Shown piece by piece: positions 1-64,000 of a stretch of DNA of 64,000 nt. The position numbers and the translations under genes were made by a program. Within the stretch, counting starts at the first letter, position 1. Each line of letters opens with the position of its first letter. The notes under the pieces are model-generated. The model ran no database searches. It was not told where the DNA came from and saw nothing but the letters and a program-made list of their open reading frames with translations. This stretch comes from Nanobdellati archaeon (GTDB lineage: Archaea > EX4484-52 > GLR71), in contig JAHYJO010000001.1 in the NCBI GenBank assembly GCA_019429125.1, positions 64,001-128,000 of the forward strand, in the 5' to 3' direction.

Positions 1-1069
1 GTATGAGACCGTAGGCCATATCTGTCAACATTATCGCGAAAAATATTGGGAATGCGACGGCGATAAATATTGTGGGGTCAATGCCTTCATATTCTGGAAG
101 GCCGAACCATCTTGTCAATTTTTCAAAAGGTTGCGCAAAATTCGGGTTTTTCAGTTTTATTGGTGGTTCTGTTTTTGGTTTTTGTGTGTATACTACTATG
201 TTTTCTATAGTTTCAAGCTCTTTTATGTTTGTAGTGGGTATCCAGCCTCGTAAGACAAATGTCTTTTCTGTATGGTTCAATAGTTTTTCTTTTGAAAGGC
301 GGGTTTTTATGTTTTCCCATCGCTCTTCGTAGGCTAGGATTTTGTTTTTTTCTTTTTGAATAAGTTTTTCTGATTCTTTTATTTTGAGCGTCTCTTTGTC
401 TATGGTGTCTAGTTCTGTTTTGGTTTCTTTTATGTTATCTTTTATTGTTTTTGTTGCGTCTATTTTTTCAAGATACATGTATTTTTTAATATCAATCCAG
501 ATCTCTTTTTTTGCTATGAATATGATATATTTCGTATCTTCTGTTTCATCTATGACCTTTAGGTCGCAGTTATCTTTTATCTTGTCAAAATCTTTTGTTT
601 TGACTGATGCTATTGAACTTATGTATTTTTTTGTATCTGAAAATGCATTGTCTTTTATGTTGACGTGTGCGAAATGGTTTAAGAAATCTAGTTTTTTTTC
701 TGTTGCATTTTTTTTGTCACTAAATATTTTTTCACTTTCAAGGATGTTTTTTGCATTTTTAAATAGTGGTTCTATGTATATTTTTGATACTGTTGCAAAA
801 GCTATGTCTTCTGTTTCTGGTATTTGTATTATTTTTGTATCTTTTTTAAATATGTTCTTTTTTGTGTCAAGTACTTTTTTAATCGTTCTTATATGGTCAA
901 GATTTATGACTGTCTCGTGTATGAGTTCTTTTGGTGTTTCTAAATTGCCTGTATTTTCCGTTTTGGTCAAGTGTATGGTGCCTAAATGTTGCAATCTTTT
1001 CAAGATATCATCTTTCTCCTTTCGTAGCCCAAGGATGTATATCTCTTCCATCTTTTCGGGTCTGAACAT
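1..1069 (-). CDS. atpI: A/V-type ATP synthase subunit I (partial, runs off window start)
   Basis: Not in ORF track. Minus frame from ATG 1069 reads MFRPEKMEEIYILG... and near the window edge ...GWIP...PEYEGIDPTIFIAVAFPIFFAIMLTDMAYGL, the characteristic subunit I motif. Confidence 0.9.
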   Translation of the reverse strand, partial: MFRPEKMEEIYILGLRKEKDDILKRLQHLGTIHLTKTENTGNLETPKELIHETVINLDHIRTIKKVLDTKKNIFKKDTKIIQIPETEDIAFATVSKIYIEPLFKNAKNILESEKIFSDKKNATEKKLDFLNHFAHVNIKDNAFSDTKKYISSIASVKTKDFDKIKDNCDLKVIDETEDTKYIIFIAKKEIWIDIKKYMYLEKIDATKTIKDNIKETKTELDTIDKETLKIKESEKLIQKEKNKILAYEERWENIKTRLSKEKLLNHTEKTFVLRGWIPTTNIKELETIENIVVYTQKPKTEPPIKLKNPNFAQPFEKLTRWFGLPEYEGIDPTIFIAVAFPIFFAIMLTDMAYGLI

Positions 1070-1074
1070 AAATA

Positions 1075-1398
1075 TCACTTTTTATCTTCTGTGTTAAGGT
1101 ATTTTATTATGAAGGTGAGTAGTTCTTTCTTTTTGTCTTTATAGTTCTCTTCAAGTAGCCTTATGTTTTTGTCTGTCTCCTTGTTCATTGCGTGTATCTC
1201 GTTTTCAACAAGTTTCAATCGTTCTGCCTTTTCTATCTCTATCTTTGTCTTGACAGTTTTTTTGTGCTCTTTAAGTTTTTTTATATTTGTTATCTTTTCA
1301 GATTTCAATCTAAGGTTCCAGCTTTTTTCAAGGAGAGTTATGTTTTTCTCCATTTTATTTTCAGTTTCTGTGATTTTTTCTATGGTGCGCTCTATCAT
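1075..1398 (-). CDS. small coiled-coil protein, probable A-ATPase subunit H (peripheral stalk)
   Basis: 107 aa, charged and helical, directly upstream of atpI as in archaeal ahaH-ahaI operons. Confidence 0.55.
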   Translation of the reverse strand: MIERTIEKITETENKMEKNITLLEKSWNLRLKSEKITNIKKLKEHKKTVKTKIEIEKAERLKLVENEIHAMNKETDKNIRLLEENYKDKKKELLTFIIKYLNTEDKK

Positions 1399-1510
1399 AG
1401 TTCTTATTTTGGTGGCTTGTGTATATATTGGTTAATGGGTTTATTATTTTTGTGCACATCAAGATGGTAACTTATTTATACGCATGTGATAAATATGTGT
1501 TGTGTCTATT

Positions 1511-2242
1511 ATGGCTTTTTACAATGTCATATTTTACAGTGTGCTTGCTGCCATTATTACAGTAGCTTCAGCTGGTATATTTTTGCATTATAAAAAGTGG
1601 ACACGTCAAAATCTTGTATTCCTCATATCTTTTGCATCTGGGTTTTTGCTTTCTGTGGCATTTATTCATCTGATTCCTGAAGCTATTGAACTTGCAGGGA
1701 GCAATTCAATGCTTGTTCTTCTTTCGGGGTTTTTTTTGATATATTTTTTAGAGAAGACTATAATGATTCATTCATGTGTTGAGGCGGGAGAAGAGAAGTG
1801 CGATGTGCATAAGATGGGTATGGGTGCATTGATTGGGCTTTCGCTTCACTCTGTTTTTGACGGGATTGCAATCGGTGCCGGTTTTGAGGTGAGTAACACA
1901 ATTGGTCTAATTGCAGCAATCGGTGTACTGATACATAAGCTTCCTGAAGGTCTTTCGATTATGAGTGTCATGCTTGCGGCAGACTACAAGGAGAAGCAGG
2001 CTATGTTGCGCGTGGTATTGATTGCGTTCGGGACGCCAGTAGGTGCATTGATATCATATTTTTTGCTTGCTGGTATAGTGCCGTTTTTTATTGGTTATGC
2101 ACTTGCGTTCTCTGCCGGGACTTTCATATATATAGCGGCATCAGACCTTATTCCGCAGACACATGACTGCAAAAGCATAAATACGCTTGTCATGTTTGCA
2201 TTTGGGATAATTACATTGTTGTCTGTTATGGTGCTTTTTTGA
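1511..2242 (+). CDS. ZIP family metal (zinc) transporter
   Basis: Multi-TM; motifs HLIPEA, LHSVFDGIAIG, HKLPEG, AGTFIYIAASDLIP. Confidence 0.92.
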   Translation: MAFYNVIFYSVLAAIITVASAGIFLHYKKWTRQNLVFLISFASGFLLSVAFIHLIPEAIELAGSNSMLVLLSGFFLIYFLEKTIMIHSCVEAGEEKCDVHKMGMGALIGLSLHSVFDGIAIGAGFEVSNTIGLIAAIGVLIHKLPEGLSIMSVMLAADYKEKQAMLRVVLIAFGTPVGALISYFLLAGIVPFFIGYALAFSAGTFIYIAASDLIPQTHDCKSINTLVMFAFGIITLLSVMVLF

Positions 2243-2289
2243 GAAATTGAGATGAAAAAACAAGAAAAACTGTATTTATTTTTATTTGT

Positions 2290-2460
2290 CTATTTTATAA
2301 TGCAGTTTGCGGGACAGATATCTATACAGTCGCCACAGTCTATGCATTTTTTTGCGTTAACCACAGGACCTTTGTCACCCTCAACTAAAGCGCCATGTAC
2401 ACATGTGCTGACACAGGCCATGCATTGCATACAATCATCAAGATTTATTTTTACTGCCAT
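2290..2460 (-). CDS. 2x[4Fe-4S] ferredoxin (56 aa, missed by ORF track)
   Basis: MAVKINLDDCMQCMACVSTCVHGALVEGDKGPVVNAKKCIDCGDCIDICPANCIIK*: two CxxCxxCxxxC motifs. Confidence 0.92.
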   Translation of the reverse strand: MAVKINLDDCMQCMACVSTCVHGALVEGDKGPVVNAKKCIDCGDCIDICPANCIIK

Positions 2461-2827
2461 AATATTCACATCTATATTTTTATTTTATTGTTTTTGATTT
2501 ATATTTATTTATTGTTGTGATTTATATATTTTATAGTTTTGATGTTCTTTGATGTTTTGTTCTGTGGGTGTTATTTTTTTGTATTTATTGGTTGTTATTT
2601 GTTATTTATTTTTTTTATTTTTATTTTTATTTTTATTTTTAGAATCGGTATATTTGTCAGATGAACTACTAATAGATGAACCTTAATTCAGATACATTTA
2701 TATCCATTTCGTAATAAATATATTTTCCAATCAATATCCTTTTTAATCTTTCCCTACAAATATCTTTTACTTTTGGAAGTAGTTTGTATTATCTGAAATT
2801 TTATAGATTTTATATATGGTGGATTAG

Positions 2828-4828
2828 ATGGCTGGTAAAAAAAATAATGATTCTGAAGACAAGACACTTTTTGTGAGGACAAGCGATGATGACATAAGGT
2901 CATGGGATAAGATGTTTATTGTTAAGTCACTTGTTGCTGAAGTAGGTATGCCCGAACCTGACGCACTTAAAGTGGCGATTGATGTTGAGTTTTTCATTAA
3001 ACATTCTAATCTTAAATTCGTGTCGGCACCACTTGTCCGTGAGATAACAAATACCAAGCTTCTAGAGCATGGGTATGAGACTTATAGGAAAAGGTATACG
3101 CGTCTCGGTCTGCCACTAAATGACATGACTGATCTTTTTTTCAATAGTAATAAGGAAAATTCAAATGTGCATCATTCTTCTGAAGCTATAAATATGACAA
3201 TATCTGGCATTGCAAAGAAAGAGTATGCGCTTTTAAATGTGTTTTCAGATGATGTTGCGACTGCACATCAGAACGGTACGATTCATCTTCATGATCTTGA
3301 CTTTATTGATAGGCCATACTGTACTGGCAACTCTGTTGAGTACCTTAAAAAGTTCGGGCTTGTCATGGATGGTCGCGGTAACCTTACTGTCGCAAAACCT
3401 GCCAAGCATGCTGAGGTTCTGATACTTCACCTTACAAAGTTTGCGGCTGCGTTACAGGGTCAGTTTGCAGGGGCTATCGGGTGGGATGCAGTCAATCTGT
3501 TCCTTGCACCATACCTTGTGGGGATGAAAGAAGATAAGATTAAACAACTTGCGCAGATGATGATATATGAGTTTGCACAGCAGGCAGTGTCTCGAGGGGG
3601 CCAGGTGACTTTCACTGACACCAATTATTTCTGGGAAGTGCCAAAACATTTTATGGATGTGCCCGCAATAGGTCCCGGCGGTAAATTTACAGGAAACAAT
3701 TATTCTGAGTATGAAGAGGAATCACAGGCGTTTGCAAAAGCTGCATTTGAAGTGTACCTTAAAGGTGATGCATACGGCAGACCATTCTTTTTCCCTAAAC
3801 CGGACCTTCATATAACTGAGAGATTTTTCAAGACGGATAATCATAAGGAGTTCATGGATCTTGCAACTGATGTCGCTACAAAGATGGGTAATACTTATTT
3901 CATATTTGATCGTGGTGATGAAGTTAAGATATCTGAGTGTTGTAGGTTGCAATTCAAGCTTAACGAGACTGATCTTTTGGATGTGAAGCAGCCGTGGAAG
4001 ATGCGTTATTCTGCAATGCAGAACGTGACTGTCAACCTGCCAAGGGCGGCTTATTGTTCTCGTGGCAATGAAGAAGTACTTTTTGAAAAGATTTCCCAGG
4101 CTATGGAACTTGCAGCAAAGGCGCACGTGCAGAAAAAGCAGTTTATAGGTAAGATACTTGCTCTTGGTTCTTCAAGCTCTTTACCTATACTTACTATGAA
4201 TCTTGATGGTGAACCATATTATCGTTTTAATCGTGCGTCATTTTTAGTTGGTATGTTGGGTCTAAATGAGCTGGTGCAGTTCATGACTGGTAAACAGATG
4301 CATGAGACTACTGATGCTTACAAGTATGGGCTTAAGGTAATTGCTTTCATGAGAAAGAAAACGGATGAGTTAGGTAAAAAGTATGGGATACACATGCCAC
4401 TGGAACAGACACCGGCTGAGTCAACTGCATATAGGATGGCAAAACTTGACATGGAACATTATCCTATCCCTACGGCTAAAGTGGTCAAGGGGCAGATGGG
4501 GGTACCTTATATATATTATACCAACTCTACATATTTCAATATTGGTGCACCTATGTCACCTATAGACAGGGTAACAAAGGAAGGAGCATTTCATCCCATG
4601 ATTGATGCGGGCGCAATGACACATGTATGGTTAGGCGAGAGTCAATCTGATCCTCGGTCTCTTACAAATTTTGTTATGAAGACTTTCAAGAATACTCAGA
4701 ATACTCAGATTGCTTTTTCACCTGAGATTACATTCTGTAAGACATGCAACAATAAGATGACAGGGCTTAGAGATAGATGTGACAAGTGCGCAAGTGTCAA
4801 GGTTGAAGGGATAACACAATCTAAGTGA
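2828..4828 (+). CDS. nrdD: class III anaerobic ribonucleoside-triphosphate reductase, C-terminally truncated (no glycyl-radical loop)
   Basis: N-terminal ATP-cone, HLHDLD..RPYC, finger-loop SECCRL, EQTPAES, YYTNS, zinc CxxC...CxxC. Ends VEGITQSK* where RxxGY is expected. Confidence 0.9.
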   Translation: MAGKKNNDSEDKTLFVRTSDDDIRSWDKMFIVKSLVAEVGMPEPDALKVAIDVEFFIKHSNLKFVSAPLVREITNTKLLEHGYETYRKRYTRLGLPLNDMTDLFFNSNKENSNVHHSSEAINMTISGIAKKEYALLNVFSDDVATAHQNGTIHLHDLDFIDRPYCTGNSVEYLKKFGLVMDGRGNLTVAKPAKHAEVLILHLTKFAAALQGQFAGAIGWDAVNLFLAPYLVGMKEDKIKQLAQMMIYEFAQQAVSRGGQVTFTDTNYFWEVPKHFMDVPAIGPGGKFTGNNYSEYEEESQAFAKAAFEVYLKGDAYGRPFFFPKPDLHITERFFKTDNHKEFMDLATDVATKMGNTYFIFDRGDEVKISECCRLQFKLNETDLLDVKQPWKMRYSAMQNVTVNLPRAAYCSRGNEEVLFEKISQAMELAAKAHVQKKQFIGKILALGSSSSLPILTMNLDGEPYYRFNRASFLVGMLGLNELVQFMTGKQMHETTDAYKYGLKVIAFMRKKTDELGKKYGIHMPLEQTPAESTAYRMAKLDMEHYPIPTAKVVKGQMGVPYIYYTNSTYFNIGAPMSPIDRVTKEGAFHPMIDAGAMTHVWLGESQSDPRSLTNFVMKTFKNTQNTQIAFSPEITFCKTCNNKMTGLRDRCDKCASVKVEGITQSK

Positions 4829-4972
4829 TGTCTACTGTTAAAAAACATTATTGGTAAAGTAAAGACTGTGATATATATAATTAAAAACCTAAAATCTTTT
4901 TAAGGTGTGCATGTTATAGATAGTATAATGTAGTATTTTATTTTTATACTAAATTTAAAGAGGTAATATTGT

Positions 4973-5233
4973 ATGGAAATTAAAGTTTTCTGGCAGGCTA
5001 ACTGTCCTAATTGTGCTCCCGCAAAACAGCTTGTCCGTGATGTTGTGGGTATTATGGATATTAAAGTTAGGGAATTGGATATTTCTGATATCAACGGCAT
5101 GAGTGAAGCTGCATTCCATGCTGTTATGGGAACACCGACTACAATTGTTGTTGACTCAAATGATTCTGAGATTGCTTCTTGGAGATCACAGATTCCGTCT
5201 AAAGAGGAGCTTTTGGATGTCATCAGTAACTGA
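4973..5233 (+). CDS. thioredoxin/NrdH-like redoxin
   Basis: CPNC active site and cis-Pro TPT motif; lies between nrdD and nrdG. Confidence 0.85.
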   Translation: MEIKVFWQANCPNCAPAKQLVRDVVGIMDIKVRELDISDINGMSEAAFHAVMGTPTTIVVDSNDSEIASWRSQIPSKEELLDVISN

Positions 5234-5945
5234 AGAGCTTGAGATTTCTGGTTTTTTAGAGACCTCTTTTGTGGACTGGGACGGATTTATAACGTCTGTC
5301 ATTTTTTTACCTGGTTGCAATTTAAGATGTCCGTTCTGTCATAATCATGAGCTTATATTTTCTGATAAAAGTCCAGATGATATGAAGATTAATTCTCAAC
5401 TTGTGCTGGATCATTTAAAATATAAGACTAAATGGATAGATGGGCTTACTGTGACTGGGGGGGAACCTACTTTTCATATGACAACACTCGTTCCTTTTCT
5501 TGAGACTATTAAACAAATGGGTCTTAAGGTCAAGCTTGATACGAATGGTTCTAATCCATATGCGTTAAAAAAACTCATTGATATGAGTCTTGTGGATTAT
5601 TTTGCAATGGATGTAAAAACTAGGCTTAATGACTCTGAATATCATAAGGCTACTGGTGTGGATATATCTGTTGACAAGATACGGGAAAGCATAAGGTTAA
5701 TAATTAATTCTGGGGTAAATCATGAATTCAGGACTACAGTTGTTCCTACTTTAGTTTCTGTTTCGGATTTGGTATCTATTGCAAAAGATCTTAATGGTTG
5801 CAGGTTGTATGTTCTTCAAAAGTTTCATAATGAGAATGCATGGAAAGAACCTTTTAAATCATTGGTATCTTATACTGATGATGAAATGAAAGTTATGGGT
5901 GATGCAATACCTAGGTCTGTGACTGTCAAGCTGAGATTAAGGTGA
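5217..5945 (+). CDS. nrdG: anaerobic RNR activating radical-SAM enzyme
   Basis: GCNLRCPFCHN, TGGEPT, KLDTNG, EFRTT; SD GAGGAG before ATG 5217. Confidence 0.9.
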   Translation: MSSVTEELEISGFLETSFVDWDGFITSVIFLPGCNLRCPFCHNHELIFSDKSPDDMKINSQLVLDHLKYKTKWIDGLTVTGGEPTFHMTTLVPFLETIKQMGLKVKLDTNGSNPYALKKLIDMSLVDYFAMDVKTRLNDSEYHKATGVDISVDKIRESIRLIINSGVNHEFRTTVVPTLVSVSDLVSIAKDLNGCRLYVLQKFHNENAWKEPFKSLVSYTDDEMKVMGDAIPRSVTVKLRLR

Positions 5946-6026
5946 TGTTTTTTGTATTTCTATTTTGTTTTTTGTAATAATTATATATGTCTGTAACTAA
6001 TAAGATATTGTTATAGTTGTTTGCTT

Positions 6027-6578
6027 ATGTATCTGGCGTATATCTTACCATTTATTGAATTGGTTGAAAGTCTGCAGCTGTCTGCAATACTTTCACAGAT
6101 ATATTTTATTATTTCAGTGCCATTTTTTAATTCAGATATATTGTGGACTGTATTTCCTTTGATTACTACAACTATTATAATTGAACTTTATTTCGGGTCG
6201 CATAAAGAAGAGTCTCTCGGGTGGAACAGTGCAACTGCAAATGGTCTTGTGCTTGTCTATGTTGGCATTAATATTGTAAAAGACCTGCTTGATTCGGGTG
6301 CATTTAATACTGATTTGTTGGGGTCTCAGATTGCTTTGGGTATACTTGGTATGGGTGGTCTTTTGGTTTTTGTAAGTTTTTTCCATATATTGCCTAAAGA
6401 GATTGCATTTTTTATATCCTCTGGGCTTGTTGTGCATTACCTTGCATTTTTAGGTGTGGTGTTCATATATACGGGTATTGTATATACTGAATTGACACTT
6501 TATGCAGCTATATTGATATTTGTGGCACTTGTTTTGTTCTTTAATATTGTAAAATATTTTGAGCCTGATTTGGACTGA
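6027..6578 (+). CDS. hypothetical multi-pass membrane protein
   Basis: ~184 aa, about 5-6 hydrophobic segments. Confidence 0.7.
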   Translation: MYLAYILPFIELVESLQLSAILSQIYFIISVPFFNSDILWTVFPLITTTIIIELYFGSHKEESLGWNSATANGLVLVYVGINIVKDLLDSGAFNTDLLGSQIALGILGMGGLLVFVSFFHILPKEIAFFISSGLVVHYLAFLGVVFIYTGIVYTELTLYAAILIFVALVLFFNIVKYFEPDLD

Positions 6579-6882
6579 GAATTAATAGATGTTCTGTACT
6601 TGTTTAGCAAAAAAATAATAGGCATGCTACGACCATTATGATGTAACTTACATACATTATACTTTTTATAAAATCAATAGCTACAGCTTGAAAATGTGTA
6701 GTTAATTTTTGTTAAAAAATATTTACTCCTTTTTTGTAAAATCGATAGCCTGCAAGTAACGTAGAAAATTATAACTTAAAAATATTTCAACAAATAATGA
6801 CCCTATCAAAAAAATCGTAAGCAAGTAAGACAAAATTTAGCTAAACAAGTATGAGGTTCTTATTTATAATTATTAAAAAAAG

Positions 6883-6968
6883 CGTGGGGGACGAGATTTG
6901 AACTCGTGTGAGTCGAAGACTCAGTAACTTAGCAGGCTACCGCCATGGCCGGGCTAGGCGACCCCCAC
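6883..6968 (-). tRNA. tRNA-Ser(GCT)
   Basis: GTGGGGG acceptor stem, anticodon arm GTAGC-CT-GCT-AA-GTTAC, long variable arm, GTTCAAAT T-loop. Confidence 0.93.
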
Positions 6969-7128
6969 AAAAAAATATTTGTTTATCTTTTCTTTTCGAG
7001 GCAAAACTTTAAATTCTTGTTTGATTGAAATATATTTACTGAAACAACAAAACTTAATAAAGATTTATATATAATGTGTTATTAAGTATAATTAGTCAAG
7101 TATAATTAAATTATTATCTGGTGGTCAA

Positions 7129-7413
7129 ATGGTTGTAAACGAGAAAGAAATTAATAGTATCGTAGGTCTTGACACATTTACTGACAAAGGCTTCTATTGC
7201 GGAAAAGTTTCAGATGTGGAACTTGACCTTTCAAAGTTTAGAGTAAGGACAATTGTCATTGATGCCGCAAAAGGCTCATATCTTGCAAGTGTTGTGGGTA
7301 GTAAGAAAGGTGTCAAGGTGCCATTTCAGATGGTTCAGGCAGTAAATGATATTGTTATAATTAAGCATATAAAACATTCAGTACCTGATGATATGCCTGA
7401 TGATGATGAATAA
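7129..7413 (+). CDS. PRC-barrel domain protein (CdpB-like cell-division family)
   Basis: 94 aa; G.DTFTDKG.YCGKVSDV and VPFQMVQAVNDIVII PRC-barrel pattern. Confidence 0.8.
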   Translation: MVVNEKEINSIVGLDTFTDKGFYCGKVSDVELDLSKFRVRTIVIDAAKGSYLASVVGSKKGVKVPFQMVQAVNDIVIIKHIKHSVPDDMPDDDE

Positions 7414-7454
7414 TCTTTTATTATTTTTCTATTTTTTGTGTTTTTAATTTGATT

Positions 7455-7490
<36 letters not shown>

Positions 7491-7513
7491 TTTGATTATA
7501 GTATTAATTTATT

Positions 7514-8341
7514 TTATATTTTTTTTACTACTTTTAAATAGAATTCTTTGTCTTTTGGATGAGTTAGAAGTTCTGAAACTTTTTCTTTTTGTATCCATTT
7601 GGCTTCGGGATTGTGAGGGTCTGTAGGTCTAAGTTTTGTCTGGTCTGTCTCAAAGAGAAATATATGGATTGTTTTTAATTCTGTTGTGTCTACTTCTTTA
7701 GGGTTTTTACCAATTCTGTATCTTTTATAGCTTCCTAGGTCTTTTATCAGTTTAAGCTCGGTTATTCCTGTCTCTTCTTCAATCTCTCTTATGGCAGCTT
7801 GGAGTTTGTCTTCACCGGGTTCTATGTGGCCTTTAGGGAGTGACCAGGAAGTTCCTCTTTGGCTTACTACTACTACTTTGCTGTCGTTTACTACTATTCC
7901 ACCTGCAGTCTCTGTGTTTTTTGTAGGTATCATTTTTTGATTTATAAGTTCTTCCAGTTTTAATATTATTTCATTAATATTTTTTTCATTTCTTGTCAGA
8001 TAATCTGTCTTAACGAAAAAACCATTGTAATTTATTTTGTTCCTAATTAATCTTAATTCATCTAAAAAATATATATCTGATTTCTGAAATTTTGTATTGT
8101 ATGTGTCTCCTATATATTCGATAAGTGCTTTATGTGCGCCGTCACATTTTATTTTGTATCCATCAAGCATAAGAATTGAAGATATAAGTTCTGTTATTAT
8201 TTCATAATATCTTTCTACAATAAGTGAGGGATATTTTGAACTGTTTAGAGTTGACATCATTTCTTGTCTTTTAGTTGCCATGTTCATTAATGATTTGGCC
8301 TTTTCTTTGTCTGGTGTTATCTTAATCAATCTGTTTTTCAT
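7514..8341 (-). CDS. HEPN-like domain fused in frame to a Nudix hydrolase
   Basis: N-terminal ~136 aa HEPN-like (YYE..., H.ALIEY, RNKINY); C-terminal intact Nudix box GHIEPGEDKLQAAIREIEEETGI. Confidence 0.8.
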   Translation of the reverse strand: MKNRLIKITPDKEKAKSLMNMATKRQEMMSTLNSSKYPSLIVERYYEIITELISSILMLDGYKIKCDGAHKALIEYIGDTYNTKFQKSDIYFLDELRLIRNKINYNGFFVKTDYLTRNEKNINEIILKLEELINQKMIPTKNTETAGGIVVNDSKVVVVSQRGTSWSLPKGHIEPGEDKLQAAIREIEEETGITELKLIKDLGSYKRYRIGKNPKEVDTTELKTIHIFLFETDQTKLRPTDPHNPEAKWIQKEKVSELLTHPKDKEFYLKVVKKI

Positions 8342-8880
8342 TAAAACACCTTCAAGTATCCATTTAAGACAATCCCATTTATTATGTTGTTTTTTAGTTC
8401 TTCACTGAGTATTCTGAAATTGTTGCAATAGAATATGTTTATTTTCCTTTTTAATCGTTTTTCATATTTATTTAGGTTAAGTTTGGTTTCTTCGCATAAT
8501 AAGAATAAATTAATATCACTCTCTTTTAGGTCTTCACCTTTTGATGCTGAACCGAATAGGATTATTACGTCGGGCATACATGTATCTTTTAGTAATGTAA
8601 GCAGACCTGAATTTTGAATGTCAAATATCATGTCTATTTTCTTTAGTGATCTGAATTTTTCGTTTTCTCTATTTGCCCAATATACTGGGTATTGATGTAT
8701 TCTGTGTTTTGATTTTATGACTAAATTTTCGGTTATAAGCTCATCTAAATATTTTTTTACAGATGTTGGTGCTATTTTTGAAATTCTGCTTATTTCTCTT
8801 AGTTGGAAACCTGCATCTTTTGGTGCGGGATTATCAAAAAAGACGTTTAAAACAGTCCATCTGTTATATTTTTGTAACAT
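8341..8880 (-). CDS. wHTH-MNT (minimal nucleotidyltransferase) antitoxin-like protein
   Basis: N-terminal HTH (LREISR), FGSASKGE...SDIN; TAATG overlap with the HEPN gene; probable start ATG 8880. Confidence 0.85.
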   Translation of the reverse strand: MLQKYNRWTVLNVFFDNPAPKDAGFQLREISRISKIAPTSVKKYLDELITENLVIKSKHRIHQYPVYWANRENEKFRSLKKIDMIFDIQNSGLLTLLKDTCMPDVIILFGSASKGEDLKESDINLFLLCEETKLNLNKYEKRLKRKINIFYCNNFRILSEELKNNIINGIVLNGYLKVF

Positions 8881-8929
8881 ATGTAATAATATTGTTACAA
8901 TTGTCATATAAATGTTATGGTTGTGTTAA

Positions 8930-9943
8930 TTATTCTAATCTATATCTTAAAAAACAGATAATTCCACCAAGACCTATTAGTTTTTCACCTGCTTCATGTG
9001 TTGAGCCGATGACTTCAACTTTACCTGCTGTGTTTTCGACTGCATTAACAATATTTTGTATCTCTTCGTTTTTTATTATACTGTCTGAAACTATGACTTT
9101 ATCTATTGCACTCATAGTTGCTGCTTTTTTGACTTCGCTTATTCCATAAGTTACAAGATGGGAGTCTTTGCCAAGAGCTTCCAAGAATTTTTCAATTTCT
9201 TTTGTCTCTCTTGATATTTCTGAGGATTTTGCAATCAGGTCTACAAAACCACGTTTTATTACTTCATAGATGCCGGTCTCCCCTGTGACAGACGATATAC
9301 CCATTACACATTTATTGTTTAATGACGTGTTTTTTTCTATCAGTTTTGTGATGTTTTCTTTTGTGAATCCGGGGCCTGCAATGATTATCTTGTCATATCT
9401 TTTTGAGTATTCTTCGAGCGCCTTTATGATCTCTGAATAATATTTGTTGTTTTCATGCGTGTCAAACATTTTTCCTTTGTTTTCGGCTTCAATTGTTCCA
9501 AGCATGTTTACTTGTGTTGCCATCACTTCGCCAAAATCTGCCTTTCTTTCGTCAAGGACTAAAATGAGGATTGTTGTCTTTACGATTTTTGTGCATTTTT
9601 CAAGCTTGTCTATCTCATAATTTTTCCATTGTTTTGTTATAGATATTATGTCATTTGTTTGTATTCTGAAACTGTGATAGCCAAAACTTATGTCATCAGG
9701 ACCTTCCAGTATCTTTCCTTTAAGCCTTAATGATTCTGTCACTTCGTCAAATTCTACAGATTCAATTGATATCTTAAGGTACATTGGGCGTTTTTCTTTC
9801 TTGTCTGTTGTCTCTACAGTGCGGACTGTTTTTGTGCCTATAATGTCACCCTCAGATATAATTTTTGATAAGTTCCAGAGGTCATCTATTGTCTCGGCTT
9901 TGACTTTTGTCTCTTTTTTTAGATCTTTTGCGAGGATTTTCAT
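8930..9943 (-). CDS. pelA: mRNA surveillance protein pelota
   Basis: DDLWNL..I..GD, G.YHS, IIAGPGFTK, HEAGEKL..LGGI...LRY. Confidence 0.95.
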   Translation of the reverse strand: MKILAKDLKKETKVKAETIDDLWNLSKIISEGDIIGTKTVRTVETTDKKEKRPMYLKISIESVEFDEVTESLRLKGKILEGPDDISFGYHSFRIQTNDIISITKQWKNYEIDKLEKCTKIVKTTILILVLDERKADFGEVMATQVNMLGTIEAENKGKMFDTHENNKYYSEIIKALEEYSKRYDKIIIAGPGFTKENITKLIEKNTSLNNKCVMGISSVTGETGIYEVIKRGFVDLIAKSSEISRETKEIEKFLEALGKDSHLVTYGISEVKKAATMSAIDKVIVSDSIIKNEEIQNIVNAVENTAGKVEVIGSTHEAGEKLIGLGGIICFLRYRLE

Positions 9944-10040
9944 AAATCATCACTTTTTATATCAATTAATCATCAATATTTAAAAACTGATGACAACAAA
10001 TATATACAGATACAGGTATTTAATTATATAGGTAATATAA

Positions 10041-11237
10041 ATGGCAGTTATAAAGCCCGCACCAACGGAACCGTTCACATTTGTGTTTGCAGCGGCAGTA
10101 GTGATATTTTTTACGTTATTTCTGCTTTTTGGGCAGGAACCTCTAACTGATACAACCTCTGATAATCCCATTACAATATCTGATAAAGGTGAAATCATAT
10201 TTTTTGCAGATTCTTTAAATCTTATATCTAATAAGACACAGAGCGCAAGGACTGTTGATTTTGGGGATTTTGATGTGGGTCACATTTCAAAAGAAAGGAT
10301 TGTAGAGAGCATTGATTCACTTTTGGTTGAGAAAGGGCTATTTAAATCAGCGTCAAAAGAATTTAGTTTTGATGGCGCAACTCTTGAAAATGCTCATTTG
10401 GTGTTTACTGTTTCTGATACTAATGAGTATGGCAATCTGAGGATATATTTAAATGATAAACCTATTTTTGATAATAAGACTGTCAAAGGTGCAGAATATA
10501 CTGTTGAATTTAACAATCTCTTGGCACAAAATTATATCCGTATTGAGAGTCAGTCAAGTGGTATACGATTCTGGGCACCTGCAACTTATTTGCTTTCTGA
10601 TGTGAAAGTTTCTGCTGCATCTTTTGATAATGTTGACAAGATGTACTCATTTATTGTCTATGATTATGAGATGGCTGGTTTTGATGCTATGTTGAGTTAT
10701 GAGGTAGGGGCTGGTTCAGTAAGACTTGATGACATGAATGTTGAGATTAATGGAAATGATATCAATAGTGAAAAAAGGCCAATGTTCGGAATTCTCTATA
10801 AGGAAACTTTTGATAGAACTGACGGCGTTATAGCTTCTAAGCCCGATACTAATTACATCAAATTCTTTGCTGATGGTGAGGCAATGTATGAGGTTGAGGG
10901 TGCACAATTGACAATAACTTATTTTGATTCTGATAAGGCTGCGGTGTCTGAGTATACTGTAGTTATTGATGAAGATACTTATGACAAGATGGCTAACAAG
11001 ACAATAGTATTGGAATATTATGCTGATAAAGTGTCAAATGATGCGCTTTTAGATGTCTCTTTGAATGAACAGATGTTCAATCATAAGACTGTAGTTTATG
11101 AGAACCAGATTGTTTTGAGTCAGGATAATTTCAGGCGTGGCAAGACTAATTTGCTTAAGTTTTCAACTTATGGGATATACAAGATTTCAGATATTGATAT
11201 AAGAATAGTTGAAGATAAGAATTTTAAGTTGTTTTAG
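10041..11237 (+). CDS. membrane-anchored extracellular beta-rich hypothetical protein
   Basis: N-terminal hydrophobic anchor followed by an acidic beta-rich ectodomain. Confidence 0.7.
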   Translation: MAVIKPAPTEPFTFVFAAAVVIFFTLFLLFGQEPLTDTTSDNPITISDKGEIIFFADSLNLISNKTQSARTVDFGDFDVGHISKERIVESIDSLLVEKGLFKSASKEFSFDGATLENAHLVFTVSDTNEYGNLRIYLNDKPIFDNKTVKGAEYTVEFNNLLAQNYIRIESQSSGIRFWAPATYLLSDVKVSAASFDNVDKMYSFIVYDYEMAGFDAMLSYEVGAGSVRLDDMNVEINGNDINSEKRPMFGILYKETFDRTDGVIASKPDTNYIKFFADGEAMYEVEGAQLTITYFDSDKAAVSEYTVVIDEDTYDKMANKTIVLEYYADKVSNDALLDVSLNEQMFNHKTVVYENQIVLSQDNFRRGKTNLLKFSTYGIYKISDIDIRIVEDKNFKLF

Positions 11238-11331
11238 GTGTTTTGTTGGGTGATGGAGATATTTACAGGATTGTGTGATTATGTTTTATGAGCTGTTTTT
11301 TTGTGTTAGTGTTATGATTTGAGGTTTTTGG

Positions 11332-13281
11332 ATGGATGCTGTTATAGATGAGATGGAGCACAAACGGATTGAATTAACACAGAAAGCGGCTGCTGTGCAG
11401 TTTGAAATTAATGATTTGAATACAAAAATTAGTTCAAGAAAAATGCAAATTCAAAATTTTAAAAATCAAGGTAATAATTTGTTAGTAAATTCTACTTTTC
11501 AAAGTATGAAAGCTCTTCAGTACAGGGTTGGTGCAAAAGAACGGATTCTTAAATCTTTGGAAAATGAGATTAATAATCTTCGGAATGCTGAAGTCAGTGA
11601 AGTTAAGGAAGAAGCTAAAGTTGAAGAAGAGGGTATTAAGTCGGGAAATAAATATTTAGCGGGTGCAATGGCTACTCATGGTTATATTAAAAATGTTCAT
11701 GGGCGTTTTAAAGGTTTTAATCTTTTTTTTTATTTAATTGTTATTCTTGCTCTATATATTGATATTTTTAGTGTTTCAAGTACACCTTTTGGTGTGATGG
11801 TTATACCTTTTTTAGGTGTTATTCCTGTATTTATCCTAATTGAACTTTTTTTTATAGTCTGGTTTTTTATTGAGACAAAGGATGCTGGCAGTCTTGTTCT
11901 TATTTCTATAATTTTTGCGTTAAAGAGAATTATACCTATTTTTATGGATGTACCTTTTGAAAGTTATTTAAAATATGTTCCATTTTTAATTGTTATATTA
12001 CTAATTAAATATAAATTACCTTATGAAGGTGGGGGTACTTCTGTAAATTTAAGAAGTATTATATGGACAAGTGTACTTTTTGTAATTTTTGCTATTATAA
12101 TATCTCTAATACCTATGGTGACATCTTTGCCATCTTATTGGGGTATTGAAACTGCATCTGTAGCGTCTTATGATACAACTGCACCAGATAGTTCTTCAAC
12201 GTCTTCTGCAGTGCCGGGGATATCAGATTTATGGTGTAAGATTGCTCCTATATTTTGTGATACGTCTACAGATACATCTGGTGATAATTCTAATATGGTG
12301 GGTAGTGGTGGAACTTCGGATGGGACTGTGAATACAGTTGATTTAGCTTTAGCTGTTCCTTTGAAAACTATTTCAACGAGGGTTGATGATTTAGTGTCTA
12401 CTGGTGAGTTTAATTGGGAAATAAAAAATGATGGTTTAAAATCAATTGATAGTGTATTATTTTTGATGGATGGTTCTCAAATACATGGTAATCATAGTGG
12501 TGAAATATATGATTTAGCCAGGGGGTATAATTCTCTATCAGATAGGCTAGAATATTCTGGAATTGACATTGATGATGGATTATTTTATAAATCATTGGGC
12601 TTGATTCCTCAAGGAAGAATAAGTTCAATAAATGTTGAATTTGGTAGTCCTGAATGTTCACTTACACAATTTAAAGCTCCAGTGTATTTATTATATACTT
12701 ATGAGATTGATTCTAATATTATGCTTACTTTAGGAAGTAAGGATTGGTGGAATAAACTTGATGAGCAAGGTGTTGCACCTAAATTGAATCCTACTAAATC
12801 AGTTTCGACTGTAGGACCGTTTTCTATATCTATTTATCCTGGTGAAATAAAACAACCGGTTCTTATTGATAAAGATGAATCTTTTAAAATATTTATTGAA
12901 ATATCTAAGAATCATCCGGGACGTGCAGCAATAAGTAGTTTTGATATATATCTCTCTCCTAAGCTTGTACCTCAAGATATTGATACTACTAGGTGTTCTT
13001 TTGTAGGTTCTACTTCTGATTCATCTTCAAATTTGGATTCGTATGTTCTGAGAGATATATTATTTAATCGAATAAATACTGCAGATCTTAGTTTAAATAA
13101 TGGATTAAATCAGGATATGGAATATAAATGTTCATTTAAATATGATTCTGCGGATTTTGATAAGGATTTTAGTGGTGGTTCTGTTCAAAGGTATATAGGT
13201 GTACATGTAGAGTATACATATATTTATGATGGTCTTTTTATCTTAAATACTGGCAATTTTACTGATATTGATGTTTGTTAA
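11332..13281 (+). CDS. membrane protein: N-terminal coiled coil, ~5 TM helices, C-terminal extracellular domain paralogous to the downstream lipoproteins
   Basis: Motifs KNDG, YTYEID, VGPFSISI, YTYIY are shared with the next three ORFs. Confidence 0.75.
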   Translation: MDAVIDEMEHKRIELTQKAAAVQFEINDLNTKISSRKMQIQNFKNQGNNLLVNSTFQSMKALQYRVGAKERILKSLENEINNLRNAEVSEVKEEAKVEEEGIKSGNKYLAGAMATHGYIKNVHGRFKGFNLFFYLIVILALYIDIFSVSSTPFGVMVIPFLGVIPVFILIELFFIVWFFIETKDAGSLVLISIIFALKRIIPIFMDVPFESYLKYVPFLIVILLIKYKLPYEGGGTSVNLRSIIWTSVLFVIFAIIISLIPMVTSLPSYWGIETASVASYDTTAPDSSSTSSAVPGISDLWCKIAPIFCDTSTDTSGDNSNMVGSGGTSDGTVNTVDLALAVPLKTISTRVDDLVSTGEFNWEIKNDGLKSIDSVLFLMDGSQIHGNHSGEIYDLARGYNSLSDRLEYSGIDIDDGLFYKSLGLIPQGRISSINVEFGSPECSLTQFKAPVYLLYTYEIDSNIMLTLGSKDWWNKLDEQGVAPKLNPTKSVSTVGPFSISIYPGEIKQPVLIDKDESFKIFIEISKNHPGRAAISSFDIYLSPKLVPQDIDTTRCSFVGSTSDSSSNLDSYVLRDILFNRINTADLSLNNGLNQDMEYKCSFKYDSADFDKDFSGGSVQRYIGVHVEYTYIYDGLFILNTGNFTDIDVC

Positions 13282-13332
13282 ATGTGATATTTTGTGAATG
13301 ATATATAAACAATCTAGCCCTAAATATATATT

Positions 13333-14274
13333 ATGAATAAAGGGATTATGTTTTTGGTTTTTTTTATTTTGGTTATTAGTGGCTGTACAGGTGATGGTAA
13401 TAGTAATGGTGGTTTATCTGTTTCAGGAAATAAAGATACTGAAATACTTGCAATTGATATTCTTTCAATAAATGATTTTGAAATTATTCCTTCTGAACAA
13501 CTTACTCCTGGTAAATCTTTTATACTACGGCTTGAAGCGGAGAATATTGGTAATAATCCTGTAACACTTAAAGTTGATGATTTTGGAAGTTATGATGGTG
13601 ATAAGATTCTTTATGATTATTGTTCTGATATATTTAGCTTAGATGACTCTACCACTTCATTTCGATTGAATCCGTCACCTGTTGGTATTCATAATGATAT
13701 TGAGATTAAATCAAATGCTTTGCAGTTTTTTGAATGGAGAATGAAAACATCTGATGATTTAAACACAATGAATGATGCAGGTATTACTTGTAATTTTATG
13801 TCTCAATTGTCTTATGATGCGGTTGCTTCAACAAATACTTATGTTTATTTTGCAACACCATTTGAGATACTACGAAGTTTTTATACAAAGCAAAATATGT
13901 ATCTTTTAGGAAGTAATATTGCAACAAATGGACCTTTGAAAATAAATATAGTGACTGATTATGAACAACCTATTGCAATCGATAATAATGCATGGACAAT
14001 ATCTATAAATATTGAAAATGTCGGTGATGGTCTTGCTGAGATTATAAGTCTCAATCTTGTGCAACCTAAAGAAATTAGTTATGATATAAATTTTGAGTGC
14101 GATCTTAATAAGGCTGAGAATCTTGATATTTATAAAGGGGGTTCTGATTTTATAACTTGTATGTTTACACCACCTCATGAAGATGTACTTATTGCTACTG
14201 CTTATAAGATTAAGGCTGTGGCAAAGTATACATATACAGTTACTGATAGTATTCAAGTAACTGTCAAGCCGTAA
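13333..14274 (+). CDS. putative lipoprotein (paralog 1)
   Basis: Lipobox ISGC; ENIG, GPLKI, ENVGDG, C-terminal YTYTV. Confidence 0.8.
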   Translation: MNKGIMFLVFFILVISGCTGDGNSNGGLSVSGNKDTEILAIDILSINDFEIIPSEQLTPGKSFILRLEAENIGNNPVTLKVDDFGSYDGDKILYDYCSDIFSLDDSTTSFRLNPSPVGIHNDIEIKSNALQFFEWRMKTSDDLNTMNDAGITCNFMSQLSYDAVASTNTYVYFATPFEILRSFYTKQNMYLLGSNIATNGPLKINIVTDYEQPIAIDNNAWTISINIENVGDGLAEIISLNLVQPKEISYDINFECDLNKAENLDIYKGGSDFITCMFTPPHEDVLIATAYKIKAVAKYTYTVTDSIQVTVKP

Positions 14275-14351
14275 ATATTGTTTTTATGGAATATAACCAA
14301 AAAGTATATATAGGGGGTATAATAAAGTTATTATTGTTAGCTGGTGATATA

Positions 14352-15347
14352 ATGTCTTTGAATATCAGAAAAATGTTTGTGTATGTGATGGTTTTTATGA
14401 CTGTTTTTGTACTTGGTTGTACTGGCAGTGGAAATATGACCTCGGGAGCATCGGATGTTGGTGTTGTGATAACTGAATTTATGTTTGATACTCCTGCTGT
14501 ATATCATAAAGATCAAGTAAATTTATGGCTTGTCCTTGAAAATCAGGGTGCAAAACAGGTTGCAGGTGATACTTCTGTGTTTATATATGGACAGACAATA
14601 TCTACTACTAATAAATCTTGGCAAGTATTTGGTGTACCTTCTTTAGAGCCTAAAACAGAGGATAGTAATATGGATTCTGTAACTTTGGAGGGTTCATGGA
14701 AAATACCGAATTATGATTTCCTTCCACCACAGCCTGATATGGGTGTGCCTGGTGGTGTTGCTACGTTTGAAGCAACAATGGTTGCACCTGAATTAGAACA
14801 AGGTGAATCAACACAATATACATTTTATACAAGGGTGTGTTATCCATATGAAACAAGCATGTTATCAACTGTTACTTCAAGTTCTAGGCAAGAAATGAGG
14901 ATACAGCAGGATACAAGTGCAGTTGAGAATGTAAATACTGCTGGACCTATTCATGTTAATCTTGCAGGACAACAGAACATTGTTGCAAGAGGCAGTACAA
15001 TCCCTGTAATTTTCACAATAACTGATGTTGGTGGTGGGTTCTCGACATCTATGGGGACTGTATGTGCTTCAACTCCTAGTAGTATGGATCGCGGTAAAGT
15101 TGATGTTAAAATTGAGGTTGAAGGTGTAATACTTGATGGTAGTAATACAATGCCTTATGGTGATGCTAATGGGACTCCTAACTGTAATAAAACAGTTAAA
15201 TTAATAAATGGTCAAGCAGAGATGAGATGTTCTATACCTGTTGATCCTAATCAACCTACAAGAGAATATCATATTCGTGCTGTTGCTGAATATAAGTATT
15301 ATGTTGGTAGTGATGCACCGATAACAGTTGATTACATTTCGGATTAA
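14352..15347 (+). CDS. putative lipoprotein (paralog 2)
   Basis: GGTGA SD before ATG 14352; lipobox VLGC; ENQG, RVCYPYET, AGPIHV, DVGGG, YKYYV. Confidence 0.8.
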   Translation: MSLNIRKMFVYVMVFMTVFVLGCTGSGNMTSGASDVGVVITEFMFDTPAVYHKDQVNLWLVLENQGAKQVAGDTSVFIYGQTISTTNKSWQVFGVPSLEPKTEDSNMDSVTLEGSWKIPNYDFLPPQPDMGVPGGVATFEATMVAPELEQGESTQYTFYTRVCYPYETSMLSTVTSSSRQEMRIQQDTSAVENVNTAGPIHVNLAGQQNIVARGSTIPVIFTITDVGGGFSTSMGTVCASTPSSMDRGKVDVKIEVEGVILDGSNTMPYGDANGTPNCNKTVKLINGQAEMRCSIPVDPNQPTREYHIRAVAEYKYYVGSDAPITVDYISD

Positions 15348-15440
15348 TCATCTCTCTTTTTTTTTATTTTTTCAATAGTTCTCTTATTTTTTTGGTTTTT
15401 GTATTTAATCTATTTAAATATGGGTGATACAAGAATTAGT

Positions 15441-16445
15441 ATGAGTTCTAATAGTCATTCTTATATCTATTTATTTGTTGCAGTTGTGCTTTTTTTATCA
15501 GGATGCACTGGTGATACTTATTCAACAGGGAGTTCATCTTCAGGTTTTTCAGGTTATGGTAACGGAATAAAGATACAATCTTTCGGGTTTTCGTCAGATA
15601 AGGTCTATAGTGGTATTCCTGCAGTCCTTTCTGTTGAAATGCAAAATCTTGGTGCAAAAGATACAGAAAATATTTATGTGTATCTTTATGGGTTGAGCAG
15701 GGGTGAGAATGAGTGGTTCAATGATATTTCTGATATAGATTATAGTGGTGCTGAGATGGCTTCAGGAGACCCTAGGATACTTGTTATTGATTCACTTATG
15801 GCACCTGTTAAAAGTATGGATTCAAGTGGTGAGTCTGCATATATCTCATGGGTCATGGATGCACCTCGAGATCTGCCTGAGGAACAGGTGTTTAAGTATT
15901 CAGCAGGAGTACGTATATGTTATCCTTATGAAACAACAGCTGTTGCTAAAATTGAGGTTTTAGGCAAAGAAGAATATCTTTCAAGGAATAGTAATGGTCG
16001 TCTTAAAATGCATCCTATTGTACTTTCTACAACAGCAGGACCTATTGAAGTTGTTATGACAACAGAACAGCCCATGCTGCTTACAGAGGGGGATAAATTG
16101 ACATTTAGGGCAAAGCTTGTTGATCGTGGTGGTGGCACAATTACTATGAATGATTGTATTGGTGCGGTTGATTGGGAAAATAATGTTCTTGACCTTTTTA
16201 CGCTTCATGATAAGGTTATTATTACATTGGGGGGTAGAGATTGCGAGTTAGGTCTTCGGGAATTATATTTTAAAATTTCAAATTCGGAGCCACCAACAGC
16301 GGACTTTCCTGTAACTTGTAGTGTTCCATCATTTGATACTCCCGAACTTAGTCTTGATCTCGCTATGAAGCTTGATTACAATTACTTTATTGACAAGAGT
16401 GCAGTAATCAGTGTTGAGGGCATGGGTGAAAAAAAACTTGAATAG
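15441..16445 (+). CDS. putative lipoprotein (paralog 3)
   Basis: Lipobox LSGC; QNLG, RICYPYET, AGPIEV, DRGGG, YNYFI. Confidence 0.8.
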   Translation: MSSNSHSYIYLFVAVVLFLSGCTGDTYSTGSSSSGFSGYGNGIKIQSFGFSSDKVYSGIPAVLSVEMQNLGAKDTENIYVYLYGLSRGENEWFNDISDIDYSGAEMASGDPRILVIDSLMAPVKSMDSSGESAYISWVMDAPRDLPEEQVFKYSAGVRICYPYETTAVAKIEVLGKEEYLSRNSNGRLKMHPIVLSTTAGPIEVVMTTEQPMLLTEGDKLTFRAKLVDRGGGTITMNDCIGAVDWENNVLDLFTLHDKVIITLGGRDCELGLRELYFKISNSEPPTADFPVTCSVPSFDTPELSLDLAMKLDYNYFIDKSAVISVEGMGEKKLE

Positions 16446-16463
16446 AGGATTTAATTGTTATAG

Positions 16464-16890
16464 TGTCATAACTTTGACATTTATGACCTTTTTTATTTTT
16501 TAGCGTTTTTTCAAAACCTGAATTTGACAGATATTAGTATTTTAATTGATTGCGTTTATTACGTTTTTTCACACATTTTTTAATACTTTATTTGACAGTT
16601 TGTATGCCAAAGTCAAAATATTGTATTATTGTTTGATCTATATCGAAATTCAGATTTAATCTTTAATAAAAATTGATAAAATTCACAAAAATTAGCCAAA
16701 TGAATTTGACATTTGGGCTAAAATTCACAAAAATTATGAAAAAAAGAGACATTTAGTCTTATTTTTATCCAAAAATTAGTATATTTTACTAAAAAATAAA
16801 GAAATTTCATGATTAACTCAAGCAAAAATGCTCAAAAATTGCCAACTGTCAAATAGGTTTTCAGAATTAAATAGAGATTAAACTGTCAAA
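16464..16890. repeat. array of TTTGACA(G/T) motifs in a convergent intergenic region
   Basis: Forward copies at 16473, 16523, 16591, 16705; reverse copies at 16847, 16884; plus 17-bp direct repeat AAAATTCACAAAAATTA x2. Confidence 0.75.
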
Positions 16891-16938
16891 CTTAGGATAG
16901 TATATAAAAAATAAAAAAAGAGAAGGTATGGGGGGTTT

Positions 16939-19014
16939 TTAGATATTATCTAAAATCTGCTTGATATCTTCTTTTCGTTCTTCGCGGACTGCTTTTCTTT
17001 TTGGTGTTGCTTTCTTGACTTCTGCTTTTTTATCTGTGTCTTTTTTAGTCTCATTTTTTTTAACTGGTTTTTTAGCAGGTGTAATTTCAGCTTTTTTTGT
17101 GTCTTCTTTTTTTACTTCCGCTTTCTTTTCTGTAGTTGACTTTTTTTCAGTCTTGTCAGATTTCTTTTCTTCTTTTTTATCTTTAGTTTCTTTTTCTTCC
17201 TTTTTGTTCTCTTCATCTTTGTCTTCTTTTAGAAGTTCAGGGCCAAAGATAATAAGAAGAATTATTATAATTCCAACAATGATTGCAGTTAGGATGTTTG
17301 TAGGAAATTTTTTGTCTTCTTTGTCTATGTTATTTGTTTTGGTGTCTTGTGATTGTATTGTATCTTTTTTGTCATCTGTAACAGTTACTTTTCCTGTTAT
17401 TGGGGCAACTGTATCTTCTGATTTGAAAGCAAATGCAAGTTCTTTTTCAACAAGTGTTCCTAGATTAGATTTTATAGATACTTTTATTTTATATGTACCT
17501 TCTGCAGTGTTATATTCTGGAGATGCATAGACATATATTTCTGTTGATTCGCCTGGTTTTAGGGATAGTGTATCTGGGTTGATTGTTGTCCATTTTGGGC
17601 CATCTAAAACTGCTGTGTATTCTGCATCAAATTCACCTTCATTTTTTATTGTCAATGTGTAAAGGTAGCCTTTCATATCTTCAGCAAATATGGAATCACT
17701 GTCGCTTGTCACACTTGTACCATAACATGTGTCAAATTCTTTTATTGATACAATGAATTCTTTACTGTCTCCAATTCTTTTGGAATTGATTGTCAATAAT
17801 ATGTTAGTGTCTTTTGTATCTGCTTTTTCGGTTTCGATAATAAGCAATATTTTTTTACTTTCACCAGCACCAAGCGTTAGCTCTGTATCAGATACAGATC
17901 CTTTACTTGTGGCAATTGTGTATGTATCTTCTTTTTTACCTGTATTTTTTATCTCAACTTCAAAACCAGTTGATGCACCTGGACAAATTTTTGTTGTAGT
18001 CTTGTCTGCTAAAATTTCTGCGGTGTAACATTTTTCAACTGTTATTGTACCGTATGCAGTATCTTTAGCATTTTCTGAATTGATTTTTATGCTGTAATCT
18101 ATATCACCTATATCAAGTCCTTCTGTTGAGATTTCAAGATATGTATCTGCAACTTCTTTTGATTTAAGTTCAAGTTCGTTTTTGTTGAAGTATGCATTTG
18201 GTGTGTCTGTAGATAATGTGAATGTTTCGGTCTTGTAACCTGTATTTTTTGTAGTTACAACTATTTTTGCACTGTCACCTTTACAGACTGTTGTTTTTGG
18301 TGGGATGTTAAGCACTGCAATACCGTAGCATGCGCCTTCAGAAACAACTTCTATATCTGCTGTTGCTGTTGCGTATGATGTTGTGGATTGTGCTTGTATG
18401 ATTACAGTCTCTTTGTTTTTTGCAACAGGTATGGATAGTGTTTTTGTCTTTTCACTATTTGATTTTATCGTTATTGTATTTGTACCAAATGTGCCTGTTG
18501 AGGATTTTAATATGAATGTCTCTTCAGTTTTTCCTGTGTTTGAGAATGTTATGTCAACTGTCTTTGTATCACCAATACATGCTTCAACAAGTTCTGTTTC
18601 AGGTGATAGTTCTATACCGTGGCATTTCATGACAATGAAATTTATGGTGTCTTTGTATTTTTTAGTTCTGTCAGAATCGGGTGTTGCAGTTAATGTTAAT
18701 GTGTATTGACCATCTTCAGCATTAATTGCTGGTTTTATCCAAAGCGCAAATGTTTTTGATTTACCTGCGTCAAGAGTAATTATGTCATTACCTATAGTTA
18801 TCCAGTTACTGTCTGAGGTTATTTTGTATCGTTGTGTATCAGTACCTAAATTCTTTAGTGTTGCGGTAATCATCGTGTCTTCAACAGGACATGATGCTGC
18901 GGTCTGAGTACTTAACTCAAGAGCTGCATTATTATCAGCACCAAAAACTGGTTGTAATGTTACCAGTATGATTATGATACTTAATGCGAAAAAAGCGTAT
19001 TTATTCATTTTCAT
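16939..19014 (-). CDS. cell-surface protein with ~5 Ig-like (CARDB/NPCBM-assoc-like) repeats, TM anchor and Lys/Glu-rich tail
   Basis: Signal peptide, repeated C...KNTG..ETF units, C-terminal TM. Confidence 0.8.
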   Translation of the reverse strand: MKMNKYAFFALSIIIILVTLQPVFGADNNAALELSTQTAASCPVEDTMITATLKNLGTDTQRYKITSDSNWITIGNDIITLDAGKSKTFALWIKPAINAEDGQYTLTLTATPDSDRTKKYKDTINFIVMKCHGIELSPETELVEACIGDTKTVDITFSNTGKTEETFILKSSTGTFGTNTITIKSNSEKTKTLSIPVAKNKETVIIQAQSTTSYATATADIEVVSEGACYGIAVLNIPPKTTVCKGDSAKIVVTTKNTGYKTETFTLSTDTPNAYFNKNELELKSKEVADTYLEISTEGLDIGDIDYSIKINSENAKDTAYGTITVEKCYTAEILADKTTTKICPGASTGFEVEIKNTGKKEDTYTIATSKGSVSDTELTLGAGESKKILLIIETEKADTKDTNILLTINSKRIGDSKEFIVSIKEFDTCYGTSVTSDSDSIFAEDMKGYLYTLTIKNEGEFDAEYTAVLDGPKWTTINPDTLSLKPGESTEIYVYASPEYNTAEGTYKIKVSIKSNLGTLVEKELAFAFKSEDTVAPITGKVTVTDDKKDTIQSQDTKTNNIDKEDKKFPTNILTAIIVGIIIILLIIFGPELLKEDKDEENKKEEKETKDKKEEKKSDKTEKKSTTEKKAEVKKEDTKKAEITPAKKPVKKNETKKDTDKKAEVKKATPKRKAVREERKEDIKQILDNI

Positions 19015-19089
19015 ATTAATTCACCACCAAATAGAGTTAAAATATATTTAAGTTGTATAAACTTATAAATATTACTATATTTGTCTGTT

Positions 19090-20517
19090 TTAGAGTATTA
19101 TATTGCCCCAAGGAACAAGGTATGTAGTATCTGTGTTTTTGTTCATTGTAGGTTTTGGCTGTGTATTATTGTGTATTCTCTTTAGCATGCTTGCGTTCGG
19201 CCTTTGAATGTCTGAAAGCTCAAGGGGTTTAATTGTTTTTTTGGTTATTTTGTGAGCTATACTAAGTATGAGGCTTATTGTAAATATCGTGAGTAACATG
19301 ATAATTAGATTTATGTCTGAAGGACCTAGGAATGGTTGAGCTATTGTTTTTTTTAGATAATCATTCTCGCTTACAAAAAGCGTAAGAGGGATTTCTTTTA
19401 CAATTCGTTCTTCATTTCTGACATATATTATACCATAGTATCTGCCTAGCTTATCATCAATGCTAAAATAGACTGGCAATATCTTGCTTTGTCCTGATTT
19501 GATAACTTCTGCTTCTGGAAGGAAAATAATTTTGTCTGAGAAATCGCTTGATACAGAAAAAAGATGACTTACATTTTCGTTGTTTGTTATTGTCAATCTT
19601 AATAAATTGCTTTCATATTGGTTTATATCAAGCTCTTTGTTGCTAGTTTCAACTTTTATGTAGTTAAAGTCTGTATCTTCATCTTGATTATTGTTGGTGG
19701 TCTCTGTGATCTTTTCGATTTTTGTGTTAATATCTTTAATTTTTAGTTCAATATTTTCTATTTTGGTTTCAAGTTCTTTATTTCCTGATGGTATCTCTTC
19801 GTTTTTTGGTTCTATTATTGTGATTATTACGTCCTTTTTTGGTTCTTTAGGTAATATTTCTGTTTCTTTTGGTATTTGTGCTATATTTATAATTTTGTGT
19901 ATTTTTGTGTTTCCAACGATGATTGTTATTACATGGTCTCCAGGTTTATCTATTTTTATAAAAGTTGAATAATAGCCATTTATGTTTGCGATTATTGTTG
20001 TTTTTGGCATGCCGTTAACAAGAATTTCAATTAGTTCATCAGTTGGGTCTACATAGCCGAAAATATGTAGGTTATCGTTAATCTTTGCTTTTTTTGGATA
20101 AATATTCATTGTAAGATCAGGTGTTGGTTTTTTTTCAAGAATTTCAAATTTTTCAGTTCTGCTGTCTTCAGCCTTTAGCACACTTGTTCCTTTATATATG
20201 CGTGTGATTACTTCTGCTGTGTGCGTGCCTATTTCTAGGTCTTTGGTGTCATAGCTATATGTGTATGATTCTGATTTTTCAGAATAGTACCTTGTGATTT
20301 TTGTTTCAAGTCTGCCGTCTATATAGAAACTTAGAGTGACCTTTGATTCGTCTTCTGTTGTTTCAACATCAAAGTCTACTGTAATTTGTGCCATGTCACC
20401 TTTGTATATATTTTTTTGGGATATATCAAGGTCTGATATTGATATATCTGTTATTGCATACGCAGTTCCTGATAGTAGTGCTAATAATATAATTGTGCTG
20501 AGTATAATATATTTCAT
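19090..20517 (-). CDS. secreted/membrane-anchored Ig-like surface protein
   Basis: Signal peptide, beta-rich domains, C-terminal TM. Confidence 0.75.
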   Translation of the reverse strand: MKYIILSTIILLALLSGTAYAITDISISDLDISQKNIYKGDMAQITVDFDVETTEDESKVTLSFYIDGRLETKITRYYSEKSESYTYSYDTKDLEIGTHTAEVITRIYKGTSVLKAEDSRTEKFEILEKKPTPDLTMNIYPKKAKINDNLHIFGYVDPTDELIEILVNGMPKTTIIANINGYYSTFIKIDKPGDHVITIIVGNTKIHKIINIAQIPKETEILPKEPKKDVIITIIEPKNEEIPSGNKELETKIENIELKIKDINTKIEKITETTNNNQDEDTDFNYIKVETSNKELDINQYESNLLRLTITNNENVSHLFSVSSDFSDKIIFLPEAEVIKSGQSKILPVYFSIDDKLGRYYGIIYVRNEERIVKEIPLTLFVSENDYLKKTIAQPFLGPSDINLIIMLLTIFTISLILSIAHKITKKTIKPLELSDIQRPNASMLKRIHNNTQPKPTMNKNTDTTYLVPWGNIIL

Positions 20518-20653
20518 AATTTTTACCACTTATTGAAGATATATACATTATTAATTTTATAAAGGTATCGTTAAGTTTTAACTAGCAAGTAGTATAAATA
20601 TTGAGTTTAACAAACATATAAAATAAAATATAAGAAAAAAAGAGTGTTTTTGA

Positions 20654-23600
20654 TTATTTTTTAATGACTATTGTGCGTATTTTTTCTCTTTTGAAGTAGA
20701 CTGCGATTATTATCAACAGTATCAATAGGTAGATAATCAAGTTTGAGCTACCTATTGTTGATAAGATATTGCCAGTTGGCCCGTTAATTACAGTTACATT
20801 TGTTTGTTCTTTATCTTCTTTGTAGTCTGTAAGCACATATTGGTATATAAGAACATCTTTTGAGTAAAGTGTTGCTTCACCTTGCTTTATTGCAATGTTG
20901 TGTGTTCCTGTAGCAAGGTTTTCAATCTTGTATGTGATTGAAAAACAATCATTTTCATCTAATTCTTGTGTCTTTACAATTTTATAATCTATTACAAGAT
21001 CTACAGTATTTGATTTAGGATTTGTTAGACATCCCTTTAAAGTCATTGTCTGGCCTATGTATAGGCTGTCTGAGAGTTCTATTTCAGAAATGTATGTTGT
21101 TGCGACGTTTTCGTCTGTTGTTTCTGTATTGGTTTCATTTACAATGATTATTGTTGAACTTCTGCTACTGCCTGAACGGCTACTGCTCCCACCACCATTA
21201 TTAGTTTCAGTTGTTACAGTTATTGTTCCTGATAGATTATTGTTTGATGTGTTCTGATCATATGGTATGTATGCTGACAGTTTCAATGTATGTGTTCCTT
21301 CGGAAGCGGTCCATCCAAATTCAACTCCGGTTGTGTTTCCGCTTGCAAGATTATATGTTTTTGTGGTTATTATGTGCCCATTTATTGATAATGTGACATT
21401 TATTCCGTTCTCGTCGTATAGACCTGCGTTTTCAAGTACGCCTGATATAACTATAGTGTTGCCGGTGTTTGCGCTTGTAGGTGCATTGAAACTATTAATG
21501 CGTACGTCATGGGCATACCTAATATCAAAATTGGTCTTATCTGAAAATTGATGTTCTATTTCTGTAATTGTTATTTGTGGATTAAATGTGCCTGTAGTTG
21601 TTGCATTCAAAGTCCATGTGATTGTTGTTTCTTGATTTATTTCAAGTATGTCAATGTCTATTGTCTGAGTTGTAATAAATTCAAGACCGTCTACGCCTGA
21701 GAGTTGTGCCTTTGTGTTTATTGAAGCATCAGTACCTATGTTATTTATCTTTGCAGTTATATTAAACGTTGTACCATAGAGTATTGTTTTATTAACATCT
21801 GATTCTATTGTGATGAATGGTTGCACTGGTTCAGGGAGGTCAAGTATGTTTATCATAACACTTTCTGATGCATTGTATTCTGGTTCAAAAAGACTTATGA
21901 TTGTCATATTTATCTGTTTTGGACCTGATGATGTGCTATTAATAATCCATTCTTGTCTTATTGGTGGTATTCCGTTTACAGTTGGTTCTATGTCTCCAAG
22001 CAATACTGGGTTTGTTGATGATGTTTCAAGACCTGTTTCTAAAGCAATCTCTGCTTTTGTTGCAAGTGATGTGCTATTTCCAGTATTATAGATTACTGCA
22101 GTCACTAAAAATGATCGTCCAAGTGATATGTTGAAAGGCGCTATAGAGCTTACAGAAAGGTCAATGTATAGATGTGTATTTTTTACTGTTATTGTCTTTT
22201 CCTGCGTTATTCCATCAACTGTGATGTATATTGTTCCAGTGCCTGAACTTATGCCTTTAATTTCAAAATCAATCCATGATGCGTTCTGCTCGGTTGTGTT
22301 TGCATATATGGTTGTTATCTCCTTTGAGGATGAACCTACTATTGCTAAGTTTGATGTTGTTGAGATATTTATTGTGGCATTATTACCATTTACAATACCT
22401 TTGTTGTATATACCTATTGCAACTTGTGTTGTATCATTTTCGACAAGTTCTTCAGGGGATGCAATTCTGAATTCATATATTGGTATGGGTGTGGATTGGA
22501 CATAAATTTTTGAAGTTTTAATTTGATTATTATAATCTGCTTCTATATTTATGACATAGTCTCCCCACCATGTAGCTTCCAGTTCAAGTTCATAAGTATT
22601 ATTGTATCCTACAATAATTGATATATTATCAGTTGTGTTTCCCGATATAAGTGTTAACCTTTCAGGGATAGTTATTGTTAATATACCTTCTGCAGTTGAG
22701 TATCCATAGTTTTCAAGATTTATACTTATATTGAACCTATCTGTCTGGTTAATAGTTATATTGTCTGTAGATATTTTAATGTATGGTTTTGTGTCTATTG
22801 TGAAAGATGTCATGTTTGATTCTTGGTTTGAGTTTCCATAGTTGTCTTGACATCTTGTATAAAATGTGTATGCACCGTCTGTAAGAGTTAGTTCTTGCGT
22901 ATGGATCGTTGTGCCAGTTGTTGTGAATGTGTTTGCCATTGCGCTGTAATCTGTATCTATTGTATCATATTTACAGGTTGCATTTTCATTGGTTGTAGCT
23001 CCAAGATTGAATGTGTTTACATGTTGATCTTCTGTTGGTGTAAATGTAAGTATTTGTGGGGGTGTTGTGTCTCTGATTTCAAGTTCAAGATATTTTTCAT
23101 TGTTTGTTTCATTAGATTCATAAATACTATTTGTAGGGTCTACGATGACTTTAAAGTTGTGTATGCCTAGTTTTCCTAATGTGTCATAATTAAATATTAT
23201 TTCTTCAGAACTAATAGTATTTATAGTGATATCTTTTGTTGCAATTAATACTAGATTATCCCATAATTGTATCTGTGTATTTAGAACTTCATCTCCACCG
23301 TTTACAACATGAGCTATAAGATTTATTATTAAGCCTTCACTAACGGGACTAGGTATGTTTGATTCAAATGCAGATATATGAAGGTCTGGTTTGCTTCTTA
23401 CTTCAAGTGTTATTGCGTCTTTTGCAATATTACCTAAAGTATCATTTGCAATAATCATAATAGTATATTCTGTTGGTATCTCTGGTGTTGTAAATGTTCC
23501 GGTATATATATCACCTGCTTTATTCATAGTGATTGTTCCTGCAATACCATTTATTTTTGTGTATACAGTGTCTACAGCGTTTAAATCTGTAATTGTTGCT

Positions 23601-25054
23601 GTAACTGTTACAGTATTTCCAAGTCTTACTGGGTTTGGCGAAAGGTTACTATTTGTTATGATTGGTGCTTCAGTATCAACATAAAATGACCAACTTGTAA
23701 CAGTAGGGTTTCCAAAATAGTCTTTTACTCTAATTTCTATGTTATGTGTTTCATCAGAAAGGTTTTCTGAGGGTGTGTATGAGGCATAATTTCCAGAGGT
23801 TATCATAGTTTTTGTTGTACTGTCAAGAGTAAGTTCTAATGTTGACCAATTTATTCCAAAACCTTGATCTGTTATTTTTACTTTTATTTCTTGTCTTGGA
23901 TTTGATATGATTTCATTTATAGTTGGAGTTATTATATCTATATTTGGGGGTGTTGAATCTGCTTCTCTTGAGTCAACATAAACCCAATTACTTCCTGATG
24001 CAGTATTATTATTTGAATCAGTTGCAGTTATGTTAATATAGTAAGTATTTGTTGAAACAACAGTTCCAGAATTATCTGTTCCATCCCATAATTGTACTAT
24101 TGCATAATCTAAGGATGTACTTGAGAATGTTTGTACAATGTTGCCATATTCATTTTTTTCCCTTATTGTTATAGTGTATTTAACATCTTGTGTGGATACT
24201 GTTGCAGATATTGTTGAGGTGTCTCCCCATGTTGGTATATTTGGATATATTGTTTCTGGATTTGCTGAGACTTCGTATATTCTGAAACCTTCTGCAGTTT
24301 CATAAATGTTAAGATAATTAAATGCTGAGTCTTGAGCGGATTCTATACATGAACAGTCATCTAAAAGACCAATGACTTCATATTTATATTTGTCTGCGAT
24401 AGAGGGTGACCATTCTGTTGTTATTTCTGCAACACCATCTTTAATTATTGTGCCATTACTATCTTTTTTTGTTGGTATTGTAACTGTTATTTCGCCACTT
24501 GTATATGCTAGACTTCCATTACTGTAATATACATTAAAGATTACTGTGTTATCTAGATCATATATGTCAAGAGGTACTCCTGGCACGTAATTTTCTGTCC
24601 AAGATGTAATCTTATCTGTAAATGTTACGACATTATCTACTATGTAACTTGAGGATTTAACTGTAGGATTTTCAACATTTACAGTACATGTTCTTTTTTT
24701 GAGATTGATTGTATATTGTGGAGTATAATTTGGATCATTTATTAGGAAATTATTTTTGTAAGTAGGGACATAACAACTTCTATACATTATAAGGTCATAA
24801 TATCCATTGTCTAAATCATCATAGACATAATTATTTATTCCTGTATTTTGATTGAAATAAATATTATTTATGTTATTAACTTCAGATCTTATGAATGTTG
24901 TTTGGTTTAATGATGCGTTTGTGTAGAAGTCTTTAGCATAATATGTAAATTGTTCAGCTGAAACAAGAGTTATTGATGCTGTAAACAGTATAACTAAGAT
25001 AATTAGCAATATGTTGAATCTGTTTAATAGTTTTATATTATTTAATATTTTCAT
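20654..25054 (-). CDS. large (1466 aa) surface glycoprotein with CARDB/Ig-like domains
   Basis: Signal peptide, CARDB motif VDPTNSIYESNETNN, DTTPP linkers, many NxT/S sequons, GGGSSS linker, C-terminal TM. Confidence 0.85.
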   Translation of the reverse strand: MKILNNIKLLNRFNILLIILVILFTASITLVSAEQFTYYAKDFYTNASLNQTTFIRSEVNNINNIYFNQNTGINNYVYDDLDNGYYDLIMYRSCYVPTYKNNFLINDPNYTPQYTINLKKRTCTVNVENPTVKSSSYIVDNVVTFTDKITSWTENYVPGVPLDIYDLDNTVIFNVYYSNGSLAYTSGEITVTIPTKKDSNGTIIKDGVAEITTEWSPSIADKYKYEVIGLLDDCSCIESAQDSAFNYLNIYETAEGFRIYEVSANPETIYPNIPTWGDTSTISATVSTQDVKYTITIREKNEYGNIVQTFSSTSLDYAIVQLWDGTDNSGTVVSTNTYYINITATDSNNNTASGSNWVYVDSREADSTPPNIDIITPTINEIISNPRQEIKVKITDQGFGINWSTLELTLDSTTKTMITSGNYASYTPSENLSDETHNIEIRVKDYFGNPTVTSWSFYVDTEAPIITNSNLSPNPVRLGNTVTVTATITDLNAVDTVYTKINGIAGTITMNKAGDIYTGTFTTPEIPTEYTIMIIANDTLGNIAKDAITLEVRSKPDLHISAFESNIPSPVSEGLIINLIAHVVNGGDEVLNTQIQLWDNLVLIATKDITINTISSEEIIFNYDTLGKLGIHNFKVIVDPTNSIYESNETNNEKYLELEIRDTTPPQILTFTPTEDQHVNTFNLGATTNENATCKYDTIDTDYSAMANTFTTTGTTIHTQELTLTDGAYTFYTRCQDNYGNSNQESNMTSFTIDTKPYIKISTDNITINQTDRFNISINLENYGYSTAEGILTITIPERLTLISGNTTDNISIIVGYNNTYELELEATWWGDYVINIEADYNNQIKTSKIYVQSTPIPIYEFRIASPEELVENDTTQVAIGIYNKGIVNGNNATINISTTSNLAIVGSSSKEITTIYANTTEQNASWIDFEIKGISSGTGTIYITVDGITQEKTITVKNTHLYIDLSVSSIAPFNISLGRSFLVTAVIYNTGNSTSLATKAEIALETGLETSSTNPVLLGDIEPTVNGIPPIRQEWIINSTSSGPKQINMTIISLFEPEYNASESVMINILDLPEPVQPFITIESDVNKTILYGTTFNITAKINNIGTDASINTKAQLSGVDGLEFITTQTIDIDILEINQETTITWTLNATTTGTFNPQITITEIEHQFSDKTNFDIRYAHDVRINSFNAPTSANTGNTIVISGVLENAGLYDENGINVTLSINGHIITTKTYNLASGNTTGVEFGWTASEGTHTLKLSAYIPYDQNTSNNNLSGTITVTTETNNGGGSSSRSGSSRSSTIIIVNETNTETTDENVATTYISEIELSDSLYIGQTMTLKGCLTNPKSNTVDLVIDYKIVKTQELDENDCFSITYKIENLATGTHNIAIKQGEATLYSKDVLIYQYVLTDYKEDKEQTNVTVINGPTGNILSTIGSSNLIIYLLILLIIIAVYFKREKIRTIVIKK

Positions 25055-25066
25055 ATAAATACACCT

Positions 25067-26485
25067 CTAAACTTTTGGTCTGTGGTCGCCGCCACCGTCG
25101 CCATCGTCGCCATCATCCTCTCTATCTTTTTTACCATCGGTTAAGGTTCCAGAGGATCCACTTTGTGGAAATAAATTTGAATTATCTTTTTCTATTTTGT
25201 TTAATTGATCCCATGCGTTTCCTGAATTATATTCACCCTTTACATATCCACATTGATTTTCAATACCTACAAGTAAGTATGTTGATTCATCCTCTTTACC
25301 TTCTAAATTCTTAAATACAACATTATTACGTTTTGTTGTAAAAATTATACCTGGTGGAACTGTGGATTTATCCTTTCTGAAATAATATTTTTTAAGAATA
25401 TGCGTTAGTTGATCTTCATCAGTATAACTTTGTTTTATTGCTAAATCTAATTCTTTTGAGCTATCTTTTGTTAAATAATTAGTAGTGTCTTCAATTGTAT
25501 CTTTAGGTACGATTTTTAAGAGCATACCAGTAGGGCCTTTTTTTAGATCTTTATTTTTATAAACAATCTCTGTTATATAATCAGAATCCAAAATCAATGA
25601 AAAATTGTCATCAATTGAATATGTATTTACAAATGGTATATCTGTTTTTTTATCAGATTCTTCTAAGATTTTCTTTGTTATTTGAGTGTAATCGTCATAG
25701 GGAACTGTATATTTTTTGTCATCCCAATAAATTAGGTTTCCTTTTGGATTAGATAATATTTCTATTATTGCATCTTTAATTGCATCTGGTATATCTATTT
25801 CGCTATCATTTTCAGGAAGATATTGTACTAAATCGTCAATCTCTTCTGTAAGTATTCCTTCTTGTTTTAGGTCTTCAAAGAAAGAGAGATAAGATCTCCA
25901 AAAAGCATTATCAAAGAATGGATTGTGTTCTTGTGTATACTCAGGAAAACTAAATTTTTCTAAGATTTTTTTTATATCGTTTGATGTAGTTTTTAGTTTT
26001 TCTCCTACTGTAAGACTACCAAATGTAAGTAGACCTAATGCTATAATACCTGTTCCTATTTTATAGATAAGAGGTCTTTCTGTTGATGTATCAGAAATTA
26101 GAAGTTCATCTGGGATGTAATTAATTGGTGTGGTTGTCTTATTAATCAATGTTTTTTCTGAGTCATTATCAACTTGTGTGTATTCTGGTTGTGAAGATTT
26201 AAGTTGTGTATCTATTGTATATAATGCGTTTATTTGTCCTTTAATAAGATTATCTAAATTTTTCAGTTTTTTTGAGTTTGTATCATTATTTGGTTCATTT
26301 AAAAGTTCTAGAGATGTTTTGATGGTTTCTCTAAGGTATGAGGGACTTAAACTTTTTGGGTTAGTCATATCATATGTGTTATCAAGATAATTTGTTAGTG
26401 GTGTACCTAAATTATTTAATTCTTCAAGTACTCCATTTAAAAGTTCAATTTTTGTCGTATTATTTTTTAATCCCATAATTTTCAA
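25067..26485 (-). CDS. hypothetical single-pass membrane protein
   Basis: 472 aa, one TM near residue 140, acidic tail. Confidence 0.65.
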   Translation of the reverse strand: MKIMGLKNNTTKIELLNGVLEELNNLGTPLTNYLDNTYDMTNPKSLSPSYLRETIKTSLELLNEPNNDTNSKKLKNLDNLIKGQINALYTIDTQLKSSQPEYTQVDNDSEKTLINKTTTPINYIPDELLISDTSTERPLIYKIGTGIIALGLLTFGSLTVGEKLKTTSNDIKKILEKFSFPEYTQEHNPFFDNAFWRSYLSFFEDLKQEGILTEEIDDLVQYLPENDSEIDIPDAIKDAIIEILSNPKGNLIYWDDKKYTVPYDDYTQITKKILEESDKKTDIPFVNTYSIDDNFSLILDSDYITEIVYKNKDLKKGPTGMLLKIVPKDTIEDTTNYLTKDSSKELDLAIKQSYTDEDQLTHILKKYYFRKDKSTVPPGIIFTTKRNNVVFKNLEGKEDESTYLLVGIENQCGYVKGEYNSGNAWDQLNKIEKDNSNLFPQSGSSGTLTDGKKDREDDGDDGDGGGDHRPKV

Positions 26486-26788
26486 CCTATGATGATTATA
26501 TTCTATTTTAATTATTGATGTTTATTTTTATAAACTTTTCTATTACTTTTAGGGGATAACATCTACAATTTATTTGGGTATGGGTTTGTCTGCTATGTAA
26601 ATTCCCTTTGTATTAATCCACCCCTGATACAAATTGGTATCTGCATCAATTATACTGACTAGTAATATAATTGTTTTTAATCTTTATATATTTCAAATTT
26701 CTGCCTGTCTGTACAAAATTTATGTTTAAAATGTAGTTTTTAAGTATTATTGAATATAATATAATGTAGGTATTAGTTGGAGTTAAAT

Positions 26789-27787
26789 ATGAAAAAGGCA
26801 ATGTTCTTTAAATCAATTGAAGGTTCAAGGGTACAGTGTCAGCTTTGTCCTAATAACTGTATTATTTCTGAAGGGGGTATTGGTTCGTGTCGTGTGCGAA
26901 AAAAGGTTGATGGTATTCTTTATTCTCTTAATTATGGTAAAATTGTATCTTTGGCAGTTGATCCTATCGAGAAGAAACCGCTGTATCATTTCTATCCTGG
27001 TTCTGAGTCTCTGTCTATTGCTACTGTCGGCTGTAATTTTCATTGCAAGTTCTGTCAGAATTGGGAGATTTCGCAGTCTTCTTTTATATTTGGTGAGGAT
27101 ATGACTCCTCAGGATGTTGTTAATCTTGCTTTGTTGAAAGGGGTGAAATCAATATCTTATACTTATACTGAACCAACTATATTTTTTGAGTTTGCATATG
27201 ATACTGCAAAGCTTGCACATAGTTGTGGCATTCAGAATGTATTTGTTACAAACGGGTTCATTAATTCTCTTCCTTTTAAGAAGATTGTACCGTATCTTGA
27301 TGCTGTAAATATTGATTTGAAATCGTTTAATGATATATTTTATCAGAAACTTTGTAGTGTTAGGGGGGTCAGTCCAGTATTAGATACTATACAGTTGGCT
27401 TATGGGTTAGGGATTCATATTGAACTTACAAATCTTCTCATTCCTGGATGGAATACTTCATCTGTTCAGATAAAAGCGTTGTGTGAGTGGGTTTATGCGT
27501 TGGATAAGCGCATACCTCTTCATTTCTCAAGGTATTTTCCTGCATATAAGATGACTGTTGAATCTACACCTGTTGCGGTTCTTGAGAGCGCATATGGTAT
27601 TGCAAAAAAGGTAGGGCTTGAATATGTGTATGTTGGTAATGTTGTTAATGGTGTGCAAGAGACATATTGTCCTTCTTGCGGTGAGCTTTTGGTGGATAGA
27701 GGGAGAAGGGTTGAACCATTGCAAAAACTAATTAAGGGTGCATGTCCTAAATGTAAATATAAAGTTTATGGAGTGGGGTTATTATGA
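26789..27787 (+). CDS. amrS: AmmeMemoRadiSam system radical SAM enzyme
   Basis: CQLCPNNC, DPIEKKPLYHF, GCNFHCKFCQNWEISQ, YTYTEP, HFSRYFP. Confidence 0.92.
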   Translation: MKKAMFFKSIEGSRVQCQLCPNNCIISEGGIGSCRVRKKVDGILYSLNYGKIVSLAVDPIEKKPLYHFYPGSESLSIATVGCNFHCKFCQNWEISQSSFIFGEDMTPQDVVNLALLKGVKSISYTYTEPTIFFEFAYDTAKLAHSCGIQNVFVTNGFINSLPFKKIVPYLDAVNIDLKSFNDIFYQKLCSVRGVSPVLDTIQLAYGLGIHIELTNLLIPGWNTSSVQIKALCEWVYALDKRIPLHFSRYFPAYKMTVESTPVAVLESAYGIAKKVGLEYVYVGNVVNGVQETYCPSCGELLVDRGRRVEPLQKLIKGACPKCKYKVYGVGLL

Positions 27788-28728
27788 AAATGATTAAAAA
27801 TGTAAATATCTTATTTTGGAGTGTATTTATTTCTATGTTTATTTTTTATCCGTCATTTTCATTTGCTCATGAATCTGATGTTTTTGAGTCATATTCTATT
27901 TTTGTGGATGTAGGTCCTAATTTAATAAAATATAGTTATGACTTTGTATTGGTTTTGGAGGGGGGTAAACATGTCTATGATTTTGTTTTTGCGCCAGATT
28001 CAAAAGATGTGCGTGTGTTGTTAAATAATGTGCCTGTTGATTGTAGTAGTTCTTTTGAGGTAGGTAAGACTATTGTCTTATGTGATATGTCTAATGCGCT
28101 TTCTGGAAAAAATTATGTGTCTGCAGAATATATAAGTTCTTATTCATTGTTTGATTTTGAAAATATGAAGATGTTTAAGGATTCTTTTGATATTGGTGGT
28201 AATGCTATTTATTTTAAGTTATCAGTAAAACTTCCGTTAGGGTATATCCTTCCTGCTCGGTCGGATTATTTTGTGACTCCAACACCTGACATTATTTATT
28301 CTGATGGACGGCGACATATAATTTCATGGGATTATAATAATGTCTCATCATTTGATGTTTCAGTTATTTTTGAACCATCATCTGGTATTGATAGTGGTGT
28401 GTCTTATGTATCTTTATTGTTTTATTTATTGTTTGGATTTTTAGTTGTGCGTTATTTCATATATTATCGTGTCAATCGAAAAAAAACTGAAATTAAGGAA
28501 ATTGTATATTCGCATCTTCTTGAAAGTGAGAGTGCAGTTGTGGATGCGCTTCAAGCTAATATGGGTGTTCTTAAACAGAAAGAGTTGCAGGATATAACTA
28601 GCTTTTCAAAGGCAAAATTGAGTAGGGTTATTACTAATCTTGAATCTCGTGGTATTGTTAAAAAGAAACCTTTCGGTAACAGTAACAAGATATTTTTGAT
28701 TGTTGCTGATAAAGTCAAAAAGCAATAA
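27784..28728 (+). CDS. membrane-associated transcriptional regulator (ectodomain-TM-wHTH, COG2512-like)
   Basis: Signal peptide, ectodomain, TM, C-terminal QKEL...FSKAKLSRVITNLESRGIV wHTH. Confidence 0.85.
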   Translation: MKMIKNVNILFWSVFISMFIFYPSFSFAHESDVFESYSIFVDVGPNLIKYSYDFVLVLEGGKHVYDFVFAPDSKDVRVLLNNVPVDCSSSFEVGKTIVLCDMSNALSGKNYVSAEYISSYSLFDFENMKMFKDSFDIGGNAIYFKLSVKLPLGYILPARSDYFVTPTPDIIYSDGRRHIISWDYNNVSSFDVSVIFEPSSGIDSGVSYVSLLFYLLFGFLVVRYFIYYRVNRKKTEIKEIVYSHLLESESAVVDALQANMGVLKQKELQDITSFSKAKLSRVITNLESRGIVKKKPFGNSNKIFLIVADKVKKQ

Positions 28729-28746
28729 AGTATGCAATAGGGGTTA

Positions 28747-28789
28747 TTGTTTCATCTTGTTCCACATTGTTTCAAGGAATGTTTATATA
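28747..28789 (+). promoter_or_regulatory. three 10-bp-phased TTGTT(T/C)CA direct repeats immediately upstream of a TATA box
   Basis: TTGTTTCA 28747, TTGTTCCA 28757, TTGTTTCA 28767; TTTATATA 28782. Confidence 0.6.
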
Positions 28790-28864
28790 GGAGTATTATT
28801 GATTAGTTCTATGGATTGCTATTAGGTTGGCAATATTTTGTATATTTAAAAATGGTGAAATGAT

Positions 28865-30178
28865 ATGAAACGACAAAATTTAATGAAATTGTTTGCGCTT
28901 CTTGTCGCAGCTATGTATATGGTAGTTCCTGCAGCTTTTGCAGAGGATGCAGTAACTATGTTAACTAATACTGCTATAAATACTGCTGTTGGTGATGATG
29001 TCGCTGATCTTAATGACATTGCTGTACAAAGTGACGAAGAGGATTCAGCAGAGGCTGGTGTAACTCCTGATTCTCCGTTATACAGGTTGGATGTTGCGAT
29101 GGATAATATTGGTCTTATGTTTACATTCAATAAGGCAAAGAAAGCTGAGAAGAAGCTTGAGATTGCTAAGGAAAGGCTTAAGGAAGCAAAGATGATGGCT
29201 ATTGCTAATAATTTGGATGCTATGGAAAAAGCAAAAAATCGTCATGATGCGATGCTTCTTTCGGCTGAAGAAGATATTGAAGCAATTAATGGTAATGAGA
29301 CTAAAGCATTGATGAGCAATATTAGAATTAAGTCTATGTTAAAATTACATAATCAGGAAGTTGCTGATGTTGAACAGGAACTTACATTGAGAGTTCGTGG
29401 AAATCTTAAGGATAAACAGCAAGAAAAACTTGATTCATTTATTGAAAGTATGAAAGGCAGTTCTAAGTCTATTGAAGTAAAAGTTCAGAATAAGGAAGAA
29501 AAGATGAAAGCAGTGGTTAAGAGGACACGTAATCTGTCTGATGATGATGTTGATGCTGAATTTGAGAAGATTAATCGTGAAACCTTACGGGAACATATGA
29601 GTGTTAAGGCTCTTGATGTTATAGGTCAGGCTGAAGATGCAATTGGTCGTGCAGAAGATTTGATTGAAAAAAAATCTGAAGCAGGTAAGGATGTGACTTA
29701 TTCAATTGAGCAACTTGACGAAGCTAAAATTATTCTTTTAAAAGCAAAAGAATCTCTTGATAATGATGATGTTGAGGATTCTATTGAACAGGCTTTTAAG
29801 GCTAAAAGGATGGCTGTATATGCTGCAAGCGGGTTTTCTGTTGAGAAACTTATGAATACGCCTATGAAAGATAATGTGGAATTTAATGAAATGAAAGAAC
29901 AGATTCGTGAAAATATGGAAGAACGAGTACAAGTTCGTGAAAATATTCGTGAGCCGAAAGAAGAAATGATGCGGAATCGTGAAAATATTCGTGAGCCAAT
30001 GAAAGATAATAAGGGTGACAAAGATGTTGATTCTGATGATGACTTTGATGATGACTCTGATGATGAGAATAGTAATAATTCATCTAATATATCTTTGAAT
30101 GCATCTGTGTCAGGTACAGATAATAGTATGTCTGGTTCTGTGTCTGGTAATATCGGCAGTAAAAATTCCGGCCAATAA
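28865..30178 (+). CDS. secreted coiled-coil protein (DUF5667-like)
   Basis: Signal peptide; AGVTPDSPLYRLD..M...F...KKAE...A.ERLKEA; acidic low-complexity tail. Confidence 0.8.
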   Translation: MKRQNLMKLFALLVAAMYMVVPAAFAEDAVTMLTNTAINTAVGDDVADLNDIAVQSDEEDSAEAGVTPDSPLYRLDVAMDNIGLMFTFNKAKKAEKKLEIAKERLKEAKMMAIANNLDAMEKAKNRHDAMLLSAEEDIEAINGNETKALMSNIRIKSMLKLHNQEVADVEQELTLRVRGNLKDKQQEKLDSFIESMKGSSKSIEVKVQNKEEKMKAVVKRTRNLSDDDVDAEFEKINRETLREHMSVKALDVIGQAEDAIGRAEDLIEKKSEAGKDVTYSIEQLDEAKIILLKAKESLDNDDVEDSIEQAFKAKRMAVYAASGFSVEKLMNTPMKDNVEFNEMKEQIRENMEERVQVRENIREPKEEMMRNRENIREPMKDNKGDKDVDSDDDFDDDSDDENSNNSSNISLNASVSGTDNSMSGSVSGNIGSKNSGQ

Positions 30179-30228
30179 TAAATTTTAATTTAAAGGGGTT
30201 TTTATAACTCTCCTTTTTTTCTTTTTTC

Positions 30229-30396
30229 GGCACTGTTCAAAAAGTGAGTTATTTTTAATATTTTTAAAATATTGTTTGTTTATAAACTCCGGCAGAAATC
30301 CATTTAATATACACATTTTACGTAGAATTACAAAATAAATGAAGGTATTTAATTAACTACATTTTGTTTGAAATCACTCAAAAAATGAACTGTGCC
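30229..30396. mobile_element. 168-bp MITE with ~26-bp imperfect TIRs and 8-bp TSD
   Basis: Ends GGCACTGTTCA...TGAACTGTGCC; flanked by CTTTTTTC on both sides (30221-28, 30397-404); second copy at 45985. Confidence 0.92.
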
Positions 30397-30547
30397 CTTT
30401 TTTCAAAAGATATATAAACTTGTATTGCTATTATTATGTGTGGAACGGTTTTATTTAAACGTTTCATCGGTTATTTTATTGTTCAATAAGGTCATTTTGA
30501 CTTTTTTTTCGATTTATGTTTTTAATTGATAATTATAGGTGATTTAA

Positions 30548-30988
30548 ATTAGTGAATTAAATGTAGACAAGCTTGTAAGTGAAGGTTGGATTAATGCGTG
30601 GCTTGTGTTTGATACTCAGGCTGTTGATAAAACTGTTCTAAAAGGACTTTTATCTGGTCTTTTGAATAAGATGAAACTTATTAAAGATGTAAAATTTATT
30701 AGTGATTCTCTAACTGAGCCTGAACCAATTGAACCTTCCGAACAGTTTACTAAAAAAGGTATAACTAAAGTCTTCAGTCAGGTGCTTGAGGTTGAGATTC
30801 TTGCAAAAGATTTTGAGACTTTATTGTATTTTGTCATAACATTCGGACCTACAACACTTGATGTTCTTGCTCCGAAATCTATAAAGTTTGATATGCGCCA
30901 GATGCAGAATACGCTTATACTTGTTTCTGAACTGATGCATAGTTATGCGGCGGCCGGTGCTGGTGGCATGGTACTTACAAAAGTATGA
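30548..30988 (+). CDS. conserved-type small hypothetical protein (probable ATT start)
   Basis: Frame is open from ATT 30548 (5 nt after GGTGA SD, preceded by in-frame TAA); the ORF track starts at 30605. Confidence 0.65.
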   Translation: MSELNVDKLVSEGWINAWLVFDTQAVDKTVLKGLLSGLLNKMKLIKDVKFISDSLTEPEPIEPSEQFTKKGITKVFSQVLEVEILAKDFETLLYFVITFGPTTLDVLAPKSIKFDMRQMQNTLILVSELMHSYAAAGAGGMVLTKV

Positions 30989-30997
30989 TTGGTTTAG

Positions 30998-31921
30998 ATG
31001 TTTAAAAATAAATATTATGGGATATGTGTATCTTTTCTTTTACTCTTATTAATATCTGTTCCTGTGTCTGCTTCGCAGATAAGAAATCATGATATTGTTA
31101 TTGCAATTGATGATTTTGGGGTTGCTAAGACCTCTGTTATTGTGGATTATGAATCTTTGACTACTGACGAGATTTATTATTTTGTGTTTGCACAGATTGA
31201 TTCTTTTGGTGCACGGGATGATTATGGGATGCTGTTGTGTAATACTAATAGGTATTCATATGGGACTCAGATAACGTGTAAGCCAAACATTGTTGAAACT
31301 GTAAATTATACTGTATATCTTGATTTTAATATGGTCGGGTTGCAGTCTGTTTCTGCTGATGGTTTCTTTTTCTCTTATGATTATGGTATGAAAATTCCAA
31401 CAAATAATTTTAGCATATCATTTGTGCTTCCTACTGGTACTGCTATGGTCAAGCAGAATTCAGGTATTGCTCCATATTTTCCTGAAGGCGCAGTTATTGG
31501 TAGCACTGATGATGGCAGGCATATTACTGTTACTTGGAGTGTGGATGAACCTGAATTAGGTAGTGATTATTCTTATAAGGTTTTTTATGAGAAAGTTGTG
31601 GAGATTTATGCAAATCGTTGGTTTTATCCTGTTGTTGCATTTTTGAGTATTTTGCTTGTATTATTGTCGTTTATGTTGTTTAAGTTTAAGAAAGCAAGAA
31701 AGATAAAGACTGTTCTTTCTGTTTTGCATGATAGTGAGCGTAAGGTCATTGAGATTCTTATGGCAAATGAAGGTAAGTGCGACCAAAGGCAACTTGTTAA
31801 AGAAACTGGGTTTTCAAAGGCAAAGATGAGTAGGATGATGCTTGACCTTGAGGAGCGGGGTCTGATTACTAAGACTCGCCGTGGCAGGACTAATATTATT
31901 GAGCTTGTTGAGAAAAAGTAA
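30998..31921 (+). CDS. second membrane-associated wHTH regulator (COG2512-like), paralog of 27784
   Basis: Same architecture; DQRQLVKETGFSKAKMSRMMLDLEERGLI. Confidence 0.85.
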   Translation: MFKNKYYGICVSFLLLLLISVPVSASQIRNHDIVIAIDDFGVAKTSVIVDYESLTTDEIYYFVFAQIDSFGARDDYGMLLCNTNRYSYGTQITCKPNIVETVNYTVYLDFNMVGLQSVSADGFFFSYDYGMKIPTNNFSISFVLPTGTAMVKQNSGIAPYFPEGAVIGSTDDGRHITVTWSVDEPELGSDYSYKVFYEKVVEIYANRWFYPVVAFLSILLVLLSFMLFKFKKARKIKTVLSVLHDSERKVIEILMANEGKCDQRQLVKETGFSKAKMSRMMLDLEERGLITKTRRGRTNIIELVEKK

Positions 31922-31970
31922 AGATTGAGTTTTTAAGTTTAGAGTTTTTGGTGGTATTTTTATTTATAAT

Positions 31971-32254
31971 GTCACCTTTTGTCACCTTGATTATATAATA
32001 GCGTCCTCTTCCTGTTATGGGATCCAGTTGAGTAATTAGATTCATTTTAGTTTTTGGACAAATGCATGTTCTGTCTTTTGTGGATTGTTTAGGCCTATTG
32101 GGTTCTTATTGTCATCAACACCTATGATTATCTTTCCCCCTCTGGAATTATAGAATGAGGTTACTAATTGTGCTACTTTTTTTGGGTTTGATAATATCTC
32201 TTTGAACTCTATGTCACTGTTTTCTTCTTGATTTAATAGTTGTTTAAAGTCCAT
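31971..32254 (-). pseudogene. internally deleted Schlafen/AlbA_2-domain gene
   Basis: 70-aa N-terminus (EENSDIEFKE, FYNSRGGKIIIGVDD), then out-of-frame C-terminal-type tail ITGRGRYYIIKVTKGD. Confidence 0.75.
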
Positions 32255-32275
32255 GTGTCTATATTGTTTCTTGTG

Positions 32276-32321
32276 CTTGCATATAATTGGGTTACAACTG
32301 GGGTGGTGATTTTAGGGAGTT
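32276..32321 (-). repeat. divergent copy of the ~58-bp cassette-boundary repeat
   Basis: GCTTGCATATAATTGGGTTACAACTGGGGTGGTGATTTTAGGGAGTT aligns with the 37716 repeat with one gap. Confidence 0.65.
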
Positions 32322-32352
32322 AGAAAAATATTAGAAAAAGAAAAAAGAGGTT

Positions 32353-32766
32353 TTATTTCTTTTTTACTGCCTTAGTGACTTTAGGAAGTGCTATGACGGG
32401 GGGTATTCCTGCCATTTCTGAAAGCATTAGTGCCTTTAGTCCTGCAGTCTTGAAAAGATGGTTTATGATTTCTATGTGTTCTGTCTCTGGCAGTTTTTTG
32501 TTCTTTGTCCATTCGTCCATTATTTTTTTGTTGTCTTCGCCTGTGTATATGATTGTACCTTCTATGTCAAGTTTTGCAACTTCTGGTTCAAATGTACTTT
32601 TGAAACTGAACTTTATGTTTAATATGTCGCTTTTTGTGCCAAATGCGTTGATGTTTCCTTCTTTTACATCTTCAATCTTTGGTACTGTGTTGATTGAAAG
32701 CTTCTGGTTTGTGTTTCCAGTTTTGTTAACATTTAATTTATTGTAGTTTATGCTGATTACACCCAT
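32353..32766 (-). CDS. conserved archaeal hypothetical protein (possibly SecB-like fold)
   Basis: 137 aa, GGTGA SD; pattern F.F.S.FEP....IEG...Y...W...K.LP. Confidence 0.7.
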   Translation of the reverse strand: MGVISINYNKLNVNKTGNTNQKLSINTVPKIEDVKEGNINAFGTKSDILNIKFSFKSTFEPEVAKLDIEGTIIYTGEDNKKIMDEWTKNKKLPETEHIEIINHLFKTAGLKALMLSEMAGIPPVIALPKVTKAVKKK

Positions 32767-33001
32767 GTTATATCACCTATATTTATTTTTGGGATTAAGA
32801 TTTATAAGGGTTTTGATTATTATTTTGTCTTTTTTGGGTTTGTTGGTATTAGGATAGCAGGTTGTTTATAAATAGACTAGGATTGGAATCCCGAAAGCTT
32901 TATAATGTGTGTTTGAAAGTTGTAATCTCTATCGGTAGCTTTTGGCTAAAACCTAACGATGTATCAGAAGGTTTATATGGTTTTTGAGTGTATTATTTAG
33001 T

Positions 33002-34309
33002 ATGAACTCAATTGAGATACTTGAAATATTGAATGATTGGAACTTTTGGAAAAAGAAGCAATTTGTGGGTGTTCGGCGGTCAGACGTTTTTGATAAAATA
33101 AAAAAACTTATAGAACTTGATGAGATTATCGTGATTAGTGGTGCTCGTCGTACTGGTAAATCAACTGTACTTATGCAGATTTGTGAGGATTTGATAGTTA
33201 ATGGTGTTGATTCTTGTGATATTCTTATAATTAATTTTGAGGATCCTCGTTTTAAAAGTATTAATCTTGAATTACTTAATAAAATATATGATGTTTATTT
33301 AACTGATGTATCTGTTGGTTCTGGAAAACAGTATGTTGTTCTTGATGAGGTTCAAATTGTTTCGGGGTGGGAAAAATTTGCTCGTTTTTTGCATGAGAAT
33401 AAAAAAGTGAAGGTATTTGTTATAGGTTCAAGTTCAAAGCTTTTGAGTTCTGAATATTCAACAGTTCTTTCTGGGCGTTATGTTGATATTGTTATGTATC
33501 CTTTATTTTTTAAGGAGTTTGTTGAATTTAATGGTGTGGATATAAAAAATAATTTGGATCTTGTGTCTAAACGCCATGCTGTCAAAAAATTATTTTTACA
33601 ATATATGGAATCTGGGGGTTTTCCGAAAACTGTACTTATTGATGATGCTGATAATCGAAAAGTCTTGCTTAATTCTTATTTTCAGAGTATATTGATGAAA
33701 GATATTGTTATGAGGTATAATATTAACGATGTTTTTAAACTTGAAGAATTGACTAAGTATTATTTGTCAAATATATCCTCTTTGCATTCTTTTAATAAAA
33801 TTAAAAATATTATTGGTGGGAGTATTGACACTGTTGAACGGTATTCATCATATCTTCGTAATGCTTATATGTTATTTTTTGTTCGTAAATTTTCATATAC
33901 TCTTAAAGATCAAATATTGAATCCTCGAAAGGTATATTGTATTGATATGGGTCTTAGAAATTCAGTATCTTTTTATTTTTCAAAGGATTATGGGAAGATT
34001 ATAGAAAATATAGTGTATCTTAAGTTACTTGAAAATAAAGGTTTTGATATTTATTATTGGAAAGATTCTAAGCAGCGCGAAGTTGATTTTTTAGTTAAAG
34101 AGAAAGATAGGATTTGTCAAGCCATACAGGTGTGTTGGGATGTTAGTAATCCTGTCACTAAAAAAATAGAGGTTGATGCACTTTTGTCGGCTCTTTCAAC
34201 ATTTGGTCTTAAAGAAGGTCTTGTTCTTACTGAAGATTATGATGAAGTAGTTGTGATTGATGAGAAAAGAATAACATTTATGTCTGTTTGGAAATGGTTG
34301 TTTTTGTGA
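33002..34309 (+). CDS. AAA_14/DUF4143 ATPase (COG1373-like)
   Basis: GARRTGKS, INFED, LDEVQ, GGFP, KVYCIDMG, YYWK...EVDF, QVCW. Confidence 0.9.
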   Translation: MNSIEILEILNDWNFWKKKQFVGVRRSDVFDKIKKLIELDEIIVISGARRTGKSTVLMQICEDLIVNGVDSCDILIINFEDPRFKSINLELLNKIYDVYLTDVSVGSGKQYVVLDEVQIVSGWEKFARFLHENKKVKVFVIGSSSKLLSSEYSTVLSGRYVDIVMYPLFFKEFVEFNGVDIKNNLDLVSKRHAVKKLFLQYMESGGFPKTVLIDDADNRKVLLNSYFQSILMKDIVMRYNINDVFKLEELTKYYLSNISSLHSFNKIKNIIGGSIDTVERYSSYLRNAYMLFFVRKFSYTLKDQILNPRKVYCIDMGLRNSVSFYFSKDYGKIIENIVYLKLLENKGFDIYYWKDSKQREVDFLVKEKDRICQAIQVCWDVSNPVTKKIEVDALLSALSTFGLKEGLVLTEDYDEVVVIDEKRITFMSVWKWLFL

Positions 34310-34643
34310 GGAGTTATAATTTATATTGGTAACTGTAGGTATTTATGTTTTTAGTTGTTAATTTTTGATAAAAAAGAGCAGTGTTTTTTTAAAGCGTTGT
34401 TTTCTATCTTTATTTTAAAAAAAAGGCTAATATAGTTTTTTTGAACAATTATGTGTCCATTTGAATCTTTGTTTTATTTTTTAAGGGTGTATTATAGGTG
34501 TTATTTAGGTAAGTGGAACTGTTTTCAGACAACCTTATATATACTGGCAGATAATATGTAGTTAATCGGTTCTGTGAGATGTATCAATATTCTCTATAGG
34601 ACGTAGGTTTTTTATTGAACAAATAAAAACTTGGTGAATAAAT

Positions 34644-36791
34644 ATGCAATTAAGAAAAATCGGAACAGCACTTGTTGGTGCTGTATTGACGAGCGCAACT
34701 CTAATGGGTGGCGCTTTGGCTGCTGATTTGGGAACTTTCCCTGCACCATTCGCAACTGATAATGGAATTCAATCCACTATTGTTGTCGGATCAAGTGGAT
34801 CAGTACAAGATGTTATAGGCGCAATAAACATTGGCGCAGCTCTAGCACAGGTTGGCGGTACAGTCGCTGGCGGTGTAGGTGCAACTACAACAGCTACAGG
34901 AGTAAAGACAGATGATTTAAAACTTAATGAAGCTGTAAATGTTTTAGGTACAACTCTTAAAGGCAATAAAATCGCAGGTCTTATTGATACAAAAATAACT
35001 TTTGATGATGGAACAAAATCAAGAAATTATGATGTTCATGAAGAGATAGGTCTAACACCAACTCTTAAGGTTCTTTCCAGTGTTGATGATGCTGATTTTG
35101 GAGCAGAGATTGTACTTGCAACTATAAATAAACCAGCTGTAACATACACATATGTTTTTGAAAAGGATTCAAACATGGATATTTCTAAAATAACAGCTAC
35201 AAATCCACTTGAAGTTACAATACTTGGTAAGAGACTTAAAATAACTAACGTTGATAATGCATCTAATTCAATAACAGTACAAGAAGGTATGGAAGTTGCA
35301 ATGGGTATGGATACTAAAGTAGAAATTGATGGCAAAGTGCTTGAAGTTACTGCAATAGGTCAGGGTACTGCTGCATTCAAAGTTGGTGTACATACGGCAT
35401 TTATTAACTATAATTCCGAGTCTCCTGTAACTAAAGAAATTGGAACATCCGGTATTAAAGTAACACTTGATAACCTTCTTTATACAGATGATGCAGGTTC
35501 AAGACAGGTTCTTGTAACTGCTGGAACATCAACAACTGATACAATAACTGATGGTGATCCAATGACTATGTTTGGTGAAGTTGATGATTCAACTGATGCT
35601 GTATGGCTTTGGTCTATAGAGGCTTCAGAGACTCCTGGTGAGGAGCTCAGAATTGGTGCTAAACATAACCAGAAATATGATGAACTTGATGAAGATGTAA
35701 TAACTCTTGGCAACAAACTATCATTCCCTAATGACTATGCTGCTATATCTCTTGATGCATTAACTGTTTCCGATTTTGGTAGATATGAACTATATTTTGA
35801 AACGGTTGACTTTACTGTTGGTCCAGATGAACAATCTATTACTACAATTGAAAATGTAAATGTTATAACTTTGCGTGCAATTGATGGAAACGATGATGGA
35901 TTTAAAGTCAGTGTACCAGGTAGTATTGATGAAGATGCAGATATTGTTTATATCGGTTTGAAGGATACTACTAATGGTGGTCTTATATATGGGTTTAAAA
36001 ACTCAAATAATAAGAACCAGATTGCATCATACGGTGAGGAATCTGCTGCTGAGTTTAACTTGACTTTTGAAGATACAGTTATGGCTGTTGCAGGTGATAA
36101 TGAAACAAATCAGGTTACTATTACTGATGCAAACAATGACATAATAGCTCTTAATGTAAGTGCTACATGGAATTCATTACAAAAGAAAACTGATGCAGAG
36201 GCTGATGATGTTGTTATTGCAACTAAATCTAAGGGTACAGAAGAAAATGATGTAAGAATGACTTACGGAACTCTTATTTTGGCACCTAAAGCAAATGCAG
36301 AGAAGGATAAAGTAATCTTCGAAGTACCTGCTGAAGTTCTTAAAGTAACTGTAACTGTTAGTGGACCTGGTTCATCTGTAACTACTGTTGCTGGTGTTGC
36401 TGGTGGATACACTCCTGCTGCACTTCCTGCTACAGGTATTGCAAAGCTTGACAGTGATGCTGAAGCTGCAAAGACTGGTAACTTAATCCTAGTTGGTGGT
36501 CCTGCTGTAAACAGTATTGTTGCTGAACTTGCTGCTGCTGGTAAGACTCGAACTACTGCTCAGTGGAGAACTGAAACTGATGGTGTAAGAGATTATAAAG
36601 ACAGTGCTCTTATACAGGCAGTTGACAGTGCATTCACAAACGGTAAAACAGCTCTTGTAGTTGCTGGTTATGGTGCTGATGACACAGGTAACGCTGCATA
36701 CGTTCTACAGAACTATGCTAAGTTCGCTGATCAGCTTGCTGGTAAGTCTGAAGTAACTGTTACAGGTACAACAACTGATGCTGTACAGTAA
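34644..36791 (+). CDS. S-layer protein (S-layer_N/S-layer_C type)
   Basis: MQLRKIG signal, DLGTFPAPF, IVVG...QDVIGA, LILVGGPAVN, VVAGYGADDT; GGTGA SD; strong codon bias. Confidence 0.9.
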   Translation: MQLRKIGTALVGAVLTSATLMGGALAADLGTFPAPFATDNGIQSTIVVGSSGSVQDVIGAINIGAALAQVGGTVAGGVGATTTATGVKTDDLKLNEAVNVLGTTLKGNKIAGLIDTKITFDDGTKSRNYDVHEEIGLTPTLKVLSSVDDADFGAEIVLATINKPAVTYTYVFEKDSNMDISKITATNPLEVTILGKRLKITNVDNASNSITVQEGMEVAMGMDTKVEIDGKVLEVTAIGQGTAAFKVGVHTAFINYNSESPVTKEIGTSGIKVTLDNLLYTDDAGSRQVLVTAGTSTTDTITDGDPMTMFGEVDDSTDAVWLWSIEASETPGEELRIGAKHNQKYDELDEDVITLGNKLSFPNDYAAISLDALTVSDFGRYELYFETVDFTVGPDEQSITTIENVNVITLRAIDGNDDGFKVSVPGSIDEDADIVYIGLKDTTNGGLIYGFKNSNNKNQIASYGEESAAEFNLTFEDTVMAVAGDNETNQVTITDANNDIIALNVSATWNSLQKKTDAEADDVVIATKSKGTEENDVRMTYGTLILAPKANAEKDKVIFEVPAEVLKVTVTVSGPGSSVTTVAGVAGGYTPAALPATGIAKLDSDAEAAKTGNLILVGGPAVNSIVAELAAAGKTRTTAQWRTETDGVRDYKDSALIQAVDSAFTNGKTALVVAGYGADDTGNAAYVLQNYAKFADQLAGKSEVTVTGTTTDAVQ

Positions 36792-36802
36792 ATTGTTTGA
36801 AT

Positions 36803-36838
36803 GAGGAGCTTTATGCTCCTCTTTTTCTTTTCTTTTTT
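36803..36838 (+). terminator. hairpin + T-tract terminator of the S-layer gene
   Basis: GAGGAGC-TTTAT-GCTCCTC followed by a T-rich run. Confidence 0.75.
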
Positions 36839-36884
36839 AATGTTGATTATTTGTTCTTGAAAATTTTATTTTTTGTGTGGTATG

Positions 36885-37246
36885 AGTATTTTTATAAGTA
36901 TTAGGATTCCTTATTCTCTAAAAAATGTGGATATTTATGATTACATCGACTAAAATATTGATTGCTGAATAAGTATCAACAGATTTAGCTTTAAGAAATT
37001 CCGCAGATAGATTCTTTGATTTTATTGATTCAATTAAACAAGATAATATAATTATTGATTTTAAAACGGTTGAATTTATATCTCAATCGTTTGCACATCA
37101 GTATTATTTAAGAAAAAAAGTTCTAAAAAAATAATTAATGAAATAAATATGTCATTAAATATAAAAAAATGTTTAAAATTGTTTCAGAACAAAAACAAAA
37201 AAAGCAAGTAATTACTATGAATGCATCTGATGCGATAAGTATTTGA
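36885..37246 (+). pseudogene. decayed STAS-like (DUF4325-like) gene preceded by the 3' remnant of a partner gene
   Basis: ATG 36937 MITSTKILIAE*VSTDLALRNSADRFF...IIDFKTVEFISQSFAHQY with a stop and frameshifts; overlapping upstream remnant FISIRIPY...IYDYID*. Confidence 0.65.
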
Positions 37247-37313
37247 GAAAGTTAGTTGGTTTTTTAGTGATTGGTGTTGTAGTAATTAATTATATTATAC
37301 TTTTGTATATTTT

Positions 37314-37371
37314 ATTTTTCCAATATGTCTGCATATAATTTAATGATTACTTTTTGTGATGTGTCTATGAT
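37314..37371 (-). repeat. divergent copy of the ~58-bp cassette-boundary repeat
   Basis: 41/58 ungapped identity with the 37716 copy (by manual alignment); overlaps the stop codon of the 37365 ORF. Confidence 0.7.
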
Positions 37372-37709
37372 GTTTTTTCAATAACTTCCCAATGTCCACC
37401 TTTATCAGGACCTATGCGTTTAAGCCGACCTTTTTCTTTTAGCTTCTTGATGTTTTCTTTTATCTTTCTTTGAGAAATATCCATCAATTCAGATAATTCA
37501 TTTGCTGAAATACCAGCATCTTTAAGTATAAATTTTATAATATTCTTTTGATTTTTGGTTAATTTTTCTCCGACCTTTTCAGTGACCTTTTCTCCGACCT
37601 TACCATTCAATATTGAAAGATTTTTTCGTTTAAAAACAGCCACAAACGTACCAAATACATCTTTAAATTCAGTTTCGGGCTCTTTGAATGTTTTTGTTTC
37701 TAAATACAT
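37365..37709 (-). pseudogene. C-terminal wHTH fragment of an AlbA/HATPase- or Fic-type protein
   Basis: KVGEKVTEKVGEK linker plus wHTH ending RIGPDKGGHWEV; N-terminal domains absent. Confidence 0.7.
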
Positions 37710-37715
37710 AATTGG

Positions 37716-37773
37716 GTTTGTTCAACTTGCCTGTATATAATTTAGTGACCACTTTTGGTGGTGTATTTAGGGA
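37716..37773 (-). repeat. 58-bp direct repeat copy 1
   Basis: GTTTGTTCAACTTGCCTGTATATAATTTAGTGACCACTTTTGGTGGTGTATTTAGGGA, identical to 38968-39025. Confidence 0.95.
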
Positions 37774-37801
37774 GTTTTACTTAGTTATGTATTTTTTGAG
37801 A

Positions 37802-38317
37802 CTAAATTTTGCTATTAATTATTTCTTTGACTTTTGATACAAACATTACTGTATTGATTCTTAATTGTTCTATCTCATCATTATCAAATAGTATGTTTGC
37901 GGAATATGATGCAAGTTCTCGTTTGTTTTTTGAGTCTACATAGAATAAGATGTCTTTATAATTAAGAAAAAGTGAGATTAATTCTATATCGTTTCTTGTT
38001 AATTCTTTACTGTAAAATTCTTTAATTAGGATACAGAGTGTTGCAAGGTGACTTTTTGAAGAATAGCCTTTACTTAATATTAATGCCAATGCAGCATGGT
38101 AACAGGCATAATAACATCCGGTTATTGCCCAGTCTGGATAATTCAACTGTATTGCATCTTTTATGAAATTGAGATTATGTTTGGCTTTTTGGAAATGACC
38201 TTTTATTTCTCCTTTTGATGATTCTTTTTTAATTATTTTTTTATGTATAAAATTTTCTATTCTTTTTTCAACTAAATGTGGATTATTAAGCATATTATTT
38301 AATTCGTAGATATTCAT
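37802..38317 (-). CDS. HEPN domain protein (toxin-like)
   Basis: KAKHNL...WAITGCYYACYHAALALI..KG....SH, RELASY. Confidence 0.88.
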   Translation of the reverse strand: MNIYELNNMLNNPHLVEKRIENFIHKKIIKKESSKGEIKGHFQKAKHNLNFIKDAIQLNYPDWAITGCYYACYHAALALILSKGYSSKSHLATLCILIKEFYSKELTRNDIELISLFLNYKDILFYVDSKNKRELASYSANILFDNDEIEQLRINTVMFVSKVKEIINSKI

Positions 38318-38909
38318 CGTAAATGCACGTATAATAGTATATATGGTTGGTTAACGGATAACCTGTCTCAATTGCAGATTGAATGACTGGTTCTTCTTTA
38401 ATTTTAATTTCTTTTTTGAATTTTGGAAGTGTGATCTGAAAATCATTTATTTTCATAGATGTTTGTGTCTCAACATAGTTTTTTGCATTTGTTGTATCTA
38501 TTTTTTTATTTGATATGAGCAAAATATCTATATCGGATTCTTTTGTATAATTATTTTTTGCAGTTGATCCGAAAAGGAACATGATTATCGGTTTTTCGTC
38601 TAAGGTGTCTATAAATATGTTAATTGCGTCTTTTCTGAGAGTATTTAATTGTTGCATTTTTTCTGTGTCAAAACAGGTAAATAATGCATATGTCTCTTTT
38701 GTTTTTTTTATTTTGTATCTTTTCATATTCCCTTCTTTTTCAGAACTTAAGATTCTTGAGAGTTCAAGTTTATTTAGGAATCTGTATGCACTGTTTTCAT
38801 TAAGTTCTGTTTTTCTGGCAAGTTCTCTAAGGTGAATACATTGATTCTTATTTTCATAGAAGAATCTAAGGATTCTTTCAATTCCCGGAGTTATAATATT
38901 GTTTAACAT
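38295..38909 (-). CDS. wHTH-MNT antitoxin-like protein
   Basis: HLRELAR HTH; FGSTAKNNYTKESDIDIL intact GSx10DxD. Confidence 0.9.
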   Translation of the reverse strand: MLNNIITPGIERILRFFYENKNQCIHLRELARKTELNENSAYRFLNKLELSRILSSEKEGNMKRYKIKKTKETYALFTCFDTEKMQQLNTLRKDAINIFIDTLDEKPIIMFLFGSTAKNNYTKESDIDILLISNKKIDTTNAKNYVETQTSMKINDFQITLPKFKKEIKIKEEPVIQSAIETGYPLTNHIYYYTCIYDEYLRIK

Positions 38910-38967
38910 ATTTCAACAATTGTTTAATTGTTTTAAACAGTTATATGTTTGTTGGTTATATCAATAT

Positions 38968-39025
38968 GTTTGTTCAACTTGCCTGTATATAATTTAGTGA
39001 CCACTTTTGGTGGTGTATTTAGGGA
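38968..39025 (-). repeat. 58-bp direct repeat copy 2
   Basis: Identical to 37716-37773. Confidence 0.95.
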
Positions 39026-39068
39026 AATGTCTTTTAATATTTAAAATTATACATACCTTATCTATTTT

Positions 39069-40208
39069 ATGGATAAAATAAAGGCAAAATTGAAGCAGAT
39101 GCCATCTGATTTTGTTGTGAAAGAGATATTACCTGATAAGCGCATTCTTGATATTAATACCCAATTTGATTATCCAAATGAGGGAAATACTTTACATTGT
39201 ATACTTAAAAAAGAGGATTTTGATCAGTTCCGCGCTGTAGGCATCATTGCATCTGAATTGGGAATTGCTTCAAAAGATGTTGCTATATGTGGAACAAAGG
39301 ATAAGATAGCGCATACAACACAGAGAGTGTCTATTAAAGGGTGTAAGAGTGTTGATATAGATAAACTTGTGTTGGGCGACATAAGTATTAAATATCTTGG
39401 CAGAGGGCCTGAATTGCGCATTGGTGAGCTTTACGGCAATCACTTTGAGATTGTTTTGAGAGGCATTGATATAGATAAAGAGGAACTCTCAAAATATCTT
39501 CAAAAAATAAAAGACAATCCTAAATTTCCCAATCATTTCGGTGAGCAGAGGTTTGGGTCTATAAGACCTATATCACACATTGTAGGAAAACATGTAATTC
39601 TTGGTGATTTTAAGGGTGCTGTGCTTGATTATATCTGTCTTTGCTTTCCTCGGGAGTCTGAAATGATACAAAAAGCCAGAATTAAGGCAAAGAGTGACAT
39701 TAAGGCTGCTCTTGAACTGTTTCCTAAGTCTTCATATTATGAGCGGGTGATGATGTCTCATCTGATTGAGAAACCAGAGGATTATCGTGGTGCCTTTTTT
39801 AGGTTGCCACCCAATCTTCAGAAACTTATGGTGCACGCTTATCAGTCATATCTTTTTAATAGGATTTTAGATAAAGTAATAGCTTCAGGTTTTGGTAATC
39901 GTATGCTTGAGATACCTCTGTTCGGGTTTGGGATGAACATACCAAAAGATCCTAAATTAGTTGCTATAATGCGCGAGGTCCTTAAGGCAGAGAATATTAG
40001 TCTTGGTAATTTTAGGGATGATTCTTCAAGACAATTGGGGTCAAAAGGTGGTCGCAGAAAGGCATTTCAGACTGCAGAACAATTTAAGGTTGTAGAAATC
40101 GGTGACGATGAACTTAATTTAGGAAAAATAAAATGTAAAATATCTTTCTCGCTTCGTAAAGGGACATATGCAACTGTTTTTTTAGGTAATAATTTTGACT
40201 TGTCTTGA
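39069..40208 (+). CDS. truD: tRNA pseudouridine(13) synthase TruD
   Basis: PSDFVVKE, GTKDK.A.TTQ, GNHFEI, PNHFGEQRFG, HAYQSYLFN, KGTYAT. Confidence 0.93.
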   Translation: MDKIKAKLKQMPSDFVVKEILPDKRILDINTQFDYPNEGNTLHCILKKEDFDQFRAVGIIASELGIASKDVAICGTKDKIAHTTQRVSIKGCKSVDIDKLVLGDISIKYLGRGPELRIGELYGNHFEIVLRGIDIDKEELSKYLQKIKDNPKFPNHFGEQRFGSIRPISHIVGKHVILGDFKGAVLDYICLCFPRESEMIQKARIKAKSDIKAALELFPKSSYYERVMMSHLIEKPEDYRGAFFRLPPNLQKLMVHAYQSYLFNRILDKVIASGFGNRMLEIPLFGFGMNIPKDPKLVAIMREVLKAENISLGNFRDDSSRQLGSKGGRRKAFQTAEQFKVVEIGDDELNLGKIKCKISFSLRKGTYATVFLGNNFDLS

Positions 40209-40211
40209 AAT

Positions 40212-40646
40212 TTATTTGTTTGCTCTAATTATCCATGCTGTATATGTTTCATTGTTGCCTAAATCACAGTCACATCTGCAGTGTTTTTCGGTATTTGCAT
40301 CTATGAACGGGTCAAGGTCAGTCGGTTTTTCTGATGGGTAGCATGAACAGTCATAGTTTAAGTCAGGGTGGTTTTGTATTGCAAGACATTGTTCTTTTGC
40401 AAAACTATTGTTGTAGCTTGTAAACATTATCCAGCCAGTACCAAGTATAAGTATAATAAATATCGTAATGACTATGGTTTTTGTAAAGTCTTTTTTTGGT
40501 ATTTCGTCTTTTTGAGAAGTCTTGTTTTTTGTATCTGTCTCTTTAGTCTCAATTACTTTTTTATTGATATCTTTTTTTTGAGTATTTTTAAGTTTATTAT
40601 CATTATCTTCAATTTCTTTTTCGGTGGTATCTTTTTCCCCCATCAT
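40212..40646 (-). CDS. small single-pass membrane protein with Cys-rich ectodomain
   Basis: Charged N-terminus, TM, C...CSC...CRCDC. Confidence 0.7.
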   Translation of the reverse strand: MMGEKDTTEKEIEDNDNKLKNTQKKDINKKVIETKETDTKNKTSQKDEIPKKDFTKTIVITIFIILILGTGWIMFTSYNNSFAKEQCLAIQNHPDLNYDCSCYPSEKPTDLDPFIDANTEKHCRCDCDLGNNETYTAWIIRANK

Positions 40647-40684
40647 GTATCACATAAAATATTGTAAGTATATAAGTATTTGGT

Positions 40685-41386
40685 TTATTGGTATATATTA
40701 AAGATGGTCTCAAGTTCGTCTTTTTCGACAAAACCTTTTCTTATAGTGTCAAAATTGATTATCATTGCTGGTAAATTATCTATATCTATATTGTAGCTAT
40801 TACGTATTGTGCTTATCAATGGGTCTTTATCATATTCACCGTCTATTGATAGAACTACAAGTTTTCCGTGTTTTTTGTATCCGTTTTCTTGTTTTGTGTC
40901 ATCATTGTATTTTTTTACAAATTCGTCAAGTATGTATCCTTGTATTTCTGAAGTTTTATCATCTATCTTGTAAAAATACAGTATAGGTGTATACTCATCT
41001 TTGCATGAATCCTGATAGTTGTGTATATGATTATAAAATTTTATTTCCATCAGGAAATATCTGCGTTTCAGGTATTCAAATTCTGTTTTTTTGAAATCAG
41101 ATGCACTACCGTATCGTTGCAGTTCACGGCCAGTCTCGCCAAGGTCTTTACTTATCATTTCTATTCTAGGGGTTAGTATCTTACAATCTATGTTTCCTAT
41201 GTTTTCTAAAAATATCCATTCTATATTATAGCTTTCACTGTTTAGTTCATTGTCTTTTATTATGTTTAATACTTCATTAGTCCTGTAATTGTCAAGAACC
41301 CAACCTATCATGATACCGCTTGTGAAGATGACTATTGCTGCTATAAGGCTTGTTATAAATATGTGTTTTATGTATTGTTCTTTCAT
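40685..41386 (-). CDS. membrane-anchored protein with degenerate thioredoxin-like C-terminal domain
   Basis: N-terminal TM, helical middle, ILYFY...QGYILD...P.MIIN. Confidence 0.65.
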   Translation of the reverse strand: MKEQYIKHIFITSLIAAIVIFTSGIMIGWVLDNYRTNEVLNIIKDNELNSESYNIEWIFLENIGNIDCKILTPRIEMISKDLGETGRELQRYGSASDFKKTEFEYLKRRYFLMEIKFYNHIHNYQDSCKDEYTPILYFYKIDDKTSEIQGYILDEFVKKYNDDTKQENGYKKHGKLVVLSIDGEYDKDPLISTIRNSYNIDIDNLPAMIINFDTIRKGFVEKDELETIFNIYQ

Positions 41387-41442
41387 TTAAAGTCCTCTGT
41401 TTTTGATTATGATATTAATTTCATCAGATATATTTAAAAATG

Positions 41443-42690
41443 CTACCATACTCGTTTTGATTTGCGTAATTCAAGAATTAAGGAACATATCCAGCTTAGA
41501 GTTACAATCCATGAATATACGGTGAGGAATAGTAAAAATGCTATTATAGATTTAGGGGATAAATCTATTTTATTTTCTATAAGTTTGTGTGCTTTATACA
41601 TCATGTATAATCCAATTGCTGTTATTATTAATAGTGGTATTGTTATCTTAAAATTTATGGTCAATAATGTTTGTTTTATTGTGAGTATATCTATTAGATT
41701 AAGTATTGAGGTCTCTGCAATTATTGTTCGTTGATATATGTATTTTAACCAAGTAAATATGCCATTAAAGACAATTGTTGTGGTTAAGAATACTATAAAT
41801 ATTCCTAGTATATTAAGGGGTAGCATGAATAGTCCTAAGAGCCCGAATTCTTTGTTTAAATGCATGTGTTTGTATTTTCGTGCATTATATATGTAACCTC
41901 TAAACCATCTGATTCTTTGACGCATCAATGCTTTAAACGTGTCTGGTGCATTCGTGTGTGTTATGCTTCTAATCTCAAATGCGATGTGTTTATGTTTGTT
42001 GTGGAGGCGTAATGCAATTTCTAGGTCTTCAGTTATGTTGTCAGCTTCATCAAAATAACCTTCAGTTTTGAGGTCTTCTGTCCTGTATACACTTAAGACA
42101 CCAGGGGTTACGTACATACAGTTTATGAATGAATATAATGTTCTAAATATTGCTGCATACATGTATTCAAATACTTGAATTTTTTCAATAATTTTTTTGT
42201 GATTTCTAATTAATATACTGCTTGAGCAACCTGATATTTCTTTCTTTCTGAAATGTTGGACAAGGCGTATTACTGATTCTTTTTCGATGTATGAATCAGC
42301 ATCTACACAGGCGAACAATTCTTTTTTTGATCTTTTTAGTGCAACATTTAATGCATGGCCTTTGCCATGATTTTTTGTGCTTATGACTATTACGCCTTCT
42401 TTTTTGTATTTTTTTGCGATTTTTGCAGTGTTGTCTTTTGAGCCGTCATCTATTACAAATATTTCGTATCTGTCTTTGGGATAGTCTATATTTAATATTG
42501 ATTCTATTGTTTTTGCTATTGTAGTCTCTTCATTATAGGCTGGGATTGTGAAAGTTATTGAGGGGTAATAGCCTTTTTTAGGTTTAATACTTTCTTCAAT
42601 CTCTTTTTTACTTAGAAAAAGTAGATTTATCCAGATGATTGAAATGTATAATCCTATGAATGAAATTATGAGCATGACGTATTCAAGCAT
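41443..42690 (-). CDS. processive GT2 glycosyltransferase (cellulose synthase/PgaC-like)
   Basis: PAYNEE, DDGSKD, GKG.ALN, DAD, TED, QRIRW; N- and C-terminal TMs. Confidence 0.9.
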   Translation of the reverse strand: MLEYVMLIISFIGLYISIIWINLLFLSKKEIEESIKPKKGYYPSITFTIPAYNEETTIAKTIESILNIDYPKDRYEIFVIDDGSKDNTAKIAKKYKKEGVIVISTKNHGKGHALNVALKRSKKELFACVDADSYIEKESVIRLVQHFRKKEISGCSSSILIRNHKKIIEKIQVFEYMYAAIFRTLYSFINCMYVTPGVLSVYRTEDLKTEGYFDEADNITEDLEIALRLHNKHKHIAFEIRSITHTNAPDTFKALMRQRIRWFRGYIYNARKYKHMHLNKEFGLLGLFMLPLNILGIFIVFLTTTIVFNGIFTWLKYIYQRTIIAETSILNLIDILTIKQTLLTINFKITIPLLIITAIGLYMMYKAHKLIENKIDLSPKSIIAFLLFLTVYSWIVTLSWICSLILELRKSKRVW

Positions 42691-42708
42691 ATTGGTTCAC
42701 TTTTGTTT

Positions 42709-43047
42709 TCAATAAAGTTTTAGATAGCCTGTTATCTTGTCTATCTTTTCATCAGTATCAGGGCCTATGGCAAGTGCTGTGATTGTTCCTGATGGTACTT
42801 CTGTCTTTCCTGCATCGCGTATCAGTGCGGGTTTCATCTTTTCTGCGTTTGCTTTGTTGAATAGGTCTATAATATCTTTTTCGCTATCTATTTTTAGGAC
42901 TACTTTTTTTTGGCCTTGCATTTCCCATATATTTTTGTTTTCTGCTGGTGCTTTCTTGTAGGCTTCAAGGGATGCGTGGCTCGCTTGGGCTGCCATCTTT
43001 CCTTTTCCCATATTCAAATCTTTTCGGATTATGATTGCTTGCTTCAT
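42709..43047 (-). CDS. pth2: peptidyl-tRNA hydrolase Pth2
   Basis: RKDLNMGKGKMAAQASHA, KKVVLK, DAGKTE, IGP. Confidence 0.95.
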   Translation of the reverse strand: MKQAIIIRKDLNMGKGKMAAQASHASLEAYKKAPAENKNIWEMQGQKKVVLKIDSEKDIIDLFNKANAEKMKPALIRDAGKTEVPSGTITALAIGPDTDEKIDKITGYLKLY

Positions 43048-43117
43048 AGTATTTATTTTGAAAAACTAACTTTTTAAATGCTATGTTTATATAGTTATTT
43101 TATGTTAATTAATTGGT

Positions 43118-43915
43118 ATGGCTGGTAACTTAAGCAGTTTTATTAATGAGCAGATAGTGTATCCTCTTTTGAATGATAATCCTTATTATACACTTGGTGA
43201 AACTGTTCTTTATGGGTTGGCATTTCTTTTTTTCGTGTGGTTGGCATCAAAGTTTTTTGAGAAGATGAAGATTGATATTGGTCTTAAGTTTTTGGTCGGT
43301 TGGTCTGGGTGGATACTTATAATGGCTGGAACACGGGTTTTAAAAGATCAAGGTGTTCTTACCTCTCTTATTTTTATTACACCTTTTAATGATGTCTTTT
43401 TTGTATCTATTGCATTTTCATTGATGTTTATTCTTAAGATTTTAGAGAAAAAAGGTGTTGTTGACTTTTATTCTGTTTGGATGCGCTTGCCTTATGTTTT
43501 GTTTATTCCAATATTATTCTATCTGTCTTATTCAAATATTATTGGAGGGTTCTATATATTTTTTATATTTTCGGTGTTTATGAGTTTATTGTATTTGGTG
43601 CGCAAGAAGTTTTCATATATATTGTCTTTTGAAAATATGGTTGCGATGGCATCTCATATTCTTGATGCATCTGCTACGTTTGTTGCTATGTCTTTTTTTG
43701 GTGCTTTTGAGAAACACATAGTGCCTAATATATTTATTGGTACATTTGGCCCTATTGCCATGTTTCCTTTAAAAATAATTGTTGTTGGGTTTGTGCTTTA
43801 TTATATTGATAAAGAAGTTGATAATGATTATGAAAGGCGATTTTTTAAGTTGATGATATTTTCTTTAGGGCTTGGTCCAGGGCTTCGCGGACTGATACAA
43901 GTTATGGGGTACTAA
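43118..43915 (+). CDS. DUF63-family membrane protein
   Basis: R.LKD, ITP, HILDASATF, EKH.VP, LGLGPGLR. Confidence 0.85.
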   Translation: MAGNLSSFINEQIVYPLLNDNPYYTLGETVLYGLAFLFFVWLASKFFEKMKIDIGLKFLVGWSGWILIMAGTRVLKDQGVLTSLIFITPFNDVFFVSIAFSLMFILKILEKKGVVDFYSVWMRLPYVLFIPILFYLSYSNIIGGFYIFFIFSVFMSLLYLVRKKFSYILSFENMVAMASHILDASATFVAMSFFGAFEKHIVPNIFIGTFGPIAMFPLKIIVVGFVLYYIDKEVDNDYERRFFKLMIFSLGLGPGLRGLIQVMGY

Positions 43916-43917
43916 AT

Positions 43918-44051
43918 ACAGGCTTCAGAATTATGGAACTAAAGTTCCAAGCTTTTAAGTAAGCTGAAAAAGCCCGGGTATCTTTATGATACGACCTTAA
44001 CAAAGGTTGACCATGTGAGCGCATTGACTTTCAGTCAACGCACATGTCTGT
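43918..44051. other. multi-hairpin structured element (ncRNA or non-autonomous IS200/IS605-like element)
   Basis: Five hairpins closed by ACAGG/TCTGT, GC-richer than the flanks. Confidence 0.55.
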
Positions 44052-44104
44052 TTTTTTTGTATGTAATTAGAATATGATTTAATTCGTTAAAAATTAAAAA
44101 GTAA

Positions 44105-44177
44105 TGGGTCGAGCCAGATTTGAACTGGCGACCTTCGCCTTGTAAGGGCGACGTCATAGCCACTAGACTACCGACCC
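44105..44177 (-). tRNA. tRNA-Val(TAC)
   Basis: GGGTCGG acceptor, TCGCC-CT-TAC-AA-GGCGA, GTTCAAAT. Confidence 0.95.
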
Positions 44178-44245
44178 AAAGTAGAAGTGCTAAGTATCTT
44201 TTTTTGCGACAACTTTATATGCTTTTATATTTTTGTGGGTAAATT

Positions 44246-44845
44246 ATGGTCATGCTTACTCTTGAACAAGGTGCAAAGCTTGTAAAATATGCAAGATTGT
44301 CGATAAAGGATTATCTGTCTGGCGGTGCGTTAGAAGTTAAAGATTTTTCGTTTGCGCGTGATAAACAGGGTGTATTTGTGACTCTCTTGACATATCCCGA
44401 AAAGGAGCTTCGCGGGTGTATCGGGTTTCCTGAACCAGTTTTACCCCTATATGACTCTATATCTAAAGCGGCAGTATATGCTGCGGTTGATGATCCGCGA
44501 TTTATTGAATTGTCTTTGGTTGAGTTGGATAAAGTTATTGTTGAAATATCTGTCCTTACGGTTCCTGAAAAGATAGTGTTGTCTGATACAAAAAGGTATG
44601 AGGATAAGATAACAATCGGTAAAGATGGGTTGATAATTCGGCGCGGGAATGTTTCAGGGCTTCTTCTGCCACAGGTGCCTGTTGAATTTGGCTGGGATAA
44701 GAAACAGTTTCTTGCGCAGACTTGTGTCAAGGCAGGGCTTCCTTCTGATTGTTATCTTTTGTCTGGTGTGGGTGTATACCGGTTTCAGGCGCAGATATTT
44801 TCTGAAGAGAGTCCTTATGGTGTTGTAGTTGAAAAAATACTTTGA
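44246..44845 (+). CDS. amrA: AMMECR1 domain protein (AmmeMemoRadiSam protein A)
   Basis: GVFVTL, LRGCIG, DPRF, EISVLT, GLLLPQV, KAGL. Confidence 0.92.
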   Translation: MVMLTLEQGAKLVKYARLSIKDYLSGGALEVKDFSFARDKQGVFVTLLTYPEKELRGCIGFPEPVLPLYDSISKAAVYAAVDDPRFIELSLVELDKVIVEISVLTVPEKIVLSDTKRYEDKITIGKDGLIIRRGNVSGLLLPQVPVEFGWDKKQFLAQTCVKAGLPSDCYLLSGVGVYRFQAQIFSEESPYGVVVEKIL

Positions 44846-44848
44846 TTT

Positions 44849-45984
44849 TTATTGAATTAATACATTATTATAGGGATAGTCATAATCACTTCCAGATATA
44901 TTTATCTTGTTAATCTCATTCAGGTTGTTAAGTCCATTTATCTTTATTAGGCCATCTGATATGGTATATAGAAAATCACCAATGTATAATGATCTTTTTA
45001 TCGAGTATTTTGAGCCATAATAATACCAGTTGTTATTGTCTATATTTTCATCTTCATCTGAGTGGGTGATTCTGTCTCTTAATTGTATGCCGTTATTTGT
45101 GTCAATGTTGAATACGTACGCGCCTTGCCATTTATATTCACCATAAGCCCAACTAGGTATTTCATCTTTATATTGACTTTTGTCAATTTCAGCTAAAAGT
45201 ATTGGTATTACAAGCAGGTTTTTTTCTTTGTCAAACAGGAATGCTTTAGGGTCTTGTAGTGCGTATGAATCTGTGCCACGGTCACCTATTTCAAATTTAG
45301 ATATCTCTATTGGGGTATCTATGTATGTCACGTCAAAAAGCGCAATTTTTACTCCTGTATACCATGCAAAGTCGCCAGTTTTTGATGCTATTGCTTCTTT
45401 ACCTATTCCGATTATATGATTTTTATCATATGGATGAAGATAGTCTGAGGATCCTGGTATCTTTAATTTTCCTGCGACTGTCGGTTTTGTTGGGTCTTTA
45501 AGGTCTATTACAAATAATGGGTCGACTTTTTTGAATGTGACCATGTATGCTGTGTCACCCATGAACCTTGCTGAGTATATGCTTTCACCAGGTGCTAAAT
45601 CTTCTACTTTTCCTATTATATTCATTTTTTCATCAAGGACATATAGGTTGTTTATTGTAGTGGGTAGGGTTGGTCTTGATTTTACTATCTGTGTCGGTGC
45701 TATTTTTTGTGCGATTGCTATTGTTGATTCAGTGTTCGTTTGAGTATCTGTTATTGATGATGTGGATGTCATTTCTTGTTGACTATTAGATACTACAGTT
45801 GCAGTATTTAGAATTGCTGGAACCATTGTTCTTGTCTGTGTTCTAATTCCCATACTCACATTATTTACTCTAACAGTGGTTCCTATCCTGAAATATTCGT
45901 TGTGTTCATCTATCGAAAATTGGTTGAGTGGGGTACCAGGAACTTCTCCCGAATCTTCATAGTTTATATTTCCATCCTTTATTC
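44849..45984 (-). pseudogene. 5'-truncated secreted beta-propeller protein (COG4880-like)
   Basis: Frame open to the MITE edge (GEVPGTPLNQFSIDE..YFRIGTT; ESIYSARF, VTFKKVDPLFVIDL, LKIPG.SDYLHP); no signal peptide or N-terminal half. Confidence 0.8.
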
Positions 45985-46152
45985 TGCACTGTTCAAAAAG
46001 GGAGTGATTTTAAATATTTTTTAAATATTGTTTGTTTATAAACTCTGGCAGAAAACCCTTTAATATATACATTTCACGCAGAATTAAAAAAGAAATGAAG
46101 GTATTTAATTAACTACATTTTGTTTGAAATCACTCAAAAAATGAACTGTGCC
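45985..46152. mobile_element. 168-bp MITE copy 2 (no TSD)
   Basis: ~13 mismatches relative to the 30229 copy; flanks CTTTATTC / GGTTTTGT differ. Confidence 0.92.
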
Positions 46153-46221
46153 GGTTTTGTTCGGGTGTTATCCCTAAAGAATTTGGTGATTTTTTGGTTT
46201 TTAATTATAAATAAAGGTTAA

Positions 46222-46347
46222 TGCAGGGGAGGGGATTCGAACCCCCGAACTCCTACGAGAGTGGATCTTGAGTCCACCGCCTCTTGCCGAATGATACCCC
46301 TTAATACATTTAAGGTATGTTCTTTGACCAGGCTGGGCGACCCCTGC
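46222..46347 (-). tRNA. tRNA-Leu(CAA) with a 41-nt D-loop intron (46283-46323)
   Basis: Removing the intron gives GCAGGGGTCGCCCAGCCTGGTCAAAGGCGGTGGACTCAAGATCCAC...GTTCGAATCCCCTCCCCTGCA; relaxed BHB at the junctions. Confidence 0.88.
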
Positions 46348-46349
46348 AT

Positions 46350-47039
46350 CTACAAATTTTCAATCTCGGTCTTTAGTTTTGTAATCTCTGATTGTAAATT
46401 GTCAAGGTCTGCGTCAGTTGCTTGGATATTTATGGTTGACGGACTTGAAAATTCTTTTGGAGTTACAAGATTGCTGTCAATGTTCTCTAGTTTTTCGTCA
46501 AATACATTTAACCGTGTTTCTATTTTTTCGACAGCTTCAGATTTAAGCTTTTCGGCTTTGTTTAGAAGAGAAATAGTTTCAAGCATCTTTTTCATCTCAA
46601 TACGGGTGTTATGGATATCATCAGTAATCTCTACGTGCCTATCGATTTTTACAAAAAGTGCAGAATTAGCTGCGGAGGTTGGTGCAGGAGCTCTTTGTGT
46701 CGGGACATTTGGTTTCTGTGTCTGTTCAATTGGTTGCTGAGGTCGTGGTTGTTGTGGTATCAGATTTGATTGGGTTGGGTGAGTATGGTCCATATTCATG
46801 TTTTGTGCAAATGCTTGTGGTCTTGGTTGTGGGGGGATGTTTGATTGTGGTAATATAGACTTTGGCTGTATAGGTGGTATAGTTGTTTGTGCTCTTGGCA
46901 TTTCTGGTTGTCTTTCCGGATTTTGCATATATTGTGCCTGTCCTGTTGATGTAAGTGGCTGATTTATAGGAGCATGACTGTGATCAAAATCTATTCCTAT
47001 TGCCTTTTTTAGCCTTTCAATATTTTCGTTTGAAACCAT
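46350..47039 (-). CDS. hypothetical protein, Pro/Gln-rich linker plus coiled coil (LFVKID motif)
   Basis: GGTGA SD; low-complexity N-terminal half, heptad C-terminal half. Confidence 0.75.
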   Translation of the reverse strand: MVSNENIERLKKAIGIDFDHSHAPINQPLTSTGQAQYMQNPERQPEMPRAQTTIPPIQPKSILPQSNIPPQPRPQAFAQNMNMDHTHPTQSNLIPQQPRPQQPIEQTQKPNVPTQRAPAPTSAANSALFVKIDRHVEITDDIHNTRIEMKKMLETISLLNKAEKLKSEAVEKIETRLNVFDEKLENIDSNLVTPKEFSSPSTINIQATDADLDNLQSEITKLKTEIENL

Positions 47040-47153
47040 AAGTTCACCTTTTATTATCTTATTTATGTTTTGCTTATATATATCTTTAATCTTTGTGCGG
47101 TTTTTATGTGCATCTGATTCAACTTATTAATATATCATTGAATAATTAATCAT

Positions 47154-49073
47154 ATGCCAGAATTGTCAAGTTTTGATTTTAAGATACTCGCTGAGGAGCT
47201 ACAGTTTTTATCAGGGGGGAAGATACAGAAGATATATCATGAGGGTAAGCATCTTCATATGTCTATCTTTGTCAAAAGCGGTGGGACTAACATGCTCATA
47301 ACAGGAGATGGTAAGTTCTTTACGACACCGCATTCATTGAAACATAAGTTGCGACCGACTGGTTTTTGTATGTTTTTAAGGAAACGGCTTTCAGGGCAGT
47401 GGATTGATAGCATAAAGCAAATTGGTTTTGAACGTATAATTATTATTGAGACACAGGATTATAGGATATATCTTGAGCTTTTCAGGAATGGTAATACTAT
47501 AATAACTGACAAAAATGATAAGATTGTGTCTGTCATGTCTGTGCAGATATGGAAAGACAGGGTGCTTAAGGCAAATGAGATATATAAGATGCCACCTGTG
47601 TCAATTGATATTTTGGGTTTAAATATTGATAGTTTTTCACTTGTATTGTCAAAGTCATCAAAGAATATCATATCGTTTCTTGCGCGTGATATGAGTCTTG
47701 GGGGTAACTATGCAGAGGAAGTGCTTACTGATGCGAAAATGGACAAGGATTTGATTGCAAAAAAGTTAGATGCCACACAGACTAAAAAGATATTTAAGGC
47801 AATGTCTTCTCTTTTCAAAAGAAAAAAAGAACCTCGTCTTGTCCTTGAAAAAGAGAAGTATTTGGACATGTCATCTTTTTCTTTGGTTAAATATGTAAAT
47901 TATGAAACTAAAATGTTTGACACTCTAAATGAGGTAGCAAGTGAGTTTTATGTGTCACAGATGGAACTTGAGGATGAGAAAGAGACTACAATAAAAACAG
48001 ATAAGGTGATGGGGTCTCTTGAACACAGGTTAAAGACACAGGATGATGCTCTTTTGACTGTCAACAAAAATATTGAGGATTCTACCCGAAAAGCTGAGAT
48101 GATATATTCTAATTATAATGTACTGGATGAGATGATTAGGCAGGTAAATGAAGCATGCAGTCTGAAAGGCTGGGACTTTGTGCAGAAAACTATCAGGTCT
48201 GGCAAGATTGACAAGATAAAAAGTATCGATATGAAAAACAAGATAATGGTCGTTGATTTTGGCGAGAAACTGAATATATATCTTGAAAAGCCATTGAACT
48301 ATAGCGCTGAAGTATATTACCAAAAAGCAAAAAGGTCAAAGCAGAAGATACCAGGCATTCAAAAATCTATGGGTCTGACTAAAGACAAGATTGAAAAATC
48401 TGAAGTAGAGACGGTTAAAAAACATAAACCTAATGTTAAAAGAGTGCTGAAGAAGAAAGAATGGTTTGATAAGTTCCGGTCTTTTACGTCATCCACTGGT
48501 TTTCTTGTGCTCGGTGGGAAAGATGCGACTACAAATGAGATATTGGTCAAGAAACACACAGATGCAGAAGACATAATATTTCATGCAGACATTGCGGGGT
48601 CATCATTTGTCGTCATAAAATCCGACGGTAAAAAGGTTGATGATACTACAATTTCTGAGGCTGCGCAGTTTGCGGGGTCATATTCTAAGGCGTGGAAGAT
48701 GAAGGCAGGGACGGTTGATGTATTCTGGGTTGCGCCTGAGCAGGTGTCTAAACAGGCACCTACTGGTGAATATATTCAGAAGGGGTCGTTTATGGTGCGT
48801 GGCAAGAAAAACTGGGGGAAACCCGAATTGCGCGTTGCATTTGCGTTGATTGGGGATGAGCTTGTATGTGCACCTGTCGTTACAGTATCATCAAAAACTA
48901 AGAAATATGTTGCTATTGCGCCTGGGTACAAAAAATCAAAAGAGTTGGCGAAAGAGATAAGGACAAAACTATTTTTAGTCTGTTCAAAGGCTGAGCAGGA
49001 AATATTGAGAGAGATATCTGTTGATGATATACAGAAACATATACCTGCCGGAACTGGGGAAATATTGAAATAG
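47154..49073 (+). CDS. rqcH: ribosome rescue/RQC factor (RqcH/Rqc2, NFACT family)
   Basis: FCMFLRKRL, FERII, ELFRNGN, WFDKFR.F, GGKDATTNE, FHADI.G, GSFMVRGKKN. Confidence 0.9.
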   Translation: MPELSSFDFKILAEELQFLSGGKIQKIYHEGKHLHMSIFVKSGGTNMLITGDGKFFTTPHSLKHKLRPTGFCMFLRKRLSGQWIDSIKQIGFERIIIIETQDYRIYLELFRNGNTIITDKNDKIVSVMSVQIWKDRVLKANEIYKMPPVSIDILGLNIDSFSLVLSKSSKNIISFLARDMSLGGNYAEEVLTDAKMDKDLIAKKLDATQTKKIFKAMSSLFKRKKEPRLVLEKEKYLDMSSFSLVKYVNYETKMFDTLNEVASEFYVSQMELEDEKETTIKTDKVMGSLEHRLKTQDDALLTVNKNIEDSTRKAEMIYSNYNVLDEMIRQVNEACSLKGWDFVQKTIRSGKIDKIKSIDMKNKIMVVDFGEKLNIYLEKPLNYSAEVYYQKAKRSKQKIPGIQKSMGLTKDKIEKSEVETVKKHKPNVKRVLKKKEWFDKFRSFTSSTGFLVLGGKDATTNEILVKKHTDAEDIIFHADIAGSSFVVIKSDGKKVDDTTISEAAQFAGSYSKAWKMKAGTVDVFWVAPEQVSKQAPTGEYIQKGSFMVRGKKNWGKPELRVAFALIGDELVCAPVVTVSSKTKKYVAIAPGYKKSKELAKEIRTKLFLVCSKAEQEILREISVDDIQKHIPAGTGEILK

Positions 49074-49132
49074 TCGGTTTGATAGGTATTTCAAAGGCTA
49101 TTTATTTAAAGTTTTCATTCTATAGTGGTAGT

Positions 49133-49645
49133 ATGTCTTTGCTTGAAAACTATTATCTTTCAAAAGATGAAATTGTGATTAATGAGGTGAAAGGAGGTAG
49201 TAGTTATCATTTTTTATTTCCTGTATTGCCTGAATTTTTACCTTTTGAAGTTGCACTTTATGGTGCTTTAGACAGAAATCTCTATATTTCTGATGATGAT
49301 TTTTATGTTGATCTTAATTCTGATGCGATTTTTGAGTTTTTTGGTAATGGTTTTCTGAAGAACCTATATCTTAAAAAGGATTGTGGTGTGATATTTTCAT
49401 CATATAATTCTAATTGTTGTCTTTATAGTAAGAATAATTTTAATATGTCTGAAGAAAAATTTAATCTGTTTTTTAGGGATATGCAACATATTGGTGAGGT
49501 GGTTATCGGTAAAGGGTCTGTATTTGAGACTAAGAATGTTTCTGATTATGGGACTGCGTGTATTTTGCGCGATTATTTGTGTCAGTTACATAATAAGGCA
49601 GTTAATCTTATTTTTGAGTCTTATCTTTCCCAAGACGTTCTTTGA
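49133..49645 (+). CDS. hypothetical protein
   Basis: ~170-aa ORF with genome-typical codon usage; 3' end overlaps dys. Confidence 0.5.
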   Translation: MSLLENYYLSKDEIVINEVKGGSSYHFLFPVLPEFLPFEVALYGALDRNLYISDDDFYVDLNSDAIFEFFGNGFLKNLYLKKDCGVIFSSYNSNCCLYSKNNFNMSEEKFNLFFRDMQHIGEVVIGKGSVFETKNVSDYGTACILRDYLCQLHNKAVNLIFESYLSQDVL

Positions 49646-50570
49646 TTGCTGCGCTCAATAATGGTAGTGCTATTGTTGCATCACAGGTCACATTAACATA
49701 TTTCGCTTTCTTGTCAAGTTTTCCCCAGGATATTCCTTCTCGTAGTTCTGCACCTGATGAACCGCCTGATTCTGGTCTGTCAGTTGTTATCTGGATTGCA
49801 TATGATGCGGCTGTTGGTGCAAATTGAAGCGCTTGCTGGATATAATTTTTTGGTACACCTCCGCCTATGTATAATACACCGTTTGTCTCTGAAGTCCAGG
49901 TTATGTCTATCATGTCTTTTAGGTCATCAAATGCGGAAACGTCAATCTTATTGTCTTGCATGTAACCCCATACTTGAAGACCTATACCTGAATCGCTTAG
50001 TGCGGGGCAGAAGATAGGAATTTTTTTGTCTGCGCAAACTTTCAGTATTGAATTTTCGTAAGGTACTTCTTTTCCTAGGAGCCAAAGGAACTCTTTTATG
50101 TTCATTTTCTCTTTTGGCATCTTGGCGAATGTTTTTTTGCAGAATTTTTCAAGGCCTTCATAGACTTCATCAGGCATGAATGCGTCATAGATTCTGTCTA
50201 CTCGTATCTTGTTTAGTTCTTCGTCGCTTATCATGTGTGTGCCTTGATAATGATGGTATCCTAGAGCTTCTACAAGGTCATGGGTTAGGTTTGCGCCTGT
50301 CGTTACGATGACATCTACCCAACCGTCTTTTAGCATGTCTATGATTATCTGTTTCTGGCCACCGGGTACCATTGCACCTGCTAGACCCAAAAATACTGTG
50401 CATTTCTTGTTTTTTATCATAATTTCCATTATGTTTGCAGCTTTGGCTATTGTGCCTGCGCCCATGACACCTGATTTATCCATCTGGTCTACAAGCTCGT
50501 TGCAGGTCATGTTTTTTTTTGTTTGTATCTGATGAACTTTCTCAAGGTCTTTGTGCATATTCTTGTGCAT
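49608..50570 (-). CDS. dys: deoxyhypusine synthase (-like)
   Basis: AGAMVPGG, TTGANLTHD, RIYD, DSGIG, GGGVPKN, GGSSGAELREGISWGK, DATIALP. Confidence 0.92.
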   Translation of the reverse strand: MHKNMHKDLEKVHQIQTKKNMTCNELVDQMDKSGVMGAGTIAKAANIMEIMIKNKKCTVFLGLAGAMVPGGQKQIIIDMLKDGWVDVIVTTGANLTHDLVEALGYHHYQGTHMISDEELNKIRVDRIYDAFMPDEVYEGLEKFCKKTFAKMPKEKMNIKEFLWLLGKEVPYENSILKVCADKKIPIFCPALSDSGIGLQVWGYMQDNKIDVSAFDDLKDMIDITWTSETNGVLYIGGGVPKNYIQQALQFAPTAASYAIQITTDRPESGGSSGAELREGISWGKLDKKAKYVNVTCDATIALPLLSAAIKERLGKDKTQK

Positions 50571-50655
50571 ATATATCACTTGAAACAATATCTATAAGTA
50601 TTATAGATGTTCTATATGTATATAAATGTTAAAAATATTATAAAGGTAATATGTT

Positions 50656-51258
50656 ATGTCAATTCTTAATAATCTCAGCAAAAGGTATCGTGAACAGAAA
50701 AATCTTATAGATGAGGGTAAATCTAGAAATCCTGAATATGTCCTTAAAAATATTGAGGCTGTGCTTGAGAATGCAAGGTCTTTTCGAAATCTAAACAGGC
50801 CACAGGCGATAAAACTCTCAAATAAGGCGATAGATGATTGTGATGTGGCACTTGTGCTGTATAGGCAAAAAGACAATATTGATATGATATTTGAGATAAA
50901 TGCTCTCAAAAGTGAGATACAGGCATTTTTGACTAATTTTTCTGTTGAGGAGATAGACCGGGCACTGCATAAGTCTGATGGTGATAATTATCTTGATGAG
51001 GCACGGCAGAAGTTTATCCTTGCACAAAAGATGAAGAATATCAGACGTGTTGAGTCAATAACTTATGCGCTTGGGTCTATTTCTCGGTATGATGATGCGC
51101 TTATTTTTTTCAAACAGGAAAGTATCCCACGCAAGGATATTGCTGAGGCTGAAAAAAACGGAGTTCTTGAATTCTTGCAATTGTTTACGGAGGATGAGAT
51201 TGCCGATGCAAAAAAGCTTGTGCTTAAGAATAAGGATTCTGATTTGTCTGATTTTTAG
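50656..51258 (+). CDS. hypothetical all-helical protein with internal duplication
   Basis: Two ~85-aa units each ending FL..F...EI..A. Confidence 0.65.
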   Translation: MSILNNLSKRYREQKNLIDEGKSRNPEYVLKNIEAVLENARSFRNLNRPQAIKLSNKAIDDCDVALVLYRQKDNIDMIFEINALKSEIQAFLTNFSVEEIDRALHKSDGDNYLDEARQKFILAQKMKNIRRVESITYALGSISRYDDALIFFKQESIPRKDIAEAEKNGVLEFLQLFTEDEIADAKKLVLKNKDSDLSDF

Positions 51259-51261
51259 GGA

Positions 51262-51343
51262 TTACGGGACTCCGTAAGGTTTTGTATTATTTTCTTACGG
51301 AAAAGCGTAAGGTTTTTGAATCAAAGTTTACGGAAAAGCGTAA
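51262..51343. promoter_or_regulatory. three palindromic TTACG-N6-CGTAA sites at exact 33-bp period upstream of a TATA box
   Basis: Starts at 51262, 51295, 51328; TTTATATA at ~51355. Confidence 0.75.
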
Positions 51344-51400
51344 AGTTTAGGATTTTTATATATATAGATTGTGCATAAATAAATTATATTGGTAATTATT

Positions 51401-52219
51401 ATGAATAAAAAGATGATGCTTCTATTTTCGTTATTTGTTCTATCTTTTGTCTTTATTTCTGGGACAGTTTATGCTTTTAGTTTTGGTGATGTGTATTCTG
51501 TCTTATTCGGGTCAGTCTTGTCAGTTTTTGATACTTCTGATACTGTTCCTGTCATAAATGCTGCATATCTTGATAAGCAGAAGTATATGCCCGGTGAGCA
51601 GATGATTGTGACTGCGTCAGTTTCAGGTGCAAAATATGTCAAGGCATATATTGAGACTGATGTCGGTGTTGATGAGGTTGACATGGTTTTAGTTACAGGT
51701 ACAAAAGAAGATGGTACCTGGCAGGTTGCGTGGACGTTGCATGATACTGTTACTAAAGAATATTTTACAAAGATTGTGGCTGTTTCAAAAGATGATATTG
51801 AGGATGAAAAAGTTCTTATTTGGGCTGATCCTACAGTGAGTCATTCATGGGATGAAACTGTATGTGATAATAATTTATGTGTGGATACAATTAATAATCG
51901 TATTGGGATTGGGATTACTACACCTATTGAAACATTAGATGTTGTTGGAAATATTAAAATCAAAGATGGTACTCAGGCGGATGGAAAAGTTTTAACTTCT
52001 GATGCTGATGGATTGGCTAGTTGGCAAGAGGTGAGTGGGGGGGTAATTCCTTCTATGATTGTTGCTTTAGCAAATGTGACTTGTGATACACGATGTGCAA
52101 ATGTTGGAAAAACTTGTTGGGGTGCATTTGAGACAAATGGTATTCCTCAGACGTACCCAATTTCTTGTTCATATTCTATGAATCCAACAAGCTTTATTCT
52201 ATCTTGTTTTTGTTATTAA
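51401..52219 (+). CDS. secreted protein: Ig-like domain, fibre-like GIG.TTP repeat, Cys-rich C-terminal domain
   Basis: Signal peptide; RIGIGITTPIETLDVVG, GKVLTSDADGLASW; TCDTRC...C...C...CFC. Confidence 0.75.
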   Translation: MNKKMMLLFSLFVLSFVFISGTVYAFSFGDVYSVLFGSVLSVFDTSDTVPVINAAYLDKQKYMPGEQMIVTASVSGAKYVKAYIETDVGVDEVDMVLVTGTKEDGTWQVAWTLHDTVTKEYFTKIVAVSKDDIEDEKVLIWADPTVSHSWDETVCDNNLCVDTINNRIGIGITTPIETLDVVGNIKIKDGTQADGKVLTSDADGLASWQEVSGGVIPSMIVALANVTCDTRCANVGKTCWGAFETNGIPQTYPISCSYSMNPTSFILSCFCY

Positions 52220-52460
52220 AATATATTAATTTTCATAAGAACCAAACCAATTTGTTATTTTGTCTATTATCTATCGCAATGGAAAAATTATATTGGTTTT
52301 TTGTTTGTTGTAGTAGGTATTTAACAGGCAATAAATTTATTGTGTATCGAACCGGGTTGAAATAGGTTCCTTTTAATTGTATACTTATTTTGGGTTTTAT
52401 TCAGTTCGAATATTTGATTTTGGGCAATATCTTTTATTTTTAATCTGTTAAATCTTGTCT

Positions 52461-54803
52461 ATGCAACTTGATGAAATCTCGTCTAAATATCCAGTTCTTG
52501 AACCAGTCATTAAGATAATAAAAGAAAAGGAAGGTATTACATCTCTTTTTCCGCCACAGGCTGATGCGGTTCGTGCAGGATATCTTGACGGGAAAAATAT
52601 GCTTCTTGCAATTCCTACTAGTGCGGGCAAGACTTTAGTTTCTGAGCTTGCAGCGCTTAAAGTAGTTCTTGAAACGCGCAAGAAAGTGCTTTATCTGGTG
52701 CCACTTAAGGCGCTAGCTATGGAGAAATATCATGATTTCAAAGAAAAATATGAGTCAATCTGTGTCAAGACGGCGGTTAGTATCGGCAATTTTGATGGAC
52801 GTGACCAATGGCTCTCTGAGTTTGATATAATTGTGACTTCAGTTGAAAAGGCGGATAGTCTCTTACGGCACAAGGCGGAATGGTTTTCTGATATTGGTCT
52901 TGTGATAGCTGATGAGGTGCATCTTTTGGATGATCCGTCTCGTGGTCCGACATTAGAGATTGTGCTTACGCGAATTAATGAGATTGCGTCTGCGCAGGTG
53001 ATAGCGCTTTCGGCTACTATAAACAATCGTCGTGAGCTTGCAGATTGGCTCAATGCTATTCTTGTTGAATCGGATTTCAGGCCGACTGTGCTTCATGAGG
53101 GGTATGTTTCAGAGGGTAAGGTTGTTTTTTCAGGTAATACAAGACCGTCTTTTTCATTGCCTAAAGTCTCAGACACACTTGATGCAGTCATTTCTAAAGT
53201 TGCAGAGGACAATAAGCAAGGGATTATTTTTGTGTCATCTAAAAAGAGTGCGGAAAAAGTTTCTGAAGATATTGCTAAGATAATTGTTAAAGTTTTGTCT
53301 GCGACTGAAAAGATTAAGCTTTTGGAACTTTCAGAATCAATATTGCGTTGTGTGTCAAGTCCGACAACTCAATGCAGGCGGCTTGCGCGTGTGGTTAAAA
53401 GTGGTTCTGCATTTCATCATAGTGGTCTTATTCATAGCCAGAAAGCGCTTGTTGAAGATGCGTTTAGGTCGGGCATATTGAAATTTGTGTCTGCGACAAC
53501 TACGCTGGCTTATGGTATGAATCTTCCTTGTGATTATGTCATTATGCGCGATGTCAAGAGATTTTATGGAACTCGTGGGTATGATTACATACCTGTGTTG
53601 GAATATAAGCAGTGTGTAGGTCGTGCGGGTCGTGCCAAGTATTCAAAAGAGGGTAGTTCGGTCATTATTACAAAAAATTCTGATGATGCCCGCGAGTTTG
53701 AAAAGATATTTATTAATGGGCTTCCTGAAAATATTTATTCTAAATTGTCTCTTGAGCCTGTTCTTCGTATTCATCTATTAAGCCTTATCGCAACAGGGCA
53801 TGTGAAGATGGTGTCTGATCTTGAGGCGTTTATCTCAAAGACGTTTTATGCGCATCAGTTTAAGGATCTTCGCGAGCTTTTCTTAAAGATTGAGGCTATG
53901 ATGGATATGCTTTCTGAGTTTGGTATGGTTAAATCTTTTGATGGTAAACTTATCGCTACACCTTTCGGGCTTCGTGTTGCTGAGCTTTATATTGATCCTT
54001 TGACTGCGGATATGTTTGCGCGAGCTATAAAGCAGTCATTTGTGATTGCTGATAATATGGATTCGTTAGGTACGGTATCTAAAGATAAAGTTGTTGATAA
54101 GGTGGATGTATTGGGTTTTGTATCAGGGGCAAAGATTCTTGAAGAGAAGTCAAAAGTTCTTAATAATTTTAGCATATTTAATCTTCTGTCGCAGGCGCTT
54201 GAGTTAAGACCTGCGGTTCGCGCTAAAAAGGCTGATGTTGAAATGCTGGAAGAAGTTGTCAGTTCCTGTTCAAAAAATATATTGGTTAATGTGCCATCGC
54301 AATGGGACTGGGAACGGAAGGCATTTTTGGATTCTGTTAAGACTGCGCTTCTTTTTGATGCGTGGATAAAAGAGAATACTGAAGATTTCATCTGCAAGCA
54401 TTATTATGTTACTCCTGGTGAATTTAAGATTAAGCTTGATAATGCTGACTGGTTGCTTTATTCAATTTGTGAATTTTCTAAGCTTTTTGAGTTGAAAGAT
54501 GTTTTTAGGGTTGTCAGTCGTCTTCGGGTGCAGCTTAAAAATGGTGTGTCTTCTGAGTTATTGAAACTTGTTGTTGTGAAAGGGATTGGTAGGGTTCGGG
54601 CTCGCGCTCTTTATGATAAGGGTTTCAGGTCGGCGTCAGATGTTCGTGGTGGAGATGTTTCTGTTCTTGAGAAGATTGTAGGCAAGAAGACTGCGATGAA
54701 GCTGAAAGGGTTGAATGTTGATGGGGTTGGTGATGATGAACAAAAGGTTGTGTTAAAGTCTGCTAAAAATAAAGGTTTGCAAAAAAGTCTTTCTGATTTT
54801 TGA
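52461..54803 (+). CDS. hel308: Ski2-like ATP-dependent DNA helicase Hel308
   Basis: PTSAGKT, DEVH, SAT, FHHSGL, TTLAYGMNLP, GRAGR, GIGRVRAR. Confidence 0.92.
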   Translation: MQLDEISSKYPVLEPVIKIIKEKEGITSLFPPQADAVRAGYLDGKNMLLAIPTSAGKTLVSELAALKVVLETRKKVLYLVPLKALAMEKYHDFKEKYESICVKTAVSIGNFDGRDQWLSEFDIIVTSVEKADSLLRHKAEWFSDIGLVIADEVHLLDDPSRGPTLEIVLTRINEIASAQVIALSATINNRRELADWLNAILVESDFRPTVLHEGYVSEGKVVFSGNTRPSFSLPKVSDTLDAVISKVAEDNKQGIIFVSSKKSAEKVSEDIAKIIVKVLSATEKIKLLELSESILRCVSSPTTQCRRLARVVKSGSAFHHSGLIHSQKALVEDAFRSGILKFVSATTTLAYGMNLPCDYVIMRDVKRFYGTRGYDYIPVLEYKQCVGRAGRAKYSKEGSSVIITKNSDDAREFEKIFINGLPENIYSKLSLEPVLRIHLLSLIATGHVKMVSDLEAFISKTFYAHQFKDLRELFLKIEAMMDMLSEFGMVKSFDGKLIATPFGLRVAELYIDPLTADMFARAIKQSFVIADNMDSLGTVSKDKVVDKVDVLGFVSGAKILEEKSKVLNNFSIFNLLSQALELRPAVRAKKADVEMLEEVVSSCSKNILVNVPSQWDWERKAFLDSVKTALLFDAWIKENTEDFICKHYYVTPGEFKIKLDNADWLLYSICEFSKLFELKDVFRVVSRLRVQLKNGVSSELLKLVVVKGIGRVRARALYDKGFRSASDVRGGDVSVLEKIVGKKTAMKLKGLNVDGVGDDEQKVVLKSAKNKGLQKSLSDF

Positions 54804-54868
54804 GCGTTTTTATTCTGTTTGAAATGAAATATATATATCAATTCGAATTAAATGTATAATAGAGAATT

Positions 54869-57800
54869 ATGTATTTTCAAAAATCGGGTTGCATTATTGT
54901 CTTAATTTTATCTATCTTAATTATGTCTGTCAGTGTATTTGCAGTCGATGGTATTTTGATTTGGACAGCAGATAATGATTGGGATGGTGGAATATACATC
55001 AATATGTTCTCCAATTCTGGCAATTTAGTACTTTCTGGTTTTTTTAATGAGTATAGTGATTGGTTATATCAAAATAAGATTATAGTTAATAATACAGGGA
55101 ATGTTGAGGATATTACTGATTATCAAGTTCTTGTAAATCTTAGTTCATCTGATTTTGATTTTTCAGCAACAACATCTAATGGTGATGATATAAGATTTAC
55201 TTGGTTAAATGAAACTTCAGATGTAGAACAGAAAATATATTTTTGGATAGAGTCATGGGACTCAACTGCTGAAGAAGCATTAATCTGGGTAAAAGTGCCC
55301 TATGTTGCATCAAGTACAAATGGGTCTATTTATATTTATTATGGGAATCAGTCTGCAAGTTCTGAAAGTAATTTTTCTTCAATTACTGAAAATTTCTGGT
55401 TAAATCTGACAAGTTACAGTGCAACACCATCTATACAGACACCTTATTCCTTTACTGTTGAATCTGACCGGAATAGTTGGGGTGGTGGTACATGGAGCAC
55501 CGGATATAATGGAATTCGGTTCAATTATACAAATACACAGGACATTTTTGTTATGAATTTTACAACGAAATTTACATTATTCAATAATCCCGGTTCATAT
55601 TTGGATCGTTCTGTTTATTTTCTTGATGTTTATACTATAGACAATAATATGATTTTTTCAATGTTTCGATATGGTAATACAATGTATATTTATGACGGTG
55701 TACAACCCTGGACTTTTAGTACTATAAGAAATACCGCATACAGTAAAAATATAGGTGCTATGAATACTGGGACTGAATATGATATAGGTCTAATTTTTGA
55801 TGGAACTATCTGGTCTGTATATGTAGACAGTGTATTGAAAAGAACAATTACACAGTCGACATTTAAGAATAGTCCTGCCGGATGGCTGAGTATAACTGGA
55901 AGACCAACTACAAATTTTAATGGCGCTTCAGATACTGAAAATCAGATAACAATAAAGTCAGATACTTTTTATCAGAATCAATACACATTAACCGAACCAA
56001 ATACAATAATTTATTCACAAGAAATTCCTCTGATAATAGGTCAGTATACCTCAAACACTATAGACACGCTTAACATCATTTCAAGACTCAAGGCGACATG
56101 GAACACATCAGACAGCTGGGCATACAAGAAAGAGATAAATATCTCAAACACTGGTGCAGAACTCACAGACTATCAGTTTAAGATAATTATTGATAAAGAG
56201 ATTAGCATGAATGCAGACTATTCTGATCTGCGATTCACAGATAATAACAATTATCAATTGAATTACTGGGTTGAAGAGAATAACATAGTCCATGCTATCG
56301 TCTGGGTAAAAGTAAATCTTTCTGCGTTTACTAATACAACAATTAATGTGTATTATGGTAATCCTTATGCGACAAGTAAAAGTAATGAGAGTAATATATT
56401 TTTATTTTACGATGATTTCTCTAGCAGTTCTTTCATAAGTTATGAGAATGACTGTAAGCCGGATTCTATGAGCACGTCAACAACTCAATCCGGCACATAT
56501 TATACCGCCCCTTATGGGGCGTTTATTGATACTGGGTATAATGGTTTTTGTGGTGATGCTGGGCTTGTGAAAGAGATAACACTTCCGGATATTTCTGGAA
56601 ATATTTCTATTGCATTTGCGATAAAAGGTTGGGGTGCGTTTTGGTCAGGTTCAAGAGGGATTATTATTGAGCGTGATGGTTATGATTATGGCCCCAAAGC
56701 CTGCGATTTAGGTCAGACATATTTTTGGCTTGCGTGTGCAACACGACGCGGAAATAGTTGTGGTAGCCTAACACATCCTGAGACAGGACTTTTATATACT
56801 CCGCCAATAATTACTGGGAGTTGGCAAGAATTTACTCGAGATATAACTCCTTTTTCTGGAAAGACTTTTAGGTTAAGGATATTGACACATGATTATTCTA
56901 ATATTTATTGTAATTTTGGTGATCATGCTCAAGACTTATGGGTTGATGATATAAAAATAAAAAAAGATACAGAAATTAAACCAACTATCTCAACTGTAAG
57001 TCCACCTATGTCAGGTGATATCTCCGTCGAATTCAGTGCAGACGGAACTAATTGGCTTGAAATATCAAATAACACAAATTACACAATAGGTGGTGGTATC
57101 GGTTCAGGCACAGAAATCCGGTACCGCATAAACATGTTGACATTGAATGCTCGCCAATCACCAAAAGTTCATGATATAACTTTAGAATATGATTCTGGTT
57201 TTAATTCTTGTGGCAGTTTATCTGATGAAAATAGACAGTATCTGTTAAATAATGATGTGTCTGCATCAGGAACTTGTTTTACGATTGATGCGGACAATAT
57301 AACTCTTGATTGTCAAGGATATATTATTAATTATTCACAAAGCGGGGTTGGTTACGGGGTTGAGGTAAATAGTGGTTATGATAATATTACTGTTAAAAAT
57401 TGTAATATTGTGCAAGGGAGTGAAACAGATAATTCATATGCTGTTGATTTATCTTCAAGTTGGGATAGTGTGTTATTAAATAATACAATTACAACTGTCG
57501 GTGATAATAGTTATGGTATTTATTTTTCAAATTCTAAAAATAATACAGTGTATAATACTTATTTTTCTGTTGTTGATGATGTTGATATCTATGTGCGCGG
57601 AACTGGAAACTATAAAAATGTTATAATTAATTCAACTTTTGATGTTGATGAGATTTATTTTGAATCTGATAATTCTGGCAGTATTGAAGTCTTATTTTAT
57701 TTTAATCTATATGTGAACGATTCAAATGGAAGTTCTATAGAGGGTGTAAATGTGACTGTTTGGCAGATTGATGGCACTTTTGAATTTAGTATGCTTACGG

Positions 57801-58966
57801 ATGTTTCTGGAAATATAGAGACACAAATCTTGTCAGATTTTATGCAGAATTATACTGCTAAATATATTAGTGATTATGTTATGAATATTACTAAATCTGG
57901 TTATGTGCCGATTTCGATGCCTGTTACATCGAGTTTTAAATCCATTAATGTTACACTTTTGGTTAATAATCCACCACAAATAACTATTGATTCACCATTG
58001 AACAGTCTATATAATCATCAAGCAATCTGGTTTAATATTAGTGTGACTGATGATTGGAATTTAATTGATTGGTGTGGTTATAGTCTTAATGGTTCAGAGA
58101 ATGTAACTATGTATGAAGATTCTCTTGATCATTTTTCGTTATTAAATGATACTGTATTTGTTGGATCTTATGACCTTGTATTTTATTGCAATGATACTTA
58201 TGGTCTTTATAATAGTACTGATATGATTTATTTTGAAGTATTATATGATTGTATGAGTGATTCGGATTGTTCTCTTGTGGGGGATATTTGTATACAGAAT
58301 GGTTGTGTTGATATAGGTTGTACTGAGTTTTGTACTTATAATGTTGATACTTTGTGTCATTCGGATTGTCATAAGGTAAATGGTTGTGATTTTTATGATA
58401 GTGTCGCTGAAACAGTTTGTAATAATAAACCTTATGGTCAATGGGTTGTTTATGATGCTACTCAGGTCATAAATTGCTGTGAAGGTATACCTAAAACATC
58501 ATATGAACCTGATGTGACTTATGCAGGGCTTAATCCGTTAACGGTTTATCTGGGGGATGTGGCTGATGTTGTTGTGTCTATCAGGAATAGGAATGATTTT
58601 GAAGATACTTTTACTGTTTCTCTTGAGAGTGCATCAACTCTTAAATATTGGTCATGGTTTGCAACACATAAAAATGATGAGAAAAGAATGAGTATGGATA
58701 TGTCTTTTAAGCCATATGAGCAGAAGTTTGTAAGTCTTAAGGTGTTAGGTGCAACGGACGGTTGCTTTAAAGGCGGTTCTTCTTTAGGTATTAATGTGAT
58801 TACTTCGTTTGGTAAGTCTGATAAAGAATATATTGAAGTATGTATGTTACCATCTAAAACATCTAAGTCATTTAGTCGGAATGTTTCTGGGCTGAACTAT
58901 ATTGGTTTTATTATCTTGATTCTTATGTCTCTTGTAATCTATAATTTTAGAGCTAATAAAGTTTGA
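54869..58966 (+). CDS. large surface protein with two DUF2341-like domains, beta-helix-like and Cys-rich regions, C-terminal TM
   Basis: DYQV...DIRFT...YFWIE...IWVKV...YYGN repeated twice; CFTIDADNITLDC. Confidence 0.85.
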   Translation: MYFQKSGCIIVLILSILIMSVSVFAVDGILIWTADNDWDGGIYINMFSNSGNLVLSGFFNEYSDWLYQNKIIVNNTGNVEDITDYQVLVNLSSSDFDFSATTSNGDDIRFTWLNETSDVEQKIYFWIESWDSTAEEALIWVKVPYVASSTNGSIYIYYGNQSASSESNFSSITENFWLNLTSYSATPSIQTPYSFTVESDRNSWGGGTWSTGYNGIRFNYTNTQDIFVMNFTTKFTLFNNPGSYLDRSVYFLDVYTIDNNMIFSMFRYGNTMYIYDGVQPWTFSTIRNTAYSKNIGAMNTGTEYDIGLIFDGTIWSVYVDSVLKRTITQSTFKNSPAGWLSITGRPTTNFNGASDTENQITIKSDTFYQNQYTLTEPNTIIYSQEIPLIIGQYTSNTIDTLNIISRLKATWNTSDSWAYKKEINISNTGAELTDYQFKIIIDKEISMNADYSDLRFTDNNNYQLNYWVEENNIVHAIVWVKVNLSAFTNTTINVYYGNPYATSKSNESNIFLFYDDFSSSSFISYENDCKPDSMSTSTTQSGTYYTAPYGAFIDTGYNGFCGDAGLVKEITLPDISGNISIAFAIKGWGAFWSGSRGIIIERDGYDYGPKACDLGQTYFWLACATRRGNSCGSLTHPETGLLYTPPIITGSWQEFTRDITPFSGKTFRLRILTHDYSNIYCNFGDHAQDLWVDDIKIKKDTEIKPTISTVSPPMSGDISVEFSADGTNWLEISNNTNYTIGGGIGSGTEIRYRINMLTLNARQSPKVHDITLEYDSGFNSCGSLSDENRQYLLNNDVSASGTCFTIDADNITLDCQGYIINYSQSGVGYGVEVNSGYDNITVKNCNIVQGSETDNSYAVDLSSSWDSVLLNNTITTVGDNSYGIYFSNSKNNTVYNTYFSVVDDVDIYVRGTGNYKNVIINSTFDVDEIYFESDNSGSIEVLFYFNLYVNDSNGSSIEGVNVTVWQIDGTFEFSMLTDVSGNIETQILSDFMQNYTAKYISDYVMNITKSGYVPISMPVTSSFKSINVTLLVNNPPQITIDSPLNSLYNHQAIWFNISVTDDWNLIDWCGYSLNGSENVTMYEDSLDHFSLLNDTVFVGSYDLVFYCNDTYGLYNSTDMIYFEVLYDCMSDSDCSLVGDICIQNGCVDIGCTEFCTYNVDTLCHSDCHKVNGCDFYDSVAETVCNNKPYGQWVVYDATQVINCCEGIPKTSYEPDVTYAGLNPLTVYLGDVADVVVSIRNRNDFEDTFTVSLESASTLKYWSWFATHKNDEKRMSMDMSFKPYEQKFVSLKVLGATDGCFKGGSSLGINVITSFGKSDKEYIEVCMLPSKTSKSFSRNVSGLNYIGFIILILMSLVIYNFRANKV

Positions 58967-59020
58967 ATTTTAATTGATAATTTTTGAATTTAGTTAGTGA
59001 GAAATTAAAAAAATAGAAGA

Positions 59021-59147
59021 TGGGCTCGAAGGGGTTTGAACCCTCGACTTCCGGCTCTCCAAGACCAATACTTAGGAAAGCAAGTTCCGAATTTATGAAA
59101 CGTGGCCATATAAGACCGGCGCTCCAACCAGACTGAGCTACGAGCCC
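59021..59147 (-). tRNA. tRNA-Ile(TAT) with a 52-nt intron at 37/38 (59057-59108)
   Basis: GGGCTCG acceptor, CCGGT-CT-TAT-A|intron|A-GCCGG, GTTCAAAC; BHB-like junction GGCCA/TGGTC. Confidence 0.88.
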
Positions 59148-59237
59148 TTCTATTAAAAGTTATTGCAAAACCAATATAAAGTTTAGCAACATTTATCTGA
59201 TTTAATAGACAATTTTATATATATTGTGGCGTTTGGC

Positions 59238-60140
59238 ATGCAAAACTCGGTAATTGAATACATAAAAAAAGGATTAATTGGAAGGGATTTTGAGCTTATT
59301 CAGTTCGAGCGCTATTGTTTTGATATCGCGGCTAAAAAGAAAGATGCATTTATCCTTATAAAAATTCTTTCAAATGTGGATAGTTTTTCGAGTGCGCAGG
59401 CAGATGACCTTAAAAATATGGGTTCGGCAATAGGGGCTTCACCTGTAATCTGTGGTATTCGTGGTCGTAATTTTAAGATTTCTGAGAATTATGTATATGA
59501 ACGTTTCGGTATATATGTAGTACATCCTGAAACATTTTTGAATTCTTTAGATCTTGTTCTTCCTTTTATATTATCTCGGAAAGGAAAAAATACAGTTTCA
59601 ATTGATACTGAGCGCCTTCATGACATAAGGATCCATCTTGATCTATCTTTTCAGAAGATGTCTGGTACAATTGGCGTATCTAAAAAGACACTTTATCTTG
59701 CTGAGAAAACTGGGCGTACCAGTGATTATGTTGTAGAAGCTATTGAGGAATTGATTAATGAAGTGATACGGCGCCCCGTGGATATATTTTCATCAGAGAT
59801 GCATTTTAGGCAGCGCGAAAAGACTATGTTGGAAAAGAAACTTACACAGATGACTTCTAAGTTTGGTTATTCTGATTTTGTGTTTCATACTGCACCCGTA
59901 AAAATAGTACTTAAAGCTGATGATGATTCGTGCATGTGTGATGCAGAGTCTAAATTTATTAATGAACAGAAGATGTCAGATCTTAAGAAATTGAGTGAAT
60001 TTTGTGATTTTTTACCGGTTGTTATTGTTGAGAACACATCCTCTGAATCATCTTGCGGGATTGCATTCGTTGATATCAAAGAGATTCGGAAGATTCATTC
60101 TAAGAAAGAATTGATTGAACTTATATATGGTAGGATTTGA
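59238..60140 (+). CDS. archaeal HTH transcriptional regulator (COG1395/MJ1164-like)
   Basis: CFDIAA, IKILSNVD, VYERFG, central HTH GVSKKTLYLAE. Confidence 0.85.
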   Translation: MQNSVIEYIKKGLIGRDFELIQFERYCFDIAAKKKDAFILIKILSNVDSFSSAQADDLKNMGSAIGASPVICGIRGRNFKISENYVYERFGIYVVHPETFLNSLDLVLPFILSRKGKNTVSIDTERLHDIRIHLDLSFQKMSGTIGVSKKTLYLAEKTGRTSDYVVEAIEELINEVIRRPVDIFSSEMHFRQREKTMLEKKLTQMTSKFGYSDFVFHTAPVKIVLKADDDSCMCDAESKFINEQKMSDLKKLSEFCDFLPVVIVENTSSESSCGIAFVDIKEIRKIHSKKELIELIYGRI

Positions 60141-60245
60141 ATATTTAAGGGATGTTTGTTTAGTATTTAGTGTGTTCAGGTGAAATCTAATTTGTAAGAT
60201 TTATGATGAATATTTTTTTATATTTTTGATGGATAATATATAGTT

Positions 60246-60430
60246 ATGTTAGAAAATGCGGAACGCTTTTTTAAGGTCTATTCAGGTATTCCAATTGACG
60301 AAAGAAGTAAGCCTATAGTAATTATTGATGAGGAACTATAAACTGGAAGTTAATTCATGAAGAGATAAGTAATGAAACTGAAAGGGTAAAGGCAATTTTG
60401 AAAATGTTAATTGAGTTGGAAATAATATGA
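60246..60430 (+). pseudogene. small hypothetical gene, frameshifted
   Basis: MLENAERFFKVYSGIPIDER...IDEE / INWKLIHEEISNET...LIELEII* requires a 1-nt frameshift. Confidence 0.6.
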
Positions 60431-60640
60431 GTAACGAAAAAGAGATTTTAATAAAAAGGATAGTAATAGAACGTATTAAAACTATGGCTCCAAATGTTAA
60501 GATTGTATTAGGGGTCTAATGGTGGATTTTTAGATAGGAATGGGTTACTTTTAGAAATTAATAATAATACTGATATAAGAAATAAAATTATTGAAATTCA
60601 ATTAAAATATATGCGTGCGTTGAAGGAAGTTTTAGTATAA
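60427..60640 (+). pseudogene. small hypothetical gene, frameshifted at a G4 run
   Basis: ATGA overlap; MSNEKEILIKRIVIERIK...LG / SNGGFLDRN...IEIQLKYMRALKE*. Confidence 0.6.
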
Positions 60641-60642
60641 AT

Positions 60643-61282
60643 ATGAAAACTATATTTTTTGTTAGACCTTGTCATGATTCTGTTACTTCTTATTTGCATT
60701 ATTATAGTAAACAATTGTTAAACGAATCAGAGGATAGAGGTTTAAAAACAATAAATAAAGACAAAGAGGATGCAAATAGGGAGGTAGTAAAGAAGGTTAT
60801 TAATAAAATAAATCCTGATTTTATTATGTTTAATGGGTATGGTAATCCTACAATGATTTGTGAACATAATAATGACGTGATTATTGAAAAGGATGATAAT
60901 CATGATTTATTTAAAGACAGGATAATTTATTCTTTATCGTGTAGTTCTGCATTAGAATTAGATAAAACTGTGGGGGGGTAGCAGTACTACTTTTATTGGT
61001 TATGTTGATGATTTTGCATTGAGGACGGATAATAATTGTCAAGCTACAATTCATAGAGATAATAGGGCAAATTTATTCCTTGAACCTTCAAATTTATTGG
61101 TTGAATCTATTTTAAAAGGAAATTCTGCAAAAGAAGCAGTTCTAAAGGCAAAAACGTTGATGAGAAGAAATATTTCAATATTGAAAACAGATCAGTTTCC
61201 CGATGTAAAGGATTATCTCCCTTATCTTTTTAATAATTATTTGATTTTGGATATTATAGGTAATGAATCTGCACGTTTGTGA
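60643..61282 (+). pseudogene. caspase/gingipain-fold-like protein gene split by a frameshift in a G7 run
   Basis: RPCHD..TSYL, FNGYG, YSLSC; removing one G at 60972-78 joins ...VGGSSTTFIGYVDDF to the 61019 ORF. Confidence 0.6.
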
Positions 61283-61290
61283 GTTTCCCT

Positions 61291-62235
61291 TCATTCTAAA
61301 ACCTTAATACTATCAACTTTACCATCACCATCAATGTCAAGACCTTCAACTACACAGGCCCAGTTGTCTTCGCCGTTGTATTTTTCAAGGATTGTTTCTG
61401 TGAATCTTGTGAGCGCTAATACGGCAGCTTTTGTTCCGTTTGCTCTGTTTCCTGCAAAGATTAGTATACTTTTGGTTGTGTTTATTGGGTTTACTATTTT
61501 TGCGATGACCCCTATGTTGTCTTCATTATAAGTTTTTCCAGTCTTTTTGGATATTATGCCTCTGAATGGAAACGTGTCTATTTTGAATTTGACTTGTAGG
61601 TAATTGTTTACATCACTTGTTATTAGATTTGTGAGCGGACCGCCTACGATTATCAGATTGGTGTCTATTGTGTCTTTGGATTTTATGTCAATGTCAAGCG
61701 CTGTTGTGAACTTTTCAGGCATAGATACAATCTGTCCTAGAAATAATGCTACGTCTATTGCGTAATGACCGTCTCTTGCGCGCACTTGATGGGGTCCGTG
61801 AGGGTCGGGTGAGCCTACAACTATATGGGCGTTTAATTGTCCGTTGTTTATGAAGGGATAAAGGAATGATTTTTGCTTTTCAGATTCATTTCTCATCGGA
61901 AAATCTGCAAGTTTCATGTCGCCGGATGGCAGTTCAAGTGCAAATGCGTTGTTTGTTACTGTATAATATTTCGCGAGAGTACCACCTTGTTCTTTTTTGC
62001 TTTTTACTTCAATGAGACCGTTTGCTTCAAGCTGTTTTATGTGGTAGTAAACTTTTTGCTCGTGAATATGAAGATATTTTGCGATGTCTGCAGGGTATCT
62101 CGGTCGCTCTGCAAGAAGTTTTAGGATTTCCCATCGCGTATTGTTTAGAAGACCTTTTAGTTTTTCAGGTTCATCTACAAGAATTGCATCTTTTGAGAAG
62201 AATTTGCCGTTAATCTCTTTTATTATCTGTGCCAT
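61291..62235 (-). CDS. ArsR-like HTH fused to an S-layer_C-like domain
   Basis: RWEILKLL...EQKVYYHIKQL HTH; IVVGSPDPHG, LIIVGGPLTN, AG....GTKAA. Confidence 0.8.
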   Translation of the reverse strand: MAQIIKEINGKFFSKDAILVDEPEKLKGLLNNTRWEILKLLAERPRYPADIAKYLHIHEQKVYYHIKQLEANGLIEVKSKKEQGGTLAKYYTVTNNAFALELPSGDMKLADFPMRNESEKQKSFLYPFINNGQLNAHIVVGSPDPHGPHQVRARDGHYAIDVALFLGQIVSMPEKFTTALDIDIKSKDTIDTNLIIVGGPLTNLITSDVNNYLQVKFKIDTFPFRGIISKKTGKTYNEDNIGVIAKIVNPINTTKSILIFAGNRANGTKAAVLALTRFTETILEKYNGEDNWACVVEGLDIDGDGKVDSIKVLE

Positions 62236-62545
62236 ATTAATCTAATCCTATTTTATTATTTATTTTGTGTATTTTTTTAATATTTTTGTGTATTTTTTTC
62301 TGTGTTATAATTTATGTGAATATACGTGATTTTATGTAAATATTAGTTATGATTTGTTTTTTAGTATTATTATAAGTTTGATTATAATAGTCTTCATTAT
62401 TTGTATATTTGTCGTCTTTTTCTTTATAAATGTTTGGTTTAGTATATAAACCCCATTATAAAACCAGTTGTAATACCCTTAATCACTTTTGAAAAACCTT
62501 TTTATAGCTCGTTTTATTATTATATTTTGTTATTTGGTAAATTAT

Positions 62546-64000
62546 ATGTGTGGGATAGTCGGCTATAAAGGAAAAAGAGAGGCTTACAAGATTATACTTG
62601 ACAGCCTTAAGACTCTTGAATATAGAGGTTATGATTCTTGGGGTGTTGCTGTTATCGGTAATCCTTCAATTTCTGTTGTGAAAGAAGTAGGCATGATAAG
62701 TGATGCTGATTCTTTGATAAATAATACTAAAATTACTAAGGGTACAACGGGTGTTGGGCATACTCGATGGGCGACACATGGTAATGTTACAGAAGCTAAT
62801 TCTCATCCGCACTTGTCAACTGATGGCAAGATTGCTGTGGTTCATAATGGTATAATTGAAAATTATCAGTCTCTTAGGGGCGAACTTAAGAAAAAAGGAT
62901 ATGTGTTCAAGTCTGATACAGATAGTGAGGTAATCCCATATCTTATTGAAGATTTTTTGAAAAGTGAAACCGGTATTTCTTTTGAGGATGCTTTCCGTAA
63001 GACATTATATCTTCTTGAAGGTACATATGCAATTGTTGCGATAGATAAAGATTCAGAGACTATGTTGTGTGTACGTAAAGATTCACCTATTGTTATAGGT
63101 GTGGGTGATGGTGAATATTTTATCGCGAGCGATGCTCCTGCATTTATTGAACATACAAAAAATGTTATATTTTTAGAAAATGATGAGCTTGTAGCATTTA
63201 ATGGTGATATGAAAATTATAGATCTAGTTACTGGTAAAAAATTATCTAAAAAACCACAAGTCATTGATTGGGATGTTGAGCAGGCAAAGAAAGGTGAATT
63301 CAAACATTACATGCTTAAAGAGATTTCAGAACAGAAAGAGACAATAAATAAGGCGATACATCAGGATAATAAAGTAATTCAAGATATAGCCGATGCAATA
63401 AATGAGTCTTACGGTACATTTTTTATAGCTTCAGGATCGTCTTACCATGCTGCGCTTTCAGCATCATATACATTTTCTAGGATTGCAAAAAAACATATCA
63501 ATGTTGTTGATGCATCTGAATTTCCTAATTATGAGCATTTCTTGACTCCGCAGACGCTAATGATTACTGTGTCACAATCAGGTGAGACAGCAGATGTACT
63601 TGATGCGGTCAAGGTTGCCAAAAAGAAAGGGGTCAAGATAATCTCCATTGTCAATGTCATGGGTTCTTCTCTTATGAGAAATTCTAATTATTCGCTTCTT
63701 ATGAATGTAGGTCCAGAAATCTGTGTCCTTTCAACTAAAAGTTATACGTCGCAACTGTCAATCCTTACACTTTTAGCTTATGCATCTGTTGGTAAGCTTG
63801 ATGAAGGTAAAGCACTCTTGAAATGTGTTGCCAATCATGTGGGTGAACTTACAGACCCTAAAGTGCTCCTTGATACTGTTGAGGTTGCTTCATATCTTAA
63901 AGATAAGGAACATCTGTATGTGATTGGTCGTGGGCAGAGCTATCCGACTGCACTTGAGGCAGCACTTAAAATTAAAGAGGTGTCATACATCCATGCAGAA
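62546..64000 (+). CDS. glmS: glutamine--fructose-6-phosphate transaminase (partial, runs off window end)
   Basis: Not in ORF track. MCGIVG, LEYRGYDS, GHTRWATHG, HNGIIEN, SQSGETAD, ALEAALKIKE. Confidence 0.96.
   Translation, partial: MCGIVGYKGKREAYKIILDSLKTLEYRGYDSWGVAVIGNPSISVVKEVGMISDADSLINNTKITKGTTGVGHTRWATHGNVTEANSHPHLSTDGKIAVVHNGIIENYQSLRGELKKKGYVFKSDTDSEVIPYLIEDFLKSETGISFEDAFRKTLYLLEGTYAIVAIDKDSETMLCVRKDSPIVIGVGDGEYFIASDAPAFIEHTKNVIFLENDELVAFNGDMKIIDLVTGKKLSKKPQVIDWDVEQAKKGEFKHYMLKEISEQKETINKAIHQDNKVIQDIADAINESYGTFFIASGSSYHAALSASYTFSRIAKKHINVVDASEFPNYEHFLTPQTLMITVSQSGETADVLDAVKVAKKKGVKIISIVNVMGSSLMRNSNYSLLMNVGPEICVLSTKSYTSQLSILTLLAYASVGKLDEGKALLKCVANHVGELTDPKVLLDTVEVASYLKDKEHLYVIGRGQSYPTALEAALKIKEVSYIHAE

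Follow-up and report, generated by a model that had tools for sequence, protein, structure and literature searches.

A regulator promoter doubled around an MNT–HEPN cassette: probable insertion with long target duplication in a small-genome archaeon

Two identical 58-nt sequences flank an MNT–HEPN gene pair in the 64,000-nt stretch of archaeal DNA analysed here (the window). We consider it probable that the pair was inserted as a cassette into the promoter of a resident regulator gene, with long target duplication, and that the motif within the repeated sequence is a promoter module. The wider "family" of similar sites is a genus-specific promoter/operator motif, separate from this duplication, and the finding indicates no new integron-like system. 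An initial annotation of this DNA offered two readings; for these two copies, the one that saw a portable promoter doubled through recombination is in essence correct, the promoter lying on both sides of the MNT–HEPN cassette.

The duplicated site and the cassette between its copies

The repeat occupies positions 37716–37773 (copy A) and 38968–39025 (copy B), with 58/58 nt identical and an offset of 1252 nt. Across the whole assembly (1,158,795 bases in 32 contigs, both strands), the 58-mer occurs at full length only in these two places, confirming the identical flanking copies that had been described. Both copies read on the minus strand. Copy B, the upstream one, comprises a palindrome, a BRE/TATA element and approximately 17 nt, and adjoins the truD-side flank; copy A, the downstream one, stops 6 nt short of the ATG at 37709. 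In its minus-strand reading, the 58-mer is likely the promoter of a regulator gene of the AlbA_2–HATPase_c_4–wHTH type. From the HEPN stop to copy A there are 28 nt, and from copy B to the MNT start 58 nt.

The insert between the copies (37774–38967, minus strand; 1194 nt) consists of its own promoter/operator, an MNT gene and a HEPN gene. The MNT-type nucleotidyltransferase (38295–38909, minus strand; 204 aa) has an N-terminal HTH and matches Pfam NTP_transf_2 (E = 1.5e-8, 35.3 bits), Polbeta (1.6e-8) and HTH_IclR (3.7e-4), and the HEPN-domain protein (37802–38317, minus strand; 171 aa) matches Pfam HEPN (E = 5.8e-6, 26.9 bits, cut-off 22). The start of the HEPN gene overlaps the end of the MNT gene by 23 nt, and this arrangement of adjacent or overlapping genes, both with Pfam scores above cut-off, is that of an MNT–HEPN (type VII) pair. 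The NCBIfam MntA_antitoxin model scored the MNT protein under its cut-off of 60 (27.6 bits, E = 2.1e-6), no NCBIfam model matched the HEPN protein, and for the Rx4-6H catalytic motif the HEPN translation shows only an N-terminal R-x5-H (RIENFIH). Inside the cassette there is no integrase or transposase ORF, MNT and HEPN being its only genes.

The upstream region of the cassette (38910–38967, minus strand) has a TTTAAAA box and the palindrome TTAAACAATTGTT.AA just ahead of the MNT start; the palindrome was found as an inverted repeat at 38893–38946. Aligned with the corresponding region of the MNT homologue in genome G035, it gives a mean column identity of 84%, best over the ∼50 nt before the start. 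The G035 homologue has no motif upstream, and native ownership of the motif by MNT–HEPN was rejected for the A/B-flanked cassette on this ground. The MNT protein shares 41–53% identity with homologues from a different family (f6, genus g8) and no more than 32% with those of its own genus, and the nearest relatives found belong to another family of the order. Four MNT clusters stood at 71–74% identity, and a search of the genome contigs with the MNT protein returned 52 pattern matches, none of which was confirmed.

At the syntenic locus, the cassette is missing from G003, G006 and G007, and the cargo between the S-layer gene and truD differs among relatives. G003 has a single copy of the site, 79% identical to the A/B variant, between truD and an intact AlbA_2+HATPase_c_4+HTH_24 gene of 442 aa; G006 has a 45-nt remnant of the regulator gene and nothing more of it; G007 has neither site nor regulator gene, with 16 nt between the S-layer flank and the truD promoter. 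Together with its outer flank, copy B aligns to the truD side of G003 and the one site there, and copy A with its outer flank, the first codons of the ORF, aligns to the G003 site and the start of the G003 gene (37662–37773 against 1472–1581 of L003, 74%). A direct repeat longer than 30 bp here thus faces a single G003 site with both flanks aligned, which is the pattern of long target duplication. Because the compared genomes are different species, with flanks at 81–88% DNA identity, the insertion can be dated only loosely.

On one side, the variable region is bounded by truD (39069–40208, plus strand), for which TruD homologues were found; it has its own TTTAAAA box, and the conserved block on its side begins at AATATTTAAAATTAT in 4/4 aligned genomes. 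Behind copy A lies an ORF of 114 aa (37365–37709, minus strand; Pfam HTH_24, E = 3.8e-9) that equals the C-terminal part of an AlbA_2–HATPase_c_4–wHTH regulator, its residues 10–110 aligning to residues 348–438 of the 442-aa G003 protein (E = 7e-18). A short ORF like it is also present in G001, and the ORF represents a truncated remnant or else a short paralogue. The small DUF4325-like (STAS-like) pseudogene at 36937–37246 (plus strand) shows 88% DNA identity to G006, where the gene is intact and its ORF matches DUF4325 under the cut-off (E = 5.7e-4); the copy in the genome under study (G000) carries a frame shift as well as a stop at codon 12.

In the proposed course of events, the 1194-nt cassette, with its own promoter/operator, would have entered the regulator promoter in the lineage of G000, and the insertion would have doubled the whole 58-nt promoter, placing copy B ahead of the cassette and leaving copy A to serve the resident gene. 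Because of the distance between copy B and the MNT start, and because the cassette owns a promoter, copy B may be functionless. The route could have been fill-in of a staggered break, or Campbell-type integration of a circle bearing short homology.

Two other accounts of the A/B identity were weighed. The copies could be old neighbouring promoters of one regulon, recently made identical by gene conversion, with a motif-type promoter always present on both units. Consistent with this, wHTH–nucleotidyltransferase genes lie +123 to +187 past the motif in five places (G000, G007, G001, G009 and G002), the motif–MNT–HEPN modules of G002 and G009 are syntenic across two genera, and a repeat pair on contig C32 is a possible example. 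Such an origin is nevertheless quite improbable, as MNT–HEPN is absent from the locus in all three relatives compared (G003, G006 and G007), the closest MNT relatives found are from another family and lack the motif, and the identity stops sharply where the homology to the G035 cassette starts. The assembly could also be ambiguous, with one chromosomal site and, apart from it, a circular or tandem cassette of 1252 bp sharing the 58-mer, the loop having been threaded once. The repeat is exact, its 58 nt equal k−1 for k = 59, a k-mer size of a common metagenome assembler, and by the assembly alone an exact repeat looks the same for an integrated cassette as for an empty site plus a 1252-bp circle. 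However, the imperfect repeats of parallel cases (67/68, 54/57, 88% and 94%) cannot form in this way, and the cassette would still need to carry the resident promoter sequence, making this explanation highly improbable. Insertion into the regulator promoter with duplication of the target accounts better for the locus.

The promoter motif in the genus

On the minus strand at A and B, the module consists of the palindrome ACCAC-N5-GTGGT adjoining BRE/TATA, with the start codon ∼24 nt past the TATA. The motif consensus is approximately tcACCcAC-N4/5-GTGgTtAC, followed by the BRE/TATA yAAAtTATATrC and then ∼24 nt to the start. A profile built from nine copies gave 14 genomic matches at E ≤ 0.004 and one more, the 15th, at E = 0.16, with five outside the seed set. 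The covariance model R1 matched 8/8 genomes of the genus (1–18 matches each), and outside the genus gave one match in each of the family's other two genera and weak matches in 2/31 genomes of other families. The motif amounts to ∼15 copies per genome in the genus, its members having a mean identity of 55%. All but one of the 15 G000 copies face a downstream gene, the exception being copy C, and seven of the 15 are followed by an ORF whose start, at +67/+68 relative to the beginning of the profile, lies 24 nt past the TATA; the equivalent spacing of +71 to +73 on the 61-position model recurs in other genomes. The motif is found mostly ahead of AlbA_2–HATPase_c_4–wHTH regulator genes, plus orthologous core-like genes. 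In G000 it lies upstream of five of the six AlbA_2 N-domains above the Pfam cut-off, and the orthologues that keep it across species are a TctA transporter, a secreted protein and two small proteins, as well as AlbA_2 genes.

For the genes behind copies A and D, the ATG follows 24 nt after the TATA, in agreement with the TATA box previously noted ahead of two start codons. This spacing points to transcription from the motif TATA, and a TATA-to-start distance of ∼24 nt would imply a leaderless or nearly leaderless mRNA, as predicted from sequence. The palindrome halves are conserved as sequence, and no compensatory change was detected in the palindrome across 16 copies (69.6% of cells paired versus 70.1% in shuffles). 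We infer that the palindrome is a putative operator of a dimeric wHTH factor; the candidate factor is most likely the AlbA_2-type regulators themselves, which would then be autoregulated. The motif is accordingly best described as a lineage-specific promoter/operator module, marking a small putative regulon around AlbA_2–HATPase_c_4–wHTH regulators in an uncultivated archaeal genus.

The initial annotation had grouped A and B with two further copies, C and D, and all four are indeed oriented alike. Copy D (approximately 32269–32321, minus strand) stands ahead of an AlbA_2-family N-terminal remnant of 70 aa (32042–32254, minus strand; Pfam SLFN_AlbA_2, E = 1.3e-12), with an ATG at +67 from the profile start. 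It was recovered by nhmmer outside the seed set (E = 1.7e-4) and by a leave-one-out profile built without it (E = 1.3e-5), and judged by its sequence it is a true member of the motif family. Its supposed place between the S-layer gene and truD was mistaken, as D lies upstream of the S-layer gene, and the half-site said to recur is an 11-nt AACCCAATTAT match (32283–32293 and 37708–37718) at chance level genome-wide (BLAST E = 14).

Copy C (37314–37371, minus strand) overlaps the stop of the ORF at 37365–37709 and was correctly reported as a 71% copy, matching copy A at 41/58 positions without gaps. This is the joint best non-self score genome-wide, and every place in the genome scoring 31–36 against the 58-mer is a motif copy. 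The identity of copy C is 71% to A/B and 38–58% to other members, and a family profile built without it did not place it among the 22 best matches, which extend down to E = 3.4. By sequence, copy C resembles A/B specifically and not the family consensus; it is a local duplicate of the A/B promoter that has decayed, probably the relic of an older duplication. Downstream of it no ORF reaching 40 aa begins, and a C-like relic sought downstream of the G003 gene was not found. The four-copy site family originally proposed therefore holds in part: D belongs to the genus-wide motif, and C is missed by the profile built without it.

Several other identities of the site were considered. An Rfam scan of 30000–42000 (E ≤ 10) gave seven matches, all at chance level, and sites A, B and D were free of them; an sn668 match, itself at chance level (E = 9.4), at 37362–37412 overlaps the end of copy C. 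The tRNA scan placed the nearest tRNA at 44104, and the A/B repeat was rejected as a tRNA-fragment att site on this basis. Scans of metagenomes gave no match to an exact 23-mer of the site, and the four places found with a degenerate 20-mer lack the palindrome and were dismissed as chance matches.

Other repeat-flanked cassettes and the route of insertion

At least four further cassettes in G000 are flanked by duplicated segments of 52–129 nt. These are a DUF1016/YhcG gene on C32 (repeat of 68 nt, 67/68 identical), a second MNT–HEPN pair ahead of a Bro-N gene on C23 (∼125 nt, 88%, unrelated to the motif), an AAA_14–DUF4143 gene on C27 at the 3′ end of a class II aminoacyl-tRNA synthetase gene (64 nt, 94%), and an ATPase_2–DUF234 gene on C23 (52 nt, 96%). 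The inserts on C27, C23 and C32 have one or two genes each, none of them a recombinase. Single-copy empty sites for the C27 cassette are present in G007, G003 and G004; for the other further cassettes, target duplication is suggested by the repeats themselves. This brings the count to at least five repeat-flanked cassettes in one 1.16-Mb genome, with empty or single-copy sites in relatives for two. Across the order, bracketing direct repeats of 37–224 nt were found at 6/30 MNT loci fetched. The termini of seven cassettes were compared and had no shared ends and no inverted repeats, and a transposon-like element was rejected for this reason.

Three of the same-genome cassettes have duplicated sequences that bear no relation to the motif, so insertion does not depend on it. 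Two of the five repeat-flanked G000 cassettes, found by a motif-blind search, do lie at motif copies, as do G002:C13 and G003:C72, so the motif may be more than a passive target. The C32 case permits other readings: in DUF1016 genes the motif and a leader of ∼115 nt are homologous in four copies from three genomes, and for this reason the C32 repeat may be part of the cassette instead of the target, or its copies may have been kept alike by gene conversion. The difference between G002 and G009 is not a simple MNT–HEPN insertion, the extra unit being a motif plus ORF6N remnant downstream of the conserved motif–MNT–HEPN module. In that module, the motif may natively belong to MNT–HEPN.

A more ambitious proposal, which we hold to be rather unlikely, is that in these archaea a dedicated recombinase-independent route drops selfish cassettes of 1.1–1.5 kb, with TA pairs, DUF1016, AAA_14–DUF4143 or DUF234 ATPases as cargo, into gene boundaries, duplicating a target of 50–130 nt. 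The palindromic AlbA_2-type promoter would be a preferred landing pad, and a bound protein, perhaps the AlbA_2-domain regulator, would possibly set the staggered cuts.

Cassettes might instead be shuffled by homologous recombination via the shared motif, a looped-out circle of motif plus gene re-entering a similar copy by a single crossover, such that the ∼15 motif copies serve as a dispersed landing pad without a dedicated recombinase. Same-strand motif pairs 990–1455 nt apart in G003:C72 (three in a row), G006:C54, G001:C47, G007:C146, G002:C13, and C32 and C16 of G000 are in keeping with this idea. Furthermore, tandem motif+ORF6N and DUF1016 duplicates show unequal crossing-over, and near-alike motif variants precede different families, e.g. 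DUF1016 in G007 and AlbA_2 in G006. We still regard shuffling as unlikely for A and B. Motif members that average 55% identity are ill suited to homologous recombination, the A/B variant is resident and orthologous to the G003 site (79%), the MNT relatives examined are without the motif, and insertion proceeds at motif-unrelated sequences as well.

The last alternative is the integron- or pdif-like array that the initial annotation had put forward, i.e. a site-specific array (integron attC or Xer/dif-like) with the palindrome serving as core site for a tyrosine recombinase whose gene lies elsewhere, and as the point of cassette capture. Its attractions are a palindrome with two inverted arms of 5–8 nt, unidirectional site–ORF–site arrays, TA/defence-type cargo, GTTGAAC in A and B, and two XerA-type recombinase genes in the genome, one being the usual complement. 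Folding of the site predicted only the 5-bp ACCAC/GTGGT hairpin and not the outer stem that had been drawn; the energy of −3.9 kcal/mol corresponds to z = −1.07 on the plus strand and −0.97 on the minus strand, with 34 and 38 of 200 shuffles, respectively, folding equally well or better. The predicted fold shows no paired R″/L″ and L′/R′ boxes of attC type. The GTTRRRY core is not at every boundary: GTTGAAC, noted earlier as integron-like, is indeed in A and B, but G003 has GTTGAAT, and across 16 aligned copies these columns are not conserved and no conserved crossover core appears. No tyrosine recombinase is encoded among the ORFs of 30000–42000, as previously stated for the window, and no integron integrase with its IntI-specific extra domain lies beside the array. 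A whole-genome scan found two tyrosine recombinase genes only, both on contig C25; both score as XerA (226.8 and 277.5 bits, cut-off 220) and under the cut-off of 265 for the integron-integrase model TIGR02249 (213 and 175.4).

The copies themselves also argue against such an array. Integron insertion yields hybrid sites and no duplication, whereas A and B both equal the resident site (58/58), which is duplication. A dif-type site has 28 bp, with two 11-bp arms, a 6–8-bp spacer and an orientation that alternates around modules; here the arms are 5–8 nt, the spacer is 4–5 nt and the copies are direct repeats. The segments that were duplicated differ in extent from case to case (57, 58, 67 and 68 nt), as do the positions of their ends relative to the motif, and the other copies keep a fixed TATA-to-ATG distance ahead of core-like orthologues. 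Membership of the sites in integrons or Xer/dif systems is not supported, because significant folding, covariation, a conserved core and an adjacent recombinase are all lacking and each cassette has its own promoter, and we consider a site-specific array very improbable. Ordinary promoter copies and constant cargo had been named as signs against it; the copies are ordinary promoters, but the cargo between the S-layer gene and truD varies and site–gene–site arrays recur. These recurring arrays fit long target duplication better, given that the target sequences duplicated around different cassettes of this genome are unrelated.

Comparison with known systems

The nearest known precedent is the insertion with long target duplication of bacterial restriction–modification systems, reportedly described by Nobusato et al. 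in 2000. By analogy, the present case would be a variant of it and not a plain member, because the cargo is MNT–HEPN or other single genes and not restriction–modification. In the part of the survey by Furuta, Abe and Kobayashi (2010, PMC2853133) on which we draw, restriction–modification units are flanked by 46–423-bp repeats, sometimes over a gene 3′ end, a restriction-enzyme double-strand break is invoked, and the model put forward runs from invasion via repeat-mediated amplification to release; no archaeal case passed the filters of that survey. As far as that part describes them, those insertions resemble ours in having a selfish addiction-type unit without integrase or transposase, direct repeats >30 bp that are single at the empty site of a relative, alignment of both flanks, and a repeat over a gene 3′ end, as in the C27 case. 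They differ in that the cargo here is a TA pair, DUF1016, AAA_14–DUF4143 or ATPase_2–DUF234, the host is a small-genome archaeon, 2/5 cases lie at one promoter motif, and the double-strand break has no counterpart. Long-target-duplication insertion, so far documented for bacterial restriction–modification, would then extend to TA pairs and selfish single genes in small-genome archaea. The flanking repeats predict easy loss, amplification and exchange of cassettes, and a lineage with frequent, partly motif-aimed insertion is a good place to work out the mechanism. The repeat duplication of CRISPR spacer integration is formally like the proposed staggered-cut insertion of a cassette.

The pdif or Xer modules of Acinetobacter plasmids are small, often TA pairs, and lie between short recombinase sites with inverted arms; pdif sites have 28 bp with 11-bp arms and alternate in orientation around the module. 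Small TA modules bounded by sites with inverted arms are common to both, but the repeats here are direct, 52–129 nt long and different in sequence from case to case. The attC sites of integrons measure 57–141 nt. Integrons, including archaeal ones as presented in the portion of Ghaly et al. (2022, PMC9668308) considered here, likewise have unidirectional short ORFs between repeated sites and common TA cargo; unlike them, our locus has no attC folding, R′/R″ cores or nearby integrase, its sites are duplicates and not hybrids, and its cassettes have their own promoters.

Highly similar promoters that precede unrelated genes, in one genome or across several, are the subject of the passages of Nijveen, Matus-Garcia and van Passel (2012, PMC3575422) to which we refer. 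In contrast to the mobile promoters of those passages, the promoter here has a palindromic putative operator and an association with a single regulator family, and belongs to a duplication event that can be reconstructed. Thermococcales TrmB-type regulators use a TATCAC-N5-GTGATA operator motif next to BRE/TATA. The motif of the present genus resembles it in its CAC-N5-GTG-type palindrome, its fixed place relative to BRE/TATA and its use as a regulon mark, and differs in sequence, lineage and presumed factor, the factor here being predicted from sequence.

The 58-nt repeat and its motif family

The window (G000:C16:64001-128000) comes from an archaeal assembly of 1.16 Mb in 32 contigs with ~34% G+C, whose TruD protein is closest, among named sequences, to ones labelled Nanohaloarchaea (82% identity) and, at 60%, Aenigmarchaeota. 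The two identical 58-mers reported in the initial annotation were confirmed at 37716-37773 (copy A) and 38968-39025 (copy B), with a spacing of 1252 nt, and no other full copy exists in the genome. Between them, on the minus strand, lie the genes for a nucleotidyltransferase (MNT, 38295..38909) and its HEPN partner (37802..38317), and copy A is followed by a 114-aa wHTH ORF on the same strand (37365..37709). The region is flanked by an S-layer gene ending at 36791 and by truD, which starts at 39069, both on the plus strand.

Read on the minus strand, the 58-mer consists of TCCCTAAATAC, the palindrome ACCAC-CAAAA-GTGGT, CAC-TAAATTATATAC with the BRE/TATA elements, and then AGGCAAGTTGAACAAAC; in copy A six nucleotides (CCAATT) separate its end from an ATG. 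Copy D (~32269-32321) has the same layout ahead of the ATG of a 70-aa AlbA_2 remnant. An ungapped-match scan detected diverged copies elsewhere in the genome, and a profile built from nine copies gave 15 matches, 14 of them at E <= 0.004 and the last at E 0.16; five of the 15, D included, were outside the seed set. In seven of the 15 copies an ORF begins 24 nt past the TATA box, at +67 or +68 relative to the profile start. Judged by this layout and the spacing to starts, the repeat appears to be a promoter. Membership of D is robust (leave-one-out E 1.3e-5). The fourth proposed copy, C (37314-37371), was upheld in part: its identity to A and B (41/58) is far over background, but it is only 38-58% identical to other members and is missed by a profile built without it. 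No ORF of at least 40 aa starts after C, and we read it as a decayed local duplicate of the A/B promoter.

The initial annotation had also considered an integron- or pdif-like array of folded sites with GTTGAAC as core. The halves of the palindrome are conserved in sequence, with no compensatory changes between them: 69.6% of cells are paired, versus 70.1% after shuffling, and the score of the real alignment is equalled or exceeded by 306 of 500 shuffles. On neither strand does the 58-mer fold better than its shuffled versions (z ~ -1), and GTTGAAC is not conserved across the family. These results fit a putative protein-bound operator beside BRE/TATA and not a folded attC; the integron/pdif reading fails. 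The integron features given in the available text of PMC9668308 are likewise not found at this locus. Contig C25 carries two genes for XerA-type tyrosine recombinases at a distance of ~18 kb (G000:C25:2830-3312 and 21152-21634; L051, L052), both over the NF040815 cut-off, and the shorter scores 213 bits on an integron-integrase subfamily model, under its cut-off of 265.

A sequence-only covariance model of this motif, made from 16 copies and run on 41 genomes, gave matches in all eight genomes of the genus (1 to 18 per genome), one match in each of the two other genera of the family, and weak matches in 2 of 31 genomes from other families of the order. The largest class of genes behind the motif encodes AlbA_2-HATPase_c_4-wHTH regulators, and in the genome under study the motif stands upstream of five of the six AlbA_2 N-domains over the Pfam cut-off. 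Other copies precede DUF1016/YhcG nucleases, wHTH-nucleotidyltransferases, and Bro-N and ORF6N proteins, and the motif is kept across species before orthologues of a TctA transporter, a secreted protein and two small proteins. The regulator family itself looks decayed in this genome, where seven N-domain matches include only two full-length open frames (448 and 470 aa), the others being fragments. Whole motif+ORF6N or DUF1016 units also occur as tandem duplicates in relatives (G007:C146, L057; G001:C57, L025; G007:C106, L041), with 86-90% identity over 260-519 nt, showing unequal crossing-over between adjacent units.

A probable step from one site to two between the S-layer gene and truD

Comparison with related genomes gives a series of states for this interval. 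G007 has nothing there, with 16 nt between the aligned flanks and no site; G006 has, besides a small DUF4325-like gene, a 45-nt vestige of the end of the wHTH gene; and G003 has one site copy with an intact 442-aa SLFN_AlbA_2, HATPase_c_4 and HTH_24 gene. The genome under study carries a DUF4325-like (STAS-like) pseudogene (36937-37246; intact in G006, here disrupted by a frame shift and a stop at codon 12), followed by C, the wHTH ORF, A, HEPN, MNT and B. The wHTH ORF aligns to residues 348-438 of the G003 protein, and a similar short ORF is present in G001. The outer flank of B aligns with the truD side of the G003 site and that of A with the start of the G003 gene; the two therefore match the two sides of a single site, suggesting that one resident site became two.

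The 1194-nt insert (37774..38967) contains no recombinase or transposase gene. Homologues from another family of the order share 41-53% identity with its MNT protein, versus at most 32% for any homologue in its own genus, and public protein clusters on short unnamed contigs reach 71-74%. Homology to the cassette of G035, whose MNT gene has no motif upstream, starts no more than ~10 nt from the end of B. The ~50 nt directly before the MNT start are conserved with G035 and hold a TTTAAAA box as well as the palindrome TTAAACAATTGTT.AA (38893-38946), probably an operator through which the HTH-bearing MNT regulates its own expression. From its sequence, the cassette appears foreign and self-sufficient. 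An exact 58-nt repeat in an assembly may represent either an integrated cassette or an empty site plus a circle, between which the assembly alone cannot separate.

Repeat-bracketed cassettes elsewhere

Self-comparison of the whole genome for direct repeats of 35-400 nt lying 400-4000 nt apart listed 24 pairs, most of them paralogues, tRNA genes or repeats within large proteins; in five, the copies enclose one accessory gene or one pair of genes. Besides A/B on C16 (58 nt, 100%; MNT-HEPN), these are a DUF1016/YhcG gene on C32, ahead of an AlbA_2 gene (68 nt, 67/68); a second MNT-HEPN pair at C23:13757-15177 (L079 1263-2682; ~125 nt, 88%), ahead of a Bro-N gene; an AAA_14-DUF4143 gene at C27:33311-34906 (L095 812-2407; 64 nt, 94%); and an ATPase_2-DUF234 gene at C23:6033-7662 (L094 834-2463; 52 nt, 96%). 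The repeat around the second MNT-HEPN pair corresponds to the sequence upstream of Bro-N and bears no relation to the motif; the pair has its own tandem operator (GTGCCAAAAAATGGCAAAG x2), and its HEPN frame reaches its stop codon within the duplicated target, one of two cases in which a cassette ORF ends there. On C27 the insert sits at the 3' end of a class II aminoacyl-tRNA synthetase gene, whose last codons and terminator make up the target. A textbook empty site is present in G007, G003 and G004, each with a single copy and alignment of both flanks, and G006 has a different 1.2-kb insert (336-aa ORF, 35-nt flanking repeats) there, which marks the spot as an insertion hot spot. An ATPase of the same AAA_14-DUF4143 family lies in the window at 32984-34309, between D and the S-layer gene; no repeats flanking it stood out in a general repeat scan of 30000-42000. 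The 52-nt C23 sequence occurs in three copies with a hairpin (TTTCTGATTGAAAATCAGAAA) around its gene, adjoining a ParE-toxin ORF, and may be either a small mobile repeat or one of the terminator type. The C32 case belongs to an accessory island (C32:1900-10800, L015 and beyond) in which motif-DUF1016-motif-AlbA_2 (the last truncated, 333 aa) is accompanied by an opposite-strand ORF of 249 aa, two Bro-N-like stretches and a 196-nt repeat with copies 3.4 kb apart.

Among relatives, 57-nt repeats (54/57) enclose another MNT-HEPN pair in G002:C13, and 67-nt repeats (88%) a further one in G003:C72; across the order, direct repeats of 37-224 nt bracket 6 of the 30 MNT loci fetched. No shared ends or inverted repeats were seen among the cassettes compared. 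Two of the five cases found independently of the motif sit at motif copies, which make up ~0.08% of the genome, an excess over genome share to be read with motif-bearing genes lying in accessory regions and with the remaining motif cases having come from motif searches. In some cases, gene conversion or homologous exchange between motif copies may have acted instead of fresh duplication, as motif and leader of DUF1016 genes are homologous across genomes, and the extra unit distinguishing G002 from G009 is a motif with an ORF6N remnant.

Comparison with insertion with long target duplication

The initial annotation's observation was real, and its reading as a promoter duplicated by recombination holds, extending a known, poorly understood insertion mode to archaeal toxin-antitoxin cassettes. 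Literature searches joining insertion with long target duplication and toxin-antitoxin returned the phrase in reference lists only, and none was found for HEPN and MNT "flanked by direct repeats". As described for bacterial restriction-modification systems in the available text of PMC2853133, this mode involves direct repeats > 30 bp (46-423 bp reported) that occur once at the empty site, around units lacking a mobility gene, which are proposed to invade, to amplify by way of the repeats and then to be released; the survey, in that text, includes no archaeal case. The cassettes of this genome match it in having repeats > 30 bp and no mobility gene and, for two of the five (A/B and C27), an empty or single-copy site in relatives; their cargo here is toxin-antitoxin and other genes.
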